DNA of 64,000 nucleotides. Origin: Candidatus Sulfotelmatobacter sp. (GTDB taxonomy: Bacteria > Acidobacteriota > Terriglobia > Terriglobales > Acidobacteriaceae). This document shows positions 1 to 64,000 of this stretch, one piece after another. How positions within the stretch are numbered: the first letter of the stretch is position 1; every line of letters starts with the position of its first letter. A program made the translations under genes and the position numbers. The notes under the pieces are model-generated. The model ran no database searches and had not been told where the DNA came from. It worked only from the letters and a program-made list of their open reading frames with translations. The stretch is taken from assembly GCA_035309485.1 (NCBI GenBank), contig DATGFC010000041.1, forward strand, positions 5,426-69,425, written 5' to 3'.

Positions 1-505
1 TCACTGATTTCAAGTACGCCAACACCGCCTTGGCGTCAGCTTCACTCATCCGGAAGGGCATCATGGGCAGGCGCAGAGGCTTGCCGTCGGTCCAAATGCC
101 GGTGGTCAGCAGCTTGATCATGTCCTGATCGCTGGCGGGAGGATCTCCGCCGATTCTCGGCGCTTTCAGCGGCCAATTCTCATCTGGATGTGGAGGCTGG
201 AAAAATTCCGACGCGCCTTCCAACTCGTGCGCATGATCCAGAGCGCCGTTGCCATCCCGCGGCGTGTGGCATTGCGGGCACATCGCGACGTTCTCCACCA
301 GGTACTTGCCGCGGGCAATCTCCGCTTGCGTGCTTGGGATCGGCGGCGCATTCGTCTTGTCACCCTTCTTCTGCGGCCTGGGCGGAGCTTGCGCCGCCAG
401 ACCAGCACACAAAAGCAGGCTCAGGATGGCTGATCCCAGGAAAGAAATCGTTGTTTGAAAGCAGGCAGACGCTGAACAGAATCGCGAGGACTTTTCTTGG
501 CTCAT
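1..505 (-). CDS. c-type cytochrome with signal peptide; partial, 3' end lies beyond the window edge
   Basis: My own minus-strand translation from the ATG at 505..503 reads MSQEKSSRFCSASACFQTTISFLGSAILSLLLCAGLAAQAPP...YLVENVAMCPQCHTPRDGNG...LPMMPFRMSEADAKAVLAYLKSV. It has one CxxCH haem motif (CPQCH). The frame stays open to position 2, so it is not in the ORF track. Confidence 0.75.
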   Translation of the reverse strand, partial: MSQEKSSRFCSASACFQTTISFLGSAILSLLLCAGLAAQAPPRPQKKGDKTNAPPIPSTQAEIARGKYLVENVAMCPQCHTPRDGNGALDHAHELEGASEFFQPPHPDENWPLKAPRIGGDPPASDQDMIKLLTTGIWTDGKPLRLPMMPFRMSEADAKAVLAYLKSV

Positions 506-624
506 CACTCGATCCCTGAAACGCAAGTTACAGAGAACCCGCAGGATAGGGAATCAGGAGGATCGTGTACGGCGGCGCCAAACCACGGCGTGGGACAGGT
601 TTTGGCGCAAATCGGCAGAACCGT

Positions 625-653
625 CGAGCGGCAATCGGCGGGATTGCCGCTCG
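625..653 (-). terminator. Terminator-like hairpin just downstream of rplS
   Basis: 12-bp stem cgagcggcaatc / gattgccgctcg with a 5-nt loop, 7 nt past the rplS stop. There is no clear U-tract. Confidence 0.35.
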
Positions 654-659
654 TGAAAC

Positions 660-1019
660 TTAAGCCTGAGTGGTCTTCTCGACATCCCGCAGGCGAGCCG
701 CTTTGCCACGCAGTCCGCGGAGATAGAACAGGCGTGCCCGGCGCACTTTCGACGAGCGCACCAGGTCCACTTTATCGATCACCTTCGAATGGAGCGGAAA
801 GATGCGCTCCACACCCTGCCCAAAGCTGATCTTGCGCACGGTGAAACTGGCTTGCGGGCCGTTATCGCGCTTGATCACGACGCCTTCGAAGGCCTGGACA
901 CGTTCTTTGTCGCCTTCCTTGATCTTGACGTGTACGCGCACGGTATCGCCGGGACGAAACGCAGGAAGATCGGTGCGCTGGGTTTTCGCCAGCAATTTTT
1001 CGATGATTAAGTTTGACAT
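660..1019 (-). CDS. rplS: 50S ribosomal protein L19
   Basis: 119-aa ORF with a typical L19 sequence ([29 protein letters not shown]). It is the last gene of the conserved trmD operon. Confidence 0.95.
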
Positions 1020-1059
1020 AGCTTAGTCCTTGGTCGTTGTTTCTAAAGCTTAACAGGTA

Positions 1060-1866
1060 TTACTGAGCACTATTTCTGAGACGCGACAGAATTTTCTTAT
1101 CTTCGGCGTTCAGTTCCACTTGGTCGAGCAAGTCTGGACGGTTGCGCAATGTCTTCTTCAGCGCCTCTTCGCGGCGCCAGCGGCGAATCTCCAAATGATT
1201 GCCGTTCAACAGCACTTCCGGAACTGCCATCCCGCGAAAGTCCGCGGGACGCGTATAGTGCGGATAATCGAGCAATCCGCCGGAGCCGCATGTTGAGTCT
1301 GCTCCCTGCACATCTGCGGACGCGTGCGCCGTGAACGACTCTTGCCGCGTCGAAGCTTCGTTGCCGACGGCACCCGGCAGCAGCCGGGTTACGGCCTCGA
1401 GCATCACCGCCGCAGCCAGTTCTCCTCCGCTCAGCACGTAATCGCCGATCGACACCTCCCGGTCGGCGAGGAATTCGGTCACCCGCTCATCCACACCCTC
1501 GTAGCGGCCGCAGATCAGCACGATGCGATCGAGCGACGAGAGCTCCGCGGCCATGGCCTGCGTGAACCTTTGCCCCTGCGCCGAAAGCACGATCACACTT
1601 TCCTTTGCAGCGCCAGCCACCCGTTCGTCGCGAGGGCCAAGACCGAGCGTTTCTAAACATTCAAAGATCGGTTCCGGCTTCAGCAGCATGCCTTCGCCGC
1701 CACCGAAAGGGCGGTCATCCACGGTGCGGTGACGGTCGTGCGTGAACTGCCGCAGGTCGTGGACTTCGATTTTTACCAGGCCCATCTCGCAGGCCCGGCG
1801 CGTAATCCCGTGATCCAGCGGTCCGCGAAAGAAGTCCGGAAAGATCGTTACGATGTCGGCCTTCAT
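1060..1866 (-). CDS. trmD: tRNA (guanine37-N1)-methyltransferase
   Basis: The ORF 1060..1884 contains MKADIVTIFPDFF...LICGRYEGVDERV...SIGDYVLSGGELAA, which are TrmD hallmarks. I chose the start at the MKAD Met (1866). Confidence 0.93.
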   Translation of the reverse strand: MKADIVTIFPDFFRGPLDHGITRRACEMGLVKIEVHDLRQFTHDRHRTVDDRPFGGGEGMLLKPEPIFECLETLGLGPRDERVAGAAKESVIVLSAQGQRFTQAMAAELSSLDRIVLICGRYEGVDERVTEFLADREVSIGDYVLSGGELAAAVMLEAVTRLLPGAVGNEASTRQESFTAHASADVQGADSTCGSGGLLDYPHYTRPADFRGMAVPEVLLNGNHLEIRRWRREEALKKTLRNRPDLLDQVELNAEDKKILSRLRNSAQ

Positions 1867-1930
1867 TTGCGAACCCAAACCCAAAAACCTTCACCACAGA
1901 GAACGCGGAGGACACTGAAAAATTTCCTGT

Positions 1931-2581
1931 CTACCTCGGCTTCGTCTTCGAAACCTTCCCCTGCTTCTCTTTCTCCTCCGCTGTCAGCGGCGCGTTGATT
2001 TCCAGCATGCCCTCGGGAAGATTCATCCGCACCTGCCTGCTGCGCGTTTCCACAGCTTCCAGGTACGCCTCGGCGAACGGCACGTCGAACTTCTTGCCCG
2101 CCTTATCCGCCACGATCAGCAGCGGCGCTTCACCGGCTCCAAACTGAACATCTTCGATGACCCCGACCGGCTGGCCGTGGTCAAGCACAGCACACCCCAC
2201 CAGATCGGTGATGTAATTCCAGCTCTGCTCAAGCTGCGCGCGTTCGCTGCTCGGAACCTGTAATTCCGATCCAATCAGCCCTTCAGCGTCCGACATCGAA
2301 TCCACGCCTCGAAATTTCAGAACCAGCAGCCCTTTGTGAGGCCACAATTCTTCAATTTCCACCTCGCGGCGTCCATCTTCTGTTCGTCCCAGCGCCAGTA
2401 ATTTCATCCCTGGAGCGAAGCGGTCCGGAACATCTGTGTGAACCTCAGCCGCAATCTCACCGCGCCGGCCTTGCGTCTTCACCACGCGAGCCAGCGTAAT
2501 GAATGCGCCGCTCGGATCGAAATCAGGTGGCCCATTTCTCGCCTCTTGTGCGAGAAGTGGAGATCTTTTGCTCTCCGTCAC
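1931..2581 (-). CDS. rimM: 16S rRNA processing protein RimM
   Basis: 216-aa ORF lying between the KH-protein gene and trmD. It has a RimM-like N-terminal barrel (ITLARVVKTQGRRGEIAAEV) and a PRC-barrel tail. Confidence 0.88.
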   Translation of the reverse strand: MTESKRSPLLAQEARNGPPDFDPSGAFITLARVVKTQGRRGEIAAEVHTDVPDRFAPGMKLLALGRTEDGRREVEIEELWPHKGLLVLKFRGVDSMSDAEGLIGSELQVPSSERAQLEQSWNYITDLVGCAVLDHGQPVGVIEDVQFGAGEAPLLIVADKAGKKFDVPFAEAYLEAVETRSRQVRMNLPEGMLEINAPLTAEEKEKQGKVSKTKPR

Positions 2582-2587
2582 GACGCT

Positions 2588-2830
2588 CTACTCGATAATC
2601 TCGAGTTGATAGCGCTTGTGCGCCCGATAACCGGCCGCGCTCAGCAGCGCGCGCAGCGCACGCGCCGTGCGTCCCTGGCGGCCGATCACTTTGCCGACAT
2701 CGTTCTCGGCCACTTCCAGTTCGATCATGCCATCGTCGAACTGCTCGACGAAGACTTCATCCGGCGCATCCACCAGATTCTTCGCAATCAGTTCGACCAG
2801 CGTGCGCACATCTCCGGAAGACTCAGTCAT
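2588..2830 (-). CDS. KH domain-containing RNA-binding protein (YlqC/UPF0109-like)
   Basis: 80 aa with the GKVIGRQGRTARALR KH motif, in the conserved position between rpsP and rimM. Confidence 0.88.
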   Translation of the reverse strand: MTESSGDVRTLVELIAKNLVDAPDEVFVEQFDDGMIELEVAENDVGKVIGRQGRTARALRALLSAAGYRAHKRYQLEIIE

Positions 2831-2909
2831 AGTGTCCCATTCTCAATGTGGATGAGTTGGATCCGCGGTACAGGAGTCGTCAGCCGCCATGGCTGCACTC
2901 GAGCGGCGT

Positions 2910-3161
2910 CTAGGCTGCCGGAGCCGGGGCGGCGGCCGGAGCCTTCGAGTAGAGCTTGTTCACTCGCTCCGACATTTGCGCGCCCTTCGATACCCAATAA
3001 TCCACGCGTTCGCGCTTCAGTTCGATGCTGGCAGGATTGGTGCGGGGATTGTAAGTTCCCACCACTTCCACCGGACGGCCGTTACGCGCGCGGGCCTTCT
3101 CAATGACCACAATGCGATAGTGCGGTTGTTTGCGCGCACCCATGCGCGCCAGGCGAATCAT
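2910..3161 (-). CDS. rpsP: 30S ribosomal protein S16
   Basis: MIRLARMGARKQPHYRIVVIEKARARNGRPVEVVGTYNP is a canonical S16 N-terminus. The track ORF extends upstream to 3293, but that extension does not look like protein. A GTG two codons upstream (3167) is an alternative start. Confidence 0.92.
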   Translation of the reverse strand: MIRLARMGARKQPHYRIVVIEKARARNGRPVEVVGTYNPRTNPASIELKRERVDYWVSKGAQMSERVNKLYSKAPAAAPAPAA

Positions 3162-3366
3162 TAACACGAGACGTATATCCTTGTTCCGGAAGAGTCCGGC
3201 GAGATCGAGACAAACTATTATTATGCAGGAGGTTAGGCCCAAAGGCAAGCCGTCCCTCGTGGCCGGCAGAGTCGAGCACGCCTGAATCCTCAATGGTCCT
3301 TGGAGAGAGTCCTTCGCAATTTTGCGTTATCCTTGTCACCCGGTCGCCACTCGCCGGATTTTCAGC

Positions 3367-4890
3367 ATGCGATTCCCTCGTGCCAGCGGCATTCTGCTCC
3401 ACCCCACTTCTCTTCCCGGTCCATTTGGGATCGGCGATTTCGGCGCCGAGGCTGTCGCTTTTGTCGATTTTCTCAAAGATGCCGGACAAAAGATGTGGCA
3501 GGTATTGCCACTGAATCCCACCGGATACGGCGATTCCCCTTTTCAGTGTTTCTCCGCGCATGCGGGAAATCATCTGCTGATCAGCCTCGAAAAGCTGCGG
3601 CAAGACGGAATTCTCGAACCGGAGGACTTCCGCGACCAACCCGAGTTTCCGCTGGATCACGTCGATTTCGGCCGAGTCATCGCCTGGAAGACGCCTCTGC
3701 TGAAGAAGGCTGCCGCCCGATTTCTCGCTCACGCCAGTGGAAGCGACCGGCACGAATTTGAGGAGTTTCGGGCAGGGAATGTATCCTGGCTACGTGATTT
3801 TGCTCCCTTCATGGCCTGCAAGGAAGAGCAGGGGGGGATCGCATGGAATAAGTGGCCGCGTGAGATTGCACAGCGCACTCCAGAAGGCTTGCGTACAGCC
3901 AGTGCACGCCTGGGCGAATCGGTGCGCGCCGTCGAGTATTGGCAATTTGAGTTCTTTCGAGAATGGCAGCGGTTGCGCAGCTATGCGCGCGAACGCGGAA
4001 TTAGCATCATCGGCGACATTCCCATCTACGTCGCTCTCGATAGCGCGGATGTGTGGACGAATCGCGAGTACTTCCAGTTATCGCAGGAGGGGCAGCCCTT
4101 GAAAATCGCCGGCGTACCTCCCGACTATTTCAGCGCTACCGGGCAATGCTGGGGAAATCCGATTTACCGCTGGGATAAGCTCAAGCAGGATGGCTATGGC
4201 TGGTGGGTCGAGCGTTTTCGCGCGGCACTGGAACTCTATGACGCGGTGCGCATCGATCACTTCCGCGGCTTCGAGGCGTACTGGGAAATTCCTGGGAACG
4301 AAACTACGGCGGTCCACGGAGAATGGGTGAAAGGTCCGGGCGCCGAATTGTTCGCGGTGCTCGAGCGTGAATTCGGCAATCTGCCCATTATTGCGGAAAA
4401 CCTCGGCGTGATTACCCCTGAGGTCGAGGCCATACGCCATCGTTTCCACTTCCCCGGCATGGCGATCCTGCAATTTGCCTTCGGCAAAGATCCGCAAGGG
4501 CCTTCATTCCGCCCGCATAATTATGCGCGCGAACTAGCTGCCTACACGGGAACGCATGACAATGATACGACCGTGGGTTGGTGGACGAGTTCCGGCGCAA
4601 CCGATAGCACGCGGACCGCGGAAGACGTCGCCAAAGAACAAGCCTTCGCGCGTGCCTATCTGAATCTTAAAGATGATCCGATCCAATGGGTGATGATCCG
4701 AACCATTCACGCATCCATCGCCGATCTTGCCATCGTTCCGTTACAGGACGTGCTGGGCCTGGGCAGCGACGCGCGTATGAATCTGCCCGGGACTTCCAGC
4801 GGAAACTGGCGCTGGCGGTTCAAGCCCGGCGCGCTCACGCTGGAACACGCGAAAAAATTGCGGGAGCTGGTTTTGCTGTACGATCGCTAG
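3367..4890 (+). CDS. malQ: 4-alpha-glucanotransferase (amylomaltase, GH77)
   Basis: MRFPRASGILLHPTSLPGPFGIGDFG...DHFRGF...TGTHDNDT are GH77 signatures. The start was moved to the Met at 3367 within ORF 3322..4890. Confidence 0.92.
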   Translation: MRFPRASGILLHPTSLPGPFGIGDFGAEAVAFVDFLKDAGQKMWQVLPLNPTGYGDSPFQCFSAHAGNHLLISLEKLRQDGILEPEDFRDQPEFPLDHVDFGRVIAWKTPLLKKAAARFLAHASGSDRHEFEEFRAGNVSWLRDFAPFMACKEEQGGIAWNKWPREIAQRTPEGLRTASARLGESVRAVEYWQFEFFREWQRLRSYARERGISIIGDIPIYVALDSADVWTNREYFQLSQEGQPLKIAGVPPDYFSATGQCWGNPIYRWDKLKQDGYGWWVERFRAALELYDAVRIDHFRGFEAYWEIPGNETTAVHGEWVKGPGAELFAVLEREFGNLPIIAENLGVITPEVEAIRHRFHFPGMAILQFAFGKDPQGPSFRPHNYARELAAYTGTHDNDTTVGWWTSSGATDSTRTAEDVAKEQAFARAYLNLKDDPIQWVMIRTIHASIADLAIVPLQDVLGLGSDARMNLPGTSSGNWRWRFKPGALTLEHAKKLRELVLLYDR

Positions 4891-4916
4891 ATTCACGCAC
4901 GCGGGGGCATGGTCGC

Positions 4917-6293
4917 ATGGAAAAGCCGCAGCGCAGCCTCTCTCAGTTGCTCAACATGAGCTTCGGATTCCTCGGCATTCAGTTCGGCTGGGGGCTCCAG
5001 ATGGCCAACATGAGCCCCATCTATGAATACCTGGGCGCGCGGGCAGATCAGCTTGCGTATTTGTGGCTGGCAGCGCCGATCACCGGCCTGCTCGTGCAGC
5101 CAATTATCGGCCATGCCAGCGATCGTACTTGGGGACCGCTTGGCCGCCGGCGGCCCTATTTCCTGACCGGCGCAGTTCTGAGTTCGGCAGCGTTGATCCT
5201 GATGCCGCGCAGCTCGACGCTTTGGATGGCTGCCGGACTGCTCTGGATCCTCGACGCTTCCATCAACATCAGCATGGAGCCCTTCCGCGCATTCGTGGCG
5301 GACTTACTGCCGGAATCGCAGCGCACACGCGGATTCGTCATGCAGAGTTTCTTTATTGGCCTGGGAGCCGTTTTCGCTTCGGCCATGCCTTACATCCTGA
5401 CGCACTGGTTCTCCATAAGCGATACCGCCGGATCCGCGTCGGCAATTCCTTACACCGTGCGCCTGTCTTTCTACCTGGGCGCGGCGGTTTTCTTCGTGGC
5501 GGTGCTTTACACCATTCTTACGACGAAGGAATATCCGCCGGACGATTTAGCCGAGTTCGAACGGCGGAAGAAAGACCGGCACGGGCTCGGCAGCAACGTC
5601 TCCGACATTCTCACAGCCATTCGCACCATGCCCCGCACCATGCGCCACCTTGCGCCCGTGCAGTTCTGCACCTGGCTGGGACTGTTCTGCATGTGGCTGT
5701 TCTTCGGAGTCGCCGTGGCCCGCAGCGTTTTTGGGGCGACGTCGCCACAGTCTCCGGGATATACCGAAGGCGTGAAGTGGGGCGGCATTTGCTTCGCCGT
5801 CTACTCGGCGGTGACGTTTCTGTTCGCCATGGTGCTGCCGCGAATCGCCGATGCGCTGGGGCGCAAAGCTACCCATTCCTTGTGCCTGGCCTGTGGTGGA
5901 GTGGGGCTACTTTCAGTGGCGGTCATTCACAATCCATGGGTGCTGTTTGGCCCCATGATTGGAGTCGGCATTGCCTGGGCGAGCATTCTTTCCATGCCCT
6001 ATGCCGTGCTGGTTGGCGCGTTGCCGCCGGACCGTTTTGGGGTCTACATGGGAATTTTTAACGCCTTCATCGTGATCCCCGAAATCATTGCGGGCGCCTT
6101 CTTCAACCGTGTGGTGAGCTTCCTGATTCCGCGCTTGCCCGCCACACTGGATGTGAGGCTTGCGGTCGTAATGATTGGCGGCGGAGCACTGTTACTGGCG
6201 GCTTTGCTAATGCTCAGAGTAGAAGAGAGCAGCCAGCCGGAACCTGCGGCTCGAGAGGTAGTCGCGCGCGATATAGTGGTCGCGAAAGCTTGA
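4917..6293 (+). CDS. MFS sugar transporter (GPH/SLC45-like, probable maltose/maltodextrin or sucrose symporter)
   Basis: Polytopic membrane protein with [28 protein letters not shown] and the GRRRPYF motif. It lies between malQ and a GH13 gene. The ATG at 4917 is the first plausible start. Confidence 0.8.
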
Positions 6294-6339
6294 TTTGACG
6301 ATTTGAGAAAATGCGCCGCCGCAAGCATGGATAAAGTCA

Positions 6340-6609
6340 ATGGCGAAAAAGAAAGCTGCCAAAATTCCGCCGAAACTCACAGATCCTGAAGAGGACCTTC
6401 TTTTGCACCTGAAGCAAGGCTACCAACTCGAAACCGACTTGCTCGGCGGGGAACCGGTTCTGCGCCGCGTGAAAGATAATGAAGCAATCCGCCCTACGTC
6501 GGTCAACCGAAGTACCGTTCAGGCATTGCAAGACCGCGGGTTGATCCGAAGCGCCAAAGGTCGCGATCCGCTCACGCTAACCTGGAGCCTGAACAAGAAA
6601 GCGACGTGA
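6340..6609 (+). CDS. Hypothetical small protein (89 aa)
   Basis: Intact ORF in an otherwise gene-free gap. It is basic at the N- and C-termini. I recognised no family. Confidence 0.45.
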   Translation: MAKKKAAKIPPKLTDPEEDLLLHLKQGYQLETDLLGGEPVLRRVKDNEAIRPTSVNRSTVQALQDRGLIRSAKGRDPLTLTWSLNKKAT

Positions 6610-6653
6610 TTCTCGGAGCGCAGTGTGACCGCGGCCGGCTTCTCGCCGAGCTT

Positions 6654-8498
6654 ATGACTAATCGGAAGACCTCAGCACCGTCGCTGATCCTGTTTCTACT
6701 TCTAGCCTTTTCAGCCGGCGTTTTTGGCCAGGCCCCCGTCGTACGTAAAGTCGAGCCCCCGAACTGGTGGACCCGCATCACTCCGGAGCTGACGTTGCTA
6801 TTAACCGGTGAAAACCTTCGCGGCGTGCAAGTCGAGAGCGCAACCGGCGGCGTGGACGTTTTGGACTTTCAATCTTCCTCGAACGGGCACTATGTCTTCG
6901 TTCATCTGCAGTTGAGTCCAGAGTTGCCCGCCGGAAATATGGCGTTGCGGGTAGTCACGCCCTCAGGTTCTGTTCCCGTCCAACTACCGGTAGCACCTCG
7001 CGCCGCAATGAAGGGCCGCTTCGAAGGCGTTTCTCAGGACGACGTCATTTACCTCATCATGCCCGACCGCTTTGCCGACGGCGATGCAGGCAACGACCGT
7101 CCATCAAAGTCCATAGGAAAATATGACCGCAGTGACCCCATGGCCTACCACGGCGGCGACCTTCGGGGGATTCGCGAGCAGCTTACGTACCTGCACGATC
7201 TCGGAGTCACCACTCTCTGGCTCACCCCGGTTTGGAAAAACACCGATTCGGACTACCACGGTTACCACGTCGTAGATTTCTATGCGCTCGACGATCACAT
7301 GGGCTCGATGCAGGAATACCATGACCTTGTCGCGGACGCTCACCAGTTGGGCATGAAGGTGCTGATCGATTATGTTGCGAATCATACCGGCCCCCATCAT
7401 CCATGGGCCGACGATCCGCCAACCGCAACGTGGTTCCATGGATCGCCTTCGAATCATCTTGAGCCGGCTTATACTTTCGCCGGGATCGTAGATCCCCACG
7501 CCTCGGCGCGCGAATACCGCAAAACACTGGAAGGATGGTTCGTAAATAAGCTTCCGGATTTGAACCCGGATGACCCTCGCCTGGGTGTGTACCTCGCGCA
7601 AAATGCGATATGGTGGACGGAAATGGCACAACTGGATGGATTCCGCCTCGATACATTCCCTTACTCGTCGCGAGAATTCTGGAGCCGTTGGCACGAGGGC
7701 GTGCGGCAAGTCTATCCACACATCAAAAGCATTGGAGAAGTGGCAGATGCCGACCCGACCATCACTGCGTTTTTTGAGGGTGGACGAAAGCAGTTCGACG
7801 GAATCGACTCCGGACTGGCGACCGTCTTCGATTTTCCTCTGGAAAACGCATTGCGGGAGGTTGTGATCGCCGGAGCGCCGATGCAGAAGATCGTGGACGT
7901 ACTGCAGCGCGACGGCCTGTACCCACATCCCGAAACGCTGATCACCTTCTTCGGCAATCACGACCATTCGCGCTTCATCAGCGAGAAAGGCAGTGATGCG
8001 GCCAAACTGAAGGCGGCGTTCTCGCTACTATTGACCCTGCGTGGCATTCCGCAAATTTATTCCGGCGACGAGATCGGCATGCCCGGAGGCGCCGATCCCG
8101 ATAACCGGCGGGACTTCCCCGGCGGCTTTCCCGGCGATCCGCATAACGCATTTACCGCCGCGGGACGGAGTCCAGAGCAGCAAGATATCTTTGCGCACGT
8201 GCAGTCCTTGCTGGCGCTGCGGAGAGCGCATGCCGCGCTGCGAACCGGAAAGCAGTGGCACATCGGCTGGGATGAGAGCTATTATGCGTTCCTGCGCGAA
8301 TTGCCTGAAGAAAGATTCCTTGTCATCTACAACAACGCCGCGATCGCCCGAGACCTGAAGATTCCGCTGGAGGATACGCCGATCGAACAGGCGCATGGAT
8401 TGCAGCCTGTATTCGGCGATGCTTCCGCTAATATTGCAGAGCACGAAGCACGCATAAAGCTGGCGGCTCATTCGCTGACAGTATTCCAGGTCCGCTAG
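6654..8498 (+). CDS. Secreted alpha-amylase family glycoside hydrolase (GH13, cyclomaltodextrinase/neopullulanase-like)
   Basis: Signal peptide MTNRKTSAPSLILFLLLAFSAGVFGQ. The conserved GH13 regions are present: DYVANH, DGFRLDTF, GEVAD and FFGNHD. Confidence 0.9.
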   Translation: MTNRKTSAPSLILFLLLAFSAGVFGQAPVVRKVEPPNWWTRITPELTLLLTGENLRGVQVESATGGVDVLDFQSSSNGHYVFVHLQLSPELPAGNMALRVVTPSGSVPVQLPVAPRAAMKGRFEGVSQDDVIYLIMPDRFADGDAGNDRPSKSIGKYDRSDPMAYHGGDLRGIREQLTYLHDLGVTTLWLTPVWKNTDSDYHGYHVVDFYALDDHMGSMQEYHDLVADAHQLGMKVLIDYVANHTGPHHPWADDPPTATWFHGSPSNHLEPAYTFAGIVDPHASAREYRKTLEGWFVNKLPDLNPDDPRLGVYLAQNAIWWTEMAQLDGFRLDTFPYSSREFWSRWHEGVRQVYPHIKSIGEVADADPTITAFFEGGRKQFDGIDSGLATVFDFPLENALREVVIAGAPMQKIVDVLQRDGLYPHPETLITFFGNHDHSRFISEKGSDAAKLKAAFSLLLTLRGIPQIYSGDEIGMPGGADPDNRRDFPGGFPGDPHNAFTAAGRSPEQQDIFAHVQSLLALRRAHAALRTGKQWHIGWDESYYAFLRELPEERFLVIYNNAAIARDLKIPLEDTPIEQAHGLQPVFGDASANIAEHEARIKLAAHSLTVFQVR

Positions 8499-8521
8499 TT
8501 CGGATGAAGAAAAGGTGATTT

Positions 8522-9463
8522 ATGAGCACTCGTCGGCAATTTCTGCAGATCGTCTCGTCCGCGGCTCTGGCGAACGCGGTTTCGCCGCTGCTGTTCGCAA
8601 AAGAGGAAGTCAGCCGCATTCCCATCGCGTTTTCCACGCTCGGCTGCCCCGCTTGGGACTGGCCGAAGATCCTTGAGTTCGCTCACCAGCACGGGTTTTC
8701 CGCCATTGAATTGCGAGGTCTCAAAGGGAAAATGGATCTTCCCTCGGATCCGCAATTCTCAGCGGACCGCATCGAGCAGAGCAAGAAAGATATTCACACC
8801 GCCGGCCTGCGCATTGCCTGCGTCAGCAGTTCAGCGCAGTTGTACGTGGAAGATCCCCCCAAGCGGGAGAAGGAACTGGCAGACGCGCGCCGTTTCATCG
8901 ATCTGGCGGGCACGCTTGGAGCGCCGTACGTCCGCGTCTTCGGCGGCAAGGCCGAAAACGACAAGAATCCCGCTCCCGACGATGCCACCAAAAAGCGTGT
9001 AGCCGCGGGTCTGCGCGAACTCGGAACCTACGCTGCGCCCCACAATGTCACCGTCATCATCGAGTCGCACGACCACTTCACGTCCTCGGCGACTCTGAAA
9101 GATGTTCTGACCGCGGCCGATTCCGAACATGTCGGCCTGCTTTGGGACGCTCACCACACCTTTGCCACTTCCAACGAAGAGCCCGAATTCACGGTCAAGC
9201 AACTCGGCTCCTGGATTCGTCACACCCACCTGAAAGACTCAGTGGGCACCGGTGAAGACCGTAAGTATGTTCTGACCGGCCGCGGAACTGTCCCCATCCA
9301 GCGGCAGATTGCGGCTCTACGCTCGATCAACTACAAGGGGTTCTATTGCTTCGAGTGGGAAAAGGTCTGGCATCCGGACCTCACCGATCCGGAAATCGCC
9401 ATCGCAGACTACGCTCGTGTAGTTGGCCAATGCCTGGGGGACGCGCACGCCTGCGGTCTTTAA
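8522..9463 (+). CDS. Sugar phosphate isomerase/epimerase family (xylose-isomerase-like TIM barrel) with TAT signal
   Basis: MSTRRQFLQIVSSAALANA is a twin-arginine leader. The body resembles the AP-endonuclease-2/xylose-isomerase-like barrel (VIIESHD...HLKD). Confidence 0.8.
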   Translation: MSTRRQFLQIVSSAALANAVSPLLFAKEEVSRIPIAFSTLGCPAWDWPKILEFAHQHGFSAIELRGLKGKMDLPSDPQFSADRIEQSKKDIHTAGLRIACVSSSAQLYVEDPPKREKELADARRFIDLAGTLGAPYVRVFGGKAENDKNPAPDDATKKRVAAGLRELGTYAAPHNVTVIIESHDHFTSSATLKDVLTAADSEHVGLLWDAHHTFATSNEEPEFTVKQLGSWIRHTHLKDSVGTGEDRKYVLTGRGTVPIQRQIAALRSINYKGFYCFEWEKVWHPDLTDPEIAIADYARVVGQCLGDAHACGL

Positions 9464-10785
9464 GCCGGCTTTGTATCGGAGAACGTTTCGGTCTTAGCGT
9501 CCCAGAATAATTTCTTACCCGTAAAGTACGATTCGGCCGCCATCATGCATGCCACTGAGTGCGCGAATCCCTCGTGCACCGAAGCGTGCGGCTGCTGCCG
9601 CGAGCGCATGCACTCGTACCAGTTCGCCTGATGCTCCAGGGACAGGTCGTCGATTCCCATGGGCGGCAACCCTTTCTGACCAGGAAGCAAAATGTCTTTC
9701 GAAGCCCGCTTTTTATCCACATCGGCGTCGTCTTCGTGAGTCCCTTTTTCCTCGACCACTTGATATCGTGGACTACCCTCTCCGCCGATGTTGAATAACG
9801 TGGCCTTTTTCCCCATGTATCGCGTGAAGCTAGGCGCATCATTGCCGAAGCTGGTGGAGTAGCTGACGAGGAATCCCTTGGGATACTCCAGCAGCGTCTG
9901 GAACGTGTCGGGGTTCTCCCGCCCGTCATGCCAGGCAAAAACTCCGCCATGCGAAACGACGGAGGTCGGATAATTGTCGCCCATGAACCAGTGCACCAGG
10001 TCGATGGCATGGCTCATCCACTGATCGGGAATGCCGCTGGAAAATTCTTTGTACAGCCGGAATTCAAAATACATTTGCGGATCGAACGGCCGCTGCGGCT
10101 TGGTCATCAGCCAGGCGTTCCAATCGGTGTCCTGCTCGCGAATCTGCTTCACCTCTGGGCGCCCGCGCCACCGCGGACCGTGATAGTTCCACACAATCTC
10201 AACCTTGCTGACGTCGCCGAGATCTCCGCTCGCCGCGACCTTCTGCGCCGCGACTTGATAGGGCTCGCTCCGGTGCTGGGTTCCCACCTGCACGATGGTG
10301 TTAGCCTGCAGCACCGCATCCCGCCCCGCTTTCGCTTCCGCCAGAACATTGCCCATCGGTTTCTCGACGTACGCATCTTTCTTCGCCTCGGCGACCAATT
10401 TCAGGATGGGCGAATGCGAATGTTCGGGCGTTGAGATCAGCACGCCGTCGATGTCTTTCAGAGCAAGCAGTTCTTCCGGATGCTGCACGGCTCGCGGAGT
10501 TCTCCCGTAATAGCCAGCGTTCCTGGCCGCGGCCTTCTCGCGGTTCACCTTCCACAAGTCGCAGACCGCAGTCATCTCGATGTTGTGACTGTCCTTCAAC
10601 TTCGACGCGATAAGGTCCAGTTCGGTGCCGCGGCTTCCGATCCCGATGTGACCAAGCGAAATGCGATCGTTGGCTCCAATGATCCTTCCATAAGATAGAG
10701 CTGTGTGCGGCAGAACCGCCGCTCCGGCAATCGCGGCAGCAGACTTACCCAAAAAATCACGCCGGTTGATGAAAGATTCGGTCAT
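9460..10785 (-). CDS. Gfo/Idh/MocA family oxidoreductase with TAT signal
   Basis: MTESFINRRDFLGKSAAAIAGAAV leader and a Rossmann segment GHIGIGSRG...EKP. Its stop codon overlaps the stop of the convergent gene (TTAA at 9460..9463). Confidence 0.85.
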   Translation of the reverse strand: MTESFINRRDFLGKSAAAIAGAAVLPHTALSYGRIIGANDRISLGHIGIGSRGTELDLIASKLKDSHNIEMTAVCDLWKVNREKAAARNAGYYGRTPRAVQHPEELLALKDIDGVLISTPEHSHSPILKLVAEAKKDAYVEKPMGNVLAEAKAGRDAVLQANTIVQVGTQHRSEPYQVAAQKVAASGDLGDVSKVEIVWNYHGPRWRGRPEVKQIREQDTDWNAWLMTKPQRPFDPQMYFEFRLYKEFSSGIPDQWMSHAIDLVHWFMGDNYPTSVVSHGGVFAWHDGRENPDTFQTLLEYPKGFLVSYSTSFGNDAPSFTRYMGKKATLFNIGGEGSPRYQVVEEKGTHEDDADVDKKRASKDILLPGQKGLPPMGIDDLSLEHQANWYECMRSRQQPHASVHEGFAHSVACMMAAESYFTGKKLFWDAKTETFSDTKPA

Positions 10786-10871
10786 GCATTGCTCCTGTGA
10801 AAGGATTCACTGAATCTGAGACTCCTCGCGTCGCCTGACAAACAGCTCCGCTCGGGATGAAAACGTACTGA

Positions 10872-13034
10872 TTAAGCCGCCTTCAATCCATTCGGAATTA
10901 AAGGCAGAGCACGAAGCCGCTTGCCAGTTGCGTCAAAGATGGCATTGGCGATAGCGGGCGCTACGCCGATCAGCGGGCATTCGCCCGCGCCCGCCGACGG
11001 AATATCTTTGCGATCGATCAGGACCGTCTCCATCACCGGAACGTCGCTGAAGCGCGGCACACGGTATTGCGAGAGCCGGTCGTTCAGAATCTTGCCATTA
11101 TCAAACTGAATCGCCTCGAACAGCGCTCCTCCGAGGCCTTGCACGTTCGATCCCTCGAGCTGATTGCGCAACCCGTCGGGATTCACGATCGCCCCACATT
11201 CGAAGGCAGTAACGAGGCGGACGATTTTGACCTCGCCTGATTTCCTATCGACATTGATTTCGGCAAAAGTCGCGACGTTCCCCAATTTCTCGAAGCCGCC
11301 CCCCATGCCGAAGCCTTGGCCCTCGCTCTTGCTCTTTCCCCAGCCAAACTGTTTTGCGGCGGCCTCGAACACCGCCCGCAGTCGTTCATTCTTCAGATTC
11401 TTGAGGCGAAACTCGAGCGGATCCATTTTCACCGTGTGGGCCAGTTCGTCCATGTGCGATTCGCGCGCAAAGTGATTGGCCGTCGCCGCCAGCGCCCGGT
11501 ACGATCCCTGCCGCAACGGCGACTTCACCGCATGGAAGACAATGCGCTGGTTGGGAATTTCGTAGTAGGTTTTGATTCCCGCGGAACCGGAGTTGTAATT
11601 GTGAAATTCCCAGGCGGTAATGGTTCCGTCTTTGCGAACGCCGCTCATCACGTCAATCACGCCCGCTGGGCGAAAGTAAGCCCAGGTAAACTCCTCCTCG
11701 CGCGTCCAAATCACTTTCACCGGACGCTTCGCCGCCCGCGCCAGCCGCGCCGCTTCAATGGCCGTCTCTCCCGTGTGCTTGCCGCCATAACCGGAACCCA
11801 TATCCGGCATCAGCACGCGAATTTTGTCTTCCGGAATTCGAAATGCCTCCGCCAATTGCCCGCGCACTCCGAACGGCCGCTGGGTTCCCGTCCACACCGT
11901 TAATTGATCGCCGTCCCATTTGGCCAGCGCTGCGCGAGGTTCAAGCGGCGTGTGCGCGATGTACTGTACCGTGTACGTCTGCCTCAGCTGGTGATCGGCA
12001 GAACTCATAGCCTGATCCACTGAACCCGTGTCGTAGCGGTCGCCGTCCCCAGTGGGGTCCTTGCCCTCAGTCGTATTCTTCCGGAGGTAGTCGAATAATT
12101 CTTTGTTGGAAATCTGCGGCTCCGACTTCCATTCCGCATGAATCGCCGCGAGTGCAGCTTCGGCCAGCTGTGTAGTGGGCGCCGCCGCTCCTATGAAGTT
12201 GCCATCGTGCACGACCGTAGCGCCCATCTGCTCGGCCTTTTGCGTGTCGACCGACACCACGGTGGCGTCGAACGCCGGCGGGCGAAGTACCTTGCCATAC
12301 ATCATGTCGGGCAGTCTCTGATCTGACGGATAGCGATGCTGCCCGGTCACAAACTCTCGCCCATCCACCTTTGGCATTGACTTCCCCGCTACGGTCCAGT
12401 TCGCCGCGGGAATGAGGGGATCTTCCTGCGGAAGAGTTTCGGTCAACTGTTGCCCCTTCAAGAGCGCCGCGTATTCTACAGAGCGCTTGCCTTGTGGATC
12501 GGTGATCTTCCCACCGGCAGCGACCAGATGTTGGGCATCCGTCTTCCACTGCGCAGCCGCCAGATTCACGAGAACATCGCGCGCTGCCGAAGCAACTTTT
12601 CGCAGTTGCAGATTCATCGTGGGAGTCGTACGGCTCCCGAAGGTTCCCATGTCAAATGGCGTGAGCTGCGTGTCGCCCATCACCATCTCGATATTTTCGA
12701 TGGGCACATGCAATTCTTCGGCAACTGCCTGGCTCAGCGACGTTCGAATGTTCTGGCCGATTTCAACTTTTCCGGTGTACACCGTAACCTTGCCGTTTTC
12801 TCCTATGTGCAGCCAGGCATTGATTTCCTGCGGCAACGACTCGCCACGCCGCTGCCTGCCACCGCCAGATTCCTGCGCGATCACTGCGGTCTTGAGCACA
12901 GACACAACCACCAGCCCCGCCCCAAGGAACTTGAAAAAGTCCCGCCGGCCGAGTTCAAAGTGGTATGGAGACGCAGCCCTCAGTTCGTAGCGCTCGGGCT
13001 CCAGCGGAACTTGGACTTGAGATTTGTCCTTCAT
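10872..13034 (-). CDS. Molybdopterin-binding large subunit of a xanthine-dehydrogenase-family hydroxylase (IorB / aldehyde oxidoreductase beta-like)
   Basis: Large ORF with an RRDFFKFLGAGLVV TAT-like segment and aldehyde oxidase/XDH a/b-hammerhead and MoCo-binding type sequence. The start ATG at 13034 overlaps the stop of the 2Fe-2S subunit gene (ATGA). Confidence 0.85.
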   Translation of the reverse strand: MKDKSQVQVPLEPERYELRAASPYHFELGRRDFFKFLGAGLVVVSVLKTAVIAQESGGGRQRRGESLPQEINAWLHIGENGKVTVYTGKVEIGQNIRTSLSQAVAEELHVPIENIEMVMGDTQLTPFDMGTFGSRTTPTMNLQLRKVASAARDVLVNLAAAQWKTDAQHLVAAGGKITDPQGKRSVEYAALLKGQQLTETLPQEDPLIPAANWTVAGKSMPKVDGREFVTGQHRYPSDQRLPDMMYGKVLRPPAFDATVVSVDTQKAEQMGATVVHDGNFIGAAAPTTQLAEAALAAIHAEWKSEPQISNKELFDYLRKNTTEGKDPTGDGDRYDTGSVDQAMSSADHQLRQTYTVQYIAHTPLEPRAALAKWDGDQLTVWTGTQRPFGVRGQLAEAFRIPEDKIRVLMPDMGSGYGGKHTGETAIEAARLARAAKRPVKVIWTREEEFTWAYFRPAGVIDVMSGVRKDGTITAWEFHNYNSGSAGIKTYYEIPNQRIVFHAVKSPLRQGSYRALAATANHFARESHMDELAHTVKMDPLEFRLKNLKNERLRAVFEAAAKQFGWGKSKSEGQGFGMGGGFEKLGNVATFAEINVDRKSGEVKIVRLVTAFECGAIVNPDGLRNQLEGSNVQGLGGALFEAIQFDNGKILNDRLSQYRVPRFSDVPVMETVLIDRKDIPSAGAGECPLIGVAPAIANAIFDATGKRLRALPLIPNGLKAA

Positions 13035-13525
13035 CGGCTGGCTCCCTTCGCAGCGGCGGTCTCTCGCGATGCCTTGGCCGCCTTCTGGATCGCGCTCACA
13101 ATGCGCGGGTAGGTTCCGCAACGGCAGACGTTGCCATCCATTAAGTCCACGATCTCATTGGGCTGAGGATTCGGGTTCTTCTGCAGTAACGCAACCGCCG
13201 ACATAATCATTCCCGATGTGCAGTACGCGCATTGCATAGCGCCCACATCAAGAAACGCCTGCTGCACCGGATGAAGGCGATCTCCGTGGGCCAACCCCTC
13301 GATGGTCGTAATCTTTTTCTCTGCGACAGAACCCACGCGCGTGATGCACGAGCGCTGCGCCTTTCCGTCGATCAGAACCGTGCAGGCCCCACACTGGCCT
13401 TCCCCACATCCATATTTGCTGCCGGTCAGATCCAGATGCTCGCGCAGGACAGTCAGAAGGGCGGTTTGGGGATCCACGTCAACGGCGTAAGGTTTCCCGT
13501 TAATGGCGAGATGAATCGTAGACAT
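13031..13525 (-). CDS. (2Fe-2S)-binding small subunit of the molybdenum hydroxylase (IorA-like)
   Basis: GCGEGQCGACTVLIDG and CAYCTSG...CRCGTY are the two classic [2Fe-2S] motifs. Confidence 0.92.
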   Translation of the reverse strand: MSTIHLAINGKPYAVDVDPQTALLTVLREHLDLTGSKYGCGEGQCGACTVLIDGKAQRSCITRVGSVAEKKITTIEGLAHGDRLHPVQQAFLDVGAMQCAYCTSGMIMSAVALLQKNPNPQPNEIVDLMDGNVCRCGTYPRIVSAIQKAAKASRETAAAKGASR

Positions 13526-13630
13526 TCGAGACTCCAGAACGAGGGAACAGCAGTTGAAGATGTCTTCGAGGACTCGTTAGTAAAATGATATACCTGCGAG
13601 CCCATTCAGATGAAGCCCGACGTCCCCGGA

Positions 13631-13718
13631 ATTGTTTGGTTGATGATTTTTGTTTGTTGAATGAAGAACCCGGTGTATTCGAGGTTTTCATTCAACAATC
13701 AACAATCAAAATTCAACA
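13631..13718. repeat. Inverted pair of about 7-nt periodic arrays (TTGNTNN... / NTCAACA x4) around a 21-nt spacer
   Basis: A 12-bp perfect stem ttgttgaatgaa (13654..13665) / ttcattcaacaa (13687..13698) is embedded in periodic units: ttcaaca atcaaca atcaaaa ttcaaca. Confidence 0.7.
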
Positions 13719-13728
13719 ATAGATTTTC

Positions 13729-15027
13729 CTAGTCGTTGATCGCCTGATACGCCAGTTCATTCACTTGCCGGTCCAGCGTCAAGTCGCCCGTGGGATGCAG
13801 TTGCGCCATGAATACGACAATCATCTGTTCCTTGGGATCGATGGTGAATCCGGTATAAAAGAATCCGCCCCAACTGTACTCGCCCACCGAACCCAACTCG
13901 CCGAGCGGACCTTTGACGCCTTCGATTCCAAAGCCCAGCCCAAATCCCTGGTCCGGACCGATTTTTCCCAGTTGATCGTGGGTCATCAACTCCACGGTTT
14001 TTCGGCTTAACAGGCGCGTGTTCCCGACTCGGCCTTCGTCGAGCATCATCTGGCAAAAGCGCGCATAATCCATCGCCGTGGAAACCAGTCCACCCCCGCC
14101 AGAGAAAAGTTTCTTCGGTCCCTTCGATGGATAATCCGCCGAATATACGAATGTTCCTTCACGGATCGGGGTATCCGGAAATCGGTTCAACCCTTTGTCT
14201 GGATAGTAGGTGTATGCGGTGGCCAGACGGCCGAGTTTATTGTCCGGAGGAAAGAAGTAGGTATCGTTCATGCCTAGCGGCTCGAAGATTCGCGTGCGGA
14301 AAAATTCGTCCAAGGGTTTGCCGGACACGACCTCGACCAAGCGGCCCAGCACGTCCACACCCAGGCTGTATTCAAACCGATCTCCGGGATTGAATAACAA
14401 TGGCAGTCCCGCAAGCTGTTTCACGCTGTCGCCAATGGTGCCGTCGTATGGCAGCAGACCGCTCGCGATGTTGGCCTTTTCATACATCGGCCCGAGATCG
14501 GCATTCCAGTTGTAGGTCAATCCCGATGTATGCCGCAGCAGGTCGCGAATCGTAATTTCCTTCGTCGCCGGAATCGTATACGGCTCGCCCGAGGCGGGTT
14601 TGACCAGCACCTTCGGATTCTTGAACTCCGGCAGATATTTGGAGACCGGATCATCCAGCAAAAACTTGCCTTCCTCGTACAGCATCATCACCGCTACGCT
14701 GGTGATGGGCTTGCTCATCGAGCAGATCCGGAACATGGCATCGGCCGGCATGGGCTTGCCGGACTCACGGTCCATCATGCCCTGAGCCTTGAACCAGGCC
14801 ACGTGCCCACGGCGGACCACCAGCGTGACTGTGCCCGCAATACGCTTGTCATCTATGTCGTGCTGCACGACAGTGGCAATGCGGTCGAGGCGTTCCGACG
14901 ATAACCCAACCGACTCAGGCTTGGCGGGCGTTAGCTCCTGGGCCCAAGCACAGGCATTCAGCAGAAGAACGCCGAACAGAACCGGAACGAACTTCCGGCT
15001 CTGCCCGGCTAGATCGGTAGCACGCAT
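13729..15027 (-). CDS. Serine hydrolase, beta-lactamase (class C)/esterase family, secreted
   Basis: Signal peptide, then the S-x-x-K motif in CSMSKPITSVAV. Length and C-terminal region are typical of the beta-lactamase-related family. Confidence 0.85.
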   Translation of the reverse strand: MRATDLAGQSRKFVPVLFGVLLLNACAWAQELTPAKPESVGLSSERLDRIATVVQHDIDDKRIAGTVTLVVRRGHVAWFKAQGMMDRESGKPMPADAMFRICSMSKPITSVAVMMLYEEGKFLLDDPVSKYLPEFKNPKVLVKPASGEPYTIPATKEITIRDLLRHTSGLTYNWNADLGPMYEKANIASGLLPYDGTIGDSVKQLAGLPLLFNPGDRFEYSLGVDVLGRLVEVVSGKPLDEFFRTRIFEPLGMNDTYFFPPDNKLGRLATAYTYYPDKGLNRFPDTPIREGTFVYSADYPSKGPKKLFSGGGGLVSTAMDYARFCQMMLDEGRVGNTRLLSRKTVELMTHDQLGKIGPDQGFGLGFGIEGVKGPLGELGSVGEYSWGGFFYTGFTIDPKEQMIVVFMAQLHPTGDLTLDRQVNELAYQAIND

Positions 15028-15036
15028 TTTTTCCTC

Positions 15037-16383
15037 TTAGGACTTGATGGTCTTCGATGCCTCATCCCACGTGACGGGCTTCTTGCGGAAATATGATTCG
15101 TTCGCCATGTGGCATGCGATCGCCGCATGGTTTCCGAACACCGCGTTCTCGGTGACGTCCTTCCGCGACTTCACTGCCTGGAAAAACACGTTCAGGTGCG
15201 GTTTCATGTCGTCCCAGTCGTGCCCTTTGTAAACCGTATCCACATACTCGGGTTCCTTACCCAGTTGCGGATCGTGCTCCTCATGCCACTGCTTGAAGTA
15301 TGCCTCTCGCAGTTTCGCCGGGAAAGAAAAAGCGTAGTAACTGGGCGCCAAATCGACGCCGGGCTGATAGTACTGTTTCAGATCGAACTCGCCCGCATCC
15401 AGAATGCCCTTCGGCCCCATGAACCGCGCCAGTTCCGGCGTTTCGCAACCCAGGTCCAGGCGCACATACACCGGGATGCCGTGATAGTCGAACAGCACGG
15501 TATGGAAGTCAGGCATATCGCGGCCATCGTTGAAGCGGAAGATTCCGCCCGTGGCTACGGCCGAGCGGGGAATCTCGTTCCATCCTAGAGTTTTCAGCAT
15601 GCCGCTCAGGAGGTGCACCATCAGATCTCCCGCGACGCCGGTCCCGTAAGCTTTCCAGCAGCGCCAGCGCGCAAAATGCAGCGGGTTAAAAGGAACCTTC
15701 GGCGCATCATTCAGCCACGTATCCCAGTCGAGCGTCTGCGGAGACAGATCGGGCGGAGGCGGATACTGCCATGCGCCCGTGGGATCGTTGCGGCCGAGGG
15801 TGAGTTCCACCATCTCGACATCGCCAATCGTACCCTTCTGATACAGCTCGCGCGCCGTCTCGCAAAGCTCGGAACTCACCCGCTGCGAGCCAATTTGCAC
15901 GATGCGGTTGTTCTTTTGCGCCGCCTCGACCATCGCCAGGCCATCGGCGACGTTGTGCGACATTGGCTTCTCGCAATAGATATCCTTGCCCGCATTGCAG
16001 GCATCCACCACCACCCGGCGGTGCCAATGATCAGGAACGGCGGCCACGATGCAGTCGATGTCCTTTCGATCCAGCAGTTGCCTGTATTCGCGGGAGGTCG
16101 GCAAGCTGGGATTGGCCGTGATTTCCTTGGCAAGAGTGTGCCGCCCGTCGTATAGATCAGCAGCGCCTACGCACTCGATTCCGGGAATAGTGATGGCCAT
16201 GCTGAGCAGGCCCGATCCCTGCATGCCGATTCCGACCATGCCGAAGCGAACTCGGTCGCTAGGCGCCACCGGCCGTGGTATCAACGGTTGAGCTTCGAGC
16301 AAAATGGTCTTGGAGGCCAGCACCCCGCCGGCAGCCACTGCGCTTCCCTGCAAAAATGCGCGTCGCGAAAGATTCCGTTTCAT
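15037..16383 (-). CDS. Gfo/Idh/MocA family oxidoreductase with TAT signal
   Basis: MKRNLSRRAFLQGSAVAAGGVLA leader (start chosen at 16383 inside ORF 15037..16434). It also has GMVGIGMQG and the EKP motif. Confidence 0.85.
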   Translation of the reverse strand: MKRNLSRRAFLQGSAVAAGGVLASKTILLEAQPLIPRPVAPSDRVRFGMVGIGMQGSGLLSMAITIPGIECVGAADLYDGRHTLAKEITANPSLPTSREYRQLLDRKDIDCIVAAVPDHWHRRVVVDACNAGKDIYCEKPMSHNVADGLAMVEAAQKNNRIVQIGSQRVSSELCETARELYQKGTIGDVEMVELTLGRNDPTGAWQYPPPPDLSPQTLDWDTWLNDAPKVPFNPLHFARWRCWKAYGTGVAGDLMVHLLSGMLKTLGWNEIPRSAVATGGIFRFNDGRDMPDFHTVLFDYHGIPVYVRLDLGCETPELARFMGPKGILDAGEFDLKQYYQPGVDLAPSYYAFSFPAKLREAYFKQWHEEHDPQLGKEPEYVDTVYKGHDWDDMKPHLNVFFQAVKSRKDVTENAVFGNHAAIACHMANESYFRKKPVTWDEASKTIKS

Positions 16384-16430
16384 CCCAATCCCTCCGATTG
16401 ATTTAACTGCGACCTGCGCTTGCCCTTGGT

Positions 16431-17126
16431 TCACTTCTTCAGCGGTTTAATCGCCACCTCCTTAAAGAACACAATGTCGTTGTCGCTGTGATTCTGCAGG
16501 CCGAACCAGCCGAAGTTCGGCCGCGGGCCGCGCTGCGGCTCGAAATCGAACTTGCGGTCGGGCACAGGATCGCCCTCCTTGTAATCGGTCACCTTCTGGC
16601 CATTGAGCATTACGATGGTGCGCGGCCCGTCCAGCGTGATCTCCATCGTGTTCCACTCGGGACCCGGCTTCCACGCGTTTTTCACCAGCGGCTTGGTCAA
16701 TGAATACAGCATCCCAGTCTCGTGGTACTCATCCTCGTTCGATTTTTCCGGATGATTGTCGATCTGCACTTCGAAACCGTAGTGCACCGGCATCCATTCT
16801 TCGCGCGGCTCCACGGGAATGCGGATGAAGACTCCAGAATTGTCGTTCTCGTCGCGCATCTTGTACACGACATGGATCACGCAATTACCGATCTTGCCGC
16901 CTGTCCAGTAGAGCAGCCCCATTCCGCCGTGGGTGTGGATTAAGCCATCTTCCACTGTGTCGTTCCCCGGGCCCACATGCTTCCAACCGGTCAAATCCTT
17001 GCCATCAAAAAGCTGTTGCCATTTGCCGGGATCGCCCTTGCAGGCGTTCTGATCCTGATCGGCCGCAAAGGCGACCGTCGCCAATCCGGCGAGCATAAAA
17101 ATGCACACAGTAAATCGTTTCAGCAT
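16431..17126 (-). CDS. DUF1080 (3-keto-disaccharide hydrolase-like, concanavalin-type) secreted protein
   Basis: Signal peptide MLKRFTVCIFMLAGLATVAFA, then LFDGKDLTGWKHVG...FGLQNH..VFFKEV, characteristic of DUF1080. It is directly upstream of a Gfo/Idh/MocA gene. Confidence 0.8.
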   Translation of the reverse strand: MLKRFTVCIFMLAGLATVAFAADQDQNACKGDPGKWQQLFDGKDLTGWKHVGPGNDTVEDGLIHTHGGMGLLYWTGGKIGNCVIHVVYKMRDENDNSGVFIRIPVEPREEWMPVHYGFEVQIDNHPEKSNEDEYHETGMLYSLTKPLVKNAWKPGPEWNTMEITLDGPRTIVMLNGQKVTDYKEGDPVPDRKFDFEPQRGPRPNFGWFGLQNHSDNDIVFFKEVAIKPLKK

Positions 17127-17239
17127 TAGAAGTCTCCTGGAATTTGTGCGGTAGCTACCATGGGACAGACCAATCTACTCGCACCCGCCGCTGGAATCAA
17201 ACGCGAGGAAGGGTTTAGTGCCGGATGTCAGGCAAATCG

Positions 17240-17623
17240 TTACTTCGACGCTGCCTCTGCTCCAATTTTCTCGATCACAATTGCTGTCGACCCGCCGCGC
17301 ACATACGTCTTGCCGCTGGCCGTGACGCGCAGTCCGGCAAAGGGCATTAGCTTTTCGTTCTGACCGGCCGAGGGAGTGGTGTCGGCGATCGGCCAGTAGA
17401 TCGTGCCATTGTCCGCCAGAATGACTAGCGGCGATCCCGCCCTGGCACACGCCTCAGCGCACTGCGCGCTGATGGGTTTTTTCAACCCTTTGGTGAAGGC
17501 GCAGGCCGAATCCAGAACGTATCCATTTACGGAGACGGACTTGCCATCATCGCTTCCCGCGGCTAGCAAAGCCACGAATACAACGCCAGCCGTCAACAGC
17601 CAAGCAGGCTTCTGAATCCTCAT
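17240..17623 (-). CDS. Hypothetical secreted protein (127 aa)
   Basis: MRIQKPAWLLTAGVVFVALLAAG signal-like N-terminus, with the start chosen at 17623. It is divergent from the BlaI-type regulator. I recognised no family. Confidence 0.5.
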   Translation of the reverse strand: MRIQKPAWLLTAGVVFVALLAAGSDDGKSVSVNGYVLDSACAFTKGLKKPISAQCAEACARAGSPLVILADNGTIYWPIADTTPSAGQNEKLMPFAGLRVTASGKTYVRGGSTAIVIEKIGAEAASK

Positions 17624-17733
17624 TGTGACCTCCTGAATTATCGGGTTCGGTTTAAGTTCCGAGATGGAGACATAAGGTAGCAGACCAGGCAAGAGTCGCA
17701 ATAGTAGCAAGCAGCTATAAAAAATGACGGGAT

Positions 17734-17788
17734 CTACGAAGAATTTCGTTGACACTACGAATACCTTCGTAGTATGGTGCCTTTCATG
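17734..17788 (+). promoter_or_regulatory. Candidate promoter with two TACGAA-N4-TTCGTA-type operator palindromes for the BlaI-family repressor
   Basis: The layout is TTGACA (17749..17754), an 18-nt spacer, TATGGT (17773..17778), 7 nt, then the ATG at 17786. A perfect 20-bp palindrome ACTACGAATACCTTCGTAGT (17754..17773) fills the spacer. A second palindrome, ACGAAgaatTTCGT, lies at 17736..17749. Confidence 0.6.
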
Positions 17789-18172
17789 ACACGCTCACCG
17801 CAAAAACCTACGGCGTCGGAGCTGGAGATTCTCCGCGTTCTCTGGACGCGTGGCCCCTCCACCGTGCGCGAGGTTCATAAAGCGCTCAGCGAGAAAAAGT
17901 CCCTGGGCTACACCACTGTTTTGAAGCTGCTGCAAATTATGACGACAAAAGGCACGGTGCGGCGAAACGAAACCCAGAGGGCCCACGTCTATGAAGCATG
18001 CCTTCCGGCCGAGCAGACCAAGCGGCAGATTGCGGGGGATATGTTGCAGCGCGTCTTTGAAGGGTCGGCAAGCCAGTTGATGATGCACGCGCTCGCCGGG
18101 CGTAAAGCTTCGCAGGAAGAAATTGAAGAACTCCGCCAAATGCTGGATGAGTATGAAAGGAGCCGGCGATGA
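17786..18172 (+). CDS. BlaI/MecI/CopY family transcriptional repressor
   Basis: MTRSPQKPTASELEILRVLWTRGPSTVREVHKAL...GYTTVLKLLQIMTTKG is a winged-helix of the penicillinase-repressor family. The alternative start is 17774, as in the ORF track. Confidence 0.9.
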   Translation: MTRSPQKPTASELEILRVLWTRGPSTVREVHKALSEKKSLGYTTVLKLLQIMTTKGTVRRNETQRAHVYEACLPAEQTKRQIAGDMLQRVFEGSASQLMMHALAGRKASQEEIEELRQMLDEYERSRR

Positions 18173-20115
18173 CCGCTCTTATGACCTGGATCTCCCCAAG
18201 CACGATGCACGCTTTGGGATGGGCTCTGTTGCACTTCCTGTGGCAGGGAACAGCGCTGGCCGCGCTGGCGGCAGCCGGCATGGCAATTTGCCGCCGCACT
18301 TCGGTGCGCTACATCGTCGGAGTGGCGACGCTGGCGCTCATGCTGATCGCTCCGGTGGCGACATTTGTTTTTTATTCGGAGCAACACTCTGCAATCGTCG
18401 AAACTGCGGATTCGCCACGGCTCGCGGCAGCTACCCGGCCGGTGAAGGCCGGAGACAAGGGTTTGACGCGCATTTCAAGCGCAGCAACCTCGCTCGATGC
18501 TATCCCGTGGCTGGTCGAAGCCTGGCTTCTGGGGGTGGCCTTCTTCAGCTTGCGGTCGGCGGGCGGATTCTTCTTGTTGGAGCGCGAGCGGCGCAGGCAA
18601 TCGTCCATTGTGAGCGCAAACGTGCTCGAGATCTGCTACACGCTGCAGGACCGGCTTGGGATCGATCGCGCAATTCAGTATTGCGAATGCAAGTGGCTGC
18701 AAGCGCCCGCGGTGATTGGCTGGTTTCATCCCATCGTGTTTTTGCCGGTTTCAGCTTTGACGGGCCTGTCTGAAGATCAATTGCAGGCGGTGATCGCCCA
18801 CGAACTGGCTCATATCCGACGCTTCGACCCGTTTGTGAATGTGTTCCAGGTCGCGGTGGAGACTCTGCTTTTTTACCATCCCGCAGTCTGGTGGCTGAAC
18901 AAACGCGTTCGCGCGGAGCGCGAGCACTGCTGCGACGAGACTGCAGTTGCGGTATGCGGCAATGCCGTGGAATACGCGCGCGCGCTGACGCTGATGGAAG
19001 AATGGCGCAGCGCGCCTGTGTTCGCGATGGCGGCCAATCGGGGACCTCTCACAGAACGCATCGTCCGCGTGCTTGGACTCAAGACGCTGGGTACCGGAAT
19101 CCGCAGCGTCGGCCTGACGGGAAGTCTACTGTGCCTGACCGCAGCGCTGGCTGCGGGAAATGCCCTGTTGGGTATGACGCACCCACGTCTGGCCCGGGCC
19201 AGTTCCCTCATGCAAGCCACGCCCAAGGCGGAGAACACACAGGAGCCAGTCGCAAAGCCCGCAATCACCGCGAAGCCTTCCGCTGCGCAGACTGCTAGTC
19301 CAGCGCCAAGCGCCAACCCGGCGCCCTCAGGCTCTTCTTACATCGAGGCGATGAAAGCTGCCGGACTGGCGAACCCGAGCATCGACGAGTTGATCGCTCT
19401 GAAGACTCAGGGCGTCACGCCGGAGTATGTGCGCGAGATGCACGATCTGGGATTGCATCCGGAGGCCGATGGACTGGTGGGACTCAAGGTCCAGGGCGTC
19501 ACGCCGGAATACATCAAGGGACTGCGCGCTCTTGGCTTCAACCCTGATGAGGATCAGATCATAGGCATGAAGGTGCAAGGCGTCACCGCGGATTACGTGA
19601 AGGGACTGAAAGAGGTCGGCATCCAGGCTGATGCCGATGACATTGTAGGTCTGAAGGTACAGGGAGTGACTCCCGAATACGTACGTGAAATGCGCGCTGC
19701 CGGGCTGAAGGTTGGCGCAGACGATGTGGTCGGCCTAAAGGTGCAGGGCGTGACTCCGGCTTACGTCCAAGGCCTGCGGGCGCAGGGTTTCGAAGTGAAC
19801 TCAGACGACGTGGTAGGAATGAAAGTGCAAGGCGTCACGCCGGAATACATTCGCGATATTCGCGCGCTGGGCTTCCATCCCAGTGCGGACGAGATTGTTG
19901 GCATGAAAGTACAAGGCGTGACTCCGGGGTTCATCAAAGCGCTGCAAGCGGCGGGATTTAAGCCGAGCATCGACGACATCGTCGGAGCGAAGGTGCAGGG
20001 AATCACTCCGGAATTCATCGAGGAAGCACGCAAGCACGGCTTCCAGAATTTGACCATTGAAAAGCTGATCGAACTGAAACACCTTTGGATCCTGGAGAAT
20101 AAAGCCGAACTGTAG
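18169..20115 (+). CDS. BlaR1/MecR1-type M56 peptidase signal transducer with a C-terminal 28-aa tandem-repeat domain
   Basis: N-terminal transmembrane helices, the HELAHIRRFD zinc-protease motif and a 4-nt overlap with the repressor gene. The C-terminal 260 aa are tandem repeats rather than a penicillin-binding domain. Confidence 0.88.
   Translation: MTALMTWISPSTMHALGWALLHFLWQGTALAALAAAGMAICRRTSVRYIVGVATLALMLIAPVATFVFYSEQHSAIVETADSPRLAAATRPVKAGDKGLTRISSAATSLDAIPWLVEAWLLGVAFFSLRSAGGFFLLERERRRQSSIVSANVLEICYTLQDRLGIDRAIQYCECKWLQAPAVIGWFHPIVFLPVSALTGLSEDQLQAVIAHELAHIRRFDPFVNVFQVAVETLLFYHPAVWWLNKRVRAEREHCCDETAVAVCGNAVEYARALTLMEEWRSAPVFAMAANRGPLTERIVRVLGLKTLGTGIRSVGLTGSLLCLTAALAAGNALLGMTHPRLARASSLMQATPKAENTQEPVAKPAITAKPSAAQTASPAPSANPAPSGSSYIEAMKAAGLANPSIDELIALKTQGVTPEYVREMHDLGLHPEADGLVGLKVQGVTPEYIKGLRALGFNPDEDQIIGMKVQGVTADYVKGLKEVGIQADADDIVGLKVQGVTPEYVREMRAAGLKVGADDVVGLKVQGVTPAYVQGLRAQGFEVNSDDVVGMKVQGVTPEYIRDIRALGFHPSADEIVGMKVQGVTPGFIKALQAAGFKPSIDDIVGAKVQGITPEFIEEARKHGFQNLTIEKLIELKHLWILENKAEL
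19333..20076 (+). repeat. About 9 tandem coding repeats with an 84-bp (28-aa) period
   Basis: QGVTP (or QGVTA/QGITP) recurs eight times at exactly 28-residue spacing, at aa 414, 442, 470, 498, 526, 554, 582 and 610. Confidence 0.9.
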
Positions 20116-20181
20116 CGGGCCAATCATCTGCGCGGCTGGACAGCCGAAGCGGCTGTCGCCACATGAAACAGGAGGGAATTT

Positions 20182-21141
20182 ATGAGGATGCGCCGGACTC
20201 TTGCCTATTTAGTGTTTGCCAGTTGCGTGGTGTTCTTCGTGGTCAAGAACCGCGCTGCCGAAGTGCGCAGCAATGGCGACGTCCGCAGCGGCGATTGGAC
20301 GATCAGCAAATCCGATGAGCCTGGCAAAGTCGAATTCTCGCTGATCGAGCACCATCACGGCGGAAACTAGCAGCACGAGTCGGATTGGCCGGCGAGCGCA
20401 TTTCAGGGTGTGGACTTCTCGAAGGCGGGACGGCAGGACGTGCGCTTCACGATCACCCGCGACGCAGGCAAGATCCAGTGCGAGGGATTTCTCGATAACG
20501 GTGAAGGCGCAGGGATCTTTCACTTTCAGCCCGACGCGAATTATCCGCGCGAGATGAAGTCGTTGGGCTTCGAAGTGGATGACGAGAAGCAGTTCGCCAT
20601 GGCGGTGCAGGATGTGAGCCTCGACTTCGCCAAGCAGCTGAAGAACGAGCACCTCAGCGATCTCGATGCCGACAAACTCATCGCCTTCCGCATCTTCGGC
20701 GTCGATTCAGCTTTCATCGAGGCGCTACGCGCCGAAGGGTTGAAGATTTCCGACAGCGACAAACTGGTGGCGTTCCGCATTCATGGTGTGACTCCGCAGA
20801 TGGTGCGCAGCCTGCATCAGGCGGGCTATTCGCCGGACGAAGACACGCTGGTCGCGATGCGGATTCACGGCGCAACTCCGGAGTGGATGGAACAGTTGAA
20901 GCAGCGCGGCTACGATCACGTCGACCTGGAAAAACTCATCGCGTTTCGCATTCACGGTGTCTCACCGGAATTTATCGACAAGTTGCAGAAACTGGGTTAC
21001 AAGCATCCGGATCCCGATGAGTTGATCGCCATGCGAATTCACGGCGTCACCCCGGAGTACATCAGCGACATGCGTTCACGCGGCATGCGTGATCTCAGCA
21101 TCGATCAGTTGGTGAGCATGAGAATTCACGGGATCGATTGA
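20182..21141 (+). pseudogene. Signal-anchored repeat protein (same 28-29-aa repeat family) interrupted by one in-frame TAG at 20368..20370
   Basis: ORFs 20182..20370 and 20410..21141 are in the same frame, and read-through gives ...SLIEHHHGGN*QHESDWPASAFQGVDFSKAG.... A strong ribosome-binding site (aggaggg) precedes only the ATG at 20182, and there is none before the GTG at 20410. Confidence 0.6.
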
Positions 21142-21193
21142 GAGAAAACCCGGGCAGGCACTGGTCAATCAGAATTCCTTGTCGCAATTGATT

Positions 21194-23047
<1,854 letters not shown>

Positions 23048-23198
23048 AGCTTGTCCTTACAGTGAGAATTTCGATTGCAGTTGAAACCAACGATTATAAA
23101 CGGTTCCAGGTTGTCCTCCCCAGGTCGCTGGCCAAGGCTGGCGATTTCGTTGCCCTTCCGGCTATCCGAACCGGCGGTCGCGCATCTAGTATGAGGAG

Positions 23199-24965
23199 AT
23201 GCCTGCCGCGCTCCCAGAGGTCGAAATCACCGGTCCCGAGGAAGCTCCGCGACTCGTGGTCGAGTTGCCCTCCTGGCCTCGTGTTTTCTTTGGCAATCTG
23301 CGCGATTTGATATTTCCCCGGCGCGCGCCTGCGCTGGAACTGCGATCATCCCCTGCCGAATTCTGGCCTGACGTCTTTGTCCGGCGGCCTCTGCCCTGGG
23401 GTGGATTCATGCAGTCCTGCGCCTATCACATGGTTGCCGGAATTCTGCTGATTGCACTGACACGTTTCTTTGCGATGCAACCCCGGGTCGTGGCCGCGCC
23501 AGCTTTCAATCATTCGGAGGTCGTATATTACAGCCCTTCGGAGTATCTGCCGCCGCTCGATACCTGGGAGCAATCGCCCGAGCGCCCGGTTAAAGCAGAT
23601 CCGGAGTTCTCGCCGCAGCCGATCATCGCAGTGCCCGCCGAGGCCGACAATCGTGAGCAGACAATCGTCACCCCGCCCAAGGTCAAACTAAGGCGCGCTG
23701 TGGCCATGCCAAACATTGTGTCCTGGGCCGACGCGCAGAAGCCGCAGCTTGCCATTCCAGCAGCGCCGCTCACGCCGGCAGCCGAGATCAATCGCGTTGC
23801 TCCACGCCTGGAGAATTCCGTGGTGACGGCTCCGCCAGATGCAGCCCGGCTTGCGATTCGCCGGAATTCTCCGGCGCTCGAAAATTCAGTAGTAGCTCCT
23901 CCACCCGACCTGCGGGCTTCCAATTCTTCAGCGCCCTTTGCCGGACTTCAGCCCGCATTGATCGCGCCGCCACCGCTGGTAACGACTGCCACCGGGCGCC
24001 GGCTGGGTGACGTAAATATCGGCCGGAGCGAGGTCATTGCGCCGGCTCCGCAGCTTCCTGTGGCCGCCCAGCGCAGCGTTCCAGGAGGCAGAGTGAGCGC
24101 GGCAGGACTCGCACCGCAGGTTGTAGCTCCGCCTCCGTCGGTCACGGGTTCCGCAGTACCGGCGTCTGGTTCGCGCGGACGACTGATCGCTCTCAACTTG
24201 CATCCTGTGATCGGCGTGCCCCCGGCTCCTCCCGCGGGCAATCGCCGGGGAACTTTCGCGGCCACTCCCGAGGGCCATGCGGGAGCTTCCGGTGCTCCCG
24301 GTTCTGGAACGGCAGCGCCCGGCAACAGTCATGGGACCGGAAGCACGAAAAAGGGGACAAGCGATCTCCCGTCCGGTCTGTACGTAGGAAGGGCCGCCGT
24401 GAAGACGGCGACCGTGGCAGGTGATCCTGGACGAAGCACCCCCACGGTGAATCCGAATCTGCTTGCCAGTGCCCGTACGCCGCGCGTAACCAGCGCCCGC
24501 ATCATGCAGCCGGATAGCTCGGCCAAGCTCTCAGAGGCGGAGCGCGCCGTCTTTGGCGGCCGCAGGTTCTACTCCCTGAGCCTCAACATGCCCAACCTGA
24601 ATTCGGCTGGCGGCAGCTGGGTGATCCGTTTCGCCGAACTCAATCAGGGCTCAAGCACTCCGGGCGCCCCCGCACCCGATCTATCCCAGCCCATGGCCAC
24701 GCGCAAAGTCGACCCCGCGTACCCATTGCAACTCATGCGCGAGAACGTTCACGGCACCGTGATCTTATATGCGGTGATTCATGCCGATGGAAGCGTCGGC
24801 AACGTGCGAGTCCTGCGAGGGGTTGACGAGCGGCTTGATCGGTTCGCCAGTGAAGCTGTCACGCAATGGAAGTTCGAGCCGGCGACAAAGAATGGCACTC
24901 CGGTAGACGTGGAGGCCACGTTTCAGATTCCATTCAAACCAACGCGAGTAGGAACGAATTTTTAA
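23199..24965 (+). CDS. TonB-family energy transducer-like protein with a long Pro/Ala-rich linker
   Basis: N-terminal transmembrane segment, about 350 aa of proline-rich low complexity, and a C-terminal TonB domain (DPAYPLQLMRENVHGTVILYAVIHADGSVGNVRVLRG...ATFQIPF). Confidence 0.8.
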   Translation: MPAALPEVEITGPEEAPRLVVELPSWPRVFFGNLRDLIFPRRAPALELRSSPAEFWPDVFVRRPLPWGGFMQSCAYHMVAGILLIALTRFFAMQPRVVAAPAFNHSEVVYYSPSEYLPPLDTWEQSPERPVKADPEFSPQPIIAVPAEADNREQTIVTPPKVKLRRAVAMPNIVSWADAQKPQLAIPAAPLTPAAEINRVAPRLENSVVTAPPDAARLAIRRNSPALENSVVAPPPDLRASNSSAPFAGLQPALIAPPPLVTTATGRRLGDVNIGRSEVIAPAPQLPVAAQRSVPGGRVSAAGLAPQVVAPPPSVTGSAVPASGSRGRLIALNLHPVIGVPPAPPAGNRRGTFAATPEGHAGASGAPGSGTAAPGNSHGTGSTKKGTSDLPSGLYVGRAAVKTATVAGDPGRSTPTVNPNLLASARTPRVTSARIMQPDSSAKLSEAERAVFGGRRFYSLSLNMPNLNSAGGSWVIRFAELNQGSSTPGAPAPDLSQPMATRKVDPAYPLQLMRENVHGTVILYAVIHADGSVGNVRVLRGVDERLDRFASEAVTQWKFEPATKNGTPVDVEATFQIPFKPTRVGTNF

Positions 24966-24973
24966 TCGCAGGA

Positions 24974-27211
24974 TTACTTGCCGGCAGCGCCTTTGCGTTT
25001 TTCCAGTGCCGCATAAATCACCGGATCGGTGCAGACTTCGTAATACGACCGGTCGGTCCATCCCTTGACTGAAAAGTCGCTAATATCAATCCGTGGGATT
25101 CGGCTTTCCCGCACCACGATTGCGCGGAAGATGTCGCGGTCCACCGGAACGACCGCGCTGGACAGGTGGTACTCGCCTTTGTCGGAGGAAGCGATCGATG
25201 CCGGCAAGCGGACTTTCAGCGGTTCGAGCGTAATTTCCTGCTGCAACTTGCGGTAGGCCGCCTCGTTCATCCGGATTCCACCCAGGTTGTAGCTGAGAAT
25301 CACGTCTTCCGGATTGCCGTCCGCGTCGAGTTCCGCGGTTTGAAAAGCGTAAACATGGAACGGGCCAGCCTGCGGCTCCATCATTTTGCGCGCGCGCTTG
25401 TTGCAGGAGGAGAGGCGGTCGCTCTCGTTGAGCGCCTCCGAGATCATGATCTGGTGCTCGCCATCCATCAGGTAAAGCGGCGCGGATTCCTGCAGCGTAA
25501 TCCCCAAGCCCAATTCCAGTTGGGGCATGGACGAGCGCTGCATCAGTGCGTTATACCCCCGCACGATCTCGATGATTTCGCGCGCCAACACAGCCATACG
25601 GCTGACCGACAGCCCCGGCTCGCCCTGCCGCTCAAGAATCGCGAGAATGATCGCATCGCCCTCCAGGAAGACCTTCTGCGCCCCGTATTTCTCCAGCAGT
25701 TTGTTCACCGGATCGTAAAAATTCAGGCTGAAGTACGACGCAGGATTGAGCCCCTGCTCCATCATCTTGCGCGTTAGGCGGGTCGAATCGCGGACATCAG
25801 CCTTCAGGACCACGTGACGCAGCACCCGCTCCGAGTCAGTCTTCCCTTGCTCTTCGGCGAGCAAAAATTCGTAGAGCGTGCCGTTCACCCGCGACAACTC
25901 CTGCAGCCTCTCATTGCCGACCAGGTTGACTGAATCCAGCGCCGCGTTGAGAACCTCGAGCCGGCGCAAGTCACGGTGATAGTGGAAAAAGTCCGCCAGG
26001 AAGCGGGCCGCGACCTTCGCCCGCTCGGCTCCGCGGCAACTCGCGACTTTCGCCACGCCCGCATAGAGGCTGTTGGGCGACAACCGGCCGTGCTCCTGGA
26101 TCATGCGCTCCACGCGGTCGCACTCGGTACGGTCGACCAAGGCGTTTTTCAATTGCTGCGGATTAATACGCGGGGCGTACTCGCTCAGCAACGGCACCAC
26201 ATGATACGACGCAATCACGTTCTCCATGACGCGCTCGTCTTCCAGCAGGCGCACCCATGCGGCCAAGCGTTCCTGCTGCGCCATGCCTTGCGGAGAATCT
26301 TCCGGCGTTCCGGTCCCGACCAACTCGCGCGCATTATCGGGAACGTTCATCCACGAGTCGATGGCCTCGGCGCTGATTTCTTCCCCATACACAGAACGCA
26401 GGAATCCGGAGGCAATCTCGCGCATGCGCCCGTAGCGGTCGGGGTCGCGATCCCAATTGCCAAGCATTACGTAATGCTCGGCGCACAGGTAGTCGTCGCG
26501 GCCGTCTTCGGAAAACAGCAGTCGGTTCATGAACAGCGGATAGGTGAAGTACGCGCCGCCGCTGGTTTCCTCTCCGAACAGAGAGCGCCGCGTCCGGCCG
26601 AGCGTGCTCTTCTCGACTTCGCGGAGCGTCTCAAAAATATCCTGCCCGGTTTTGCGCAGAATGATCTTCTTCCGCACCTGGAAGGTCGCCAGCCGCTCGC
26701 GTTGTTCATGCGCCCGTTGCTGGCGGGCACTGTCGTAGCTTTTGAGCAGCACTCGGCAACGTTCCACCAGTTGCGCAAACTGCTGGTTCATTTCCGTCCG
26801 CAGGAACTTGGTCACTGCCAGCCGCGCCAGCAGATCCACGGAAAGCTTGTGTTCTTTCTTGGCGCGATTTAGCGATGCGACCTGCAATTCGCTCAGAGCC
26901 GTCTTCCAGGCCGCCGGATCCTGCTTGGGACGCGCCCCTTTGGCCTGACTTCTGATCCATGCGGGCGCTTGTGCGTGCTGGGGCGATTCGGCGCCGACCA
27001 GATCCTCGAGTTCTCCGTGCCGCGCAATCAGCCGCATCACTTGCGCGCGGGTCAACTCGACAAAACGGGGGCTCAGCACCACGTCGTGGCGCAGATTATC
27101 AACGCCGACTGCAATGCCTTCGAGCGAGACGAAGGGCGTCGACGCGGCCAGGTTCGGAAGCGCCGGTTTTTCCGGCGCTCCGCCCAGGCGAAAAATAGGG
27201 ATTCTCGGCAT
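24974..27211 (-). CDS. Large hypothetical protein with a divergent class III nucleotidyl cyclase-like domain
   Basis: 745 aa. Around aa 480-610, the segment VVLKADVRDSTRLTRKM...FLEGDAIILAI...LGLGITLQESAPLYLMDGEHQIMISEALNESDRL aligns by eye with the cyclase homology domain (FxDIxGFT...GDA...GxxxG...VNxAxR). Confidence 0.55.
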   Translation of the reverse strand: MPRIPIFRLGGAPEKPALPNLAASTPFVSLEGIAVGVDNLRHDVVLSPRFVELTRAQVMRLIARHGELEDLVGAESPQHAQAPAWIRSQAKGARPKQDPAAWKTALSELQVASLNRAKKEHKLSVDLLARLAVTKFLRTEMNQQFAQLVERCRVLLKSYDSARQQRAHEQRERLATFQVRKKIILRKTGQDIFETLREVEKSTLGRTRRSLFGEETSGGAYFTYPLFMNRLLFSEDGRDDYLCAEHYVMLGNWDRDPDRYGRMREIASGFLRSVYGEEISAEAIDSWMNVPDNARELVGTGTPEDSPQGMAQQERLAAWVRLLEDERVMENVIASYHVVPLLSEYAPRINPQQLKNALVDRTECDRVERMIQEHGRLSPNSLYAGVAKVASCRGAERAKVAARFLADFFHYHRDLRRLEVLNAALDSVNLVGNERLQELSRVNGTLYEFLLAEEQGKTDSERVLRHVVLKADVRDSTRLTRKMMEQGLNPASYFSLNFYDPVNKLLEKYGAQKVFLEGDAIILAILERQGEPGLSVSRMAVLAREIIEIVRGYNALMQRSSMPQLELGLGITLQESAPLYLMDGEHQIMISEALNESDRLSSCNKRARKMMEPQAGPFHVYAFQTAELDADGNPEDVILSYNLGGIRMNEAAYRKLQQEITLEPLKVRLPASIASSDKGEYHLSSAVVPVDRDIFRAIVVRESRIPRIDISDFSVKGWTDRSYYEVCTDPVIYAALEKRKGAAGK

Positions 27212-27434
27212 CCTCGGAAAGAATTCTCTCGGAAGTCGCTGATTTCAAAAGTACATTTGAGGCTAGCACGGGCCGTGCACCGGCTAAAGTTACCTAGGTT
27301 ATGGGTGCTTTAACTCGTCTGAAATCAAAGTGGAAGATGAGCCGCCATCTGCTCGCCGAGGAGTTTTCTGGCGCACGCGAAGCAGCGATCGCCCTCCAGA
27401 GCGATACGGGATGAAGGCTGGATTAGAGAAGAGA

Positions 27435-29132
27435 CTACTGCTGACTTTTCACCCGCGCCGCCTCAAACTCATCGCCACGTTGCCAGCCCACCAGTTTGGG
27501 CATGCTCGCTGCTTCCCATCCCAAGGCGAATCCAAATCGCGCCATGGCTGAGTCGCCTACAAAATCCATTTCGGGATGATATTCGTCGCTGGGCTGGTGA
27601 TAGTGCTTCTCGACGTACTCCTTTTCCTGATCGAGCCCCCACGACTCTGGATGTCCTCTAAACTTCATCCCTTCGTTGATCGAAAACGAGGGAATCCCAA
27701 CCCGCGCCAGGCTGAAATGATCGGAGCGGTAGAAGTGTCCCGCCTCGGGCCGGACATCTGGCCGGATGGCCAGCCGAAACTCCTTCGCCGTGGCCTGAAC
27801 AAGCGGATAGAAACTGGTTCGCTCCGCGCCCGAAACCTCTACGTCCTCCGGTGCGCCCAGGGGTTTTACATCGTCGTAATTCAAGTCCAGGGAAATCTTG
27901 CCGGCCGGGATCGGCGGATGCTTGGCAAGGTACTCCGAGCCGAGCAGTCCCTGCTCTTCCGCCGTTACAGCCGCAAACAGGATCGATCGCCGCGGCCGCC
28001 CCAACGCGGTTCCGAAGGCGCGAGCCAGTTCCAGAAGAATGCCGCATCCCGTCGCGTTGTCGTCCGCTCCGTTGAAAATGTTGTCGCCGGGCATATCCGC
28101 CCGGATGCCGAAGTGATCGTAATGCGCGGTGTACAGAATGGCTTCGTCTGCCAGCTTGCGGTCGGACCCAGGCAGAATACCCAGGACATTATTCGATTCG
28201 AAGTTCCGGATCTTGCTCACCATGTGCGCCTGCAGCCGCGCCCCCAGGTTCACCGGATGGAAATCGTGGGACTGCGCCGCCTGCATCAACTTTTCCAGGT
28301 TCATCCCTGACGCGGTCACGAGCCTGGTCGCAACGTCGAACTGAATCCACGAGGCTACTTTCAAGGCCGGGCCATTTTCCCGCAGGGAAGATTTCTCGCC
28401 GGCGTTCGAGTTCCGCACCACTTCCCAGGAATAACTTGCCATTTGCGCCTGATGAATCAGGATGACGCCCACCGCTCCCCTGCGCAGCGCCTCTTCGTAC
28501 TTGTACGTCCATCGCCCGTAATAGGTGAGGGCCTTCCCTTTGAAAAATCTGGGATCGTCGGAGGACGGCTCATTCACCAGCATGAGCAGCACTTTGCCCT
28601 TCACGTCCACGCCTTTGTAATCATCCCAGTTATATTCGGGAGCCGAAATTCCGTAACCCACGAACGCGATCTCGGCATCCACATCGGACTGCGCCTGCTG
28701 CGTCTCGTCATACGCCACATACTCATCCAGCGGCTTCAAATTCATTGTCTCGCCGCGCTTGGGTACTAGCGTGAACTGCGTCTCAGGCAGAGTGGTGATG
28801 CCTACCAGTGGCACCTTCTGCATGTAAGTACCGTGATCACCGGCAGGCTTCAGGCCGTATTCGGCAAATTGCGTGGCAATGTATTCGGCCGCGAGTTCGC
28901 CCCCTCGCTGCCCGCTACCGCGGCCCTCCAGCAGATCGTGCGAGAGATAGCGCACGTGCCACCGAATGTGCTCAGGACTGATGGTGTTTAACGCGACGAA
29001 TGCCGGTCCGGGCAGGCGCACGGACGCTCCACCGCCCCCTCCGCTGGCCGCGCCCGACGCGCCGTCAGCCCAAACCGCCACGCTCGTACACAGGATCAGA
29101 CACACCGAAATAATTCTCGCCAATCTGTGCAT
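27435..29132 (-). CDS. M28 family metallopeptidase with PA domain, secreted
   Basis: Signal peptide MHRLARIISVCLILCTSVAVWA (start chosen at 29132). Zinc-ligand motifs HYDHFG, GADDNATGCG and EEQGLLGS are present. Confidence 0.88.
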   Translation of the reverse strand: MHRLARIISVCLILCTSVAVWADGASGAASGGGGGASVRLPGPAFVALNTISPEHIRWHVRYLSHDLLEGRGSGQRGGELAAEYIATQFAEYGLKPAGDHGTYMQKVPLVGITTLPETQFTLVPKRGETMNLKPLDEYVAYDETQQAQSDVDAEIAFVGYGISAPEYNWDDYKGVDVKGKVLLMLVNEPSSDDPRFFKGKALTYYGRWTYKYEEALRRGAVGVILIHQAQMASYSWEVVRNSNAGEKSSLRENGPALKVASWIQFDVATRLVTASGMNLEKLMQAAQSHDFHPVNLGARLQAHMVSKIRNFESNNVLGILPGSDRKLADEAILYTAHYDHFGIRADMPGDNIFNGADDNATGCGILLELARAFGTALGRPRRSILFAAVTAEEQGLLGSEYLAKHPPIPAGKISLDLNYDDVKPLGAPEDVEVSGAERTSFYPLVQATAKEFRLAIRPDVRPEAGHFYRSDHFSLARVGIPSFSINEGMKFRGHPESWGLDQEKEYVEKHYHQPSDEYHPEMDFVGDSAMARFGFALGWEAASMPKLVGWQRGDEFEAARVKSQQ

Positions 29133-29334
29133 AGTTTCGGTTACTCCCCAACGAAGCGGCGGTCGCTGAAAATCGTTTTTTCGTGAGATCTTACAGAAAT
29201 TGTAAAGGAGGATGGCTCGTGGACTGTACGACTTCGTGTGAGCCCGAGGTGCACGAGAGTGCACCCACCCTTGGAATCAGGCGCCGCAGGGGCTTGTACC
29301 GCTGCCCGATCTCAGGCCGATTACCGGTTGAGGA

Positions 29335-29358
29335 GGCGCCGACCGGCGCCTAGTTTTT
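29335..29358. terminator. GC hairpin (GGCGCC-gacc-GGCGCC) followed by TAGTTTTT on the plus strand, 7 nt beyond the stop of the minus-strand redoxin gene
   Basis: Perfect 6-bp stem. The T-run is on the plus strand and the A-run on the minus strand, so its position fits a terminator for the mutY-redoxin unit but the T-tract polarity does not. Confidence 0.35.
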
Positions 29359-29364
29359 GGACCC

Positions 29365-29898
29365 TCAACCCGCGCGGAAGTCCCGGATATCTTCTCCAGG
29401 TTTGAATGGAATTGCGGGCTGCACCTTGCCGGTTTCCGCTATCTTACGGTTGATCTGCTCGAAATCGGACCTCACCCAGCCCACGCTTGAAACCTCGATT
29501 TCACCATCCTGGGCAATCCAGAAGATGCTAGGCACATTGGTAAGCCCGTAGGCGTTCGAGGCGGGATACTTGTGCGTATCGTCCAGCAGGATTGGAAAAG
29601 TGATCCCAAATTGTTTCGCGAACGCGGCCGTATCCTTCGCATCGTTCTGCGACACGCCGACCACCGCGACGCCCTTCTGCCCATACGCCTTGTGGAGGCG
29701 CTCAAAAAACGGCAGGGCGTATTGACAGGTCGGGCAAGATACCTTGAAAAAGACCAGAACGACCGGTCCCCGGATCAGTTGATCCGTGAGCAAGAATCGA
29801 TTCCCATCCGTCGTCTTCAAATCAACATCGGGAGCTTTCATCCCAGTTGCCAATGCCGTCATCTTTCGTCTCCGCCAAACATCGAAGAATTTGCTCAT
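29365..29898 (-). CDS. Thioredoxin-fold redoxin (TlpA/AhpC-TSA family)
   Basis: VVLVFFKVSCPTCQYALPFFERL carries a CxxC active site in a thioredoxin-like context. The start could alternatively be the Met 12 codons downstream. Confidence 0.8.
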   Translation of the reverse strand: MSKFFDVWRRRKMTALATGMKAPDVDLKTTDGNRFLLTDQLIRGPVVLVFFKVSCPTCQYALPFFERLHKAYGQKGVAVVGVSQNDAKDTAAFAKQFGITFPILLDDTHKYPASNAYGLTNVPSIFWIAQDGEIEVSSVGWVRSDFEQINRKIAETGKVQPAIPFKPGEDIRDFRAG

Positions 29899-29901
29899 AT
29901 C

Positions 29902-30954
29902 TTAGATGATCGAACGGTTCTCCCGGATGTTGGCAACTCGTCGCAAGATTTTTCGGGCCAATCCCGTCAATGCAAGCCCTCCTGCCTTTTCCAGGGCAAT
30001 CCAGGTTCCCGCCACCGCCGGTGGCGCGGACATGTGCCACACTCGCACGGTGTAATCGGTCACTGTAATCGAATGCCGCAAGGTGAGAAAAAGTCCGTCT
30101 TTCTTGTCCCTTCGAGCGAACCGCGAAACACGCTTATCCCTTCCGCGCCGCCCCTGCGCATCGATCTCAGGCAATTCCCACATTCCCGGCATTAGCCGCA
30201 GGTCATGCGCACGCTGCACCAGGAAGATGCTCCCGTTGCGTCGATCAAGTGCGTAATGGATCTCCCGTTTCTTCTGCCGCGAGAATTTTGCCGGCGAGAG
30301 GCGCTCTCCACGGCTAATGCACAACCCAACGACCGGACATGTTAAGCAAGCAGGAGCACGCGGCGTGCAGACGGTCGCTCCCAACTCCATCATCGCCTGA
30401 TTGAAGTCACCCGGACGTTCGCGGTCCAGCAATTCCTCGGCCGTTTGCCACGCTTTTTCATTCGAGTGCGTTATGCCGCGCAGGCGACCCAGCACGCGCG
30501 CGACATTCCCATCGACAACGGCAACCGGTTCCTCGAAAGCTATGCTGGCAATGGCCGCCGCCGTGTAGCGCCCGATACCAGGCAAGTCTCGCAGCGCCGG
30601 TGCGGTTTCGGGAAACTTGCCGCCGCGCTCTTTCGCGATCACTTTGGCTGCCGCGTGCAGCATGCGGGCGCGGCGGTAATATCCCAAGCCGCTCCACGCG
30701 GCGAGCACAGAATTTTGGCGTGCTGCCGCTAATTTCTGCAGATCTGGAAATCGCCGCAAGAAATTGCGGTAATGCTCGATGACGGCCGCCACGCGAGTCT
30801 GCTGCAGCATGATTTCCGATATCCACACCCGATAAGGATCGCGATCTTTGCGCCAGGGCAGATCGCGCGCGTGGACGTCGTACCAGGAGAGCAGGGCGTT
30901 GCGGAACGCCGGGGCCGAAATCGGCGCACTCGAATGAATTTTTCCAGAATCCAT
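29902..30954 (-). CDS. mutY: A/G-specific adenine DNA glycosylase
   Basis: LPWRKDRDPYRVWISEIMLQQTRV, a helix-hairpin-helix GIGRYTAAAIASIAF, a 4Fe-4S cluster loop CTPRAPACLTCPVVGLC and a NUDIX-like C-terminal domain. Confidence 0.92.
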   Translation of the reverse strand: MDSGKIHSSAPISAPAFRNALLSWYDVHARDLPWRKDRDPYRVWISEIMLQQTRVAAVIEHYRNFLRRFPDLQKLAAARQNSVLAAWSGLGYYRRARMLHAAAKVIAKERGGKFPETAPALRDLPGIGRYTAAAIASIAFEEPVAVVDGNVARVLGRLRGITHSNEKAWQTAEELLDRERPGDFNQAMMELGATVCTPRAPACLTCPVVGLCISRGERLSPAKFSRQKKREIHYALDRRNGSIFLVQRAHDLRLMPGMWELPEIDAQGRRGRDKRVSRFARRDKKDGLFLTLRHSITVTDYTVRVWHMSAPPAVAGTWIALEKAGGLALTGLARKILRRVANIRENRSII

Positions 30955-31120
30955 TGGCCGCCCGCATTGTAACCCAAGGCATATCGCCGATCCGCGGGGC
31001 GTCGGCGCCGGAATGATCCGATTCCGTCATTGACCGCGCGCTTCAAGGCGCGAAATAATAACGGAGCCTGGCATCCGCAGTACCGCGTGAACCTTTTCAC
31101 GCCTAATCGCGAGGAGTACG

Positions 31121-31348
31121 ATGACCGACTTCGACCGCAAGGTGGAAAGCGCTTCGGCGCGTGTGAGCCAAACCATCAACGATGCCGCCGAGCGGCTGGA
31201 AAAAGAGATTCCGGAATTCATCAAGTACCTCAACGACGAAGTTGTGCCGGCGGTGCGCACGCATTCGACGAAAGCGTTGCGCGTGGCTTCACAGAAAATT
31301 TCCGAATTCGCGGATTACATGGACCAGCAGCAGCATCAGCCGAAGTAA
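31121..31348 (+). CDS. Hypothetical small helical protein (75 aa)
   Basis: The ribosome-binding site gaggag lies 5 nt upstream of the ATG. The composition is charged and helical. The family is not recognised. Confidence 0.55.
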   Translation: MTDFDRKVESASARVSQTINDAAERLEKEIPEFIKYLNDEVVPAVRTHSTKALRVASQKISEFADYMDQQQHQPK

Positions 31349-31410
31349 AGCTGCCGCGGCTCCTATTCACCAGAACAGCAGTGGCCTGCGCACGCGCTAT
31401 CAGTACCGCT

Positions 31411-32154
31411 ATGCTGATCATTCTCTTGCTCACCATGCTGTTGTTGAGTGCCTGCAGCCATAAGGCGGCGCGCGTGGATGTGCCCCCGCCACCGGAGTCG
31501 ACCTCCAACGTCTCTCAGCCCAGTACGAATATCCCCAGCCCGAAAATGCGCGAGCCGGCAGAAGACGCCACTCTTGCCGAACCCGCGATTCCTCCCAATG
31601 CAAAGCCGATCGCCACGGAAACTGGGCTGGCAAGCTGGTATGGGCCTCCGTATCACAACCGGCGCGGATCGAACGGCGAGGTCTACAACATGCACGCCAT
31701 GACTGCGGCGCACCGGACCTATCCGCTGGGCTCGATCGTGCGCGTCACCAATCTCAAGACCGGTTCGACCGCGCTGGTGCGCATCACCGACCGCGGGCCC
31801 TTCATTCCCGGACGGGTGCTCGATCTTTCGCTAGCCGCCGCTCAGAAAGTGGACGTGGTAAGGCCCGGTGTAGCCAAGGTGAAAGTCGAGTTGATTGAGT
31901 CTCCGGCCGCCGCCGCTCTGCCTGGGAAATGGGCGGTGCAGATTGGCGGATTTCCCGACGAGAAAGCAGCGACCCAGGTCGCCGATCATCTGACACGCCG
32001 CTATCACAGCGCGAAGGTGCTGCGTTTCGCGAGTCCTGCGGGAGACTGGTGGATTCGAGTGCGCGTACTGGACGATGACCACGAGCGCGCGCAAAAACTC
32101 GCCGCGGAAACTAGGACGCCCGAGGGAGCGGTGTTTGTGGTGCGGCTGGACTGA
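31411..32154 (+). CDS. rlpA: Septal ring lytic transglycosylase RlpA family lipoprotein with SPOR domain
   Basis: Lipobox MLIILLLTMLLLSAC, a DPBB core GLASWYGPPYHNRRGSNGEVYN...VRVTNLKTGSTALVRITDRGPF, and a SPOR-like C-terminus WAVQIGGFPDEKAA. Confidence 0.88.
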   Translation: MLIILLLTMLLLSACSHKAARVDVPPPPESTSNVSQPSTNIPSPKMREPAEDATLAEPAIPPNAKPIATETGLASWYGPPYHNRRGSNGEVYNMHAMTAAHRTYPLGSIVRVTNLKTGSTALVRITDRGPFIPGRVLDLSLAAAQKVDVVRPGVAKVKVELIESPAAAALPGKWAVQIGGFPDEKAATQVADHLTRRYHSAKVLRFASPAGDWWIRVRVLDDDHERAQKLAAETRTPEGAVFVVRLD

Positions 32155-32356
32155 TAACCCGACGGGGCTGCGAAAGGCGCGAAACAGGGGGTGCTATGTG
32201 GTGGCGAGGACGCCCCGCCGCCACAGCCGGCTGAACGCCCGCATTACATTTTGGCGGAATGATATGAAAAGAGCTTAACTGCCGGCGATCGGCTGAATGG
32301 CGAATGACTTTGGTAAAGCGGCAAGCGCAGTGATATCTTGGCGCGAGTGAGGCTCG

Positions 32357-32704
32357 ATGAGCGATCCCAATTGCCTTTTTTGCCGCATTATCCGCGGTGA
32401 GATTCCGTCGAAGAAAGTTTATGAAGACGAGCACGTCTTCGCGTTCGAAGACATCAACCCGCAGGCGCCAACGCATGTGCTCATCATTCCCAAGCGGCAC
32501 TTCGCGGGATTGAAAGAGGCGCAACAGGACGACGCGGAGATGATAGGTCAATGCCATCTCGCCGCGGCGCAAATCGCCCGCCAGCGCAACATCGAGCAGG
32601 GATACCGCACTGTCCTGAATGTCGGTCCCGACGCAGGGCAATCGGTGTTTCACCTGCATGTCCACCTGCTCGGCGGCCGCTCGCTCAGTTGGCCTCCCGG
32701 ATAG
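32357..32704 (+). CDS. HIT family (histidine triad nucleotide-binding) protein
   Basis: CLFCRIIRGEIPSKKVYEDEHVFAFEDINPQAPTHVL...VFHLHVHLLGG is a canonical HIT sequence. Confidence 0.93.
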   Translation: MSDPNCLFCRIIRGEIPSKKVYEDEHVFAFEDINPQAPTHVLIIPKRHFAGLKEAQQDDAEMIGQCHLAAAQIARQRNIEQGYRTVLNVGPDAGQSVFHLHVHLLGGRSLSWPPG

Positions 32705-32726
32705 CGGCTTTGGCCCCTAACAACGA

Positions 32727-33392
32727 TTATTTGGAACGGGAACCGGACGATAACCAGACGCGTTCAGAGGCGGCGGGGCCGAGCGATACCGTCCCGGCTG
32801 GAGTAGACAGAGTCAGCGTCTGGTCGTAATTGCGTTCCAACAGGCGGACTTTGGCGCCGGGGCGGACGCCGCGGTGTTCAAGGAACTCGAGCAATCCACG
32901 ATCGCGCTCATAGATTCCGCTGACCTGGTACGTGGCATCCACGTCGGCATCGGCAAGAAGCACCAGGCCGCGGCGGCGCCGGCTGGCGGAGCTTTCCATC
33001 TCGCTCAGATTGCCGTGCGGGCATGCGCCGGCAGAACCGAGTTTGGCCAGCAGCTTGGCCTCGAAGTCTGGAGACACCGCATGCTCCAGGCGCTCGGCCT
33101 CGTCGTGCACTTTCCACCATTCCATGCCGAACATCTCGGAAAGCATGCGCTCGATCAGATGGTGGCGCAGCGTAAGCTTGCGGGCGATCTTGCGTCCCTC
33201 CGCCGTCAGGCGCACTTCCCCACTGGCCTCGACGCGGACCAGACCGTCTTTCTTGAGGCGGCGCAGGGCCATGGTCACCGCAGGCGGAGAAACTTTCAGC
33301 AGGTGCGCAAGGCGCGCGGAAATAACAGTCTCGCCTTCGGTCTCAGCTTCGAGGATGGACTTGAGGTAGTCCTCCTTGGAGACGGTGATCAT
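32727..33392 (-). CDS. DtxR/MntR family metal-dependent transcriptional regulator with FeoA/SH3-like C-terminal domain
   Basis: SKEDYLKSILEAETEGETVISARLAHLLKVSPPAVTMALRRLKKDGLV. Metal-site His/Glu residues are present in the dimerisation domain. Confidence 0.88.
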   Translation of the reverse strand: MITVSKEDYLKSILEAETEGETVISARLAHLLKVSPPAVTMALRRLKKDGLVRVEASGEVRLTAEGRKIARKLTLRHHLIERMLSEMFGMEWWKVHDEAERLEHAVSPDFEAKLLAKLGSAGACPHGNLSEMESSASRRRRGLVLLADADVDATYQVSGIYERDRGLLEFLEHRGVRPGAKVRLLERNYDQTLTLSTPAGTVSLGPAASERVWLSSGSRSK

Positions 33393-33399
33393 TAAGTGG

Positions 33400-33429
33400 A
33401 TTATACGATGAGGAGTTAATTATGGTTAA
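33400..33429 (-). promoter_or_regulatory. Candidate promoter for a leaderless transcript of the DtxR-family gene
   Basis: On the minus strand: TTAACC, an 18-nt spacer, TATAAT (33405..33400), 7 nt, then the ATG (33392). There is no Shine-Dalgarno sequence. A direct repeat ATTAAC-cata-ATTAAC overlaps the -35 region. Confidence 0.45.
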
Positions 33430-33463
33430 TGCGCAGAAAGCAACTGACCTGGAAGCGGGATGA

Positions 33464-33500
33464 AAGCAAAAAGGACAGTCCGGAGCCCCCGAGACTGTCC
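33464..33500 (-). terminator. Orphan intrinsic-terminator-like hairpin on the minus strand
   Basis: GGACAGTC-N12-GACTGTCC followed by TTTTTGCTTT on the minus strand. It lies upstream of the DtxR-gene promoter and has no annotated minus-strand gene feeding into it. Confidence 0.45.
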
Positions 33501-33642
33501 CCCAAACCCTCCCGGTTAGAAGGGCAACTTGATGCACTTAAGATACTGGCGCGATGTTGCAAGGGGATTGCAGAATGATGAATATCTGATGAATTGCCGT
33601 CGCGGGGCGCTGCTATAGTATTCGATTACTCCGCTGAGGAAT

Positions 33643-34959
33643 GTGATGCCAACCACCACGTCGCGCAAAACCGAGCAATCGCGGCGGCTGCAGCAGCGAG
33701 CCGAAACCATGATTCCCGGGGGCGTGAACTCGCCCGTGCGGGCATTTGGTTCGGTGGGCGGCGATCCTCCCTTTCTGGTGCGCGGCAAGGGATCGCACGT
33801 CTGGGATGCTGACGAAAACGAATACATTGATTACATCGGATCGTGGGGCCCGCTGATTCTGGGCCATGCCGAGCCCAACGTGCTCGATGCCATCGTGGGC
33901 GCGGCTTGCAACGGGACCAGCTTTGGCGCGTCAACCCCAGCGGAGGCCGATCTCGCGGAGTTGGTGCTCGCGGCACTTCCCAGCATTCAGAAGGTGCGTT
34001 TTGTGAGCTCAGGAACGGAAGCGACCATGTCGGCCATCCGTCTGGCGCGCGCCTACACCAAGCGGAAATACATCATCAAGTTTGAAGGCTGCTACCACGG
34101 GCACGCGGATGCCCTGCTGGTTAAGGCGGGTTCGGGAGTGGCGACGCTGGGAATTCCGGGATCGGCGGGAGTGCCGGAAGAGTTCACCATGTTTACGTTG
34201 GCTCTACCGTTCAATAATTTGCAGGCGGTGGAGCTGGCGTTCCACAAGTTCAAACATCAGATTGCATGTGTGATCGTGGAGCCGGTGGTGGGGAACATGG
34301 GGTGCGTTCCGGCGGCGGATGATTACCTCGTGGGCTTACGCCTGATTACCGAGCGGGAGCGGTCGGTGCTGATTTTTGACGAGGTGATGACGGGATTTCG
34401 CGTAGCGTTCGGCGGCGCGCAGGAGTTGTACAACATCAAGCCGGACCTCACTACTTTGGGCAAGATCATCGGCGGAGGCTTGCCGGTGGGTGCATACGGC
34501 GGGCCGAAAGAGATTATGGACCTGGTCGCTCCGGTGGGGCCAATGTATCAGGCGGGTACGCTGTCGGGAAACCCCCTGGCGATGGCCGCGGGATGCGCCA
34601 TGCTGAAACAGTTGCGCGATCGAAAGGGAGATATCTATCCGCGGCTGGAAAAGCTGAGTGCAGAACTGGTCGATGGCGTATCGGCGGCCGCCAAGGATGC
34701 CGGGGTGCCGCTGTGCGCTAACCGTGTGGGATCGATGTTCACGTGGTTTTTCCAGAAGGGGCCTGTCACAGACTGGGATATGGCCTCGAAATCGAATACC
34801 GAAGCGTTTGGGAAGTTTTTCCGCGAGATGCTCGACCGCGGCGTCTACCTCCCGCCATCTCAATACGAGGCTGCCTTTCTGGGGGCGACCCACAGCGAAG
34901 AAGATGTGCAGAAGACCGTGGCTGCTGCCAAACTGGCGTTCGCGGGAATGAAAAAGTAG
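33643..34959 (+). CDS. hemL: Glutamate-1-semialdehyde 2,1-aminomutase
   Basis: [34 protein letters not shown] and [16 protein letters not shown] are HemL hallmarks. Confidence 0.95.
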
Positions 34960-34978
34960 GCCTCCCCACGGCCTGAAC

Positions 34979-35010
34979 CTCACCACGGAGTCACTGAGGA
35001 TTTTTTATTT
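34979..35010. terminator. Bidirectional terminator-like hairpin between the convergent hemL and deacetylase genes
   Basis: CCTCA-N11-TGAGG followed by ATTTTTTATTT on the plus strand. The stem is weak (5 bp). The T-run overlaps the TAA stop of the minus-strand gene. Confidence 0.4.
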
Positions 35011-35739
35011 GACGGCGGTGTGCGCCTGCTGGGGATTGCGCTGCATCATTTCTGAAATTGTCGCGAAAACAAATCCTTCCTGCTTGTAGCGTGGAATCAG
35101 TTGATCGGTGGCTTGGACCGTTTGCGAGCGGTCGGCACCCATCTGTTTGTGGCCGCCGTCGTGAAGCAGGATTACATTGCCGCCTCGGATCCGTTTTGAA
35201 ACTTTTTGCTCGATCACGGCAGCCGGAGGCGCGTTCCAGTCGTACCCGGTGACGTTCCACATTACCGGCACCAATCCGAGATCGCGGGCAATGCGGAGCG
35301 TGACTGGGCGGCGCCCGCCAAATGGCGGACGAAAGAGGTTAGAGTGCTCGCCGATCGCGTCCTGCAATGCTGCGCGGCAGTCGGCGAGTTCCTGGCGAAC
35401 CTCGGCGGCGCCTTTGAAGATCAGCAGCGGGTGCGTGAACGTATGGTTTCCTATCGCGTGGCCGGCTTTCGCAACTTCGAGGGCGATTTCGGGGCGTTCG
35501 CGCACATAGCGGCCAATCAGAAAAAAAGTTGCGTGCACATTATGTTTCGCCAGAACTTCAAGCAGGCGCAAAGTGTGGGGATCATTCGGTCCGTCGTCAT
35601 AAGTGAGTGCGAGTTGCCTGGAGCCGGGCTCCAGCCCAGTAAACGTGCGGCCATACCACTGGCCGGTGGGTGCCATGGATTGATAGCCTGCCGCAACTGC
35701 AGCAGCAACAGCAGTTCCGGCCAAGGCGGCTCCGAGCAT
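35005..35739 (-). CDS. Polysaccharide deacetylase (CE4/NodB family)
   Basis: LTYDDGPNDPHT and IGNHTFTHP NodB motifs. I prefer the ATG at 35739 (MLGAALAGTAVAAAV membrane anchor), which is preceded by TACAAT-N6. The track start at 35817 is a TTG inside a periodic repeat array. Confidence 0.82.
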   Translation of the reverse strand: MLGAALAGTAVAAAVAAGYQSMAPTGQWYGRTFTGLEPGSRQLALTYDDGPNDPHTLRLLEVLAKHNVHATFFLIGRYVRERPEIALEVAKAGHAIGNHTFTHPLLIFKGAAEVRQELADCRAALQDAIGEHSNLFRPPFGGRRPVTLRIARDLGLVPVMWNVTGYDWNAPPAAVIEQKVSKRIRGGNVILLHDGGHKQMGADRSQTVQATDQLIPRYKQEGFVFATISEMMQRNPQQAHTAVK

Positions 35740-35754
35740 GGACGAATTGTAGCG

Positions 35755-35852
35755 GATTGAGAAATTGGGGAATTGGGCAAGTGAAGATTCAGGGGCTTGT
35801 GTCTCAGCGTGTTTCAATCACTCAATCGCTAAATTTCCCAATTACCCAATCC
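35755..35852. repeat. Inverted pair of 8-nt periodic arrays (ATTGNNNN x3-4 / NCAATNNN x5)
   Basis: ATTG occurs at 35756, 35764 and 35772. CAAT (AAAT in the third unit) recurs at 8-nt spacing at 35815, 35823, 35831, 35839 and 35847. The two arms are reverse complements in word content. Confidence 0.6.
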
Positions 35853-35928
35853 CTGTTAACTCTTCCCGCAATTGTCAGTGAGGGGCTTCCGGGATATCCT
35901 GCTTTTTCCGAGATACCGTCCCTAACTC

Positions 35929-36594
35929 ATGGCCAATCTTTTTGAACTGCCCCGGTACATTGCTGTGGAAGGTCCCATACGAGTCGGCAAAAGCACGCTG
36001 GCGAACATCCTGGCCGAGCGTCTGAACGCCCAGCGCGTGATGGAACCCGACGCGAATCCGTTTCTTCCTTCCTTTTACGAGGGCGAACGGGGCGCGGCAT
36101 TTCAGGCGCAGTTCACGTTTCTGGTGAAACGGTTCGAGCAGTTGCGCGCGCTCGACCTGGGTGCGCACTCGCAACGCACCATCGTCGCCGATTTCATTTT
36201 CGAAAAAGATAAGCTGTTCGCCTACCTCAATCTCAGCGACCAGGAACTCGATACCTATAACCGGTACTACAACTACTTTCGCGAACAGTTGCCCACACCC
36301 GATCTCGTGATTTATCTGCAGGCCACGCCCGAGGTCCTGAAAAAGCGGCTCAAGAAAAAGAACGCTGCGGGTGAGCGCGCCGTCAGCGAAGAGTATCTGG
36401 AGGAAGTAGTCAAGGCGTATGAGCACTTCTTCTTCCACTACACCTCGTCAGACCTGCTGATCGTCAACACCTCGGAGATTGATTTCGTCGACCGCAATGA
36501 GGACCTGCAAGAACTGCTGCGCAAGGTGACCGAGCCGATTAAAGGCACGCAGTACTTCCTGCCCCTGGGTGGGCAGGAAGCGGTCGGGGCGTAA
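35929..36594 (+). CDS. Deoxynucleoside kinase family protein
   Basis: P-loop IAVEGPIRVGKSTLANILAE, then the ERxxF-type segment and the DLVIYL pattern of the dNK family. Confidence 0.85.
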   Translation: MANLFELPRYIAVEGPIRVGKSTLANILAERLNAQRVMEPDANPFLPSFYEGERGAAFQAQFTFLVKRFEQLRALDLGAHSQRTIVADFIFEKDKLFAYLNLSDQELDTYNRYYNYFREQLPTPDLVIYLQATPEVLKKRLKKKNAAGERAVSEEYLEEVVKAYEHFFFHYTSSDLLIVNTSEIDFVDRNEDLQELLRKVTEPIKGTQYFLPLGGQEAVGA

Positions 36595-36628
36595 GAACCG
36601 TTCGATTGCCATTGTCCCATTGCTACTC

Positions 36629-37054
36629 TCAGGGCCTCGCGTGCCGTGGCAGCTGATACAGAGATAGCACCTTTCCCAACTTGGGGAATTCCGGGTCGGC
36701 CGTGACAAGCCAGGCCCCACTATCGATTGCCAGTTCCGCAGCAAAAGCATCGGCATAACTCAGATTGTGTTTTTGTTTGAGTGCGGCGGCGCGTGTGGCG
36801 CGATCAAAGTCTGTAGCTACGAAGACAATCGGCATCTCCAAAACGTTGGCTCCGGCTTCACGCGCCTTATCTTCCCCATACCGCCTCCATACGATATAGA
36901 AGACTTCGCCCCAGTTTACGGTTGACATCAGCAGCGGCACATTCTGGCGCTGTCCTTCTTGCAGGAGACGTTCGACCCTGGCGGCTGTGCCCTCGCGGTC
37001 CTCGAAGAGTCCTACCAGTGCATTGGCATCGAGTACGTAGCGCCGTGCACTCAT
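36629..37054 (-). CDS. vapC: Type II toxin VapC (PIN domain ribonuclease)
   Basis: The N-terminal YVLDANALV acidic motif and conserved distal Asp residues are present. It overlaps the upstream antitoxin gene by 4 nt. Confidence 0.85.
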   Translation of the reverse strand: MSARRYVLDANALVGLFEDREGTAARVERLLQEGQRQNVPLLMSTVNWGEVFYIVWRRYGEDKAREAGANVLEMPIVFVATDFDRATRAAALKQKHNLSYADAFAAELAIDSGAWLVTADPEFPKLGKVLSLYQLPRHARP

Positions 37055-37305
37055 CGTTTTTCGCGGCTGCGCTCTCGTTCGCGTTCCGCAAAGAGCTCAT
37101 CAAACATGGTTGGGGCACCGGGTGCCGGCTTCAAGAATCCGCGAATTTCGCTCAGCCGCTGCTTGGTCAATGGGGTGAGCACCAAGCGACCTTTTTCTTC
37201 CATTAAATTGGCGGGTGTGCCCTTTTCCAAACCGAGCCGCTCGCGCAGTTCGGCGGGGACTACAAACTGGCCTTTGGAACTCATCGTTATTCTGTAAGTC
37301 GCCAT
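37051..37305 (-). CDS. vapB: AbrB/MazE/SpoVT-family antitoxin (VapB-type partner)
   Basis: ITMSSKGQFVVPAELRERLGL is a swapped-hairpin barrel motif. 84 aa, directly upstream of vapC. Confidence 0.82.
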   Translation of the reverse strand: MATYRITMSSKGQFVVPAELRERLGLEKGTPANLMEEKGRLVLTPLTKQRLSEIRGFLKPAPGAPTMFDELFAERERERSREKR

Positions 37306-37310
37306 CTGTA

Positions 37311-37338
37311 TATCTTACTATATTGCGCAGGTAAGATA
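37311..37338. promoter_or_regulatory. Inverted repeat TATCTTAC-N12-GTAAGATA immediately upstream of vapB (candidate autoregulatory operator)
   Basis: Perfect 8-bp arms at 37311..37318 and 37331..37338. On the minus strand a TATAGT -10-like hexamer sits between the arms, 11 nt from the ATG. Confidence 0.5.
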
Positions 37339-37538
37339 GCTACAACTATGTCTTACGAAAAGGCGCGAGGGCGTTACAAGTGACTGAAATCACTGATTAT
37401 CGACCCCTTTGTTGAAATTTTTCGATGGCGATCACCGGGTTCTGCGGCTACAATGTCTACGGCGTCGTTCCAAGCGTAAGCGCTGGGATGTACGCGCAGG
37501 CTCTATCCGCCTGAGGCGGAGGGGCACTGGAGGACAAG

Positions 37539-38429
37539 ATGAGTCTCACCCCGATTGGCGAGCCTCGCCATAGAGTCACTACCGCATCTCTGCGGGAACA
37601 GAAACTCCGCCACGAACCCATCACCTGCATTACGGCGTATGACTATTCCGCTGCCCGCCTGGTCGACGAGGCTGGGGTGGAGATGGTACTGGTGGGCGAT
37701 TCGCTGGCCCAAACCATGCTTGGCTATGAGAACACGCTCTCGGTCACCATGGACGAGATGCTGCATCACGTGAAAGCCGTGCGCCGCGGCCTGAAGAATG
37801 CGCTGCTGGTCGCGGATATGCCTTATGGCTCCTACCAGGTCGATCCCAAGGAAGGCGTTGTCAATGCGACCCGGTTCGTGAAGGAAGGCGGAGCGGAAGT
37901 CGTCAAAATCGAAGGCGGCGAGAAACGGGCCGACCTCATCCGCCAAATCATTGATGCGGAAATTCCCGTCGCCGGCCACATCGGCCTCACGCCGCAGTCC
38001 GTCAATGTGATGGGTGGGTACAAAGTCCAAGGCAGAAACCTCGGGGGCATCGAACAGTTGATGCGCGATGCTGTCGCTCTCGATCACGCTGGAGTCGCCT
38101 GCCTCTATCTCGAGGGGATTCCGCGTGAAGTTGCTGCCATGATCACCGCCGAAGTGAGCACGCCCACCATCGGCATTGGCGCCGGTCCCGAGTGCGATGG
38201 CCAGGTGCTTGTTTTTCATGACATTTTGAACCTGACCTTCGGCGCCCCGGCGAAATTCGTGCGGCGCTACGGCGACGCGGCCGCCTTGATCACGCATGCG
38301 GTACAGGCATTTCGCGCGGACGTTCGCTCGCACCAGTATCCGTCGGATGAGGAGTCCTATCACCTTCCGAAGGACACGAAAGCCGCGCTGGATACGGTGC
38401 TGGAGCGGAAGAGGGCAATGCGGCGCTAA
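37539..38429 (+). CDS. panB: 3-methyl-2-oxobutanoate hydroxymethyltransferase
   Basis: ITAYDYSAARLVDEAGVEMVLVGDSLA, VADMPYGSY and KIEGG are PanB signatures. Confidence 0.95.
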   Translation: MSLTPIGEPRHRVTTASLREQKLRHEPITCITAYDYSAARLVDEAGVEMVLVGDSLAQTMLGYENTLSVTMDEMLHHVKAVRRGLKNALLVADMPYGSYQVDPKEGVVNATRFVKEGGAEVVKIEGGEKRADLIRQIIDAEIPVAGHIGLTPQSVNVMGGYKVQGRNLGGIEQLMRDAVALDHAGVACLYLEGIPREVAAMITAEVSTPTIGIGAGPECDGQVLVFHDILNLTFGAPAKFVRRYGDAAALITHAVQAFRADVRSHQYPSDEESYHLPKDTKAALDTVLERKRAMRR

Positions 38430-38597
38430 CCAGCAACTCCTTACGGAGATTGCGGAGACGAGCGCGAACCGGGAAGGACGTCTTAACGGAACCCGGGCGT
38501 TTGCTGTTGCGTATAGTACCGTGTGGATTGAATTGCGTCTCAAATTCTCCACTCGCACCCCGCCTGGCGGTGCTAGGCTATTTCAGGGAGGTCGATT

Positions 38598-38813
38598 ATG
38601 ACTTCGACGGTTTTTTTCTTCCCATTCTTCGGCTTCGGACTGCTCGTACCGCTGGCCATGTATTTCCTGCCGTCGATTATTGCGCTAGCGCGCAGCAAGC
38701 GCGATACGCTGGCTATTTTCCTGCTCAATTTCTTTCTGGGCTGGAGCGTAATTGGATGGATCGTCGCGCTGGTCTGGGCCGCAAAAAATGATGCTCCAGT
38801 TGTGGTGAGGTAA
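38598..38813 (+). CDS. Superinfection immunity (Imm_superinfect-like) small membrane protein
   Basis: 71 aa with two transmembrane helices. YFLPSIIALARSKRDTLAIFLLNFFLGWSVIGWIVALVWA matches the family consensus as I remember it. The ribosome-binding site gggagg precedes the ATG. Confidence 0.7.
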   Translation: MTSTVFFFPFFGFGLLVPLAMYFLPSIIALARSKRDTLAIFLLNFFLGWSVIGWIVALVWAAKNDAPVVVR

Positions 38814-38823
38814 AGCGGATCCT

Positions 38824-39261
38824 GTGATCTCTCTCCGGCCCCGGATGGCATTGATCGTACTGGCGAGCAGCGCGCTGATCGCGTGCTCGCAGAAGGCCGC
38901 ACCCCAGGCTCCCGATCCTCAAACCGTTCTGCAAGCCATTCCTGCGGCGGACTCCGCTCATTACGAACACATTCGTGACATGAAGACCTGGCGTAATCCT
39001 TACCTGATTGTGCGTACCGACGGTGTCGCCCTGCTCGATGCCGCCGACAGCGCGGAGATCATCTTGAAGCCGGACGAATTGCTGCCGGCGCTTGCCAACC
39101 TGCCGGCTTCAAATTGGCCGTATGGCCGGGTAGTCGCGGCCACCGAGACGAATACGAGAAGTTCAGAGCAGGACGCAATCACCATCCGCCGCAATAAAGG
39201 GATTGTCGGGGGGATGCTCGAAGGGGCGCACATCGCCGTAAAGTGGGTTCCGGCGTCGTGA
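38824..39261 (+). CDS. Hypothetical lipoprotein (145 aa)
   Basis: GTG start. The MISLRPRMALIVLASSALIAC lipobox-type signal is present. No family recognised. Confidence 0.55.
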   Translation: MISLRPRMALIVLASSALIACSQKAAPQAPDPQTVLQAIPAADSAHYEHIRDMKTWRNPYLIVRTDGVALLDAADSAEIILKPDELLPALANLPASNWPYGRVVAATETNTRSSEQDAITIRRNKGIVGGMLEGAHIAVKWVPAS

Positions 39262-39334
39262 GCGACAACCCGAGCGCCGCCCAAGGAACGGCAGGGGGCT
39301 GCTGCTTCCACAATCAATTCTCACTCGCCAACTC

Positions 39335-40192
39335 TTGAAAATCTGCCAGACCATTGACGAAATGCGGGCGGCTTCGCGGGCGTCGCGGCTGGCGGAGAAG
39401 CGCCTGGGCTTTGTGCCGACCATGGGTGCGCTGCACGAAGGCCATTTGTCACTGGTGCGGGCGGCGCGCACGACCAGTGATCTTGTAGCAGCATCGATCT
39501 TCGTCAATCCCACGCAATTTGGGCCGAATGAAGACCTCGCCAAGTATCCGCGATCGTTTGACCGCGACCGGGAATTACTGGAGAAGGAACGGGTCGACCT
39601 GCTTTTCGCTCCTTCCGTCGAAGAAATGTATCCCAGTGGGGCGGTGACCTGGGTGACGGTGGAGGGGTTAAGCGACAAGCTGGACGGCCGGTCGCGTCCG
39701 GGACATTTTCGCGGCGTCACCACCGTGGTCGCAAAGTTGTTTCACATCGTCGAACCCGATGCGGCCTTTTTCGGGCAAAAGGATGCGGCGCAGGTGGCTA
39801 TTATCCGGCGCATGGTGCGCGATTTAAATCTGCCGGTCGAGATTGTCGTCTGCCCGATTGTGCGCGAATCGGACGGTCTGGCGATGAGTTCGCGGAATGC
39901 CTATCTCGAGCCCGCGCAAAGGAAACAGGCGCTGGTGCTGCACCGTTCCCTCATGCGGGTGCGGGAACTGGTCGAACGGGGCGAAGGGGCCGCCAGGAAA
40001 CTGTCGGCAGCCGGGCGCGAAGAATTCTCCCGAGAGCCTGCAGCGCGATTGGACTATTTCGAGATCGTGAATCCGGAGACTCTGGATCCCGTTGACGATG
40101 TTTCGGGCGGGGCGCTGGTGGCGGTGGCCGCTTATGTAGGCGCCACTCGGCTGATCGATAATTTGTTGCTGAAGAAAATTACTCCAGACTAG
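39335..40192 (+). CDS. panC: Pantoate--beta-alanine ligase
   Basis: GFVPTMGALHEGHLSL, IFVNPTQFGPNED and GQKDAAQ. The start codon is TTG. Confidence 0.94.
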   Translation: MKICQTIDEMRAASRASRLAEKRLGFVPTMGALHEGHLSLVRAARTTSDLVAASIFVNPTQFGPNEDLAKYPRSFDRDRELLEKERVDLLFAPSVEEMYPSGAVTWVTVEGLSDKLDGRSRPGHFRGVTTVVAKLFHIVEPDAAFFGQKDAAQVAIIRRMVRDLNLPVEIVVCPIVRESDGLAMSSRNAYLEPAQRKQALVLHRSLMRVRELVERGEGAARKLSAAGREEFSREPAARLDYFEIVNPETLDPVDDVSGGALVAVAAYVGATRLIDNLLLKKITPD

Positions 40193-40195
40193 AAA

Positions 40196-40228
40196 CCCCA
40201 CTTCTCGCAGCATCGGCCAGAAGTGGGG
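40196..40228. terminator. Hairpin terminator between the convergent panC and Gly-rich protein genes
   Basis: Perfect 10-bp stem CCCCACTTCT / AGAAGTGGGG with a 13-nt loop. It is flanked by AAA on the plus strand (TTT on the minus strand). Confidence 0.6.
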
Positions 40229-40248
40229 CAGCCCAGTTTGTATCAACG

Positions 40249-41079
40249 TCAATACGCGTAAGGATCGATGTAGCTGGGAGCTGTGTAGTAGCCGTCCAGC
40301 CACGGAGTGGGCGTATACCACCAGTATGGAGGCCAGGCCCAGAAGGGATTCCACCAACCCCATCCCCATCCCCACCCCCAACCAAAGCCAAAGCCGAAAC
40401 CCCAACCCCATCCCCGGCCCCAGCCGCAGCCGAAGCACCCAAACGCGGGATAGAAACCGCCGCGGAAGCCGCCTCCGCGCCATCCTCCAAGCCAGGCGCC
40501 ATTGTGGAACCCCACTACGCCAGCATGGTTCGCAGCGATGTTAAAGGTAGCGCGTTCGCCCCCAAAACCGTGCCATTGGCCGTCCGCGATGGCAGCATGA
40601 GATCCAGCGCCGCTGACGGATCGTACCATCGACCCCGCGGCACCTCTCTCACCCCCAACCGCACCCGATCTTGCCGTTGTGGCCCCTGCGGGTGATCTTT
40701 GAAAGGAATGCCACCCGGGAGAGGCATCCCTCACCCCGTGCCCTTCCGACGCCCAAGGATGGGACGACACCGAACGGTTCATAGAAGAGGGGCCACCCAT
40801 GCCGGGACCGCGTGCGCCGTATGAGCCCCGCCCGCCGTATGATCCCACCCCTCCGCGATAACCGCCGCCACCATACGCGCCGTGGTATCCCCCGCCAACA
40901 TGGGAGCCTCCTCCATAACCTCCGCCATGGAAGCCGCCTCCACCGCCGGCATGCATGCCTCCGCCTCCGCCTCCAGCGTGGCCCCCACCGTGTTGGGCTA
41001 CCGAAGGCGTGGAGAAACATAGGACTGTAATGGACGCAACTGCAGCGAGAAACAGCTTAAGCAAGGTGGGTTTGCTCAT
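40249..41079 (-). CDS. Secreted low-complexity protein: Gly/His/Tyr-rich N-terminal half and a (Gly-Trp/Phe)n plus Trp/Tyr/Pro-rich C-terminus
   Basis: Signal peptide MSKPTLLKLFLAAVASITVLCFSTPSVAQ, then HGGGHAGGGGGGMHAGGGGGFHGGGYGGG, ending in GWGRGWGWGFGFGFGWGWGWGWGWWNPFWAWPPYWWYTPTPW. Confidence 0.65.
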   Translation of the reverse strand: MSKPTLLKLFLAAVASITVLCFSTPSVAQHGGGHAGGGGGGMHAGGGGGFHGGGYGGGSHVGGGYHGAYGGGGYRGGVGSYGGRGSYGARGPGMGGPSSMNRSVSSHPWASEGHGVRDASPGWHSFQRSPAGATTARSGAVGGERGAAGSMVRSVSGAGSHAAIADGQWHGFGGERATFNIAANHAGVVGFHNGAWLGGWRGGGFRGGFYPAFGCFGCGWGRGWGWGFGFGFGWGWGWGWGWWNPFWAWPPYWWYTPTPWLDGYYTAPSYIDPYAY

Positions 41080-41215
41080 TGCTCCCTCCACCTGAACGGC
41101 GGTTTTATCGAGCCTGGGGCAGGCCAAACCGCTCTAATGGGATCCTACCCTGATTTGGAACACCAATCCAAGCGGGAAGTTGTCGTGCATTCGAGGAAAA
41201 TTGCTCGGGATGGAC

Positions 41216-41971
41216 CTAAGGAACTGCGGCAACCACCCCGGGAGTGGGTTCCATGCGCTGGCGGATGAGGTTCTCGGCTTGCGACCAGATGTGCGGATCG
41301 CAATTGCTCTCGATATGGCTGCCCATGAAGGTTCGGTCAAACCAGGTCGCTCCCTCGCAGCTGATCGGCGCCCGGCTGTAATCGAACCGGTAATTGCCCA
41401 GGATCTGCGTCCTTGAAGGATCTGCCGCCCGGATTTTCGAACGGCCGTGGATGAACCCATGCGGCTGGTAGAAATTCACCGCCGCGGCGACGTTGTCGGG
41501 AATCACTCCGTCGTGCTGCCAAAACTTAGCGACGCTGTCCACTTGCACCGTGAGCAGCACCGGGATATCCAGCTGCTCCAGTTCGCGAGCCAGCAGCACC
41601 GCCGCCGCCGCGCCCCAACTGTGTCCGAAGAGAATGATCCTGGCCTGCGCCTTTTCCTCGTCGGTGAGAACGCCGTCGTGGTCACGGTCGAGGAGCCGCA
41701 GGATCGTCTTGTAGGCTGTTTTGCGATGCCGATTCTCGAACACCTGAACGTAGGTGCCGTGTGGAAGGTCCTGCTGAATTCTTCTCGCCAGCCGGACCGG
41801 CCCATGGAAGGGATTGTTATGGCGCACGAACCCGCCCGCGAATCCGATCACGATGGCAGAGGCGTTTTCGGTGGGTTGCCGGCTGACGGCTCCATCAGCG
41901 GCAAACAGCGAAAGTGAGCACGACGCAGCTGCAACAAAGCAGAAGAACGGTGATCGTGCCAACCGGAACAC
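41216..41971 (-). CDS. Secreted alpha/beta hydrolase (GxSxG) with an EF-hand-like loop
   Basis: The GHSWG nucleophile elbow is present. DRDHDGVLTDEE matches DxDxDGxxxxxE. I chose the GTG start at 41971 (ribosome-binding site gggag, signal FRLARSPFFCFVAAASCSLSLFA). The track ORF extends to 42262 but overlaps the upstream gene. Confidence 0.65.
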   Translation of the reverse strand: MFRLARSPFFCFVAAASCSLSLFAADGAVSRQPTENASAIVIGFAGGFVRHNNPFHGPVRLARRIQQDLPHGTYVQVFENRHRKTAYKTILRLLDRDHDGVLTDEEKAQARIILFGHSWGAAAAVLLARELEQLDIPVLLTVQVDSVAKFWQHDGVIPDNVAAAVNFYQPHGFIHGRSKIRAADPSRTQILGNYRFDYSRAPISCEGATWFDRTFMGSHIESNCDPHIWSQAENLIRQRMEPTPGVVAAVP

Positions 41972-42215
41972 GCGGGCTCCCACTACCAGAATCTCAGCTT
42001 TAAGATGATTCAGTTCACGGAAGGGATGCGGCAGAATTTGACGCGGCGGGCCGCTCGCGTGACATATACGGCTTTGCCCCAAAAACCGCGTCCGACAACG
42101 CTTCTGGAGATTCCTACCCGGACGTAAGTCTACACCTGCTGTCAATGGCCCGCGGTGAGACCAATCACAGACTTGGCCCCCGGAACTGCAGCCCGTTGGG
42201 GACGAAATGTCCGGG

Positions 42216-42863
42216 TCAGACCACAGCCGGCTTTGGACCGGAGACGAAGCGGTTTCGCGCAAGCAGGTAGCGCAGGGGCAGAACCGCAGCTTTTGTGATG
42301 CCGATGCGCGGCGTGACCATCACTCGGCTGCTGCGGTATCCGTCATCGCCAATCCAAAGGCTCCCCGCTGGCGAGGTCAGGTCGCAGCCATTGTCGCGCG
42401 TTCGGGTGATTCCGAAAGCCTGGCTGAGGCGGCCAGGCCCGCTGGTCAGTTTGGGCCAGTCTTTGGAACTGAGCAACGTGATCCCGCGAGCGCTGGCCAT
42501 AGCTTCCATACCGGAGAGCGGCTCGAGAGCGCGAAAGAGGACACATCCCGCCTCACCTTCGCGCTCGCACGAAACATTCAGGCAATAATGATTTCCATAG
42601 ATGAAATAGACATAGGCATGCCCGGGCGGCCCAAACAGCACGGCATTGCGCAGCGTCTGACCTGCGGCGGCGTGAGCAGCAGGATCTTTTTCCCCGAGAT
42701 AAGCTTCCACTTCCACGATCCGGGCGGTTAAGCGCGGGCTGCCGTTTCGAACCAGCACCTTGCCGAGAAGGGCGCGCGCCACACGACGTGGATCACGCGC
42801 GTAAAAAGCTCGTGGGAGCGGAAGGATTGGCGCCCGTGGCATTGAATTCTGCGGCCTCGCCAT
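42216..42863 (-). CDS. DNA-3-methyladenine glycosylase (Mpg/AAG family)
   Basis: FYARDPRRVARALLGKVLV...VEVEAYLGEKDPAAHA...GHAYVYFIYGNHYCLNV is typical of the MPG family. Confidence 0.9.
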   Translation of the reverse strand: MARPQNSMPRAPILPLPRAFYARDPRRVARALLGKVLVRNGSPRLTARIVEVEAYLGEKDPAAHAAAGQTLRNAVLFGPPGHAYVYFIYGNHYCLNVSCEREGEAGCVLFRALEPLSGMEAMASARGITLLSSKDWPKLTSGPGRLSQAFGITRTRDNGCDLTSPAGSLWIGDDGYRSSRVMVTPRIGITKAAVLPLRYLLARNRFVSGPKPAVV

Positions 42864-42961
42864 GCAGCGGAAATCTTAACCGTTGAGAGCGATGATTGTC
42901 GCTGCGAGCGGAGCCGCCACTACGCTAATCCAGAAAATCACAATATCCGCGAGAACGATTT

Positions 42962-44775
42962 TCATCGCAGGAACCACAAGAATGTTCCCCCCAGCAGCGC
43001 CGTGCCTGCCGAGAGCCACGCAACATAGTCGCCGGAGTGCCCGCTATGAATCCTTCGCAGCGACCCGTTACCCAGCTCCAGGCTTCGCATGAACCTGAGC
43101 GTCCGACCAAACTTCTTGCGGAAGACGCTGCCCAGGGCCAGGAGCAGCGCGAGAATTCCCGCGACGCTGGTGCGCAGAATGGATGAGGAGAGAGACTCGG
43201 CCGGAGACATTTCCGGCGGCGGAGGCTCGGCATTGTCGAGAACAGTACTCGCGTAGCTGGATTGATTCACGAAAGTCTGCGCGTTGGCTTCCGCGAGACC
43301 GCGCACGCGCGGAATCGCCGGCAAGCTGATCGCGAGCAGAATCAGCGCCGCTGCCGGCAACCACATCACGATCGGAGTTCGCCCGTGCATTTGTTCGGTT
43401 TCGGCTCGTTCTTCGATTTGAGAGGCTTCATCGGTCGGCGCAGGTTCTCCCCATCCAAGAAAAATCCGAAAGAAGACGCGCAGCACGGCGGCCGCGGTAA
43501 TCGTTCCACAAAAATAAAGAGGTAAGGCACCCAGCTCTGGTGATGAGCGATCGCATCCTCGGAGATCATGCTCTCGCCCAGTAACGTCCCGAAGGGCCAG
43601 CATCCCGCCAGGCCCCAGGCTCCCAGTACGAACAACGCACCCGTGAACCACAAGCCTCGCCCGCGACCGTGCAGATGATCTTCACCAATTTTTTGCAGCC
43701 GGTGCAGGACGATTCCGGCGCAAAGGAATAATGCGCCCTTGATCGCGCCATGCGAAAGCGCGTATAGCAGAAATCCGCCCAGCGCTTTGGGGCTGAACAA
43801 CGCGATGCCTGCCAGCATGAGTCCCGCATGGGAGATCGTTGAAAATGCCAACAAGCGTTTGAGGTGATGCTCGGCGTAGCACATGAAGCCGCCGACGATG
43901 CAGGTAAGCGCCGCGAGAATTAAGAAGATTTCGCGCAAGGCCGTGATGTGCCCCGCCAGCGCGCCATGAAAGGTCGTCCAATAAATGCGGGCTACCGCAT
44001 AAATGCCAAGCTCGACCATGACACCGGAAAACAGCACGCACACGGGGCTGGGCGCGACTGCGTGGGCATCCGCCAGCCAGAAATGAAAAGGAACGATCGC
44101 GGCTTTGGCCATGAATCCCACCGCAATCAGCAAAAAGGCGAGCACGACGGGCCGCCCCGCATGCGTGCCCAGTGATCGTCCAATCTGCGCGAAATTCAGC
44201 GCCCCGGTTTCCGCATAGAGCAGCCCGATCCCGAGTACGATCATGAAAGCACCCACTGTGTTCACGACCGCGAAATTGTATGCGCCCTGCAGCGGCGCCG
44301 GTTCCAGTGTCTTCAGCCCGCACAGCGCAAAGGCGGAAACGCTCATCAATTCGAAAAAAACAAACAGGTTAAACAGGTCGCCGGTATAGCTGAAGCCGCA
44401 CATCGCGGCCATGAAGATCAGCATCAGCGGCTGAAAATGATTCTCGGTATCCTCAAAGATTTTCCACGAAAAAATCAGTCCTGCGGTGGTAAGCAAAGCC
44501 ACCAGCATGGCAATCGAGGCGCCGATCGCATCAACGCTGAAGCAGATTCCGAGTGCAACCTGGGGGTTGCGTGGCCACCAGTTGCCAAACCAGTACGTAT
44601 ACGGTTGCAGCCATACTTCTCGCAGAATGACGATCGTCATCCACAGCGTCGCGCCCGCAGTGGCGATAGAAAGGGCGTCGCAGAATCGGCGGCCCAGCCA
44701 TTGCCCGGCGAGCGCCAGGAACGCCGCCACAATCAGGGGAATCGCAACTGGCTGCGGGATGAGTGTAGTCAGCAT
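42962..44775 (-). pseudogene. mrpD: Mrp/Mnh antiporter subunit D (NuoN/MbhH-like) with an apparent frameshift near 43520..43540
   Basis: Frame A (43366..44775) is a good NuoN/MnhD-like protein until ...ISEDAIAHHQSW and then turns non-membrane-like. Frame B (42962..43651) continues with ALPLYFCGTITAAAVLRVFFRIFLGWG...HSGDYVAWLSAGTALLGGTFLWFLR. The total span of 1814 nt is one short of a multiple of three. Confidence 0.65.
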
Positions 44776-45122
44776 CAGCCCGTTAGAATCCGTAATTCTT
44801 CAGGATCGATGGTATTGGCGAGTTCGTTCGCCTTGACCACCATGGCCAACAGTAATGCCGCCACGGTTGCCTCCACGACAATGTCGGTCAGCATGAGCGC
44901 CTGCACCAGGGGATCGACGACCGTTGTGCCCACGGGGATATCGGCGAAGACAGGTGCCGTCCCTCCCACTTTGTAACCGACCGTCAGCAGCAGAACGTAA
45001 GTCGAAGTCTGCAGCACGGCGAGGCATACTACCTGGTGAACCAGATTCTTGCTGGTCACAATTCCGTAGAGTCCCCACAGAAAAATCCAGGCCGCAATGA
45101 AATAAGGCACATGAAGAATCAT
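44775..45122 (-). CDS. mrpC: Mrp/Mnh antiporter subunit C (NuoK/MbhG-like)
   Basis: MILHVPYFIAAWIFLWGLYGIVTSKNLVHQVVCLAVLQTS. The start ATG at 45122 overlaps the mrpB stop (ATGA), and its stop overlaps the mrpD ATG. Confidence 0.85.
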   Translation of the reverse strand: MILHVPYFIAAWIFLWGLYGIVTSKNLVHQVVCLAVLQTSTYVLLLTVGYKVGGTAPVFADIPVGTTVVDPLVQALMLTDIVVEATVAALLLAMVVKANELANTIDPEELRILTG

Positions 45123-45877
45123 GATTTTTTTCGTAACTCCGCTTCCACGATTTTGCGCAGGTAGATCTGCGTCAGCTGCACGAATCCACCCGTTACTTCC
45201 ACACCTACGCACACGCTGATGACTGCAATCGTTCCCGAAGAAAATAAGTCACCTGTTGTTCCGAGCGGAACGAAGTTCGTGAGGAAATGCGTACCAGCCA
45301 GCAGCGCCGAAATTCCGATGATGGCGTACCCTCCCGCCCCTCCGCACTCGGCCACTTTCACCAGCGCGCTCGATGTGATCTTTTCGAAAGCCCCGACATT
45401 GCCCGCCAGATAGAGCAGGATTGGTGCCGATGCCAGAATCACACCACCCTGAAAGCCGCTCCCCGGAGTTAATTGCCCGTGAGTAGCAATGTAGAACCCG
45501 AATACGATCATCAAGCCCATGATGGCCTGGGTCGATATCCGCAATGCGTCCGACACTGGCAGTTCGTCCTGCTCTTGGGCATTTGAATTGCGCTTGTGGC
45601 CCTTCTTGTCGTCGGGACGGAACAGCAGAAGCACTCCCAGCACGGCGGCGAACAGGATGAATTCCTCGCCCAGAGTGTCGAACGCGCGATAGTCGTAATT
45701 GATGGCGTTCACCACGTCGGTGGCGTGCCGCTCGTAGACGGCTACCTGTGTGACCACGTAGCCGTAGGGTCCTCGATAATCGCCCATGGGCGGCAAATCT
45801 AGAAATGCCAACACGAAGATGACGGCGAGGGCTGCCGCAGACACCAGAAACAAAGTTGTGCGAGCGCGCAAGTTCAT
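45119..45877 (-). CDS. mrpB: Mrp/Mnh antiporter subunit B (MnhB domain)
   Basis: NAINYDYRAFDTLGEEFILFAAVLG is an MnhB signature. The protein is polytopic. Confidence 0.85.
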   Translation of the reverse strand: MNLRARTTLFLVSAAALAVIFVLAFLDLPPMGDYRGPYGYVVTQVAVYERHATDVVNAINYDYRAFDTLGEEFILFAAVLGVLLLFRPDDKKGHKRNSNAQEQDELPVSDALRISTQAIMGLMIVFGFYIATHGQLTPGSGFQGGVILASAPILLYLAGNVGAFEKITSSALVKVAECGGAGGYAIIGISALLAGTHFLTNFVPLGTTGDLFSSGTIAVISVCVGVEVTGGFVQLTQIYLRKIVEAELRKKS

Positions 45878-46137
45878 TTGCTTCCTTTGCGCTGCTTTTG
45901 CTGGTTATGCCGGCGCATCCTGGTGAGCGCCAGCAGGATCATCAGCGGCAGCATGACCGCCCCGATGGTGATTTGCGACAGCGCCACATCTGGCGCCTGG
46001 AAAATAAAAAACATCAACGCGCACAGCAGCCCATAAAAACTGAGCGTGACCACCTGGGGCTTGGGATCGCGAGTCAGAACTACCCCGGGGGCGGCCACGG
46101 CCACCAGCAGCAGGCTCATCCATTGCAGCAATCTCAC
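45874..46137 (-). CDS. DUF4040 / MbhD-like small membrane subunit (equivalent to the MrpA C-terminal segment)
   Basis: 87 aa with three hydrophobic helices. It contains FFIFQAPDVALSQITIGAVMLPL and has 4-nt overlaps with both neighbouring genes. Confidence 0.7.
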   Translation of the reverse strand: MRLLQWMSLLLVAVAAPGVVLTRDPKPQVVTLSFYGLLCALMFFIFQAPDVALSQITIGAVMLPLMILLALTRMRRHNQQKQRKGSK

Positions 46138-46490
46138 GGCTTCCGCTCCGGCATCACGAGTTCGTCGTTGGGATGAATGGGCACCTCTTCTCCCGGTTGC
46201 GGATTCCAGTCCTTGGTTTCCGCAATGCGGAAGGCGCGCGCCGCCGCGTGCGTCACTACAGTGTTCATGCCGGTCAATACCAGCGTGGTCGCCAGCGCCT
46301 TGAATGATTCTGGCTTCAGGCCGTCCTGAAGAAAGATCGCGATCGTGAATAAAGCCGCGCTGATCGAGGCGGGCGGCGAAATAAAGTGCATGCGCTGGTA
46401 GGGATCTCTCATCCGCAGCATGCCAAGTACGGAGAGGAGCGTCAGCAGCACCCCAATCGCCAGCAGAACATCGATGGTGATGGCTTTCAT
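46134..46490 (-). CDS. mrpG: Mrp/Mnh antiporter subunit G
   Basis: VLGMLRMRDPYQRMHFISPPASISAALFTIAIFL is MnhG-type. Confidence 0.85.
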   Translation of the reverse strand: MKAITIDVLLAIGVLLTLLSVLGMLRMRDPYQRMHFISPPASISAALFTIAIFLQDGLKPESFKALATTLVLTGMNTVVTHAAARAFRIAETKDWNPQPGEEVPIHPNDELVMPERKP

Positions 46491-46508
46491 GGGTGGTGAA
46501 AGGTTTCC

Positions 46509-46760
46509 TTAGAGATGGCGCGCCAGAAAGCGGGCGAAGACGATTCCGCCGCCAAACGACATGAGAGCAAGGGTGAGCGCCAGATCCATCATAGGCATTC
46601 GCTGGAAGGCCATGGTCAGTAACATCAGCAGCAGCGTGATCACCACTCCCGCCATATAAAACGCGATCAGCCGCTGGCGCACCTCTCCGCTGACCGCAAC
46701 CCAGGTGAGTGGCACCAATGTGAAAATCATCACTTCGGCAGCCAGTTCCCAGGCGTTCAC
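46509..46760 (-). CDS. mrpF: Mrp/Mnh antiporter subunit F
   Basis: 83 aa with three transmembrane segments, lying between the E and G subunit genes. The sequence is MnhF-like. Confidence 0.8.
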   Translation of the reverse strand: MNAWELAAEVMIFTLVPLTWVAVSGEVRQRLIAFYMAGVVITLLLMLLTMAFQRMPMMDLALTLALMSFGGGIVFARFLARHL

Positions 46761-47257
46761 GCTCGGGCTCCTAACTGCTCAGTCATCTGGGGAACCGAAC
46801 TGCGTTTGATCTGATGAAACAGCAGCGTACGTTGATTTGGATTGATACCCAGGACAATGAAGTTGGGTGCAGCCGTGGTATAGACCACGGCTAAGACCCG
46901 GCGCGCAGTTCGGTGCGGATCTTCCTTCGTGCCTGGTTCATAGCGCGACACGCGGAAGAGCGACTGCCCCCGCTCCACTCCCAGTGCATCTTTGGCGGCG
47001 ACCGACAGGACTTCCCAGGTGCCCGAAAGCAAATACCAGGACAGGCGCCAACAAGTCAGCAATTCACCTAGTGTGGGCGAAAACGGCGCAGGATAATTGA
47101 CCGTTACCACCAGCATTCCCGCAGCCGTCAAAGCCGCAGCTATGACGCCGATCAGAAGTTCATGCAGTGAAAAGGTTCCAACCAAAACCAGCCAGAAAAG
47201 ATAGGAGGAGGGCAGCGTCACACCCAAAATAGCCGCGAATTTCCCTGCATTTTTCAC
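46757..47257 (-). CDS. mrpE: Mrp/Mnh antiporter subunit E
   Basis: 166 aa with a GTG start and two N-terminal transmembrane segments followed by a soluble domain, as in MnhE. It is the first gene of the operon. Confidence 0.8.
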   Translation of the reverse strand: MKNAGKFAAILGVTLPSSYLFWLVLVGTFSLHELLIGVIAAALTAAGMLVVTVNYPAPFSPTLGELLTCWRLSWYLLSGTWEVLSVAAKDALGVERGQSLFRVSRYEPGTKEDPHRTARRVLAVVYTTAAPNFIVLGINPNQRTLLFHQIKRSSVPQMTEQLGARA

Positions 47258-47335
47258 GTCTTCGCGCCCGACGAATAGATGAACTGCTTGCGCTGCAGGG
47301 TTGGATTAAATCCATTACCGCTTATGGGTTGTCCG

Positions 47336-47809
47336 CTACGTCAAGCTCTTCGCCGATTCCTTCAGGTACGCCAGCACTTGCTCGGCGTGCCCGTCGGCCT
47401 TGACGTTCTCGAAAACGTGTTCGATCTTCCCATCCGGACCAATGATGAACGTCGTGCGCGCCACGCCCCTGACTTTCTTGCCGTACATGTTCTTATCTTT
47501 CACGACGCCAAAGGCCTCGGCCACTTTCTTATCGGCATCTGCCAGCAGCGGAAACGGAAGCTTTTCCTGCTCCTGAAACTTCTTCTGTGCCTTCGAGGTA
47601 TCGGGGGAGACGCCAAGCAGCACGGCGCCGGTTTTTTGAATCTGTTTATATGTATCGCGGAACCCGCGAGCCTCGACGGTTCAACCGGGGGTGTTGGCCC
47701 GTGGGTAAAAATAGAGAACGACGGTCTTGCCGCGCAGGTCCTTGAGCGCGATCTCTTTCCCGTTCTCGTCGGGCAAAATAAAGTCGGGAGCCTTATCATT
47801 GACTTGCAT
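47336..47809 (-). CDS. bcp: Bcp/PrxQ-type peroxiredoxin with TGA (candidate selenocysteine) at the peroxidatic Cys position
   Basis: My own translation reads MQVNDKAPDFILPDENGKEIALKDLRGKTVVLYFYPRANTPG[TGA]TVEARGFRDTYKQIQKTGAVLLGVSPD...AYLKESAKSLT. The TGA is at 47681..47683. The track shows only the C-terminal 95 aa. Confidence 0.7.
47655..47669 (-). promoter_or_regulatory. SECIS-like hairpin downstream of the in-frame UGA of bcp
   Basis: The mRNA reads UGA-ACCGUCGAGGC-UCGCGG-GUU-CCGCGA. The stem is 6 bp, starts 11 nt after the UGA, and has a G/U-containing apical loop. Confidence 0.45.
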
Positions 47810-47828
47810 GAGTATTTCTCCGGGAAAA

Positions 47829-49448
47829 ATGAAGTTGAGCGCCCATCGCGGGGAGTCAAAAGCCCCGTACTCTCGCGAAAAGCGCGGAAATCGGGGAGCA
47901 TCCCTGCTTTCGAGACGCCCTCAATCGAGCAGTTTACACCGCTTGGTGGGCCCATTTTGTGCGCTCGCAGTTCTTTTGGGAATGGCTGCGAGCCCAAAGG
48001 CAACGGCGCAAGAAGAACGCCCGCAGATCCCGGTCGGCGAGCGAAAATTCCCCGCAAAAAAAGATACGGGCCCGCGCGCGGTCGCGATTCTGCGCATGAC
48101 TGACAACAACAAGGCATCCCTCGTACCGATCGCCATTCTGATCAACGGCAAGTTCTGGGATGCAACCGCGTATAAGGCGGACCCGGTTCCGATGGCGCTC
48201 GACTCAGGCACAGTTTATGAGGCCGAGCGCACCGGCAGTTCTCTGGGACTGTTCACGGTCAGCAGCGCGCTGCATAGCAACGCGCCTAACAGCCAAGCGC
48301 CGTGGATTGGAACGGGGGCGTGGAAGCCCACCGGCACCGAAGCACCGAAACCCGCGCTGAAAGCCAATATCACGCCGGTCGGCATCGAGTCCGATGACGC
48401 GCCGCCCAGGCTGACCCATGAGCCCGCCAAAGCGGCGCCCGCGAACACCGCTCCGGCTTCGACCACGGCCCCTGTTTCTAATGCACCGCCCGCAACCGCG
48501 CCCAAGCCCAGCGGCAGCTCTGATAGCGACGAACCGCCTCGCCTGAACAGACCGACTTCGCCTGCACCGTCTCCTGCCCCTGATTCCAAGCAGCCGGCAC
48601 AGTCTGCCCCAACTTCTCCCGCACAGAATGATCCCAAGTCTGGCCAGGCCAAGGACACGAAATCCAATGTCGCGACTTCGGACAGCGGTGCCGACGAGGC
48701 CAATCGCCCCATTTTGCGCCGTGGCAAGCCGGCAGAATCGTTCGCCGATGAGGATGTGCCCGGGTATAGCAAGCCGGGCGCAAACAGCGCGTCCTCTTCG
48801 ACCAGCGGCGAAAAAGCTGTCGAAGCCAAAGCCGCCGCTCCTGCCGACGTCAAGCTGATTCCCGCCATCTCTGATGCCGGCGGTCCACCGCCGCATTCTT
48901 ATGCCTTCGAGTGGATTAAGGGTGAAGAGGAAGACCGGCGCGCGCAGATGATCGCTCTGGCCAAGCAACAGGTGCAAGCCTACGTGACGGCGCGGGACCG
49001 GGCGAAAATCACGCCCACGCATCCTCAGCCCTCGAAGCGTGCTGCCATCAAAGTCAAGGAACCGCTGCTCGACAATGTGCAGATGACCGCGTACGATCTG
49101 TGGAATTCGAATCAGCCGATCATCGTGCTCAGCGCGCAAGCGCACCTGCCGCCACCAGCTCCGGGAGCCCCGCAATCCGCGGTCTCGTCCGACCTGCAGT
49201 ACTCGGTGATGCTCGTCGCCTATCCTGATATCTACAACAACCTGCACACACTGTATTCAGGCGTCACCGACAAGTTTCATCTCGACCTCACGCCGCAACT
49301 CGAACTGGTTGACGCCGTTGACGCCGACGGTGACGGGCGCGGCGAGTTGCTGTTCCGGGAGACCTCCGACATGGGCACGGGCTGGGTAATCTACCGCGCC
49401 ACCGCGGACAAGCTTTACAAGATGTTCGACAGCTTGCGTTCGGAGTAG
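47829..49448 (+). CDS. Hypothetical secreted protein with a Pro/Ala/Ser-rich central region
   Basis: The hydrophobic signal-like segment LVGPFCALAVLLGMAASPKATAQ is present. The C-terminus contains DADGDGRGELLF (FG-GAP/Ca-loop-like). The start is uncertain: ATG 47829, or TTG/GTG at 47943/47946. Confidence 0.55.
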   Translation: MKLSAHRGESKAPYSREKRGNRGASLLSRRPQSSSLHRLVGPFCALAVLLGMAASPKATAQEERPQIPVGERKFPAKKDTGPRAVAILRMTDNNKASLVPIAILINGKFWDATAYKADPVPMALDSGTVYEAERTGSSLGLFTVSSALHSNAPNSQAPWIGTGAWKPTGTEAPKPALKANITPVGIESDDAPPRLTHEPAKAAPANTAPASTTAPVSNAPPATAPKPSGSSDSDEPPRLNRPTSPAPSPAPDSKQPAQSAPTSPAQNDPKSGQAKDTKSNVATSDSGADEANRPILRRGKPAESFADEDVPGYSKPGANSASSSTSGEKAVEAKAAAPADVKLIPAISDAGGPPPHSYAFEWIKGEEEDRRAQMIALAKQQVQAYVTARDRAKITPTHPQPSKRAAIKVKEPLLDNVQMTAYDLWNSNQPIIVLSAQAHLPPPAPGAPQSAVSSDLQYSVMLVAYPDIYNNLHTLYSGVTDKFHLDLTPQLELVDAVDADGDGRGELLFRETSDMGTGWVIYRATADKLYKMFDSLRSE

Positions 49449-49629
49449 AGCGAAAGTACAAGGTTTCAGCTTCCGGGGAAGGCCGCCCGAGTCGCCTGGG
49501 GCCACTCATGCAGCAACATGCAAAATGCTCGAGAGCCTTTACAATTTCTCTGAGCGCCCAGCAGAGCCGGAAATTACCAGGCAATTGACGACAAGGTTCA
49601 TCAACATTTGAAGGGAGTCCACGTCCAGC

Positions 49630-51135
49630 TTGCGTCTCTCACGCCGCGGGTTTGTCCAAACGATTCTCGGGGTCGGAGCCGCTGCAGGACTATCCGCTTT
49701 GTCCGGGTGCCGTGCTTCTTCGCCACCCAGCGCGAGCGCCCACAACAGCCCTTTCAAGCCTCAATTCGCCCCGCCCGCAGAGTTCACGTTCCCTAAGGGC
49801 TTCTTCTGGGGCACAGCCACGGCCGCCTACCAGATTGAAGGCGCGTGGAACGAGGACGGGAAAGGCGAATCCATTTGGGACCGCTTTGCGCACACGCCCG
49901 GCAAGATCAAGAACGGCGACACCGGGGATATAGCCTGCGATTCCTACCACCGCTGGAATGAAGACCTGAGCTTGATGCGGGCGATGAACCTGAACAGCTA
50001 TCGGTTCTCGATTTCCTGGCCGCGCATTCAGCCTTCCGGCTCCGGAGCCGCGCATTCCAAAGGCATGGATTATTACGATCGCCTGGTCGACGCGCTGCTG
50101 GCGGCACGCATCCGTCCGCTGGTCACGCTTTATCACTGGGACCTGCCGCAAAGACTGCAAGATGCTGGTGGCTGGCCCAACCGCGATCTCGTCGGGCGCT
50201 TTGCCGATTACGTGCAAAGCGTCGCCAAAACTTTGGGTGATCGTGTTTCCAACTGGATGCTTTTCAACGAGCCCGCGGCCTTTCTCGATCTTGGCTACCT
50301 CGAGGGCGTGCATGCCCCCGGGCACAACAGTATTTTGGATTTCCTGCGCGCGACTCACGTCGTGAACCTCGCTCAGGGCGCCGGCTTCCGGGCGCTGAAG
50401 GCGGTGTGCCCGGCTTCGCGCGTGGGCACCGCGTTCAGCATGTCGCCATGCGAGCCAGCTTCCAATTCCGACGATGACAAGCTGGCGGCGCAACGCGCCC
50501 ACGCCATCACCAATATCTGGTTTCTCGAACCTGCCCTTCATGGCCGCTATCCCGACGCCCTCACGTTCCTGCCTGAAACTGTCATGCGCATCAAGTCTGG
50601 TGATATGGAGAAGGTCCGTGCTCCGCTCGACTTCATCGGCATCAATCTCTATTACCGCACCATCGCCTCGGCGCTCGGGCGGGTAGAGCGCGTCGCCCGC
50701 GCGCAGGGCTGGCTTTATCCCGTCAAAATGGAAGGCGGACAGCAGGGCCCGAAAACCGACGCCGGATGGGAAGTCTGGCCCAAGGCGCTCTACGACATGG
50801 TCACGCGCATCACGCGCGATTACAACCGTCCCGTCATCGAAATCACCGAAAGCGGCTGCGCCTACAACGATAGCCCCGATGCCGGCGGCTTCATTCGCGA
50901 CACCCGCCGCATCGAATACCATCGCCAGTATCTCGCGGCTCTGGCGCAGGCTATGGCCGAAGGCGCCGACGTCCACGGATATCACGCCTGGAGCTTGCTC
51001 GACAATTTCGAGTGGGCGGAAGGCTTCAGCCAGCGGTTCGGTCTGAGCTATGTAGATTTCCGAACGCAGAAGCGCACGATGAAGGATTCCGGCCGTTGGT
51101 ATGCAGACGTAGCAGAACAAAACCGGGTGAAATGA
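49630..51135 (+). CDS. GH1 beta-glucosidase with TAT-type lipoprotein signal
   Basis: TTG start. The leader is LRLSRRGFVQTILGVGAAAGLSALSGC. GH1 catalytic motifs LFNEP (acid/base) and ITESG (nucleophile) are present. Confidence 0.88.
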   Translation: MRLSRRGFVQTILGVGAAAGLSALSGCRASSPPSASAHNSPFKPQFAPPAEFTFPKGFFWGTATAAYQIEGAWNEDGKGESIWDRFAHTPGKIKNGDTGDIACDSYHRWNEDLSLMRAMNLNSYRFSISWPRIQPSGSGAAHSKGMDYYDRLVDALLAARIRPLVTLYHWDLPQRLQDAGGWPNRDLVGRFADYVQSVAKTLGDRVSNWMLFNEPAAFLDLGYLEGVHAPGHNSILDFLRATHVVNLAQGAGFRALKAVCPASRVGTAFSMSPCEPASNSDDDKLAAQRAHAITNIWFLEPALHGRYPDALTFLPETVMRIKSGDMEKVRAPLDFIGINLYYRTIASALGRVERVARAQGWLYPVKMEGGQQGPKTDAGWEVWPKALYDMVTRITRDYNRPVIEITESGCAYNDSPDAGGFIRDTRRIEYHRQYLAALAQAMAEGADVHGYHAWSLLDNFEWAEGFSQRFGLSYVDFRTQKRTMKDSGRWYADVAEQNRVK

Positions 51136-51170
51136 TCTTGAATTCGAGATTCAGAGTGCACATCCGGTGT

Positions 51171-51205
51171 CTTAAATCTGCAATCTAAAATCTGCGATCT
51201 GCACT
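51171..51205. repeat. Array of 5 heptamers, CTNNAAT type
   Basis: Units read cttaaat ctgcaat ctaaaat ctgcgat ctgcact. The array lies 7 nt beyond the 3' end of the flavin reductase gene. Confidence 0.75.
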
Positions 51206-51211
51206 CCGGCT

Positions 51212-51712
51212 CTACCGCCCCTGCTCCCCGCCCACCTCGCAGTACTTTCCGCGGAAAAACAGCAGCGGCTTGCCTTCGTGCACGATCACGTCTTCGACTT
51301 CGGCGATGAAGATCGTGTGATCTCCAGCCACTTCGGCGGAGTGCAAGCGGCATTCGAGATACGCGAGCGAACCGCGCAGCATGGGCGTGCCGTGAAGGGT
51401 GCGGTCGAAGCGCGCTCCAGCCTCGGCCTCGGCGTTTTCGTGGTCTCGCTCGGGGCGCGCGTAATACTCGGAGATAGCGCGCTGTCCTTCGGCCAGGACA
51501 TTGATGCCGAAACGCTTCTTGGCGTGCAGGTGCGCGTGCGTGCGGGTGGTGTGGTCAACGCATACCAGCACCAGCGTAGGATCGAGCGACACCGACGCAA
51601 AAGCGTTGGCTGTCATGCCGTGGACCGTGCCTTCGAGGTCGACCGTAATGATGGTGACTCCGGTAGCAAACGCTCCCATGGCCTTGCGGAAGTCAGTTGG
51701 GGTCAGCGGCAT
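51212..51712 (-). CDS. Flavin reductase family protein (FMN-binding split barrel)
   Basis: FRKAMGAFATGVTIITV...GMTANAFASVSLDPTLVLVCVD is typical of the flavin reductase-like domain. Confidence 0.88.
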   Translation of the reverse strand: MPLTPTDFRKAMGAFATGVTIITVDLEGTVHGMTANAFASVSLDPTLVLVCVDHTTRTHAHLHAKKRFGINVLAEGQRAISEYYARPERDHENAEAEAGARFDRTLHGTPMLRGSLAYLECRLHSAEVAGDHTIFIAEVEDVIVHEGKPLLFFRGKYCEVGGEQGR

Positions 51713-51726
51713 CGTTCTGAGTGCTG

Positions 51727-51872
51727 ATTGCAGATTTCAGATTTAAGATTTTAGGCTTTAGTCTCAGATTTCAGGCTTTAGGTTGCAGATGCAAACCCCG
51801 CCGCACCGTCTTACTTCTGCATTCTGAAATCTACAATCTGCAATCTTCAATCTTAAATCTACAATCCTAAAT
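51727..51872. repeat. Two inverted heptamer arrays: ATTNNAG x10 (51727..51795), a 21-nt spacer, then CTNNAAT x8 (51817..51872)
   Basis: First arm reads attgcag atttcag atttaag attttag gctttag tctcag atttcag gctttag gttgcag atgcaaa. Second arm reads ctgcatt ctgaaat ctacaat ctgcaat cttcaat cttaaat ctacaat cctaaat. Confidence 0.8.
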
Positions 51873-51924
51873 CGCATCCGCCCGCTACATTACCACGGCA
51901 GGCCGTTGTATCATTCGATTCAAC

Positions 51925-53061
51925 GTGAAGACGCAGGCTGCAATTTCGCGCGAAGAAGCGGTTCGCCTGATTCGCTGCGCGGACCGGGATCTGCCGGAGC
52001 TGCTCGAGGCCGCGCAGGAGGCCAGAGATGCGTTCAAACCCGGCGCCATCACCTATTCGAAAAAGGTTTTTCTACCCCTGACGAATCTCTGTCGTGATTA
52101 TTGCGGGTACTGCACGTTCCGGAAGGATCCCGGCGAACCAGGCGCGCACACCATGCTGCCTGATGAAGTGCTGGCAGTCGCTCGAGCCGGGGAGCAACTC
52201 GGATGCACCGAGGCCCTGTTCAGCTTGGGCGATAAGCCGGAGTTGCTGTTTCCCGAGATGCGCGAGACACTTCGTCAACTCGGGTACAAATCGACTCTGC
52301 ATTATCTCGAGGCGATGTGCGAGCTTGTGCTGCGGGAGACCACCTTGCTGCCGCATCCCAATCCGGGGCTGCTGAGCTCCGAGTGGATTGCGCGACTGGC
52401 GCAGGTTTCGCCCAGCATGGGGCTTATGCTGGAGACTACGAACGCGGCGCTGCTGGCTTCCGGGGCGGCGCATGATAACGCTCCCGATAAAGTTCCCGCA
52501 AAGCGGCTGCGCACCATCGAAGAGGCGGGCAAGCAGGGCGTTCCGTTTACCACGGGATTGCTGATCGGCATCGGTGAATCCCCCGAGGATCGCGTCGATA
52601 CGCTGCTGGCGATCGGCAAGTTGCAGGAACGCTTCGGGCACATTCAGGAGGTCATTGTGCAGAATTTTCGCGTGAAGCCCGAGGTCCCCATGGCCCGCTG
52701 GCCGGAGCCTTCCCGCGGTGAGATGCTGCGGGCTGTGGCGGTAGCTCGCTTATTACTGCCTGAGGTGAATATTCAGGCTCCGCCCAATCTTTCTGCACCG
52801 TACTATGAAGAGTTGATTGACGCCGGGATTAACGACTGGGGAGGGATTTCGCCGCTGACCCCCGATTTCATCAATCCGGAAAAGCCTTGGCCGTACCTGG
52901 AGCAGCTTCGCCTGCGCACCGAGGCCAGGGGATTTGAGCTGCGGCAGCGCTTGCCGGTCTATCCGGAATTCGTGGCTGCAGTGGTGAACCGGCCGGGCTT
53001 GTTGGCCGATCGAGTGCGTGCCGCATCTGGCGAGGACCAGCTGGCGCGGAGGGCTGCATGA
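51925..53061 (+). CDS. cofG: 7,8-didemethyl-8-hydroxy-5-deazariboflavin (FO) synthase subunit CofG (radical SAM)
   Basis: GTG start. It carries the CRDYCGYCTF radical-SAM cluster motif and is followed by cofD with an ATGA overlap. Confidence 0.88.
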   Translation: MKTQAAISREEAVRLIRCADRDLPELLEAAQEARDAFKPGAITYSKKVFLPLTNLCRDYCGYCTFRKDPGEPGAHTMLPDEVLAVARAGEQLGCTEALFSLGDKPELLFPEMRETLRQLGYKSTLHYLEAMCELVLRETTLLPHPNPGLLSSEWIARLAQVSPSMGLMLETTNAALLASGAAHDNAPDKVPAKRLRTIEEAGKQGVPFTTGLLIGIGESPEDRVDTLLAIGKLQERFGHIQEVIVQNFRVKPEVPMARWPEPSRGEMLRAVAVARLLLPEVNIQAPPNLSAPYYEELIDAGINDWGGISPLTPDFINPEKPWPYLEQLRLRTEARGFELRQRLPVYPEFVAAVVNRPGLLADRVRAASGEDQLARRAA

Positions 53062-54044
53062 TTTGCGTTTTGAGCGGCGGGACCGGAGGCGCGAAGTTCG
53101 TCGATGGTTTGCGCCAGGTCATGCCCGCGGAAGAGATTACGCTGGTCGTCAACACCGGCGACGACCTGCTGTGGTGGGGCCTGTACGTTTCCCCCGACAT
53201 TGACTCGATCACCTATGTCCTTTCAGGAATGCTGAGCCGGGAGCGGGGATGGGGCGTGAAGGGCGATACATTCCTTTGCTTGCAGGCCATGGGACAGCTG
53301 GGCGAGCCCACATGGTTTCACACCGGAGACCGCGATCTGGCGATGCATCTGCTGCGCTCGCGGCTGCTGGCCGAAGGCAAAACGTTGCTGGAAGCGACCA
53401 AAGTGATCTCTGACAAACTCGGGGTCAAGGCACGGGTGCTGCCCATGAGCAACTCGCGGGTGGAGACCCGCGTGGATACGCCCATCGGCGAGTTGAGCTT
53501 CGAAGAATATTTTGTGCAGCGCTGGTACCAGGATCCAGTCAAGTCGGTGCGCTTTGCCGGCGCTTCGGATGCGGAGCCGGCGCCGGGAGTGATCGAGGCA
53601 ATTACGTCTGCCGATGCCGTGATCGTCGCGCCAAGCAATCCGGTGACGAGCATTGGCCCGATTCTGGCGGTCCCTGGGATTCACGACGCGCTGCTGCGTG
53701 CACGCGGAAAAGTCGCGGCGATCAGCCCGATTGTGGGCAACGCGCCGGTCGCGGGTCCGGCGGGCATTCTGATGCAGGCGCACGGGCTGCCCTGCTCCAT
53801 TGGCGGCGTGGCCCACGCGTACGAAGATTTTCTGGACATTCTGGTCTGCGATACGCGCGACGCCCGTGCGGCCGATATGCTGCGCCAGAATGGCCTACGC
53901 GTGCACTGCACGCAGACGATTATGCGCAGCTCCGACGATAAGGCCGCGCTGGCGCGCGAAGTGCTGGCCTGCCTGGCAGCGGACGCATCCAGCGACAAAC
54001 CTGCCCCGGCCGTTCCTCTCCCAGCTTCGGACTCCCAACCGTGA
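53058..54044 (+). CDS. cofD: 2-phospho-L-lactate transferase (FO phosphotransferase)
   Basis: MICVLSGGTGGAKFVDGL...VNTGDD is characteristic of CofD/FbiA. Confidence 0.9.
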   Translation: MICVLSGGTGGAKFVDGLRQVMPAEEITLVVNTGDDLLWWGLYVSPDIDSITYVLSGMLSRERGWGVKGDTFLCLQAMGQLGEPTWFHTGDRDLAMHLLRSRLLAEGKTLLEATKVISDKLGVKARVLPMSNSRVETRVDTPIGELSFEEYFVQRWYQDPVKSVRFAGASDAEPAPGVIEAITSADAVIVAPSNPVTSIGPILAVPGIHDALLRARGKVAAISPIVGNAPVAGPAGILMQAHGLPCSIGGVAHAYEDFLDILVCDTRDARAADMLRQNGLRVHCTQTIMRSSDDKAALAREVLACLAADASSDKPAPAVPLPASDSQP

Positions 54045-54697
54045 TCCTGGTTCCCATCAAAGACACTGCGGCGGCGAAACAGCGGCTGGCAGCGGTGCTC
54101 GATCAATCTTCACGCACGGACCTGGCGCGTGCCATGCTGCACGATGTGCTCACTGCATTGCATCTCTGGAAGAACCGCCCGCCGGTCGGCATCGTGACCG
54201 GCGACTCCTACGCCAGCAATCTGGCGGCGGAGTATGGATTCGAGATCATTCCGGACCGCGACAATCCCGGAGAGACCGGAGCCATCGAGATGGCGACGCG
54301 TGCGTGCGTGGAGCGCGGGATAGCGGAGACACTCGTGATTCCGGCTGACATCCCGCTGCTTCAAGCTTGGGAATTGGAAGAAGTTTTGCGGAGCGCGCCC
54401 TCCCAAGGCAGCGTGCTGGTTCCTGCCGGCGATGGCCGCGGCACCAACGCGGCTCTGCGGCGGCCGGCCGATTTGTTTCCTTTGCGTTTTGGCAACGACA
54501 GCTTCAAGCCGCATCATGCGGCGGCGCAGGCCACGGGCAAACCCTGCGTCGTGCTCAAGCTTCCCGGAATCGCAGTCGACGTGGACAATCCCGCCGACCT
54601 TCTGCAACTGATTTCCTTGCCGGGTGAAACCCGGGCGCAAAAGTTGGCCCGGACATGGAATTTGACCGAACGCTTGCAGGCCGCGAGATCGTTGTGA
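54041..54697 (+). CDS. cofC: 2-phospho-L-lactate (or PEP/3PG) guanylyltransferase
   Basis: The GTG start overlaps the cofD stop (GTGA). ILVPIKDTAAAKQRL...GDGRGTNAL is CofC/FbiD-like. Confidence 0.85.
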   Translation: MILVPIKDTAAAKQRLAAVLDQSSRTDLARAMLHDVLTALHLWKNRPPVGIVTGDSYASNLAAEYGFEIIPDRDNPGETGAIEMATRACVERGIAETLVIPADIPLLQAWELEEVLRSAPSQGSVLVPAGDGRGTNAALRRPADLFPLRFGNDSFKPHHAAAQATGKPCVVLKLPGIAVDVDNPADLLQLISLPGETRAQKLARTWNLTERLQAARSL

Positions 54698-55470
54698 ACA
54701 AGCGTGCATCCTCCAAAGTCCACGAGGTTCGGCTGATTCCCATCCTTGTTCAAGACGATATTCAGGCGGGAGATTCCATCCCCTTTAAATTGCTGGACTC
54801 CATGCGCTCGCAAAGGCTGAAGTTCCAGGCCGGGGACGTTCTCGTCGTAAAACATAAGATCGTCTCCAAGTCTGAAGGGCGACTGATCGATCTGTCTACG
54901 ATTCAGCCGTCGCCAGAGTCGGTGGAGTGGGCAAAGCAGTATGATCTCGACGCGCGCGTGATCGAACTGGCACTGCGGGAAAGCCGCTCGGTGATCCGCC
55001 GCAAGAACGGGGTACTGATCACCGAGACCCATCACGGATTCTTGTGCGCGAACAGCGGCGTCGATATGTCGAACGTGGACGGGGGCGGACACGCTGTGCT
55101 GTTGCCGGAAGATGCGGATCGATCCGCCGCCGACCTGCGGCGTGTCCTGAAAAAACGCACCGGGGTTTCCATCGCCGTGATCATCAGCGACAGCTTCGGC
55201 CGGCCCTGGCGCGAGGGGCTGACTGACTTTGCCATTGGCATCTCCGGGATGAAGCCCCTGCGCGACGATCGGGGACGGCGCGATTCCCAGGGCTACAAAC
55301 TGAAGGCTAGCATCGAAGCCGTCGCCGACGAATTGGCATGCGCAGCGGGTCTGGTATGCGGCAAGCTCAATCGTGCTCCCGCGTGCCTTGTGCGGGGGTT
55401 CCAGTACCAGGCAGGCGTGGGCGGAATAAAGGAACTGTTGCGGCCTCCGGAAACCGATCTATTTAGGTAA
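54694..55470 (+). CDS. cofE: Coenzyme F420-0:L-glutamate ligase (stand-alone, no fused nitroreductase domain)
   Basis: VVKHKIVSKSEGR...GFLCANSGVDMSNV...VIISDSFGRPWREG are CofE motifs. The GTG at 54694 overlaps the cofC stop (GTGA). The track start at 54655 is the alternative. Confidence 0.85.
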   Translation: MNKRASSKVHEVRLIPILVQDDIQAGDSIPFKLLDSMRSQRLKFQAGDVLVVKHKIVSKSEGRLIDLSTIQPSPESVEWAKQYDLDARVIELALRESRSVIRRKNGVLITETHHGFLCANSGVDMSNVDGGGHAVLLPEDADRSAADLRRVLKKRTGVSIAVIISDSFGRPWREGLTDFAIGISGMKPLRDDRGRRDSQGYKLKASIEAVADELACAAGLVCGKLNRAPACLVRGFQYQAGVGGIKELLRPPETDLFR

Positions 55471-55558
55471 GACTTCCGCTACACTGGGAGAACGTGCTGG
55501 CGCGAGTTTTGACTCCACCGGCAGAGACCTCGCAAGTCGCTTCTCGATGGAGAGGATT

Positions 55559-56791
55559 ATGCACGCCGAACTTTCTCTCTCGGAGCTGGAAAGCTTTCCT
55601 TCGCTGGATTGGCGCGACATTGCTCCCCGCGTGACTCCTTCCGTGCGCGGCTCTCTCGAAAAAATTCTGGAAACGCAAAATGGTGCTTCACTTTCTCTCG
55701 AAGAGTGTTACGCGCTCGCGAATTCGGAAGGTGACGATCTGCTGGGATTGCTCGTGGCCGCGAACCTGCTACGTGCGGAACTCGTTGGGAACATCGTTAC
55801 GTACGTGGTCAATCGCAATATTAATTTCACGAATATCTGTTTTGTGGGATGCAAGTTTTGCGCCTTCAGCCGCGGGCCGCGTGAGGCTGACACTTACTTT
55901 TTAACCATGGAGCAGATCGGGCAGAAAGCGCGCGAGGCTTGGCAACTGGGCGCGACCGAGGTTTGCATTCAAGGCGGGCTGCCGCGCGATCTGCCCAAGT
56001 TTCATTATCGTGACGTTCTGCGGGCGGTGAAGCAATCGGTGCCGCAGATGCATATTCACGCCTTTTCGCCCATGGAGATCGTTTATGGCGTGGAACTCAC
56101 CGGCATGCCGCTGGCCGACTATCTTTCGATGCTACGCGACAACGGCCTAGGCACCCTTCCGGGGACAGCCGCCGAGATTCTCGATGACGAAATTCGGCAC
56201 ATCCTGTCGGCCAATAAGCTTTCCACTGCTCAATGGATTGAAGTGATCCGCACGGCTCATCTCTGCGGCATTCGCAGCACCTCAACCTTGATGTATGGCC
56301 ACGCGGAGAAGCCGGAGCATTGGGTCAGGCAGTTGCATCTCTTGCGCGAGATCCAGTATGAGACCGGCGGCTTCACCGAGTTCGTGCCTCTGGGTTTCGT
56401 TCATCAGAACACACTGCTCTTTCATCAGGGACTGGCGCGGTCCGGGCCGACGCTGGCCGAGCATCTCAAGGTGCACGCGCTGGCCCGCTTGATGCTGGCG
56501 GGATCCATCAACAACATTCAGGTTTCGTGGGTGAAGTTGAACCGGAGGCTATCGCAGCTTTGCCTGCACGCGGGCGCGAACGATTATGGCGGCACGCTCA
56601 TGGAAGAAAACATTTCGCGCGAGGCCGGAGCCACCGCCGGGCAGTACACCAGCCCGGAAGATTTTCAAGCGCTAATTCTGGAAGCCGGGCGTATTCCAGC
56701 CGAGCGCAACACCACCTACTCGCGCATCCACATCAAAATGCCGGTGGAGGAATTCACCGCGGAGCAGTCGCTCCAGGCTGAGTTTGCATGA
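55559..56791 (+). CDS. cofH: FO synthase subunit CofH (radical SAM)
   Basis: NICFVGCKFCAF cluster motif. The ATG at 55559 is preceded by the ribosome-binding site GGAGAGG. The ATG at 55547 is the alternative. Confidence 0.88.
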   Translation: MHAELSLSELESFPSLDWRDIAPRVTPSVRGSLEKILETQNGASLSLEECYALANSEGDDLLGLLVAANLLRAELVGNIVTYVVNRNINFTNICFVGCKFCAFSRGPREADTYFLTMEQIGQKAREAWQLGATEVCIQGGLPRDLPKFHYRDVLRAVKQSVPQMHIHAFSPMEIVYGVELTGMPLADYLSMLRDNGLGTLPGTAAEILDDEIRHILSANKLSTAQWIEVIRTAHLCGIRSTSTLMYGHAEKPEHWVRQLHLLREIQYETGGFTEFVPLGFVHQNTLLFHQGLARSGPTLAEHLKVHALARLMLAGSINNIQVSWVKLNRRLSQLCLHAGANDYGGTLMEENISREAGATAGQYTSPEDFQALILEAGRIPAERNTTYSRIHIKMPVEEFTAEQSLQAEFA

Positions 56792-57492
56792 GCGCGCATG
56801 ACGTCAGCCCAGTTCGCCCCATCGCCATCATTGGAGGCACCGGCGCTGCGGGCATGGGCCTGGCCTTGCGCTGGGTGCGCGCCGGAGAGACTGTCATCAT
56901 CGGATCGCGCGAGGAAGCTCGCGCCCGGCAGGCTGCGGCCAGCATTCAGCGCAGGGTCGGCGAGCATGCCCGGATTTCCGGCAGGGAGAACAGTTCCGCC
57001 TGCGCCGCCGCGGACATCCTGATGTTGACTGTCCCATTTGAAGGGCAGGCGTCGCTGATCAAGAAACTCAAGCCCTCGATTACCCCGGGCAGCATTCTGA
57101 TTGATGCCACTGTGCCTCTGGCTGCGGGACTCGGCGGGCGCGCGTCACGGACTCTTGGCGTATGGCAGGGATCCGCCGCCCAGCAGGCCGCCGAACTCGT
57201 CCCCGACGACGTCAGCGTAGTAGCCGCGTTTCACAACGTCTCCGCTGATCTGATGGGAGGAGATAATCCGCTGGACTGCGACGTAATCGTGTGCAGCGAT
57301 GATCCCGACGCGGCGCAACTCACTCGCGATCTCGCCGCCAAGATTCCCGGCATCCGCCCGATCGATGGCGGCAGGCTGGAGAATGCGCGCATCGTCGAAC
57401 AGATTACTGCCTTGCTGGTCGGCCTCAACATGAGGCATAAAGGCCACAGCGGAATCCGCATCACCGGATTGCCGCCCACCGCGTACCGCTGA
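56788..57492 (+). CDS. npdG: NADPH-dependent F420 reductase
   Basis: IAIIGGTGAAGMGLALRWVRAGETVIIGSR is a Rossmann N-terminus of the NpdG/Fno family. It has an ATGA overlap with cofH. Confidence 0.85.
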   Translation: MSAHDVSPVRPIAIIGGTGAAGMGLALRWVRAGETVIIGSREEARARQAAASIQRRVGEHARISGRENSSACAAADILMLTVPFEGQASLIKKLKPSITPGSILIDATVPLAAGLGGRASRTLGVWQGSAAQQAAELVPDDVSVVAAFHNVSADLMGGDNPLDCDVIVCSDDPDAAQLTRDLAAKIPGIRPIDGGRLENARIVEQITALLVGLNMRHKGHSGIRITGLPPTAYR

Positions 57493-57520
57493 CTGCACCC
57501 TCCCCAAGGAGCCTGTTGCT

Positions 57521-59071
57521 TTGAGCCAGAACCAGAACCTCGACGCGGCGCGCCAGTATCACAGCGGAACCAAGCATTCCTATGTCAGCATCCGCATGCA
57601 TCCGCATTCCCTCGACTGGGAAAATAAGCCGCTGCTGTTCAAGATTTATCCCACATTGGAAGTGACGCGGCTGCCTCGGGATTTTCAGGACACCGGGGTT
57701 CCAGCGCTGACCGCGATTGCCGCCACGCCCATTGGCGGGCAACGAGAGGCCATTCCCGACCTGGAAACGCTGGCCCAACTGCTCTTCTTTTCTGCCGGAG
57801 TCACCAGAAGCAAGAAGTACGAGGGCGGTGAAGCATTCTTTCGCGCGGCCGCCTGCACCGGCGCGCTGTACGAAATCGATCTCTACGTCGTGTGCACCGA
57901 TCTTCCGGCGAAAATTGGGCCCGGGCTTCCCGCCGGCCTCTACCACTTCGGCGCGGCCGAGTTCGGATTGCGCCAACTGCGGGCGGGAGACTATCGGCAG
58001 GCGGTCGCAAACGCCTCCGGGAATGATCCCTCGATTGCGCATGCCCCGGTGACCATCGTCTGCACCGGCACGTACTGGCGCAATGCATGGAAATATCATT
58101 CGCGTACCTACCGGCACTTTGGCTGGGACAACGGGACCATCCTGGCGAACCTGCTGGCCATCTCCGCCGCCTCGAAGCTTCCGGCCAAAGTCATTTCCGG
58201 TTTCGTGGATTCAGAAGTGAACGCGTTGCTGAGTCTAGATACGAAGCGCGAAGTCGCGTTCTCGATGGTTGCCATTGGACATCAGGAAGCCGAGCCGGCA
58301 AAATCGCCTGAGATTTACCCGCTGGAACTACCGATCGTCCCCTATTCCAGGGAAGAGGTGGACTATCCGGCAATGCGGAAGATGCATGAGGCCTCGTCCT
58401 TGGACTCCGCCGCCGAAGTCGAGGCGTGGCGCGGGAAGACAGCGCCTCATAATGATCCGCCAAGTAAGGGCGAGACGACATCCCTGCGATTGCCCGAAGA
58501 CTCACGCGTTCCTCGCGATACCATTGAGCAAGTCATCTCGCGGCGAGGTTCGACAAGACAGTTCGCCCGCGATCCCCTCACCAAGGCGCAGCTTTCTTTG
58601 ATCCTCGATCGCGCGACCCGAGGCGTTCCTGCAGATTTCCTCGATCCCTTTGGCAGCCATCTCAACGACCTGTATTTGATCGTCAACAATGTGCACGGGC
58701 TCGACGCCGGAGCCTACTTCTATCACTGGGAGAAGAAGTATTTCGAACTGCTCAAGGCGGGAGATTTCCGCGAAAAGGCGGGCTACCTTGGGCTGGAACA
58801 GCAGATTCCGGCGGATGCGTCAGTGGACGTGTTTTTCCTGGCCGACCTGCCGAGAATTCTCGAGCGCTACGGAAATCGCGGCTACCGGGCTGTCCAGTTA
58901 GAAGCGGGGATTTTGGGCGGCAAACTCTATCTCGGGGCCTACGCGCAGCGGCTTGGAGCGAGCGGCCTGACGTTCTACGACGATGATGTGGTCAGCTTTT
59001 TCTCCCCGCACGCGCGGGGAAAGAGCGCAGTCTTTCTGGTTGCACTGGGACGGAGCGCGTCGCGGAAGTAA
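57521..59071 (+). CDS. SagB/ThcOx-type two-domain nitroreductase-family dehydrogenase
   Basis: TTG start with the ribosome-binding site aaggag. It contains YHSGTKHSY, ACTGALYEIDLYVV, RRGSTRQFARDPLTKAQLSLILD and GYRAVQLEAGILGGKLYLGAYA...LTFYDDDV. Confidence 0.8.
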   Translation: MSQNQNLDAARQYHSGTKHSYVSIRMHPHSLDWENKPLLFKIYPTLEVTRLPRDFQDTGVPALTAIAATPIGGQREAIPDLETLAQLLFFSAGVTRSKKYEGGEAFFRAAACTGALYEIDLYVVCTDLPAKIGPGLPAGLYHFGAAEFGLRQLRAGDYRQAVANASGNDPSIAHAPVTIVCTGTYWRNAWKYHSRTYRHFGWDNGTILANLLAISAASKLPAKVISGFVDSEVNALLSLDTKREVAFSMVAIGHQEAEPAKSPEIYPLELPIVPYSREEVDYPAMRKMHEASSLDSAAEVEAWRGKTAPHNDPPSKGETTSLRLPEDSRVPRDTIEQVISRRGSTRQFARDPLTKAQLSLILDRATRGVPADFLDPFGSHLNDLYLIVNNVHGLDAGAYFYHWEKKYFELLKAGDFREKAGYLGLEQQIPADASVDVFFLADLPRILERYGNRGYRAVQLEAGILGGKLYLGAYAQRLGASGLTFYDDDVVSFFSPHARGKSAVFLVALGRSASRK

Positions 59072-59181
59072 GCTCGCACCGCGAGATCGCTGATTCAACC
59101 GATCATTCGCATTTGCCCCTCACTTCATCCCAGCGATATATAAGAAGTGAACCAGCGGACGGGAAACGGCGGCGCTACGAA

Positions 59182-60579
59182 CTATTCATCAACCACCGGC
59201 GTGGACATCTCTTCCGCGGGTTCGCCTCCTGTCATGGCCTGCGCTACGATCAGCCTGCGGGCCTCGACGCGAATCTTGGGCAGTTGCACGCCGAACCACC
59301 AGGCGCCCGCTACCGATGCGATGCCGCCGAGTGCGACCGTCATGGGAGCGCCAAGGCGATCGGAGAGCGCCCCGCCCAGCAACGCTCCCACCGGGGCCAT
59401 CCCCATGAACATCATTGAGTAGAGCGCCATGACCCTTCCCCGAAGTTCATCCGGCACCATGACTTGGATCAGTGTGTTCGAGGCGGCCATCTGCAGCATG
59501 ATGAAGTAGCCCACCGGCAACAACAGCAGTACGGAAAGCCAAAATGACTTGGAATATGCGAAGAGCATCAGGCTGACGCCGAATCCGGCGCAGCAGACAG
59601 CGACCCATCGGCCTAGGCCCTTCACACCGGAGCGCATGGCCAGCGTCAGGGCCCCAAGCAGCGCTCCAACTCCCGCCGCGCCCATCAGGATCCCCAGACG
59701 GACCGCCCCCAGATCATGCGATCCGATGAGCGAGGCAAACTCCTGGCCGCCGTTGCGCAGAATTTTGTCTGCAAAAATCGGCATCAGTACGACGTAGGGC
59801 ATTCCTGTCACGCTGACTAGTCCCAGCAGAATCAGCAACGCGCGAATCGGGGCAGTGCGGTTGACGAACCGAAAACCCTCGATGATGTGCTCCCAGGGCG
59901 AGGTTTTGGCCGACACGCGCGGCGACGCATCCACTTTCATCATCATCAGGCCGGCGATCACCGCGATGTAGCTGACGGCATTGGCAAAAAAGCACCAGCC
60001 TTCGCCCAACCGCGCCACCAGTACCCCAGCCACCGCAGGCCCAATCACCCGCGCTCCGTTGAACATCGAGGAGTTCAGTGCAATCGCATTCATCAGGTCA
60101 TCTTTGCCCACCATGTCCACCAGGAACGATTGACGCCCCGGGATATCGAAGGCGTTCACGACTCCCAGCAGGGCCGCCAGCACGAAAATGTGCCAGACCT
60201 GCACTTTTCCGCCTAACGTGAGGGCGGCCAGGATGAAGGCCAGGATCATGGAGGCGGTTTGCGTGGCGATGACAATGCGCTGCCGGTTTGCGCGGTCGGC
60301 CGTGATCCCGCCCAGCGGCGCTACCAGAAATACTGGGATCTGGCTGGCGAAGCCGACCGCCCCAAGCAGGGTACCGGAGCCAGTAAGGCGGTAAACCAGC
60401 CAGGACTGGGCCACCGTCTGCATCCAGGTGCCGATCAGGGAAATCAGCTGTCCACCGAAAAACAGCTGGAAGTTGCGATGCCGCAAGGCGCGTCCGGCGG
60501 CCTGCCAACTCACTCTCGGCGGCTCTGACTGAGCGCTTGCCGGCTCGTTTTTTGGAATGGGAACGTTCGACTCAGCCAC
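59182..60579 (-). CDS. MFS transporter (EntS/MFS_3-like exporter)
   Basis: 465 aa and polytopic. The N-terminal LRHRNFQLFFGGQLISLIGTWMQ is typical of this MFS subgroup. Confidence 0.82.
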   Translation of the reverse strand: MAESNVPIPKNEPASAQSEPPRVSWQAAGRALRHRNFQLFFGGQLISLIGTWMQTVAQSWLVYRLTGSGTLLGAVGFASQIPVFLVAPLGGITADRANRQRIVIATQTASMILAFILAALTLGGKVQVWHIFVLAALLGVVNAFDIPGRQSFLVDMVGKDDLMNAIALNSSMFNGARVIGPAVAGVLVARLGEGWCFFANAVSYIAVIAGLMMMKVDASPRVSAKTSPWEHIIEGFRFVNRTAPIRALLILLGLVSVTGMPYVVLMPIFADKILRNGGQEFASLIGSHDLGAVRLGILMGAAGVGALLGALTLAMRSGVKGLGRWVAVCCAGFGVSLMLFAYSKSFWLSVLLLLPVGYFIMLQMAASNTLIQVMVPDELRGRVMALYSMMFMGMAPVGALLGGALSDRLGAPMTVALGGIASVAGAWWFGVQLPKIRVEARRLIVAQAMTGGEPAEEMSTPVVDE

Positions 60580-60850
60580 AATAAACGCTTTGGATGACTG
60601 CGCAATCTTTTGCGCTACTACTATATCGCGGGCATTTTGACGCTGCTATACCGCGAGTTTTCCACAGTCCGGGGATGGCGAGGCGTACCCCAGGTGACGG
60701 AGCCCGACTGGTCTCCATTTTCCAAGTAGAAGGTTACCCTTGTTTTCGAAATTTCTCCCCTTTCCAGATTTTCGGGCTTCTCTTCGCGCCGCCGGTGGGC
60801 TAAAGTAAGGGTCCGCGCTTTTTCGGCGATTCCGGCAAAGGAAGTGATTT

Positions 60851-61291
60851 ATGAGCACTCCTCCAGTTTCAGTTGAACGCCGCGTCGGACAGCGATTTCC
60901 CTACCTACTGCCGATTTCCGTCCGTCAAGCATCGGCTTCGATCGAAGGTGTTGGATTTACCCAAGACGTGAGTTCGCGGGGAGTTTTCCTGCTCATTGAC
61001 GCCGCTCTCACGGAAGGCTCCGAAGTCGAGTTGACGCTTGAAATGCCCTCCGAAATCACGTTGGGCGAAAGCATGCCGGTACGTTGCAAGGGTCACATTC
61101 TGCGTGTGGTGCACCCGCTCGTTTCAAGTGCCAGTAGCGCGGAAACCAAGATCGGCGTCGCCGTCCGGCTCGAGTGCTACGAATATTTGCCGGTTGCGTC
61201 TGAGTCGCCGGCGTCCTTCGCTCGCATTTCCACCCTCCATCCGCAGCATGACGACGAACAACCGAGAGGGCATTCCGCAGGTCGGCCATAA
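60851..61291 (+). CDS. PilZ domain-containing protein
   Basis: ERRVGQRFP (RxxxR-type) and DVSSRGVF (D/NxSxxG) are the c-di-GMP-binding motifs of PilZ. Confidence 0.75.
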   Translation: MSTPPVSVERRVGQRFPYLLPISVRQASASIEGVGFTQDVSSRGVFLLIDAALTEGSEVELTLEMPSEITLGESMPVRCKGHILRVVHPLVSSASSAETKIGVAVRLECYEYLPVASESPASFARISTLHPQHDDEQPRGHSAGRP

Positions 61292-61575
61292 TTCTTAGAA
61301 CCCTCGAAAACGCGCATTCGGCCTGCCTTTTGCGGCCTTCTTGAAATTTCAGCCCCGGTAAAAAAAATTGCGCAGCCTGCCTTCTCAACGGCGCAATCTT
61401 GCCTTACAATGATTCCCACTGACGTAAAGCTCCCGAGGCGTTTCTAAGTTGTCGAGTTCCATCCAGCCGTCCCGCATGCTGTCGCGTCGTTTCGTCCGTC
61501 ACTCGCCGTCGTGTGTCAATATCGCCGCGTTGGGTTACCGAGGTCACTTGGCGGAAGGTGGGTTCTCTTTCTAAC

Positions 61576-62841
61576 ATGAAAACGCCGAGAGAAATCAGCG
61601 AGAACCGCGCCATGCATGGGATCGCCGTTGGCATCCTGACCGAAGACCGCGAACACCTGTCTACGCTGCAAAATCGTTTGGAAGAAACGCGATTGGGCCG
61701 GGCGGTTTTCAGCCATGTGGGATTTCCGAACTCGCCCACCGATGCCATTCTGCGGCAGCTGCAGGACTCGCGTGCGGAAGTCGTGATCGTCGACATCTCA
61801 TCGGTCGATCCGCAACGCGCCATCCACGCCATCGAACTGATTCGCGCCACCACGCAGCAGATTGCAATCTTCGCCAACGGACCCATGACGCAGCCGCTCC
61901 ATATTGTGGGGAGCATGCGTGCGGGCGCAGGAGAATACCTGGACCATTCCACGGGATCGGAGGCGCTGCTCGAAGCCCTGACCCGTTTCAGTTCTTCCCG
62001 CACCCGTGCGCTCGGTGGGGCTGGCAAGGCGCCGGTGTTCACGTTTTTGGGCGCCAAGGGAGGCGCCGGCTGCACCACCGCCGCGGTGAATACCGCATTG
62101 GCTCTGCAGAAATCGCAGGGCGACGTCGTGCTTCTCGATTTCGCGCCCATTGGACATGCCGCGCTGCATCTGAATTTGCGGCCGCAGTTCGGCATTCTCG
62201 ATGCACTGCAGAACCTGCATCGCATGGACTACTCGCTGCTCGATGGCCTCATGACCGAAACTAAAGAAGGCCTGCACGTGCTGGCCGGGCCGCAGCAACC
62301 CTATCCCACCGAGCCCACGCCCGGAGAACTGGCGCGCCTGTTCGACGTGCTGGTGAGCCATTATCGCTTCGTTGTGGTGGATGCTTCCAGCCGGCTGGAT
62401 CCGACCACCCGCTTACTGTCAGATCTTTCCAACGCCGTGCTCGTGGTGGCGCAGACCGATGTGGTCTCGCTGTGGAGTGCGGGCCGCATTTACTCCTTCC
62501 TCGAAGAAGGAACCGGGCGCGACCGGCTGCGCGTGATTCTGAATCGCTATAAAAAAATCCCCGGCTTTACCGACGAAGACGTGCAGCAGGTCACCAACTG
62601 CAAGGTCTTGTGGAAGATTCCCAACGCGTTTCAGACCGTTTCGCCCTCGATCGATCACGGGACGCCGGTCGTGCTGCAGGAAGGGCCCGAGATCAGCCGC
62701 TCGTATCGCGCTCTCGCCGAAACGCTGGCGGCTGCCGCCTCCAATTCCAACGGGAATCCCGATCTTGTCTACAACCAAGATGATGGCCGCAAGAAAGCCC
62801 CCGGCCGGTTAAGCCTCTCCCCAGTCCGGACCGGACAGTAG
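61576..62841 (+). CDS. CpaE/TadZ-like protein: receiver-like N-domain plus MinD/ParA-type ATPase
   Basis: The deviant Walker A is FLGAKGGAGCTTAAVNTA. The N-terminal 120 aa have a receiver-like layout. The start was chosen at the MKTPRE Met, and the MHGIAVG Met is an alternative. Confidence 0.75.
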   Translation: MKTPREISENRAMHGIAVGILTEDREHLSTLQNRLEETRLGRAVFSHVGFPNSPTDAILRQLQDSRAEVVIVDISSVDPQRAIHAIELIRATTQQIAIFANGPMTQPLHIVGSMRAGAGEYLDHSTGSEALLEALTRFSSSRTRALGGAGKAPVFTFLGAKGGAGCTTAAVNTALALQKSQGDVVLLDFAPIGHAALHLNLRPQFGILDALQNLHRMDYSLLDGLMTETKEGLHVLAGPQQPYPTEPTPGELARLFDVLVSHYRFVVVDASSRLDPTTRLLSDLSNAVLVVAQTDVVSLWSAGRIYSFLEEGTGRDRLRVILNRYKKIPGFTDEDVQQVTNCKVLWKIPNAFQTVSPSIDHGTPVVLQEGPEISRSYRALAETLAAAASNSNGNPDLVYNQDDGRKKAPGRLSLSPVRTGQ

Positions 62842-62876
62842 CCCTTTCCTTGGAAGTGGCGCCCAGGCTTTTCTCT

Positions 62877-63653
62877 TCACTTAATAATTCCTCTCTCGCT
62901 CGCCTCAATAAACCGAATCAGCATCTCCACATCCTCGCCGCGATCCTCCTCCGACTTCAGCTTCTCCAGCGCCTGTGACGTGTTCATCTTCGACGCCAGC
63001 AGAATCTTGTAAGCGTGATGAAGCTTCGCGATCCGCTCCTTTGAGAATCCTCGCCGCTGCAGCCCGACTTTGTTCAGCAGATACGCATGAGTCTCGCGCG
63101 CCGCAGAGGTCATCGAAAACGGCAGCACATCCTGCGTGATCGTCGTCCCGCCTCCAATGTAGGAATGCGCTCCAATGTGCACGAACTGATGCACCGGGCA
63201 CAGCGCTCCCACGACAGCCCACTCCTCCACCGTCACGTGGCCGCCCAGCGTCGCGCCGTTTACCAGCATGACGTGATCGCCAATTATGCAGTCGTGCCCG
63301 ACATGCGTATACGCCATGATGAGCAGGTGGCTGCCGATCTTGGTCAGCCCGCCGCCCTTGACCGTCCCGCGATTGATGGTCACGTACTCGCGGATCTCGT
63401 TGTGATCGCCGATTTCCAGCCGCGTCGGCTCGCCCTTATAAGTCACATCCTGCGGCGCCATGCCGATCGCGCAAAAAGGAAAGAACGTGTTGTGCGCGCC
63501 AATCCTAGTCGGGCCATCAATTGCCACATGCGATTGCAGCCGGCAATTCTCCCCTAACTCGACGTCGGCCCCGATCACGCAATAAGGTCCCACCGTGCAC
63601 GAAGCCGGAACCTTCGCCCCCGGATCAATAATTGCGGTGGAATGTACGTTCAT
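62877..63653 (-). CDS. lpxA: Acyl-ACP--UDP-N-acetylglucosamine O-acyltransferase
   Basis: MNVHSTAIIDPGAKV... with hexapeptide repeats and a helical C-terminal domain. It lies downstream of fabZ, as in the lpxD-fabZ-lpxA cluster. Confidence 0.92.
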   Translation of the reverse strand: MNVHSTAIIDPGAKVPASCTVGPYCVIGADVELGENCRLQSHVAIDGPTRIGAHNTFFPFCAIGMAPQDVTYKGEPTRLEIGDHNEIREYVTINRGTVKGGGLTKIGSHLLIMAYTHVGHDCIIGDHVMLVNGATLGGHVTVEEWAVVGALCPVHQFVHIGAHSYIGGGTTITQDVLPFSMTSAARETHAYLLNKVGLQRRGFSKERIAKLHHAYKILLASKMNTSQALEKLKSEEDRGEDVEMLIRFIEASERGIIK

Positions 63654-63689
63654 GGGCCGATTCTTGCAGATTTGTGAATGGAGATAGCT

Positions 63690-63745
63690 TTCCTCTGGGC
63701 CCCTCTGTGTTCCCCTGTGCCCTCTGTGGTTAAAGCTTCTTGAAG
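63690..63745 (-). repeat. About 10-nt periodic array CACAGAGGNN x4 between fabZ and lpxA
   Basis: The minus strand reads ccacagaggg cacaggggaa cacagagggg cccagagg. Related 2-unit motifs occur at 1890..1915 and 34981..35000. Confidence 0.55.
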
Positions 63746-63747
63746 CC

Positions 63748-64000
63748 TTAAACGCCGGTACCGTCAGCCCCGCGCCCCCGCGAAGCATGCACCAACTGGC
63801 ACGAAACAATCGCCTCTGCGACTTTCCTGTCCCCCACAAACGCATAGCCCTGCATCTTCGCAGCGGTCATGCCCGGCACCTCGCGCCAGCCCTTCAATTC
63901 CACTTCCAGCCGCAACTGATCCCCCGGCCCTACCGGCTTGCGGAATTTCGCGCGCTCGATCCCGGTAAACACCATGACCTTATCGCTGCGGTCTTCCACT
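63748..64000 (-). CDS. fabZ: 3-hydroxyacyl-ACP dehydratase FabZ; partial, 5' end beyond the window
   Basis: The C-terminal hot-dog fold sequence is [28 protein letters not shown]...[13 protein letters not shown]. The frame is open to the window edge. Confidence 0.88.

Follow-up and report, generated by a model that had tools for sequence, protein, structure and literature searches.

The closest described systems to the locus analysed here are BlaR1/BlaI and MecR1/MecI of Staphylococcus aureus and Bacillus licheniformis (PMC9834060, PMC3356374). In these systems an M56 protease with HEXXH and EXXXD motifs has four membrane segments, the last of which is followed by the sensor, and it is encoded next to a winged-helix Penicillinase_R repressor, with dyad operators over the system's own promoter. 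Our locus appears to share this layout, its membrane topology by prediction. An InterPro survey has since shown that about 94% of M56/BlaR-like sensors are not beta-lactam sensors and that the largest class has no recognisable C-terminal domain (PMC13492132). CenIR of C. difficile (PMC13492132), PvmSR of P. aeruginosa (bioRxiv 10.64898/2026.08.03.742534) and the BlaIR systems of M. tuberculosis and M. abscessus likewise combine an M56 protein with a BlaI-type repressor and respond to a non-beta-lactam signal. The mycobacterial and Pseudomonas systems have no outer sensor domain, and CenR has a C-terminal region without an identifiable domain. By the same survey (PMC13492132), the M56 protein described below falls in the largest InterPro class, that of M56 with a C-terminal region lacking an identifiable domain.

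In the 64,000-nucleotide stretch of DNA analysed here (the window), which comes from a soil acidobacterium, a BlaI/MecI-family repressor gene is followed by an M56 peptidase gene and by a third gene, here called the partner, whose product carries the same kind of repeat as the M56 protein (Table 1). This trio is a variant within the BlaI/BlaR family that recurs in many soil bacteria. An earlier note on this DNA had placed an M56 peptidase beside a BlaI-type repressor, which the Pfam matches to both proteins bear out, and its coordinates and quoted peptides were correct on recheck. The stop codon of blaI overlaps the M56 start by 4 nt (ATGA). Matches of the repressor to the NCBIfam BlaI and CopY models fell under their cut-offs.

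Table 1 Features of the three-gene module (nucleotide positions in the window; residues in the respective protein).
Feature	Nucleotides	Strand	Residues (aa)	Basis or remark
Operator-like dyad 1, TACGAAGAATTTCGTT	17735..17750	+		Upstream of blaI
Sigma-70-like promoter (TTGACA, 18 nt, TATGGT)	17749..17778	+		Consensus match only, 10/12
Operator-like dyad 2, TACGAA-tacc-TTCGTA	17756..17771	+		Exact palindrome flanked by the -35 and -10 hexamers
BlaI/MecI-family repressor	17774..18172	+		Pfam PF03965 (Penicillinase_R), E = 1.2e-30; start 17774 or 17786
M56 peptidase gene, whole	18169-20115	+		Ends in repeat array
M56 zinc-protease module	18169..19203	+	1-345	PF05569 at aa 55-299, E = 8.7e-31; four membrane segments
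Pro/Ala-rich linker	19204..19335	+	346-389	Read from sequence; from last membrane segment to repeat array
Extracytoplasmic repeat array of M56 protein	19336..20112	+		Predicted alpha-solenoid; period 28 aa
Ribosome-binding site AGGAGG of partner gene	20170..20175	+		Read from sequence; 66 nt past M56 stop
Partner gene	20182..21141	+		Disrupted reading frame; intact orthologues 319 aa
Partner signal peptide		+	1-26	Orthologue and model
Partner beta domain, six-strand	20284-20532	+	35-117	
In-frame TAG in partner gene	20368-20370	+		At a codon that elsewhere always encodes serine, mostly as TCG in the orthologues
Partner solenoid	20542-21138	+	121-319	

Both catalytic motifs are present in the M56 protein, HEXXH as HELAH at aa 211 and the downstream EXXXD as EHCCD at aa 252. 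Hydropathy places the membrane segments at aa 23-41, 49-67, 119-137 and 316-336, and loops rich in K/R lie toward the protease side; together with homology to BlaR1, this is compatible with a predicted four-pass topology in which the protease is cytoplasmic and the C-terminal domain periplasmic. The earlier note had also reported that the penicillin-binding sensor domain is missing, and we reach the same result: the C-terminus, predicted to be an alpha-solenoid, gave no match to PF00905 or any other penicillin-binding family in Pfam. The NCBIfam model blaR1_generic scored 78.7 bits against a 400-bit cut-off, aligning aa 114-263 only, and the sensor_BlaR1 and sensor_MecR1 models stayed far under their 1200-bit cut-offs. 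Replacement of the sensor domain is not as remarkable as it may seem, since a penicillin-binding domain is present in only about 6% of M56 proteins (PMC13492132). The Pro/Ala-rich linker between protease and array is poorly kept (median identity 42% in the 10 loci where it could be aligned) and sits where fused homologues, described below, have a beta domain.

The repeat array itself consists of a leading half unit (SSYIEAMKAAGLANPSI, starting at aa 390), eight full units (aa 406-629, nt 19384-20055) and a trailing half unit (aa 630-648); aa 389 of the protein corresponds to nt 19333. The GVTP motif has its glycine at aa 415, 443, 471, 499, 527, 555, 583 and 611, a spacing of exactly 28 aa, so that the roughly nine head-to-tail units with a strict 28-aa period noted earlier are eight full and two half units. 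Residue identity within the array reaches 0.49 at a lag of 28, compared with 0.07 ± 0.016 in 2000 shuffles (z = 25.7), and 0.47 at a lag of 56, with all remaining lags from 20 to 59 at or below 0.13. The array of the partner has five full units (spacing 29/28/29/29), preceded by a degenerate unit and followed by a final partial unit, LVSMRIHGID, in agreement with the five to six units of the same architecture that had been counted in this gene. Both arrays open with a half unit of the kind Y-x-x-x-M-K-x-x-G and close with a first-helix half unit. Units share on average 54% identity in the M56 array, 46% in that of the partner and 32% when compared across the two arrays. As DNA, the units are about 60% identical and Tandem Repeats Finder reported no tandem repeat over the array, which argues for an old protein repeat rather than a recent DNA duplication.

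The solenoid-like nature that the earlier note had proposed for the repeat was supported by structure prediction. AlphaFold2 modelled the M56 array with high confidence (pLDDT 93.4) as an alpha-solenoid of 18 helices, nearly all nine residues long, arranged in two-helix hairpins. The earlier note had further stated that the repeat could not be assigned to a named family, and this stands, as searches gave no match of the 28-aa repeat to a family in Pfam, NCBIfam or the PDB and no characterised domain matched. None of the Pfam repeat families searched (TPR, Sel1, HEAT, ankyrin, PPR, HhH and others) scored above threshold on the window proteins or on 22 partner homologues, HHH_5 remaining sub-threshold on the repeat at 22-24 bits against a 27-bit cut-off. 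Searching PDB chains with phmmer and with a profile returned nothing credible. The name PF25859 (MT0599) was also considered for the repeat and set aside; it appears only faintly in precomputed domain lists and is absent from both the Pfam copy searched and the literature. In Foldseek searches, the sole match to the M56 array below E = 0.001 was the designed nanocage 8v2d (TM 0.27), and natural proteins (TALE, BurrH) followed at E = 0.077 or worse with TM-scores of at most 0.30. These nearest matches, TAL effector, BurrH, mTERF and helix-hairpin-helix proteins, resemble the repeat in stacking helix-turn-helix hairpin units as a superhelix, but their period is 33-35 aa, compared with 28 aa here, and the TM-scores do not exceed 0.30. 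Nucleic-acid binding by the outer domains of the M56 protein and the partner is unlikely, because both are acidic (pI about 5) and predicted to be extracytoplasmic.

The earlier note had described the partner by its repeats; it also has a signal peptide, and a beta domain of about 85 aa precedes the repeats. AlphaFold2 predicted this beta domain followed by a solenoid (pLDDT 88.8), and the model had no Foldseek match in the PDB below E = 0.001. A LytB/IspH assignment (PF02401) reached 31.4 bits against a cut-off of 24.5 and was rejected: the matches are 38-aa stretches inside repeat units that cover model positions 42-80 of 267, and the partner is a secreted protein with a predicted beta domain and solenoid instead of the three-domain IspH fold of about 270 aa. 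We regard the LytB match as spurious and as an error already propagated through database annotation. The NCBI name 'DUF732' likewise rests on a short partial match within repeat units. As for metal binding, the His-rich loop (EHHHGG) is restricted to the Sulfotelmatobacter clade.

The order BlaI, M56-repeat protein, partner is nearly invariant. Among 119 metagenome loci chosen solely by the repeat DNA pattern, the partner lies directly downstream of 88 of 89 assessable M56-repeat genes, the lone exception being an ORF-overlap artefact, and BlaI lies upstream in all 78 loci where this could be assessed. A genome scan with a single protein, which gathered only orthologues (63-94% identical), gave the same picture: the M56-repeat gene is upstream of the partner in 75/75 loci with upstream sequence, and BlaI is present in 74 of those. 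More diverse relatives, gathered by individual look-ups and by the metagenome DNA-pattern scan, retain the trio around partners merely 27-38% identical, one of them in a Longimicrobium MAG. The linkage between the repeat and the BlaI/BlaR1 pair, on which the earlier note had made its proposal depend, is therefore close to universal in orthologous loci. A profile of the repeat retrieved 4091 clusters (at 50% identity) from Acidobacteriota and at least one Gemmatimonadota MAG; a literature search on M56 or BlaR1 in Acidobacteria found nothing. No flanking gene family occurs in more than about a quarter of the loci, and the module thus appears self-contained, with the partner as its sole conserved non-regulatory gene.

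Upstream of blaI, a candidate promoter is covered by two operator-like dyads (Table 1). The first position is occupied in 75/76 loci, almost always as TACGAAGATTTTCGTT; the second has invariant arms and a variable 4-nt spacer in 76/76 loci. Perfect operator sites in 1.85 Mb of related loci all lie at blaI promoters (148/148), and within the window (64 kb) and the DNA flanking related loci the operator is restricted to the blaI promoter. A third operator-like site in the window, at 38962, was discounted, being inside an ORF and at a frequency that fits chance expectation. The arrangement is what would be expected of self-repression through palindromic operators at the system's own promoter, by which BlaIR-family systems are recognised. 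Because the -10 hexamer overlaps the first possible blaI ATG (17774) and the JGI annotation places the start at 17786, the blaI transcript may be leaderless. There is no convincing terminator between the M56 and partner genes, and the three genes are probably co-transcribed.

We tentatively favour, at a little under even confidence, a self-contained and self-regulated three-gene module of the BlaI/BlaR family in which the secreted partner perceives or modulates the signal and docks on the membrane sensor. BlaI would repress the promoter of its own operon through the two dyads. The M56 protein would be a four-pass zinc protease with its catalytic domain in the cytoplasm and its Pro/Ala linker and nine-unit alpha-solenoid in the periplasm, where the secreted partner would dock on the solenoid. 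A non-beta-lactam signal would then lead the protease to cleave BlaI, de-repressing the operon. We infer the physical or functional sensor/partner relationship, which the earlier note had suggested, from synteny and fused architectures; the contact between the two solenoids and the direction of the partner's effect are proposed.

The fused architectures came from the best 150 representatives, which comprise 98 M56 fusions and 50 free beta-domain proteins; the beta domain is also present in 25 of the 98 fusions. In P0271, the outer domain of the M56 protein aligns end to end with the mature partner at 34% identity (E = 8e-50). The partner thus looks like a free-standing paralogue of the outer domain found fused in related M56 proteases. 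A separate partner gene is absent from both fused loci with readable downstream sequence (2/2), a count that leaves aside P0310 and P0245, whose contigs are too short to reveal a downstream gene. A profile search with the beta domain alone recovered only short, frame-shifted or truncated fragments. Because the M56 protein of the split system retains its own full array, this system is not a simple gene fission, and the fused forms therefore argue for shared function without proving contact.

In the window, the partner gene is interrupted by an in-frame TAG (Table 1), a stop that recurs at this codon in the MAG L063 (76% identical). The partner is 98% and 95% identical to intact orthologues of 319 aa. 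The window contains no tRNA genes, so there is no suppressor tRNA for the TAG there. The module in this strain probably runs without a full-length partner, and since the gene is broken here, the partner must be dispensable in at least some strains, a point against the docking reading; recurrent change from TCG to TAG at this serine codon is a possible on/off switch at the population level. Such natural nonsense alleles are expected if the partner is an inhibitor whose loss is tolerated or favoured. It could then be a feedback inhibitor or decoy that, being translated from the BlaI-controlled transcript, builds up after induction and sequesters the ligand through the shared binding repeat or caps the M56 solenoid, resetting the switch as CpxP does on CpxA. 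Its paralogy to the sensor's outer domain fits this, as does its place in the gene order behind an apparently self-regulated promoter, where a ribosome-binding site of its own precedes it and no terminator intervenes. Nevertheless we consider a feedback inhibitor or decoy unlikely: with no beta domain in the M56 protein of this locus, the two are not equivalent binders, and the strong conservation of the partner argues for more than a buffering role.

That conservation also bears on whether the partner is instead the system's output, produced under BlaI control and secreted to protect or to scavenge by binding the envelope or environmental molecule that is sensed. Median identity of the partner is 81-85%, five units are kept in 108/133 pairs, and no other extracytoplasmic part of the module evolves as slowly; BlaI has a median identity of 87.5% (64 orthologous loci). 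An output role would suit the module's only conserved non-regulatory gene, placed behind the only promoter with the operator in the window and related flanks. It would equally suit the partner-like proteins without an M56 gene: distant homologues occur with no M56 or BlaI gene nearby (P0048; P0063 and P0067, which adjoin an ECF sigma factor), occurrences that also weigh against the docking partner, and some loci have two or three partner paralogues. Against this, lineages with a fused beta domain and solenoid and no partner gene (the same 2/2 loci) would lack a local output, and the targets of many regulatory modules lie at other places in the genome. We give the output reading a low probability.

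The M56 solenoid is far more plastic and evolves much faster than the partner, with a median identity of 57.5% and 4-10 units in nearly all pairs. Unit numbers of the two arrays are uncorrelated (r = -0.20). A tight lengthwise heterodimer would lead one to expect otherwise on both counts. Conserved partner and plastic M56 solenoid fit a component that perceives the signal and an array that serves more loosely for docking or as a spacer, as in the docking partner that we favour. Its boldest version, a new class of heteromeric periplasmic receptor in which a membrane protease with a variable-length solenoid and a secreted, highly conserved paralogue with beta domain and solenoid dock repeat to repeat and sense an envelope or soil-derived signal, is doubtful. 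The variable M56 unit number beside a fixed partner array would also suit a stalk or spacer, in which linker and units would project a conserved distal cap through the periplasm to the cell wall or outer membrane, the module reporting envelope geometry or integrity and the partner being an anchor associated with the envelope. In keeping with a stalk, the linker is poorly conserved and the first and last M56 units are slightly better conserved than the middle ones (0.77-0.79 vs 0.65-0.75). This conservation gradient is weak, however, and no lipobox, cell-wall-binding or outer-membrane domain was detected; a stalk is entirely speculative and we think it very improbable.

A large and sharply defined sub-family can be carved from the M56 class without a recognisable C-terminal domain, with a confidently predicted fold, a third component that nearly always accompanies it, natural fused and split versions and a conserved, recognisable operator. 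A vague 'unknown sensor' thereby becomes a testable system, open to assays of partner binding, operator reporters and ligand screens. For curators, it adds two undescribed domains, the 28-aa repeat and the beta domain, and flags LytB and DUF732 as recurrent false annotations. Should the partner prove to be a docking co-receptor, the locus would be the first of the BlaI/BlaR type for which dependence on a soluble co-receptor is shown, and it would open a way into the largest class of M56 sensors still unexplained.

In CpxP-CpxA, RseB-RseA, LuxP-LuxQ and TorT-TorS, a periplasmic accessory protein modulates a membrane transducer or delivers the signal to it, and some of these proteins are encoded in the operon that is regulated. 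The logic proposed here is alike, with no relation in sequence or fold to the M56 protein or the partner; to our knowledge, in none of the four is the accessory protein a paralogue of the sensor's outer domain. Compared with BlaR1 and MecR1, the sensor here is a 28-aa-repeat alpha-solenoid (by prediction) instead of a penicillin-binding domain, the genes run in the order blaI, blaR, partner, a conserved third gene codes for a secreted protein paralogous to the outer domain, and no conserved beta-lactamase or PBP2a-type gene lies beside the operon. Compared with CenIR, PvmSR and mycobacterial BlaIR, the outer domain is large, repetitive and, by prediction, confidently folded, and it is nearly always accompanied by a secreted partner built from the same repeat.

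Within the last 260 residues of the M56 protein, a membrane zinc protease, the glycine of a GVTP motif recurs at aa 415, 443, 471, 499, 527, 555, 583 and 611, an exact 28-residue step. Residue identity at lag 28 was 0.49 compared with 0.07 ± 0.016 in shuffles (z = 25.7) and at lag 56 was 0.47, with all other lags from 20 to 59 at or below 0.13. The strict 28-aa period proposed in the earlier note is therefore upheld, and its coordinates and quoted peptides for the array were correct. The "about 9" units of the M56 protein are eight full units (aa 406-629) flanked by a half unit ahead (SSYIEAMKAAGLANPSI) and a half unit after (IEKLIELKHLWILENKAEL). The "5-6" of the next gene are five full units spaced 29/28/29/29, preceded by a degenerate unit and followed by a final partial one. 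Mean unit identity was 54% within the M56 array, 46% within the array of this downstream protein (the partner) and 32% between arrays. Compared as DNA, the M56 units agree at only ~60% of positions, and Tandem Repeats Finder reported nothing across the array. It is thus a protein repeat of long standing and not a recent duplication.

Positions of the features in the window
Feature	Positions	Strand	Location or remark	Basis
BlaI-type repressor, 132-aa ORF	17774-18172	+		ORF and Pfam
M56 protein, 648-aa ORF	18169-20115	+	contains HELAHIRRFD	ORF and Pfam
Partner reading frame	20182-21141	+	broken by in-frame TAG	
In-frame TAG	20368-20370		partner frame	
Short LYTB (PF02401) matches	20410-21138		partner	Pfam
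Dyad 1, TACGAAGAATTTCGTT	17735-17750		upstream of blaI	sequence
Dyad 2, perfect palindrome TACGAAtaccTTCGTA	17756-17771		upstream of blaI	sequence
Dyads with overlapping TTGACA/TATGGT promoter	17735-17778			
Small secreted three-cysteine protein, ~127 aa	17240-17623	-	divergent from operator region	
PF00144 "Beta-lactamase"-family serine hydrolase gene	about 13729-15027	-	~3 kb upstream of blaI	

The first gene encodes a Penicillinase_R (BlaI/MecI) repressor (Pfam E = 1.2e-30) and the second a Peptidase_M56 protein (Pfam E = 8.7e-31 over aa 55-299) with the motifs HELAH (aa 211) and EHCCD (aa 252). Hydropathy analysis gave hydrophobic segments at aa 23-41, 49-67, 119-137 and 316-336, and the protease-side loops are rich in K and R. 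This arrangement of segments and motifs resembles that of BlaR1 and would place the C-terminal domain outside the cytoplasm. No penicillin-binding domain was detected in the M56 protein by Pfam or NCBIfam, and the NCBIfam model blaR1_generic scored 78.7 bits against a cut-off of 400, in agreement with the sensor's reported absence. The system belongs to the broad BlaIR family; a search for the domain that defines BlaR1 found none, so the M56 protein does not count as a strict-sense BlaR1. A 2026 survey of ~15,000 M56 proteins found a penicillin-binding domain in only ~6% and a BlaI-like gene near 96%, the largest class having a C-terminal region without an identifiable domain (PMC13492132). 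By these figures "replacement" of the sensor is normal among M56 proteins, and the protein described here falls in the family's largest unexplained class.

The earlier note could assign the repeat to no named domain family, and database searches gave the same answer. Across the repeats of both proteins and of 22 partner homologues, no accepted Pfam or NCBIfam model exceeded its threshold; sub-threshold matches were scattered ones to short helical motifs, for example HHH_5, SAM_GIDA_C and Glycos_trans_3N. LytB (PF02401) formally passes its gathering threshold on the partner family (homologues P0121-P0240) and was treated as false, since the short matches cover only model positions 42-80 of 267 and lie inside repeat units. 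PF25859 ("MT0599"), considered as a name for the repeat, is only a faint match in precomputed lists. Most partner homologues carry a precomputed LYTB label and NCBI calls one a "DUF732 domain-containing protein"; each of these names looks like a misannotation that is being passed from database to database. Searching PDB sequences with either the array or a two-unit profile returned nothing credible, and literature searches found nothing on the repeat or on M56 systems in Acidobacteria.

AlphaFold2 modelling of the M56 C-terminus with 31 aligned homologues (mean pLDDT 93.4, pTM 0.80) yielded 18 helices, nearly all of nine residues and two per unit. The array is thus modelled as an alpha-solenoid of helical hairpins, as the description "solenoid-like" had anticipated. 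The partner has three parts: a signal peptide (MRMRRTLAYLVFASCVVFFVVKNRAAE), an ~85-aa beta domain and the repeat array. The model of P0121, an intact 319-aa partner orthologue (pLDDT 88.8), has a signal helix followed by six beta strands (aa 35-117), and the remainder of the chain from aa 121 is solenoid; Foldseek gave no PDB match below E = 0.001 and all TM-scores were low. Distant homologues retain the beta domain: seven of its residues (one Trp, six Gly) never vary, and its consensus contains a GxGxG motif.

A two-unit profile (A3) built from the window sequences only was searched against 1.84 billion representative proteins, matching 4091 clusters at E ≤ 1e-3, of which 1084 passed E ≤ 1e-30. 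The best 150 of the 4091 matches comprised 98 M56 fusions, 50 free beta-domain proteins and 2 fragments; the repeat is thus, among these, almost wholly confined to two architectures. The beta domain also occurs in 25 of the 98 fusions, between the last membrane segment and the repeats, and in homologue P0271 the outer domain (aa 379-755) can be aligned with the mature partner over the full length of both (34% identity, E = 8e-50). This alignment and the fused forms make the partner a free-standing version of an M56 outer domain. The only two fused M56-beta-solenoid loci with readable downstream sequence (L091, L093) have no partner gene.

Partner orthologues (63-94% identical) are encoded at 80 genome loci, mainly in Candidatus Sulfotelmatobacter and other Terriglobia MAGs. 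An M56-repeat gene precedes the partner at all 75 with upstream sequence, with BlaI upstream at all but one of these. A less biased set of 119 metagenome loci was picked using nothing but a degenerate DNA pattern of two GVTP motifs with an 84-nt spacing; in this set, partner identity to P0121 spans 27-94%, with a median of 63%. Here, a beta-domain partner lies directly downstream on the same strand for 88 of 89 assessable M56-repeat genes, the single exception being an ORF-overlap artefact, and BlaI lies upstream in 78/78. The linkage of the repeat to M56 and BlaI genes raised in the earlier note is therefore near-invariant. Of seven distant partners, all but P0049 were looked up individually: P0100, P0037, P0102 and P0104 (the last from a Longimicrobium MAG) each sit inside the same trio with a repeat-bearing M56 protein, and no M56 gene was found near P0048. 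The trio is also present in GCA_009772735.1, reached through M56 protein P0036. No flanking gene family occurs in more than about a quarter of loci, and the three genes are the conserved unit.

At L085 (JGI 3300006169 contig, 5001-7758) the M56 gene is followed by three repeat proteins. P0037, the first, is almost identical to the M56 protein's own array in its KAVGV-type units and its C-terminal tail (YREKN), which suggests that it was recently copied from the M56 outer domain; the second has RIHGV-type units, as in the window's partner; the third (166 aa) has a signal peptide and repeats without a beta domain. P0063 and P0067 are tandem partner paralogues beside a divergent ECF sigma factor gene and small membrane proteins (L086, ENA HuB_forest contig, 4058-7920), with neither BlaI nor M56 gene nearby, so the beta-plus-solenoid module may also serve another type of signalling pathway. 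A PF00144-family gene like that of the window lies directly downstream of the fused gene at L091 (3738-5432) and a related ORF upstream in 12 other loci; it is not generally conserved beside the trio, and its proximity may be coincidence or a recurrent association. The three-cysteine protein, which has no Pfam family, recurs upstream of blaI in about a quarter to a third of orthologous genome loci and could share the blaI regulatory region.

The two dyads are of the TACGAA-N4-TTCGTA type, and dyad 2 lies between TTGACA and TATGGT (18 nt spacing). Dyad 2 is kept in 76/76 related loci assessed and dyad 1 in 75/76, extending to lineages whose partner is only ~30% identical. The arms of dyad 2 are invariant and its 4-nt spacer freely variable, which reads as a clear footprint of selection. 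All 148 perfect sites in 1.85 Mb of related loci are at blaI promoters, distant lineages included. The stop codon of blaI and the start codon of M56 overlap, a 66-nt gap separates M56 from the partner gene, which has an AGGAGG ribosome-binding site, and no convincing terminator was seen between the trio genes; the simplest reading is one self-regulated transcript. As the predicted -10 hexamer overlaps the first candidate blaI ATG (17774) and the JGI gene call begins at 17786, the blaI mRNA may be leaderless.

The earlier account does not mention the in-frame TAG of the partner gene. Intact orthologues (313-319 aa, up to 98% identical) have serine at this codon (TCG 22, TCC 8, TCA 3 and TCT 1 in those examined). 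A MAG locus, L063 (76% identical), has TAG at the identical codon (6169-6171) with different flanking codons. A truncated 62-aa product is on record from two contigs, and P0454, a 59-aa product in the L063 cluster, terminates three codons later, at a stop codon or contig end. By a rough, post hoc estimate, two independent nonsense events would fall at one codon with ~1% probability if random; the shared TAG could be a nonsense hotspot, a switch or a coincidence. In many long-read MAGs (L006, L018, L026, L033, L036, L037, L043, L078) frameshifts break up the M56 and partner genes, and dozens of partner fragments, N-terminal and 100-167 aa long, are present in the protein database (among P0385-P0450). 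These are probably mostly assembly errors and complicate the counting of real partner pseudogenes.

Across 64 orthologous loci, median identity to the window proteins was 87.5% for BlaI, 70% for the membrane and protease part of M56, 57.5% for the M56 array, 81% for the partner beta domain and 85% for the partner repeats. Single units score 0.65-0.79 for conservation in the M56 array, against 0.80-0.92 in that of the partner. These figures indicate that the partner is the constrained component and the M56 solenoid the plastic one. In 133 complete pairs, 4-10 units (most often 8) can be detected in nearly all M56 arrays and 108 partners have five; the two counts are uncorrelated (r = -0.20). 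The lack of correlation and the unequal evolutionary rates speak against a tight lengthwise heterodimer.

The evidence best fits a three-component switch of the BlaI/BlaR type, in which the secreted partner would be a soluble copy of the receptor's outer domain acting together with the solenoid of the membrane protease. We tentatively propose that the partner is a co-receptor or signal-delivering component, because fused forms show the beta-plus-solenoid module as the sensor of M56 proteases, because the window's M56 protein no longer has the beta domain but retains a docking-capable array, and because the partner is the conserved part. Alternatively, the partner might be a feedback inhibitor or decoy, or the regulated output protein, each of which we consider unlikely, or the solenoid might act as a periplasm-spanning spacer, which we judge very improbable. 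Within the databases and literature searched, the repeat and beta domain, the obligatory secreted paralogue and the split and fused series appear undescribed. The trio overturns nothing established; it makes a defined system, open to testing, out of a large share of the "unknown sensor" M56 proteins.

Among known structures, the sole Foldseek PDB match of the M56 solenoid below E = 0.001 was a designed nanocage (8v2d), followed by TAL-effector repeats, BurrH repeats and mTERF, with a TM-score ≤ 0.30 for every match. The predicted solenoids have a TALE-like shape, but both outer domains are acidic (pI ~5), so nucleic-acid binding by either is unlikely. With BlaR1, the M56 protein shares the zinc-protease motifs and the four-segment arrangement with a C-terminal domain after the last segment, but where BlaR1 has its penicillin-binding domain, the protein described here bears the repeat array.

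Follow-up and report, generated by a model that had tools for sequence, protein, structure and literature searches.

The analyzed window, a stretch of DNA of 64,000 nucleotides (64 kb), contains on the minus strand, at positions 47336..47809, a complete coding sequence predicted to encode a thiol (selenol) peroxidase of the Bcp/PrxQ type. The predicted product has 157 residues, including selenocysteine (Sec) at position 43. From the ATG at 47809, the minus strand reads MQVNDKAPDF...YFYPRANTPG, followed by TGA and TVEARGFRD..., and stays open to the TAG stop codon at 47336-47338, giving 157 codons and a stop. The TGA codon, located at 47681-47683, is the sole interruption of this frame. In the mechanical list of open reading frames (ORFs), the peroxiredoxin frame is cut into pieces of 42 and 95 amino acids, and public gene calls at ENA cut it in the same way on a contig of identical sequence (ERZ27279678, contig k141_1856783). 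A ribosome-binding site, GGAG, was read from the sequence on the minus strand at 47818..47821, 8 nt upstream of the ATG, and the position of the start Met is common to all orthologues. The frame of 157 codons from the ATG at 47809 to the stop at 47336, as proposed in the first-pass annotation, was found in place, and every other element of that description was confirmed at its coordinates.

An operon for a multisubunit cation/proton antiporter of the Mrp/Mnh type (43366-47257, minus strand) begins 78 nt past the stop codon of the peroxiredoxin gene, on the same strand. Its content is MrpE-like, MrpF, MnhG, MbhD, MnhB, Oxidored_q2, and Proton_antipo_M. This operon is absent from three related loci (L005, L082, and L083), and a Pur_DNA_glyco gene is found there instead; because of this absence, the operon looks like an insertion. 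The divergent gene at 47955-49445 (plus strand) encodes a protein of approximately 490 amino acids with a long low-complexity middle part rich in Pro, Ala, and Ser and with no Pfam match. It is kept beside the peroxiredoxin gene in every relative examined, and it shares 51% identity with its counterpart in L088 (7157-8572). A complete-looking cluster for coenzyme F420 biosynthesis (51925-57492, plus strand) is located a few kb from the peroxiredoxin gene. According to the precomputed Pfam matches on the identical ENA contig, this cluster includes two radical-SAM genes of the CofG/CofH type, genes for CofD, CofC, F420 ligase, and an F420-dependent oxidoreductase, and then a gene of the nitroreductase family.

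The predicted protein was scored against family models with Cys placed at position 43 in place of Sec. A full-length AhpC-TSA domain (Pfam: PF00578) was found with an E-value of 2e-42 and 144 bits against a cut-off of 26. The NCBIfam equivalog model for Bcp, the thioredoxin-dependent thiol peroxidase (NF006960), was matched with 169.8 bits, above its cut-off of 140. The closest solved structures are those of Bcp proteins (5enu, 3gkk, and 5iiz), which align with the predicted protein from end to end with E-values of 1e-35 to 1e-41. Two families of Sec-containing peroxiredoxins were also considered and rejected, the score being 59.3 bits against a cut-off of 270 for PrxU (NF040737) and 33 bits against a cut-off of 298 for the Prx-SUH selenoproteins (NF045827). 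By these curated models, the predicted protein is a Bcp/PrxQ-type enzyme that lies outside both PrxU and Prx-SUH.

The UGA codon 43 (47681..47683, minus strand) stands at the position of the peroxidatic residue in the motif P36-x-x-x-T40-x-x-U43. Its counterpart in the structures 5enu, 3gkk, and 5iiz is the peroxidatic Cys of TPGCT, and in about 120 orthologues it is a TGC or TGT codon, in agreement with the first-pass annotation, which had placed this TGA at the peroxidatic Cys. All the elements of the PxxxTxxC(U) motif and the conserved Arg are present, namely P36, T40, U43, and R118; the latter lies in ARTTF, aligned to ERSTF of 5enu and 5iiz. In E. coli Bcp, the resolving Cys is located at CP+5. 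At this position, residue 48, the predicted protein has Arg encoded by CGC (47666..47668, minus strand), as the earlier description had it, while 2-Cys relatives have UGC. Thirty Sec forms read EARGFRD here, versus EAC.FRD in the Cys forms. The atypical 2-Cys subtype is defined by a resolving Cys that lies either at CP+5 or in helix alpha-3. The protein of the window, with Arg48, contains no Cys at all. Counting the gene of the window, Cys is absent from all 30 Sec forms with Arg48 and a full-length frame. Because no Cys is present, the atypical 2-Cys cycle of Bcp would be impossible for the protein of the window, and an external thiol would have to resolve the selenenic acid in what can be called a "1-Sec" mechanism.

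A scan with one genome per species revealed 80 related loci, nearly all of them in metagenome-assembled genomes (MAGs) of Terriglobia/Acidobacteriota. A TGA at exactly codon 43 was found in 16 of the 80. One Sec form, L017, is located on a complete chromosome (OY970205.1). A scan of metagenomes enlarged the set to a total of 36 TGA genes, 34 of them distinct, from Terriglobia genomes and from soil or peat metagenomes; the search for UGA-containing orthologues suggested by the first-pass annotation was therefore productive. These TGA forms fall into several clades, interleaved with Cys forms. All 34 distinct genes stay open for 106-115 codons past the TGA, with neither a frameshift nor a second stop. 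Downstream of the TGA, the median pairwise dN/dS is approximately 0.09, with saturated dS (> 1), compared with 0.12 upstream (first 17 genes), and the downstream part is therefore as constrained as the rest. Decay of this part in relatives had been named beforehand as the mark of a true pseudogene; strong purifying selection was found instead.

Within the window, the TGA at codon 43 is the sole one with a strong coding signal on both sides. Other selenoprotein genes were sought in the window by a scan for TGA read-through with a codon-usage score and by a scan for the motif of the hairpin core described below, and all candidates were rejected, being antisense to long ORFs or lacking an upstream TGA. 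A general reassignment of UGA was rejected as well: TGA ends 11 of the 37 long frames in the window and also several of the orthologues themselves.

Downstream of the UGA lies a candidate SECIS hairpin, UCGCGG-GUU-CCGCGA (47655..47669, minus strand), with the 5' arm at 47669-47664, the loop GUU at 47663-47661, and the 3' arm at 47660-47655. The first base of codon 48 takes part in a C-G pair of this hairpin. The hairpin starts 11 nt after the UGA, and the distance from the UGA to the loop is 17 nt; its position, its spacing, and the G and U of its apical loop are all as first described. The SECIS of E. coli fdhF is likewise spaced 11 nt from its UGA. The hairpin alone has a folding energy of -8.8 kcal/mol (z = -2.6), and only 1 of 200 shuffled sequences was as stable. 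A 71-nt fold around the UGA was no better than its shuffles (z = +0.7). Thus, the RNA folding proposed in the first-pass annotation bore out the local hairpin and gave nothing remarkable for the wider 71-nt region; only the local hairpin is special. In RNAalifold, this hairpin was the only consensus structure predicted.

In the Sec genes, the hairpin is constrained at the nucleotide level. Across their whole length, no invariant run is longer than GCGGGTTCCGCGA; it covers the hairpin, whose 13-nt core is GCGGGUUCCGCGA. Among the 48 degenerate codon columns with an invariant residue in Sec genes, only 4 use a single codon, and 3 of these 4 are the consecutive codons 49-51 (GGG-TTC-CGC). In contrast, the same codons vary freely in the Cys forms, e.g., TTT is used 22 times versus 20 for TTC. 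The first G of the loop is invariant in 34 of 34 Sec genes and is changed, from GGG to GGA or GGC, in 3 of the 5 Cys genes that have Arg48 (Fisher p = 0.0011). The hairpin region is also more stable in Sec forms, with means of -8.8 and -11.8 kcal/mol, than in Cys forms, with a mean of -5.9 kcal/mol (p = 1e-9).

Covariation in the stem was absent from the first 17 genes, in which the stem is invariant, and a compensatory pair was seen only in the sample enlarged with metagenomes. Here, two genes (L117 and L131) read CGC-GAG-TTT-CGC, and the top pair is changed from G-C to A-U, with Gly replaced by Glu on one side and a silent substitution on the other. In this short and mostly invariant stem, the covariation amounts to one pair in two probably related genes. 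At the pair formed by the first base of codon 48 (alignment columns 19 and 31), CG was found 28 times and UG 3 times. A second clade (L044, L052, L057, and L067) keeps Cys48 and has the same upper stem and loop on top of a lower stem that differs in being longer and in containing a bulged G.

The bSECIS model quoted in a 2026 review (PMC13188914) asks for a loop of 3-9 nt with an upper stem of 4-16 bp, a distance of 16-37 nt from the UGA to the loop, a minimum free energy of at most -7.5 kcal/mol, and a G within the first two positions of the loop, as a rule with G or U after it. The hairpin of the window has a 3-nt loop, a stem of 5-6 bp, the loop sequence G-U-U, a distance of 17 nt from the UGA to the apical loop (alignment columns 7-23), and an energy of -8.8 kcal/mol, and it agrees with the model in all four respects; the A-U variant in L117 reaches merely -6.7 kcal/mol. 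Rfam gave no match to a SECIS or any other relevant family at the gathering score over the whole window; around the site, only unrelated matches at chance level were obtained with E-values up to 10. The element resembles the SECIS of the E. coli fdhF type and the bSECISearch consensus in being a hairpin in the coding region just past the UGA, with a G and then a U in the loop and with distance, stem, and energy within the model. It is, however, much smaller than the fdhF element, having 15 nt, 5-6 bp, and a 3-nt loop compared with approximately 40 nt. The different lower stem and bulged G of the second clade, as well as the lack of an Rfam model match, are further differences. The short bacterial SECIS proposed in the first-pass annotation is well supported by the nucleotide constraint specific to UGA forms, the single compensatory change, and the fit to the four bSECIS constraints, and it would act by binding SelB.

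No tRNA genes were found by ARAGORN in the 64-kb window, and no tRNA-Sec was found in 24 related loci. Homologues of SelA, SelB, and SelD were likewise not detected in the window by tblastn. The queries, the three E. coli proteins, served for screening only; the SelB matches were then confirmed by a curated model. In 1.13 Mb of related DNA, neither selA, selD, nor tRNA-Sec was found, and so selB does not lie in a selAB operon there.

A bona fide selB gene was found 0.5-2 kb from the Sec gene in three related lineages (L029/L140, L005, and L088/L089). In L029, the order is the peroxiredoxin gene, an ORF of 185 amino acids, and selB, whose product scores 377.6 bits with TIGR00475 against a cut-off of 242. 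The SelB of L140 is 98% identical to that of L029. In L005, selB lies on the opposite strand and is cut by the end of the locus. The loci L088 and L089, which were located via SelB, have the peroxiredoxin gene, an ORF of 186 amino acids, and selB in the same order as L029. Of the loci with at least 3 kb of downstream DNA, 3 of 22 with a Sec form and 0 of 86 with a Cys form have selB as a neighbor (p = 0.0075), with few lineages behind this count. Close SelB homologues are very numerous in the Terriglobia lineage, and some of them, from Candidatus Sulfotelmatobacter or Acidobacteriia, are named selenocysteine-specific elongation factor by NCBI. Among the genes of the Sec machinery, selB alone was demonstrated, in the DNA of relatives, and the full set was found in no genome examined.

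Two further genes were observed around selB. The conserved ORF of approximately 186 amino acids between the Sec-peroxiredoxin gene and selB (L029, 3555-4112; L088, 9257-9817) has no NCBIfam match. A CMD/AhpD-like gene (PF02627) lies next to selB in contigs of Candidatus Sulfotelmatobacter (L085, 12046-12573, minus strand; also L086 and L087); AhpD-like proteins are another known selenoprotein family.

Taken together, the locus is very probably a genuine and functional gene for a Sec-containing Bcp/PrxQ peroxiredoxin of Terriglobia (Acidobacteriota), as the first-pass annotation had proposed. The support consists of the conserved UGA, the selection downstream of it, the constraint on the hairpin with one compensatory change, the fit to the bSECIS model, and the presence of selB in relatives. 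By analogy with the known bacterial Sec pathway, when the UGA at codon 43 enters the A site, the hairpin at 47655-47669 would recruit SelB-GTP with Sec-tRNA(Sec). Selenocysteine would then be inserted instead of termination, and 114 further codons would be translated. Following the chemistry of the family, Sec43 in the PxxxTxxU site, together with the conserved Arg118, would attack peroxide as a selenolate and yield a selenenic acid. An external thiol, for example thioredoxin, would have to reduce the oxidized Cys-free enzyme directly. We infer that SelB binds the hairpin, that selenium is incorporated, what the reductant is, and that the organism's own genome encodes the machinery.

The alternative raised together with the selenoprotein was a pseudogene, i.e., a nonsense mutation from TGC or TGT to TGA that inactivated an ordinary bcp gene and left a fragment of 42 residues as the product. 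A one-base change would suffice for this, gene callers treat the locus in this way, and the Sec machinery is absent from the 64-kb window. Nevertheless, 34 distinct genes in several clades share this TGA and are intact downstream, with neither a frameshift nor a second stop and with dN/dS of approximately 0.09 at saturated dS. Moreover, the TGA forms have their own hairpin constrained at the nucleotide level, and selB is adjacent in relatives. Inactivation by mutation is therefore very improbable and is contradicted at the level of the family; at most, this one genome may have lost the machinery very recently. An error of assembly or sequencing that altered one base of an ordinary TGC codon is the least credible explanation of all. 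Such an error would require just the single-base difference from TGC that is seen here; however, the identical sequence is present in an independent ENA assembly, and 34 distinct genes, obtained in many projects, have the TGA, in every case with Arg48 or with the alternative extended stem.

A different possibility is that the UGA is recoded with a residue other than Sec. A SelB-type factor could deliver a tRNA(Sec)-like tRNA-Cys(UCA), so that Cys is inserted, or an acidobacterial allo-tRNA suppressor could insert Ser or Ala. There are precedents for both: in deltaproteobacteria, selC* tRNA-Cys(UCA) has a SelB* of its own, and the allo-tRNAs of Acidobacteria are possible nonsense suppressors (Mukai et al., PMC5389517). 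The inserted residue cannot be read from the sequence alone. On the other hand, selC* was found in Firmicutes, Thermodesulfobacteria, Nitrospirae, and Proteobacteria and not in Acidobacteria (PMC5389517), and the SelB of the relatives scores as a standard selB equivalog. With Ser or Ala as the peroxidatic residue, the enzyme would be inactive, which cannot be reconciled with the purifying selection. Insertion of Cys would provide no evident reason to keep the UGA and the hairpin over a TGC codon, and the loop decays in the TGC revertants. Recoding with a residue other than Sec is thus also very unlikely, and standard bacterial insertion of Sec has the best support.

Sec-containing peroxiredoxins (Prx family, PF00578, with TxxU/PxxxTxxU motifs) are an established family of bacterial selenoproteins, with 12 members known by 2006 (PMC1794560; PMC13188914). 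In the same year, Acidobacteria were credited with three selenoprotein families (PMC1794560). The gene of the window shares with the Prx selenoproteins the AhpC-TSA fold, the predicted Sec in PxxxTxxU, Cys homologues in sister organisms, a putative SECIS right after the UGA, and the frequent exchange between Sec and Cys. It differs from them in belonging to the Bcp/PrxQ subfamily, in its occurrence in Terriglobia of aerobic soil and peat, and in the Cys-free character of its main clade. The first-pass annotation had compared the gene with PrxU of Eubacterium acidaminophilum. This comparison is apt for function, as Sec replaces the peroxidatic Cys in PrxU, an enzyme shown experimentally and dependent on thioredoxin, and it fails for family membership (59 bits against the cut-off of 270): the protein of the window would represent another Prx subfamily and has 157 amino acids versus the 233 positions of the PrxU profile. 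With the Bcp proteins of E. coli, Xanthomonas, and Burkholderia, the protein of the window shares an equivalog-level match, the length, the active-site motif, and the conserved Arg. In contrast to these proteins, it has a predicted Sec at the peroxidatic site, Arg in place of the resolving Cys, and no alternative Cys.

In one NCBI assembly (GCA_020073465.1), an orthologue is called as a product of 157 amino acids, although its codon 43 is TGA. This gene call spanning the TGA implies that the NCBI pipeline already reads the orthologue as a selenoprotein, the call being the sole basis for saying so. The novelty of the system is hence modest and consists of a predicted Cys-free 1-Sec Bcp, a tiny putative SECIS over the former codon of the resolving Cys, the linkage to selB, and the apparent reversions from Sec to Cys; selenoprotein biology is left unchanged in principle. 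In public gene calls, the gene is split or shortened, so that an antioxidant enzyme that is abundant in Acidobacteriota from soil and peat would be systematically misannotated and the dependence of these organisms on selenium undercounted.

Part of the hairpin follows from the need to encode the peptide ..C/R-G-F-R-D.., and a weaker version can form in some Cys genes (L028, -6.0 kcal/mol). This weaker hairpin suggests how the element may have arisen and that it is bound up with losing the resolving Cys. A tentative scenario, which we consider possible although rather unlikely, is that the SECIS was built from the codons of the resolving-Cys motif (..A-C-G-F-R-D..). A change from UGC to CGC, replacing Cys48 with Arg and creating a C-G pair, together with the fixation of GGG-UUC, would have strengthened a latent hairpin. 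The gain of Sec would then have coincided with the loss of the resolving Cys, turning an atypical 2-Cys enzyme into a Cys-free 1-Sec enzyme. If so, a constraint on RNA structure would have reshaped the catalytic cycle of an enzyme. The same scenario holds that this peroxidase may be a principal reason for which aerobic soil Terriglobia keep the Sec machinery, because several lineages have selB as its neighbor.

Five Cys genes keep Arg48 (L082, L083, L084, L093, and L122), and the nearest neighbor of each is a different Sec gene. These five encode 1-Cys Bcp proteins, and their hairpins are in different stages of decay. They look like the products of several independent reversions from Sec to Cys. 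For Prx, the 2006 survey inferred only events in the direction from Cys to Sec (Zhang et al., PMC1794560), whereas the Terriglobia genes with Cys and Arg48 and with decaying hairpins point to the direction from Sec to Cys. The Sec forms, the fresh Cys revertants with decaying hairpins, and the 2-Cys forms make up a natural series that is useful for studying both the exchange of Sec and Cys and the minimal requirements of a SECIS. The 2-Cys forms, having Cys43 and Cys48, are up to 96% identical to Sec/Arg48 forms in the rest of the protein (L006 versus L082, L095, and L102). With such identity outside the active site, the type of the active site must switch even among very closely related genes; recombination of the short active-site segment is a possible route.

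Follow-up and report, generated by a model that had tools for sequence, protein, structure and literature searches.

F420 biosynthesis operon of an uncultured acidobacterium

The region at positions 51925–57492, together with the gene immediately downstream, is very probably (about 85%, a figure covering operon identity and F420-biosynthetic function) a functional F420 biosynthesis operon, inherited vertically by an uncultured acidobacterium of the Terriglobia that resembles Candidatus Sulfotelmatobacter. The operon consists of seven genes, not six, in the order cofG-cofD-cofC-cofE-cofH-fno-NTR2, and a flavin reductase gene diverges from the same intergenic region. The cluster described in the initial annotation is real, but its end was set too early, at npdG, so that the conserved gene that follows and the divergent flavin reductase gene were both missed. 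Here, the window refers to the whole 64-kb stretch of DNA that was analyzed.

All six open reading frames of the initially described cluster lie on the plus strand exactly where they had been placed, and the six Cof/Fno proteins each exceed the curated NCBIfam cut-off used as the equivalog test, which bears out the gene identities. The radical-SAM subunits of FO synthase are encoded separately, as had been reported, by cofG (51925..53061, GTG start, 378 aa; TIGR03550, 442 bits versus a cut-off of 213) and cofH (55547..56791; TIGR03551, 492 versus 374), each with an intact CxxxCxxC motif (CRDYCGYC in CofG, CFVGCKFC in CofH). Between them lie cofD (53058..54044, 328 aa; TIGR01819, 329 versus 257), for the transferase that attaches a phospho-C3-acid to FO, the guanylyltransferase gene cofC (54041..54697, 218 aa; TIGR03552, 147 versus 105) and cofE (from ATG 54655 or GTG 54694 to 55470; TIGR01916, 246 versus 181), for an F420:glutamate ligase that is indeed stand-alone, PF01996 being its sole domain, with no nitroreductase domain attached. 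The sixth gene, npdG/fno (56788..57492, 234 aa), encodes the F420:NADPH oxidoreductase (TIGR01915, 219 versus 150), again in line with the earlier assignment.

Overlaps had been proposed at four of the five junctions. Three 4-nt overlaps are secure (ATGA at cofG/cofD, GTGA at cofD/cofC and ATGA at cofH/npdG). The fourth, at cofC/cofE, comes down to start-codon choice, because CofE is not conserved in its N-terminal extension, nor do cofC and cofE overlap in relatives; a GTGA overlap arises only with the start at GTG 54694, while a start at ATG 54655 would give a 43-nt overlap with cofC. The gap between cofE and cofH is 76 nt, or 88 nt if cofH begins at ATG 55559, probably its true start, which has a GGAGAGG Shine-Dalgarno sequence and yields a protein of 410 aa, the length of the L001 and L003 orthologues. 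From the overlaps, short gaps and conserved order, we infer co-transcription of the seven genes.

Conservation, host and related pathways

Six F420 families within 5.6 kb, in an order identical in more than 20 related contigs, imply that the cluster is not a product of chance. The order from the flavin reductase gene on the minus strand through cofG, cofD, cofC, cofE, cofH and npdG to NTR2 is conserved with 71–92% amino-acid identity in L001–L013 and in further metagenome contigs, in full in L124, L127, L144 and L148 and partially in L140, L146, L160 and L164. Vertical inheritance is supported by an aspartyl-tRNA synthetase (AspRS) at 21–23 kb with 93% identity to a protein apparently on a Candidatus Sulfotelmatobacter MAG contig carrying the orthologous cluster, by the downstream synteny MFS-PilZ-ParA-like common to the window and L003, and by a G+C content that is unremarkable and even across the region. 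The same evidence upholds the acidobacterial host proposed earlier; the organism is an uncultured acidobacterium of soil or peat. That F420 use in this lineage is poorly documented also stands; the lineage itself is not new in this respect, as F420 genes in Acidobacteria genomes were already noted, without any biochemistry, in a 2021 review (Grinter and Greening 2021, PMC8498797), and the six-gene cluster itself is therefore of a known kind. The search for F420-dependent LLM or FDOR genes in the 64-kb window and in the flanking regions of close relatives was negative; a PNPOx-like gene in L003 scores as FMN type.

The closest known arrangement is the archaeal-type pathway of predicted bacterial producers (PMC8498797), which has the same five Cof families, a split FO synthase, a stand-alone CofE and Fno in the cluster. 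Compared with other systems of this type, the order cofG-D-C-E-H-fno is specific to the clade of the window, where the cluster has a tandem nitroreductase of the SagB type and a flavin reductase as fixed neighbors. In contrast, the other Acidobacteria sampled have npdG-cofD-cofC-cofE, with cofG and cofH elsewhere.

Predicted pathway and CofC substrate

On the basis of established knowledge of these families, CofG and CofH would convert tyrosine and 5-amino-6-ribitylaminouracil into the deazaflavin FO, CofC would use GTP to activate a phosphorylated C3 acid (2-phospholactate or PEP, not 3-phosphoglycerate), CofD would transfer the activated acid to FO, CofE would add the gamma-glutamyl tail and Fno would exchange hydride between F420 and NADPH. 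The CofC substrate had been considered unreadable from the sequence. This is correct for 2-phospholactate versus PEP, between which the CofC sequence cannot discriminate (PMC8764529), but not for 3-phosphoglycerate: use of this substrate needs a Ser at a diagnostic position (Hasan et al. 2022, PMC8764529), and the window CofC has Gly151 instead, which argues against it. Residues K7, D103, T135, G151, S154, D180 and D182 align with the ligand and Mg residues of Mtb-FbiD, and the enzyme is predicted to be of the 2-phospholactate/PEP type.

It is very improbable that the operon makes a different deazaflavin product, either 3PG-F420 as in Mycetohabitans or FO only as in cyanobacteria. Among PDB sequences, CofC best matches the 3-phosphoglycerate guanylyltransferase 7P97 (E = 8.8e-18) of the Mycetohabitans 3PG-F420 pathway (PMC8764529), with the Mg- and carboxylate-binding residues conserved, and split CofG/CofH is also the cyanobacterial FO-only arrangement; however, Ser162 and His145 of the Mycetohabitans enzyme correspond to Gly151 and Arg133 here, and the presence of intact, conserved cofC, cofD, cofE and fno genes implies that the pathway proceeds past FO.

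The seventh gene encodes a tandem nitroreductase-fold flavoprotein

NTR2 (57521..59071, plus strand, TTG start, 516 aa) begins 28 nt after npdG, with a strong ribosome-binding site (AAGGAG) 9 nt upstream, and lies directly 3' of npdG in all close relatives. The SagB domain TIGR03605 matches both halves and is the best family match, PF00881 also matches, and the AF2 model has a pLDDT of 95. The protein is an FMN-type nitroreductase-fold pseudo-dimer of the SagB/ThcOx type with a single SagB-like Lys-Tyr site. K191-Y192 show almost no variation and line up with the McbC FKY and ThcOx WKY motifs, and R342, S344 and R346 vary little or not at all. The full-length tandem architecture recurs in PDB 3EO7 (Ava_2154 of Anabaena variabilis, a structural-genomics 'putative nitroreductase'; profile E-value 2.5e-99, Foldseek E = 1.1e-38, TM 0.75–0.80), although identity in the Foldseek alignment is only about 25%; the four papers mentioning the structure assign it no function. 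Cyanobacteria produce FO and are not known to go on to F420, so 3EO7 need not share the role of NTR2.

NTR2 is unrelated to the dehydro-F420-0 reductase already described (FbiB C-terminal domain/FbiE): no sequence relation to the FbiB C-terminal domain is detectable. The FbiB C-terminal domain family TIGR03553 does not match NTR2 even at E ≤ 10, a family-profile search of the PDB at E ≤ 10 returned no FbiB chains, and none were among the 50 Foldseek matches listed.

In profile and Foldseek searches, the characterized structures closest to NTR2 are those of the azoline oxidases ThcOx, McbC and BmdC. Azoline dehydrogenases of the SagB/McbC/ThcOx/BmdC group have the same FMN-binding nitroreductase fold and Lys-Tyr motif, and move hydride between FMN and a carbon beside a carboxyl-type group. 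Together with the TIGR03605 match and the unrelated neighbors of most homologues in other Terriglobia, this similarity would fit a protein unconnected to F420, either a flavoenzyme of general function or an azoline dehydrogenase of the SagB type from a peptide natural-product pathway, located after npdG by happenstance. We consider this unlikely. Unlike the azoline dehydrogenases, NTR2 has no YcaO or cyclodehydratase, precursor peptide or NRPS gene as a partner nearby in the window, L001 or L003, and the direction proposed for it is reductive, for which an external flavin reductant would be needed. Moreover, at least six different gene orders place NTR2 next to cof or F420-dependent genes, an archaeon being among the hosts, and in the NTR2 tree these F420-linked loci occupy several distinct positions, far above the expectation for a few cof genes per 3–6 Mb genome. 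NTR2 is thus probably tied functionally to F420.

Role of NTR2 in synthesis or use of F420

The F420-linked neighborhoods differ in their composition. In L047, NTR2 comes last in npdG-cofD-cofC-cofE-NTR2 and overlaps cofE by GTGA, and FDOR, cofH and cofG genes are close by. In L060, cofE is divergent from NTR2, and in L064 cofE-C-D-npdG is divergent from an NTR2-FDOR pair. L054, L058 and L147 carry, in order, an F420-type LLM (TIGR03559, 471 bits), an FDOR and NTR2, with cofC nearby, and NTR2-FDOR pairs occur in L149 and L169, in the latter about 2 kb from npdG-cofDCE. At the archaeal (Nitrosopumilales) locus L081, an FDOR (TIGR03668) and an LLM (TIGR03619) lie about 1 kb upstream of NTR2, and no cof gene is near. 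Known classes of F420 users also adjoin cof genes in Acidobacteria, with an FDOR between cofG and npdG and, in L165, an LLM following cofE; adjacency therefore cannot separate biosynthesis from use.

Use of F420 by NTR2, with no part in its synthesis, has in our estimate somewhat less than even odds. NTR2 would then be an FMN flavoenzyme reduced by F420H2, directly or via an FDOR or flavin-reductase partner, acting on e.g. a quinone, enone or xenobiotic; the operon would make the cofactor, recharge it from NADPH through Fno and encode a single consumer, with 2-phospholactate as the source of the side chain or with dehydro-F420 being reduced by other means. The non-biosynthetic users beside acidobacterial cof genes, the frequent pairing with TIGR03618-type FDORs (L054, L058, L064, L147, L149, L169), the archaeal locus and the many NTR2 genes away from cof genes, as well as the sampled cofDCE operons, most of which lack a nearby NTR2, fit this explanation. 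Against it, the cofE-NTR2 pair, overlapping in L047 and occurring alone in L060, mirrors the CofE-nitroreductase fusion FbiB, and no other candidate reductase was seen beside these stand-alone cofE genes. No nitroreductase-fold F420H2-dependent reductase is known from the literature examined, which also counts against a consumer.

A more tentative possibility is that NTR2 acts in synthesis. Bashiri et al. 2019 (PMC6450877) postulated an unknown reductase, "CofX", in organisms whose CofE stands alone. If NTR2 were CofX, CofC would use PEP, CofD would make dehydro-F420-0 and NTR2 would reduce the enolpyruvyl C=C bond to the lactyl form, standing in for the FbiB C-terminal domain (FbiE) that is missing from the stand-alone CofE here; FMNH2 would come from the neighboring flavin reductase or, in other lineages, from a partner F420-dependent split-barrel FDOR. 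Mycobacterial FbiB is a CofE fused to a nitroreductase-fold dehydro-F420-0 reductase, the assay of which required Fre/FMNH2 (Bashiri et al. 2019, PMC6450877), and a stand-alone FbiE is described for Thermomicrobium roseum (Braga 2020, as cited in PMC8498797). The likeness to FbiB lies in the genetic coupling of a nitroreductase-superfamily flavoprotein to cofE, with cofE followed by NTR2 in L047 through overlapping stop and start codons reproducing the FbiB domain order, and in a flavin reductase near the cluster that matches the FMNH2 requirement. Unlike FbiB and FbiE, NTR2 belongs to the SagB/ThcOx branch as a tandem pseudo-dimer of 516 aa, and its reductase role is putative. Other observations run counter to an assignment as CofX: in two large Terriglobia subclades NTR2 stands alone beside housekeeping genes, five of the six further acidobacterial npdG-cofDCE operons in the sample lack a nitroreductase gene within 10 kb, NTR2 has no detectable relation to the FbiB C-terminal domain, F420 users likewise adjoin cof genes, and PEP as the substrate is not demonstrable from the CofC sequence (PMC8764529).

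Flavin reductase and boundaries of the operon

The flavin reductase-like gene (51212..51712, minus strand, 166 aa; PF01613, 148 bits) has StyB, FerA, HsaB and HpaC as its best NCBIfam matches, all under their cut-offs. In all close relatives with contigs extending to this gene (L001–L003, L005, L007–L013, L124, L127, L144 and L148), it adjoins cofG divergently, with 80–86% identity, and its product is a possible supplier of reduced FMN. The divergent intergenic region (51713..51924), in which the promoters are presumably located, contains inverted arrays of 7-nt repeats and compares with only about 60 nt in relatives; no consensus sigma-70 site was found in it. Downstream, a convergent MFS transporter gene (59182..60579, minus strand; PF05977 and PF07690) adjoins the cluster in some relatives and is several kb away in L005, L007, L008 and L013; it marks the boundary and probably lies outside the unit.

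While the six cof/fno genes are ordinary, the conserved seventh gene may encode the missing reductase of the pathway, and together with the flavin reductase it bears directly on the completeness of a PEP-based route to F420.

Six F420 genes with a split FO synthase and stand-alone CofE

Open reading frames for cofG, cofD, cofC, cofE, cofH and npdG (fno) were found head to tail on the forward strand between 51925 and 57492, exactly where the initial annotation had placed them. Taking as the criterion of identity a bit score above the curated cut-off of the respective NCBIfam equivalog model, we could assign CofG (TIGR03550, 442 bits versus a cut-off of 213), CofD (TIGR01819, 329 versus 257), CofC (TIGR03552, 147 versus 105), CofE (TIGR01916, 246 versus 181), CofH (TIGR03551, 492 versus 374) and NpdG/Fno (TIGR01915, 219 versus 150; also PF03807), with consistent Pfam assignments for all six genes. 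CofG and CofH both match PF04055, and their translations retain an intact CxxxCxxC radical-SAM motif, CRDYCGYC in CofG and CFVGCKFC in CofH. The FO synthase is indeed split, as proposed, with cofG and cofH being separate genes about 2.5 kb apart, and the FbiC model NF006687 matches the two products separately, each below its cut-off. CofE, of 258–271 amino acids, has PF01996 as its sole domain and, again as proposed, lacks a nitroreductase domain; in contrast to Actinobacteria, the cluster thus contains neither the FbiC nor the FbiB fusion. Based on the established functions of these families, CofG and CofH would most likely make FO, CofC and CofD would attach the phospho-C3 acid, CofE would add the glutamates and Fno would couple F420 to NADPH.

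Four of the five junctions had been described as overlapping. Three of these 4-nt overlaps are unambiguous and recur in relatives, namely cofG/cofD (ATGA), cofD/cofC (GTGA) and cofH/npdG (ATGA), whereas the fourth, a GTGA at cofC/cofE, requires that cofE starts at GTG 54694; the longest cofE reading frame starts at ATG 54655 and overlaps cofC by 43 nt. Because the N-terminal extension of CofE ahead of the conserved E-[VL]-R-L-I-P-I segment is variable among relatives, and the cofC/cofE overlap is absent in them, we count three secure overlaps and one that depends on the start chosen. For cofH, translation probably begins at ATG 55559 rather than at the first ATG, 55547; the former has GGAGAGG directly upstream and gives a product of 410 amino acids, as in the orthologues from two related loci, L001 and L003.

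To read the CofC substrate, we aligned the protein with Mtb-FbiD (6BWG) and the Mycetohabitans 3-phosphoglycerate (3-PG) enzyme (7P97), checking the numbering via the conserved K17, D116, T148, S166, D188 and D190 of Mtb-FbiD. The ligand and Mg residues are all conserved. Gly151 occupies the position of S162 in Mrhiz-CofC and G163 in Mtb-FbiD, where a serine is required for 3-PG activation, and Arg133 replaces His145, so that the protein departs from the CofC type of 3PG-F420 producers, which is characterized by Ser162 and His145. Owing to these two replacements, 3PG-F420 appears an unlikely product. The earlier view that the substrate is unreadable from sequence therefore stands for 2-phospholactate versus phosphoenolpyruvate (PEP), which are inseparable even by CofC assays, let alone by sequence (Hasan et al., PMC8764529), but not for 3-PG, against which Gly151 argues.

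Host and inheritance of the cluster

The suspected acidobacterial host was confirmed by the aspartyl-tRNA synthetase gene at 21194–23047, 30 kb from the cof cluster, whose product is 93% identical to a Candidatus Sulfotelmatobacter MAG protein; this genus belongs to Acidobacteriota, Terriglobia, according to a taxonomy look-up. The closest relatives in the genome scan were MAGs labelled Sulfotelmatobacter, Acidiferrales or Acidobacteriaceae. The gene order 3' of the cluster (MFS, PilZ, ParA-like) is shared with L003, and G+C is even across the region. Judged by these three features, the synthetase match, the downstream synteny and the even G+C, the cof cluster is native to the lineage, and on the same grounds we reject its horizontal transfer.

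F420 in this lineage is poorly documented, as had been stated, and outside Actinobacteria there is nothing experimental on F420 biosynthesis (PMC8498797). It is not new, however, as F420 biosynthesis genes were already noted in multiple Acidobacteria genomes (Grinter and Greening, PMC8498797). The six-gene cluster is a further well-resolved, clearly vertically inherited example of such genes in a group of abundant, uncultured peat and soil Acidobacteria, where it helps metagenome interpretation while being unsurprising in itself.

Among the approximately 50 open reading frames of the window, domain search and tblastn revealed no genes of the F420-dependent LLM (PF00296) or FDOR (PF01243-type) families; a PNPOx-like gene of L003 scores weakly, as the FMN type. 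Several Mrp/Mnh-type multisubunit cation:proton antiporter genes (PF00361, PF04039 and, weakly, PF01899) lie at 43366–47257, followed at 47727–49448 by a gene for a 573-amino-acid protein rich in proline, alanine and serine that has no Pfam match. The reverse-strand reading frame 40249–41127, likewise without a Pfam match, contains at 40354–40436 a CCAACC-type hexamer tandem repeat of about 13 copies, which can also be read as 42-nt units occurring twice. A gene for a PIN-domain toxin is found at 36629–37054 on the reverse strand; two gene pairs, one of PhdYeFM antitoxin and PIN toxin and one of HEPN and nucleotidyltransferase, lie near the cof operon of another locus, L169.

The unit extends to a tandem nitroreductase-fold gene and a flavin reductase gene

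Although the six genes do occupy 51925–57492, the unit does not end at these bounds. A further forward-strand gene (57521–59071) starts with TTG 28 nt after npdG, has AAGGAG 9 nt upstream and encodes a 516-amino-acid tandem nitroreductase-fold protein, NTR2. On the other side, divergent from cofG, lies a gene at 51212–51712 for a flavin reductase of 166 amino acids (PF01613). The order flavin reductase (reverse strand)–cofG–cofD–cofC–cofE–cofH–npdG–NTR2 is kept, to the contig limits, in all relatives with an NTR2 identity of at least 72% (L001–L013 from genomes and L124, L127, L140, L144, L146, L148, L160 and L164 from metagenomes). In a sister clade (L134 and L142), npdG and NTR2 are separated by a same-strand ABC transporter (5512–7838 in L134) made up of ATPase, permease and OpuAC-type binding protein.

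Both intergenic regions bordering the flavin reductase gene, 51136–51211 and 51713–51924, contain arrays whose 7-nt units resemble CAGATTT on one side and AAATCT[AG] on the other and which form long imperfect inverted repeats. The sequence CAGATTTCAGATTT has eight matches with at most two mismatches, compared to 0.31 expected, all within these two regions, and the predicted RNA fold of 51713–51924 has a z-score of −2.8. Because cofG and the flavin reductase gene are only about 60 nt apart in relatives, the arrays look like a lineage-specific insertion. Rfam gave no match between 49 and 61 kb, and matches to promoter and terminator consensus sequences were no commoner than in shuffled sequence.

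Predicted active site of NTR2

The SagB-type dehydrogenase domain TIGR03605 matches both halves of NTR2, with 108 bits for the N-terminal and 55 bits for the C-terminal one; the C-terminal half also matches PF00881. The AlphaFold model has a pLDDT of 95 and a pTM of 0.95; among the structural matches listed, the sole full-length relative is 3EO7, an uncharacterised Anabaena protein, followed by the azoline oxidases ThcOx/CyaGox, McbC and BmdC. The family is large, with about 900 representatives (50% identity clusters) matching at E < 1e-30. When 46 diverse members are aligned, K191 and Y192 prove almost invariant; they match up with FKY of McbC and WKY of ThcOx, the Lys-Tyr of which we take to be the catalytic motif of SagB-type dehydrogenases. 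R342, S344 and R346 are kept in the C-terminal half and may constitute the FMN-phosphate motif. NTR2 is thus pictured as a fused pseudo-dimer with one complete predicted active site.

NTR2 shares the SagB-type domain and the Lys-Tyr motif with the SagB/TOMM azoline dehydrogenases, but those enzymes act together with a cyclodehydratase (YcaO or C/D proteins) plus a precursor peptide, or else with an NRPS, from nearby genes, whereas cof, MFS, PilZ and ParA-like genes surround NTR2 in the window and in both L001 and L003. As these partner genes are absent at all three loci, we reject an azoline oxidase role for NTR2 in RiPP or NRPS biosynthesis. NTR2 was also rejected as an orthologue of FbiE, the stand-alone counterpart of the FbiB C-terminal domain: TIGR03553, which models that domain, matches neither half at E ≤ 10, and FbiB is absent both from the 43 PDB chains found by family-profile search at E ≤ 10 and from the 50 Foldseek matches listed.

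NTR2 is linked to F420 genes at separate places in its family

Outside the window clade, F420-linked homologues of NTR2 are 47–57% identical to it. In L047 the order is npdG–cofD–cofC–cofE–NTR2, where the stop codon of cofE overlaps the start codon of NTR2 (GTGA) and a TIGR03618 FDOR gene, cofH and cofG follow; an IS630-family transposase gene (12061–12852) separates NTR2 from these last three, and its position within the cluster suggests recent rearrangement. In L060, cofE is divergent from NTR2, with no further cof gene within 10 kb, and in L064 cofE–cofC–cofD–npdG is divergent from an NTR2–FDOR pair. The same pair occurs in L149 and L169, in the latter about 2 kb from npdG–cofDCE. In L054, L058 and L147, an F420-type LLM gene (TIGR03559, 471 bits versus a cut-off of 335) is followed by FDOR and NTR2, and cofC is located nearby. 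A Nitrosopumilales MAG locus (L081, 7090–11115) encodes a TIGR03668 FDOR and a TIGR03619 F420-type LLM about 1 kb upstream of an archaeal homologue with approximately 48% identity; a metagenome scan seeded with the archaeal protein returned only four short archaeal-type contigs with uninformative flanks.

The F420-linked loci fall at several separate places in a neighbor-joining tree. Given a handful of cof genes per 3–6 Mb genome, the expected probability of adjacency by chance lies well below 1% at each locus, and we estimate the probability that NTR2 is functionally tied to F420 at about 0.7–0.75. That the protein has no F420 role seems rather improbable, although the inference of a tie is limited by two large Terriglobia subclades (58–64% identity) in which NTR2 stands alone among housekeeping genes. 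All-against-all clustering of flanking reading frames identified no universally conserved neighbors beyond clade level; the recurrent annotated ones (NuoI-like ferredoxin, SDR, SYLF lipoprotein) are housekeeping or clade-specific, and two others are, from their sequence, presumably polyamine genes.

What the tie to F420 consists of is less easily read from gene order. Six other acidobacterial npdG–cofD–cofC–cofE operons were sampled via CofD homologues; nitroreductase genes are absent within 10 kb of five of them, and the sixth has the NTR2–FDOR pair. One orthologous group of small TIGR03618-type FDORs is repeatedly encoded next to cof genes, NTR2 or both in Acidobacteria (L047, L054, L058, L064, L147, L149, L165, L166 and L169; 60–89% identical to the L058 protein), including L165 and L166, where FDOR is flanked by cofG and npdG and the vicinity lacks NTR2. 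Because FDOR and LLM, both F420 users, adjoin cof genes in the sampled operons, adjacency alone cannot separate a biosynthetic enzyme from an F420 consumer. The same observation speaks for NTR2 being an F420H2-using flavoenzyme acting on some other substrate, which we regard as a serious possibility, albeit one short of even odds.

A candidate for dehydro-F420-0 reduction

In mycobacteria, dehydro-F420-0 is reduced by the FbiB C-terminal domain, which was shown to need FMNH2, provided in the assay by the flavin reductase Fre (Bashiri et al., PMC6450877). For organisms with stand-alone CofE, a saturated lactyl side chain would call for either an undiscovered source of 2-phospholactate or a dehydro-F420-0 reductase, postulated as 'CofX' (Bashiri et al., PMC6450877). 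We tentatively propose the NTR2 family as CofX, an assignment that is possible but on balance rather unlikely. The proposal fits three features. First, the coupling of cofE and NTR2 in L047 and L060 resembles the domain fusion found in FbiB. Second, it agrees with SagB-type chemistry, as these enzymes handle hydride at a carbon adjoining a carboxyl-type group. Third, it accommodates the recurrent split-barrel partner, which is the PF01613 flavin reductase in the window and FDOR elsewhere, two families that we take to belong to the same Pfam clan.

If NTR2 is CofX, it would supply the reduction step performed in mycobacteria by the FbiB C-terminal domain, having evolved independently of that domain and of FbiE; this putative reductase activity is suggested by genomic linkage to cofE. 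Its partner would be a split-barrel flavin reductase, of the NAD(P)H type in the window clade and an F420-dependent FDOR elsewhere, and the pair would act in PEP-based F420 synthesis in Acidobacteriota and, possibly, in further NTR2-carrying lineages, including ammonia-oxidising archaea. The searchable literature contained no combination of SagB-type or tandem nitroreductases with F420 biosynthesis and no mention of a conserved pairing of NTR2 with a flavin reductase. NTR2 with its flavin reductase or FDOR partner represents a concrete, cloneable candidate to fill a recognised gap in F420 biosynthesis; should NTR2 instead be an F420H2-using enzyme, it would represent a new, nitroreductase-fold class among F420-dependent flavoenzymes.

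What the first reader, a model, noticed from the sequence alone, without database searches (positions are those of the whole stretch)
57521..59071. Two-domain SagB-type nitroreductase directly after the F420 genes: candidate separate dehydro-F420-0 reductase
This 516-aa protein with two nitroreductase-like halves follows npdG after 28 nt and has its own strong ribosome-binding site. Its recognisable segments are YHSGTKHSY...ALYEIDLYVV and RRGSTRQFARDPLT...GYRAVQLEAGILGG...TFYDDDV.

In mycobacteria the nitroreductase-like C-terminal domain of FbiB reduces dehydro-F420-0, which is made from PEP. Here CofE lacks that domain.

A separately encoded nitroreductase-fold enzyme in the cluster could supply that step, or another F420/FMN-dependent function. 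No YcaO/cyclodehydratase or precursor peptide is nearby, so a thiazole/oxazole RiPP role is unlikely.
Basis: inference. Interest (0 to 1): 0.6.

Follow-up and report, generated by a model that had tools for sequence, protein, structure and literature searches.

The report
Optional F420-linked two-domain SagB flavoenzyme
The last gene of this soil acidobacterium's coenzyme F420 operon encodes a two-domain flavoenzyme found almost only in genomes that can make F420, but close relatives have lost it while keeping every F420 gene, so it is more likely an optional F420-linked enzyme than the pathway's missing reductase.

Summary
A 516-aa ORF (57521-59071, TTG start, AAGGAG 9 nt upstream) lies 28 nt after npdG at the end of cofG-cofD-cofC-cofE-cofH-npdG. 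Both halves are SagB-type nitroreductase folds. CofE lacks an FbiB-type domain, and the genome has no YcaO.

The F420 link is real. Close orthologues occur in 49 cofD-positive and 1 cofD-negative genome of 201 in the class, and in 5 of 5 cofD-positive genomes elsewhere in the phylum. About 38 species share this gene order, and four other lineages place the gene beside cof genes in different arrangements.

The specific role as the dehydro-F420-0 reductase is weakened:
- The gene was lost at least twice inside its own clade, with all six F420 genes left intact.
- 35 of 84 cofD-positive genomes in the class, and 17 of 22 outside it, lack the gene. No sampled class genome has an FbiB-C-type gene.
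- Four near-complete cofD-positive genomes have no nitroreductase-fold gene scoring above Pfam's cut-off.
- Most orthologues are not next to cof genes.
- By fold and motifs it belongs with the SagB/ThcOx/McbC oxidases, not FbiB.

Best reading (about 0.45): an accessory FMN enzyme that depends on F420. The reductase reading keeps about 0.22. This scan has noted the same idea before on other DNA.

The parts
57521..59071 (+). Two-domain SagB/ThcOx-type nitroreductase-fold gene (516 aa, TTG start), the subject of the finding
   Evidence: ORF list and translation. TIGR03605 160 bits in two stretches and PF00881 in two stretches. The model has pLDDT 85.6 and pTM 0.91. Best structural match is 3eo7.
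57506..57511 (+). Shine-Dalgarno AAGGAG, 9 nt before the TTG start, inside the 28-nt npdG-SagB spacer
   Evidence: Read directly from the sequence. The same 28-nt spacing is seen in L061, L063 and L066-L069.
57557..57580 (+). N-terminal YHxxTKHS motif (residues 13-20), a family hallmark shared with 3eo7
   Evidence: Y13, H14, T17, K18 and S20 are invariant in 19 orthologues. The motif aligns with YHERTKY of 3eo7.
57758..58279 (+). N-terminal SagB-type domain (residues about 80-253)
   Evidence: TIGR03605 best stretch covers residues 80-253, profile positions 1-172 of 173.
58088..58096 (+). W190-K191-Y192, equivalent to the Lys-Tyr motif of azoline oxidases
   Evidence: Invariant in the orthologues. 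Aligns with the ...FKYRYRGYR... stretch of McbC and with WKYH of ThcOx. It falls in a low-confidence loop of the model, residues 189-192.
58280..58522 (+). Variable inter-domain linker (residues about 254-334)
   Evidence: Lower conservation in the alignment and lower model confidence.
58541..58564 (+). RRGSTRQF, the nitroreductase-type FMN-phosphate-binding motif at the start of the C-terminal domain
   Evidence: R341, R342, G343, S344, R346 and F348 are invariant. Its role in FMN binding is inferred from general knowledge of the superfamily.
58523..59056 (+). C-terminal nitroreductase/SagB-type domain (residues about 335-512)
   Evidence: PF00881 best stretch covers residues 339-492. This is the second stretch aligned with 3eo7.
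56788..57492 (+). npdG/fno, NADPH-dependent F420 reductase, immediately upstream
   Evidence: TIGR01915 219 bits against a cut-off of 149.8.
51925..56791 (+). cofG (51925-53061), cofD (53058-54044), cofC (54041-54697), stand-alone cofE (54655-55470) and cofH (55547-56791)
   Evidence: Every gene scores above its NCBIfam equivalog cut-off.

Best explanation
This is an accessory FMN-dependent oxidoreductase of the SagB/ThcOx branch of the nitroreductase superfamily. Its two fused halves form a pseudo-dimer within one polypeptide.

Its function depends on coenzyme F420, but it is not a core step of F420 synthesis.

Proposed mechanism (inferred):
- FMN is held by the RRGSTRQF motif of the C-terminal half.
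- The flexible loop carrying the invariant Lys191-Tyr192 of the N-terminal half acts as acid/base.
- The upstream Fno (NpdG) makes F420H2 from NADPH. F420H2 reduces the FMN.
- The reduced FMN then reduces an activated C=C or C=N bond in a small molecule that is not yet identified. Alternatively, the enzyme runs the reverse dehydrogenation.

The gene rides at the end of the F420 operon in this clade. In the same way, F420-dependent PPOX-class enzymes ride in the F420 clusters of other Acidobacteriota. It is kept or lost according to need.

Shown: the fold, the motifs, the restriction to F420-gene-bearing genomes, the recurrent but optional synteny, and the repeated loss. Inferred: FMN binding, use of F420H2, and the type of substrate.
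For: Link to F420:
- Close orthologues (at least 50% identity) occur in 50 of 201 class genomes, and 49 of these have cofD. The table is 49/1/35/116, Fisher p about 1e-22; the within-family combined p is 1.4e-5.
- Outside the class, 5 of 5 orthologue-bearing genomes, from three families, have cofD. The base rate there is 22 of 274.
- The order cofG-D-C-E-H-npdG-SagB is conserved in about 38 species genomes.
- Four other lineages have different cof-adjacent arrangements.
- cof genes are the only recurrent neighbours in the class-sample loci, and no non-cof neighbour recurs in more than 13 of 55 loci that lack cof genes.

Accessory rather than core:
- Three same-genus genomes carry the identical cluster and flanks without this gene, and they show no remnant of it.
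- The CofG+D+H tree nests them inside the SagB-bearing clade, which requires at least two losses. Their branch lengths are normal.
- 35 of 84 cofD-positive genomes in the class, and 17 of 22 outside it, lack the orthologue.
- 55 of about 97 orthologue loci examined have no cof gene within the flanks held, up to 10 kb.
- A TIGR03618 F420-dependent PPOX gene sits beside the orthologue in three of the cof clusters. These clusters therefore carry enzymes that use F420, not only enzymes that make it.

Enzyme class:
- TIGR03605 scores above its cut-off.
- The nearest folds are 3eo7, ThcOx, BmdC, McbC and AlbA.
- The Lys-Tyr motif aligns with McbC and ThcOx.
Against: - No nitroreductase-superfamily enzyme other than FbiB-C/FbiE is known to bind F420 (my own knowledge plus the review PMC8498797). 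That precedent favours the rival reading.
- No substrate can be named, and no conserved partner gene points to one.
- Four contexts outside the phylum (Nitrososphaerota, Binatia and two others) show no F420 gene nearby. The cofD status of those genomes could not be tested.
- More distant two-domain paralogues (30-34% identity) occur in genomes without cofD or cofH. The wider family is therefore not tied to F420.
- Co-occurrence among related genomes overstates independence.
Confidence: 0.45

Rival explanations
1. It is a stand-alone dehydro-F420-0 reductase, an analogue of FbiB-C/FbiE recruited from the SagB branch. CofC/CofD would use phosphoenolpyruvate, and this enzyme would use FMNH2 to reduce the enolpyruvyl C=C of dehydro-F420-0 before or while CofE adds glutamates. 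Because it is often absent, it would have to be a facultative 'polishing' enzyme alongside a 2-phospholactate route or another reductase.
For: - It is the last gene of the biosynthetic operon, 28 nt after npdG, in about 38 species.
- It is the only nitroreductase-superfamily gene detected in this genome, and there is no FbiB-C-type hit.
- Orthologues are confined to cofD-positive genomes.
- The only known F420-binding nitroreductase-fold enzymes do exactly this reaction, and a stand-alone form exists in Thermomicrobium roseum (PMC8498797, citing Braga 2020).
- Bashiri et al. state that the reductase of CofE-only organisms is unknown (PMC6450877).
- A Lys-Tyr pair beside FMN could protonate the alpha carbon after hydride transfer, as in ene-reductases (inference).
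Against: - At least two independent losses occurred inside the clade, with all cof genes intact and evolving at normal rates.
- 35 of 84 (class) and 17 of 22 (outside the class) cofD-positive genomes lack it. None of the 201 class genomes has a TIGR03553 match above the cut-off, and the weak hits do not track cofD.
- The cofD-positive genomes G108, G115, G016 and G375 (96-100% complete) have no PF00881 gene above the cut-off. Their F420 pathway therefore needs no nitroreductase-fold enzyme, and the same solution should be available here.
- Most orthologues lie far from cof genes.
- There is no sequence hit to FbiB-C at E<=1, and FbiB-C is not among the top 50 fold matches.
- CofC sequence or assays cannot show that PEP is the in-vivo substrate (PMC8764529).
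Confidence: 0.22
2. It has no chemical link to F420. It would be a free-standing FMN dehydrogenase or oxidase of the SagB/ThcOx type that desaturates a heterocycle, peptide or other metabolite using O2 or another acceptor. Its co-occurrence with F420 genes would reflect shared ancestry, shared ecology or operon hitch-hiking.
For: - All characterised near relatives by fold are oxidases that do not use F420: ThcOx, McbC, BmdC and AlbA.
- The Lys-Tyr oxidase motif is kept.
- More than half of the orthologue loci, and 4 of 4 contexts outside the phylum, have no F420 gene nearby.
- Two-domain paralogues exist in genomes without F420 genes.
Against: - 54 of 55 orthologue-bearing genomes have cofD, across ten families. 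This includes families where cofD is in the minority: f1 at 8/28, f7 at 9/27, and 22/274 outside the class.
- There are five different cof-adjacent arrangements, which hitch-hiking by descent does not explain.
- The genome has no YcaO or other cyclodehydratase, and no candidate substrate gene recurs nearby.
Confidence: 0.15
3. It is a TOMM/azole-RiPP dehydrogenase (a true SagB) acting on a ribosomal peptide made elsewhere in the genome.
For: TIGR03605 scores above its cut-off, and the Lys-Tyr motif is present.
Against: - The genome has no YcaO.
- No cyclodehydratase, precursor or exporter recurs near any of about 100 orthologue loci.
- The related model TIGR04511 scores far below its cut-off, 105 against 240.
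Confidence: 0.03

Closest known systems
PDB 3eo7 (Ava_2154, 'putative nitroreductase', Anabaena variabilis; structural-genomics entry of unknown function)
   Same: It has the same two-domain architecture over its full length. phmmer gives E 8e-43 with both halves aligned, and Foldseek gives E 5e-36 with TM 0.73/0.77. It shares the N-terminal YHxxTK motif.
   Different: Identity is only about 25%. It has Arg-Tyr where this protein has Lys-Tyr. To my knowledge cyanobacteria make FO but not F420, so it is probably a different orthologous group. Its function is unknown, so it does not help assign one here.
SagB / McbC / ThcOx / BmdC azoline oxidases (TIGR03605 SagB-type dehydrogenase domain)
   Same: It has a nitroreductase fold, and the HMM scores above the family cut-off. 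The Lys-Tyr motif aligns. These are the next-best fold matches after 3eo7.
   Different: The genome has no cyclodehydratase or YcaO partner and no precursor peptide. The protein has two fused SagB-type halves rather than forming a homodimer or carrying an RRE-type N-terminal domain. It is linked to F420 genes, which is not reported for this family in the literature searched.
FbiB C-terminal domain and stand-alone FbiE (dehydro-F420-0 reductase; TIGR03553; PDB 4XOO/4XOQ as cited in PMC8498797)
   Same: It belongs to the same superfamily fold, probably binds FMN, and is encoded with F420 biosynthesis genes.
   Different: TIGR03553 gives no hit at E<=0.01. No PDB sequence hit to FbiB appears at E<=1, and FbiB is not among the top 50 fold matches. 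This protein has two domains and 516 aa, whereas TIGR03553 models the FbiB-C domain in 194 positions. It is dispensable in F420-gene-bearing relatives.
F420-dependent PPOX-class (FDOR-B, TIGR03618) genes embedded in F420 clusters
   Same: It shows the same genomic behaviour: an optional oxidoreductase that sits in or beside cof clusters in some lineages and elsewhere in others. In L053, L055 and L058 both genes are in the same cluster.
   Different: The fold is unrelated (split beta-barrel against nitroreductase fold). Use of F420 is established for that family and only inferred here.

Membership tests
SagB/ThcOx-type dehydrogenase (TIGR03605 domain family) | Sequence matches the family HMM above the curated cut-off | tested here: met
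   160.3 bits against a cut-off of 78.4, in two stretches.
SagB/ThcOx-type dehydrogenase (TIGR03605 domain family) | Nitroreductase fold closest to the solved azoline oxidases | tested here: met
   Foldseek finds ThcOx, BmdC and McbC at E 2e-9 to 2e-6, directly after 3eo7 and two uncharacterised nitroreductases.
SagB/ThcOx-type dehydrogenase (TIGR03605 domain family) | Conserved Lys-Tyr motif near the flavin | tested here: met
   K191-Y192 is invariant and aligns with the FKY of McbC and the WKY of ThcOx. The C-terminal half has R-G-Y instead.
SagB/ThcOx-type dehydrogenase (TIGR03605 domain family) | Bound FMN | not testable with these tools
   An invariant RRGSTRQF motif is present. Flavin content needs purified protein.
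TOMM / azole-RiPP dehydrogenase (functional SagB) | Encoded with a YcaO or cyclodehydratase and a precursor peptide | tested here: not met
   The own genome has no PF02624 hit. None appears among the recurrent neighbours of about 100 orthologue loci.
FbiB-C / FbiE dehydro-F420-0 reductase (TIGR03553) | Sequence membership in the FbiB C-terminal family | tested here: not met
   The genome gives no TIGR03553 match at E<=0.01. There are no FbiB chains among the PDB sequence hits at E<=1 or among the top 50 fold hits.
FbiB-C / FbiE dehydro-F420-0 reductase (TIGR03553) | Fused to or encoded beside cofE across its members | tested here: inconclusive
   It is in the same operon in about 38 species, and near cofE in L053, L055 and L058. 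In 55 other orthologue loci, and in 4 of 4 contexts outside the phylum, no cof gene lies within the flanks held, up to 10 kb.
FbiB-C / FbiE dehydro-F420-0 reductase (TIGR03553) | Present wherever the PEP-based pathway operates, that is, indispensable to F420 producers of the lineage | tested here: not met
   It was lost at least twice with the cof genes intact. It is absent from 35 of 84 and 17 of 22 cofD-positive genomes. Four of these genomes have no nitroreductase-fold gene above the cut-off.
FbiB-C / FbiE dehydro-F420-0 reductase (TIGR03553) | F420-binding residues of FbiB-C, and dehydro-F420-0 reductase activity | not testable with these tools
   No reliable alignment to FbiB-C could be obtained. 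Activity needs an enzyme assay.
3eo7-like two-domain nitroreductase family | Full-length two-domain homology with the N-terminal YHxxTK motif | tested here: met
   phmmer E 8e-43 with both halves aligned. TM 0.73/0.77. About 900 clusters at 50% identity score E<=1e-30.

The most novel reading that the evidence does not exclude
The protein is a second, independently recruited dehydro-F420-0 reductase that arose from the SagB branch of the nitroreductase superfamily. It would serve CofE-only bacteria, and perhaps Nitrososphaerota and Chloroflexota, which hold 44-47% identical homologues. It would be facultative because a parallel 2-phospholactate route or another reductase exists. That would partly answer the question left open by Bashiri et al. 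2019: how do organisms without FbiB finish the F420 side chain?
Probability: 0.22. Interest if true: 0.75.

Novelty: new variant of a known kind. Interest (0 to 1): 0.45.

Why it matters
How organisms with a stand-alone CofE obtain the saturated lactyl side chain of F420 is an acknowledged gap (PMC6450877). This gene is an obvious candidate, and this scan has flagged it repeatedly.

The comparative evidence here shows two things. The family really is tied to F420-capable genomes, which I found nowhere in the literature I could search. It is also dispensable for keeping the F420 pathway.

That redirects the experiment. The protein should first be tested as an F420H2-using flavoenzyme, and second as a facultative dehydro-F420-0 reductase. 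Either outcome would assign a first function to a large, structurally solved but uncharacterised two-domain family (3eo7-like, about 900 clusters at 50% identity). It could also add a new enzyme class to the F420 toolbox used in biocatalysis.

The finding that several near-complete acidobacterial genomes carry F420 genes with no nitroreductase-fold protein is useful in itself. In this phylum the missing step, if there is one, is not done by that fold.

Tried and rejected
1. Complementary distribution with FbiE. I expected genomes with cofD but without the orthologue to carry an FbiB-C-type gene. None of 201 has a match above the cut-off, and the weak hits do not track cofD. Rejected.

2. A link to FO rather than F420. 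This was suggested by the cofG-cofH adjacency in L055 and L060 and by the cyanobacterial origin of 3eo7. Genomes with the 30-34% paralogues have no CofH above the cut-off, and several orthologue-bearing genomes have cofD but no CofH above the cut-off. Rejected.

3. A conserved partner gene that would reveal the substrate. All-against-all clustering of neighbours in 18 and then 55 loci found nothing beyond lineage-level synteny: a DEAD-box helicase, a NuoI-like ferredoxin, an agmatine-deiminase-like gene and a nitrilase-like gene, each in at most 13 of 55 loci.

4. Remnants of the gene in the congeners' gaps. None at E<=10.

5. Literature on SagB plus F420. The only substantive hit was a false match to 'SAG' with a footnote letter. 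A search for the two-domain family or 3eo7 found nothing relevant. Braga 2020 (PMC7267189) is not held.

6. cofD status of the genomes outside the phylum. Those records are not held.

8. Promoter and terminator scan. It found no more sites than shuffled sequence gives, and nothing between npdG and this gene.

9. Direct comparison with FbiB-C residues. Not attempted, because no trustworthy alignment could be obtained.
Full report
**1. Observation**

The window holds a seven-gene, same-strand array:
- cofG 51925-53061
- cofD 53058-54044
- cofC 54041-54697
- cofE 54655-55470
- cofH 55547-56791
- npdG 56788-57492
- a 516-aa ORF at 57521-59071 with a TTG start

The six F420 genes each score above their NCBIfam equivalog cut-offs. 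CofE is a bare ligase of 271 aa that covers only the N-terminal half of the FbiB-type model. The spacer after npdG is 28 nt and holds AAGGAG 9 nt before the start. The ORF matches the SagB-type domain model TIGR03605 twice (160 bits, cut-off 78.4) and PF00881 twice.

**2. Anatomy**

Nineteen orthologues (53-87% identical) align over their full length with 66% mean column identity. Four conserved blocks stand out:
- an N-terminal YHxxTKHS motif
- RAAxCTGALY and YWRNAWKYxxRTYRHFGWDNG in the first half
- RRGSTRQF at the start of the second half
- GNRGYRAxQxEAG and GLTFYDDD further along the second half

The AlphaFold model is confident (pLDDT 85.6, pTM 0.91). The WKY loop, residues 189-192, has low confidence.

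The best structural and sequence match is 3eo7, a two-domain 'putative nitroreductase' of unknown function: phmmer E 8e-43, Foldseek E 5e-36, TM 0.73/0.77. Next come two uncharacterised nitroreductases, then ThcOx, BmdC, McbC and AlbA. K191-Y192 aligns with the Lys-Tyr of McbC and ThcOx. FbiB-C is not found by sequence at E<=1, nor among the top 50 folds. TIGR03553 finds nothing in the genome.

The enzyme therefore belongs to the SagB/ThcOx oxidase branch, not the FbiB branch. The genome is 5.59 Mb and 94% complete. It has no YcaO, and this gene is its only PF00881 match.

**3. Is it linked to F420?**

Yes, at the level of whole genomes.

In an even sample of 201 genomes of the class, orthologues at 50% identity or more occur in 50 genomes, and 49 of those have cofD. 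The exception is a 530-contig assembly. cofD itself is present in 84 of 201. The 2x2 table is 49/1/35/116, Fisher p about 1e-22. Because related genomes are not independent, I also tested within families. All orthologues lie in cofD-positive genomes in f1 (3 of 3, cofD 8/28), f7 (5 of 5, 9/27), f8, f11 and f12, and 13 of 14 in f3. The combined p is 1.4e-5.

In a 301-genome sample of the phylum, five genomes outside the class, from three families, carry an orthologue. All five have cofD, against a base rate of 22 of 274.

More distant two-domain paralogues (30-34% identity) occur in genomes with neither cofD nor cofH. The link is therefore a property of this orthologous group, not of the whole family.

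**4. Synteny is real but optional**

Every species genome and metagenome contig whose orthologue is about 65% identical or more has the same order: flavin reductase | cofG-D-C-E-H-npdG-SagB | MFS, PilZ. This covers about 38 species of Candidatus Sulfotelmatobacter and kin, and the 28-nt spacer is the same where I read it.

Four other lineages place the gene next to cof genes in different ways:
- SagB-npdG-cofE-cofD-cofC (L058)
- SagB divergent from npdG-cofD-cofC-cofE (L053)
- SagB followed by cofG-cofH (L055, L060)

In contrast, 13 of 17 class-sample loci and 42 of 80 species loci (55 loci in all) have no cof gene within the flanks held, up to 10 kb. The five orthologues outside the class lie on other contigs or at least 0.5 Mb from cofD. 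Four contexts outside the phylum have no cof gene nearby: Nitrososphaerota, Binatia and two long contigs.

No neighbour other than cof genes recurs beyond one lineage. In three of the cof-adjacent clusters, a TIGR03618 F420-dependent PPOX-class gene sits beside the orthologue. Acidobacterial cof clusters therefore recruit enzymes that use F420. Adjacency alone does not show a biosynthetic role.

**5. The natural experiment**

The three other sampled species of the same genus (G094, G108, G187, all 100% complete) have the same cluster and the same flanks, but nothing between npdG and the MFS gene. The gap is about 12 bp in G187. In G108 an unrelated ORF fills it. No remnant of the gene is detectable. 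They have no orthologue anywhere in the genome and no FbiB-C-type gene.

A maximum-likelihood tree of concatenated CofG+CofD+CofH nests these clusters inside the SagB-bearing clade. One is a pair and one is a separate single row, so well-supported branches force at least two changes, best read as losses. Their terminal branches are of ordinary length. The F420 genes therefore stay under selection after the loss.

G108 has no PF00881 match at all. The same holds above the cut-off for three more cofD-positive genomes that lack the orthologue: G115, G016 and G375, which are 96-99% complete. Across the class, 35 of 84 cofD-positive genomes lack the orthologue, and none of the 201 has a TIGR03553 match above the cut-off. 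The weak hits are generic nitroreductases, and they are most frequent in families without cofD.

**6. Interpretation**

The dehydro-F420-0 reductase idea rests on a sound precedent. FbiB-C, and the stand-alone FbiE of Thermomicrobium, are nitroreductase-fold enzymes (PMC8498797). There is also a real gap: Bashiri et al. cannot explain how CofE-only organisms would reduce dehydro-F420-0 (PMC6450877).

If this enzyme filled that gap, close relatives with intact pathways should not be able to lose it repeatedly without a replacement. Nor should most F420-gene-bearing Acidobacteriota do without it and without any nitroreductase-fold protein. Whatever solves the side-chain problem in those genomes should also be available here, whether a 2-phospholactate route or an unrelated reductase. 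That would make this enzyme redundant for the step. CofC assays and sequences cannot tell which substrate is used in vivo (PMC8764529).

The pattern seen is strict confinement to F420-capable genomes, patchy presence within them, optional clustering with cof and fno genes, and no other partner. This is the pattern of an accessory F420-dependent enzyme.

I therefore favour, at about 0.45, an FMN enzyme that takes reducing equivalents from F420H2 (supplied by the upstream Fno) and reduces an unidentified unsaturated substrate, or runs the reverse reaction. The facultative reductase reading keeps about 0.22. A function chemically unrelated to F420 keeps about 0.15, and a true TOMM role about 0.03. 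The remainder is unassigned.

**7. Novelty**

Databases already annotate the protein as a 'SagB/ThcOx family dehydrogenase', and a homologue's structure is solved. I found no paper that links this family to F420.

It departs from the SagB kind in three ways: it has no cyclodehydratase partner, its two halves are fused, and it is restricted to F420-capable genomes. I class it as a new variant of a known kind.

This scan has raised the same idea on other DNA (e1-1452167, e1-4110168). A follow-up on this same window suggested that the seventh gene may be the missing reductase (e1-3973140). My tests weaken that suggestion. An analogous 'optional passenger' verdict was reached for an Ldh_2 gene at the end of a Rokubacteria F420 operon (e1-3305717).

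**8. Limits**

- All genome-level statistics come from one phylum.
- The cofD status of genomes outside the phylum could not be tested.
- FMN binding, use of F420H2 and the substrate are all inferences.

Noticed in passing
L042 (G108:C1) locus coordinates about 4545-5911: In the congener G108, the site where this gene would sit holds an unrelated 268-aa ORF with a hydrophobic N-terminus (possibly secreted). It lies between the MFS gene and npdG.
   Followed up: partly
L066-L069, locus coordinates about 5759-6751 in L066: In one Sulfotelmatobacter-like lineage, a 330-aa aldo/keto reductase gene is inserted between cofE and cofH in the F420 operon. This is another optional oxidoreductase passenger.
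   Followed up: partly
L053 8698-9171(-), L055 11573-11974(+), L058 19144-19545(-): A 133-157-aa TIGR03618 F420-dependent PPOX-class oxidoreductase lies in the cof clusters that also hold the SagB-type orthologue, in three other acidobacterial families.
   Followed up: yes
class-sample genomes G048, G056, G012, G096, G103: These genomes have cofD above the cut-off and the SagB-type orthologue, but no CofH match above the curated cut-off; only MqnC/MqnE-level hits appear. They may import FO, or they may use a divergent FO synthase.
   Followed up: no
window 54655-54697: The longest cofE ORF overlaps the end of cofC by 43 nt. The Pfam match starts only at residue 35, and relatives call cofE 7 nt after the cofC stop (L063). 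The true start may therefore lie further downstream.
   Followed up: no
window 40249-41127 (-): A 292-aa ORF encodes an extremely Gly-rich protein with a signal-like N-terminus and a GWGWGWGW/aromatic C-terminal tail. I ran no family search on it.
   Followed up: no
window 51212-51712 (-): A PF01613 flavin reductase (StyB/HpaC-like) is transcribed divergently from cofG. It is conserved at that position throughout the clade, including in the genomes that lost the SagB-type gene.
   Followed up: partly
L063/L064 locus coordinates 2716-4497: In one lineage, cofG is called as a 593-aa product, against 378 aa here. This is either an N-terminal extension or an over-called start.
   Followed up: no
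L096 and P0083: Two contigs carrying the same npdG-SagB-MFS-PilZ order, or a 76% identical protein, are labelled Candidatus Eisenbacteria and Candidatus Dormibacteraeota. They are probably mis-binned acidobacterial contigs.
   Followed up: no
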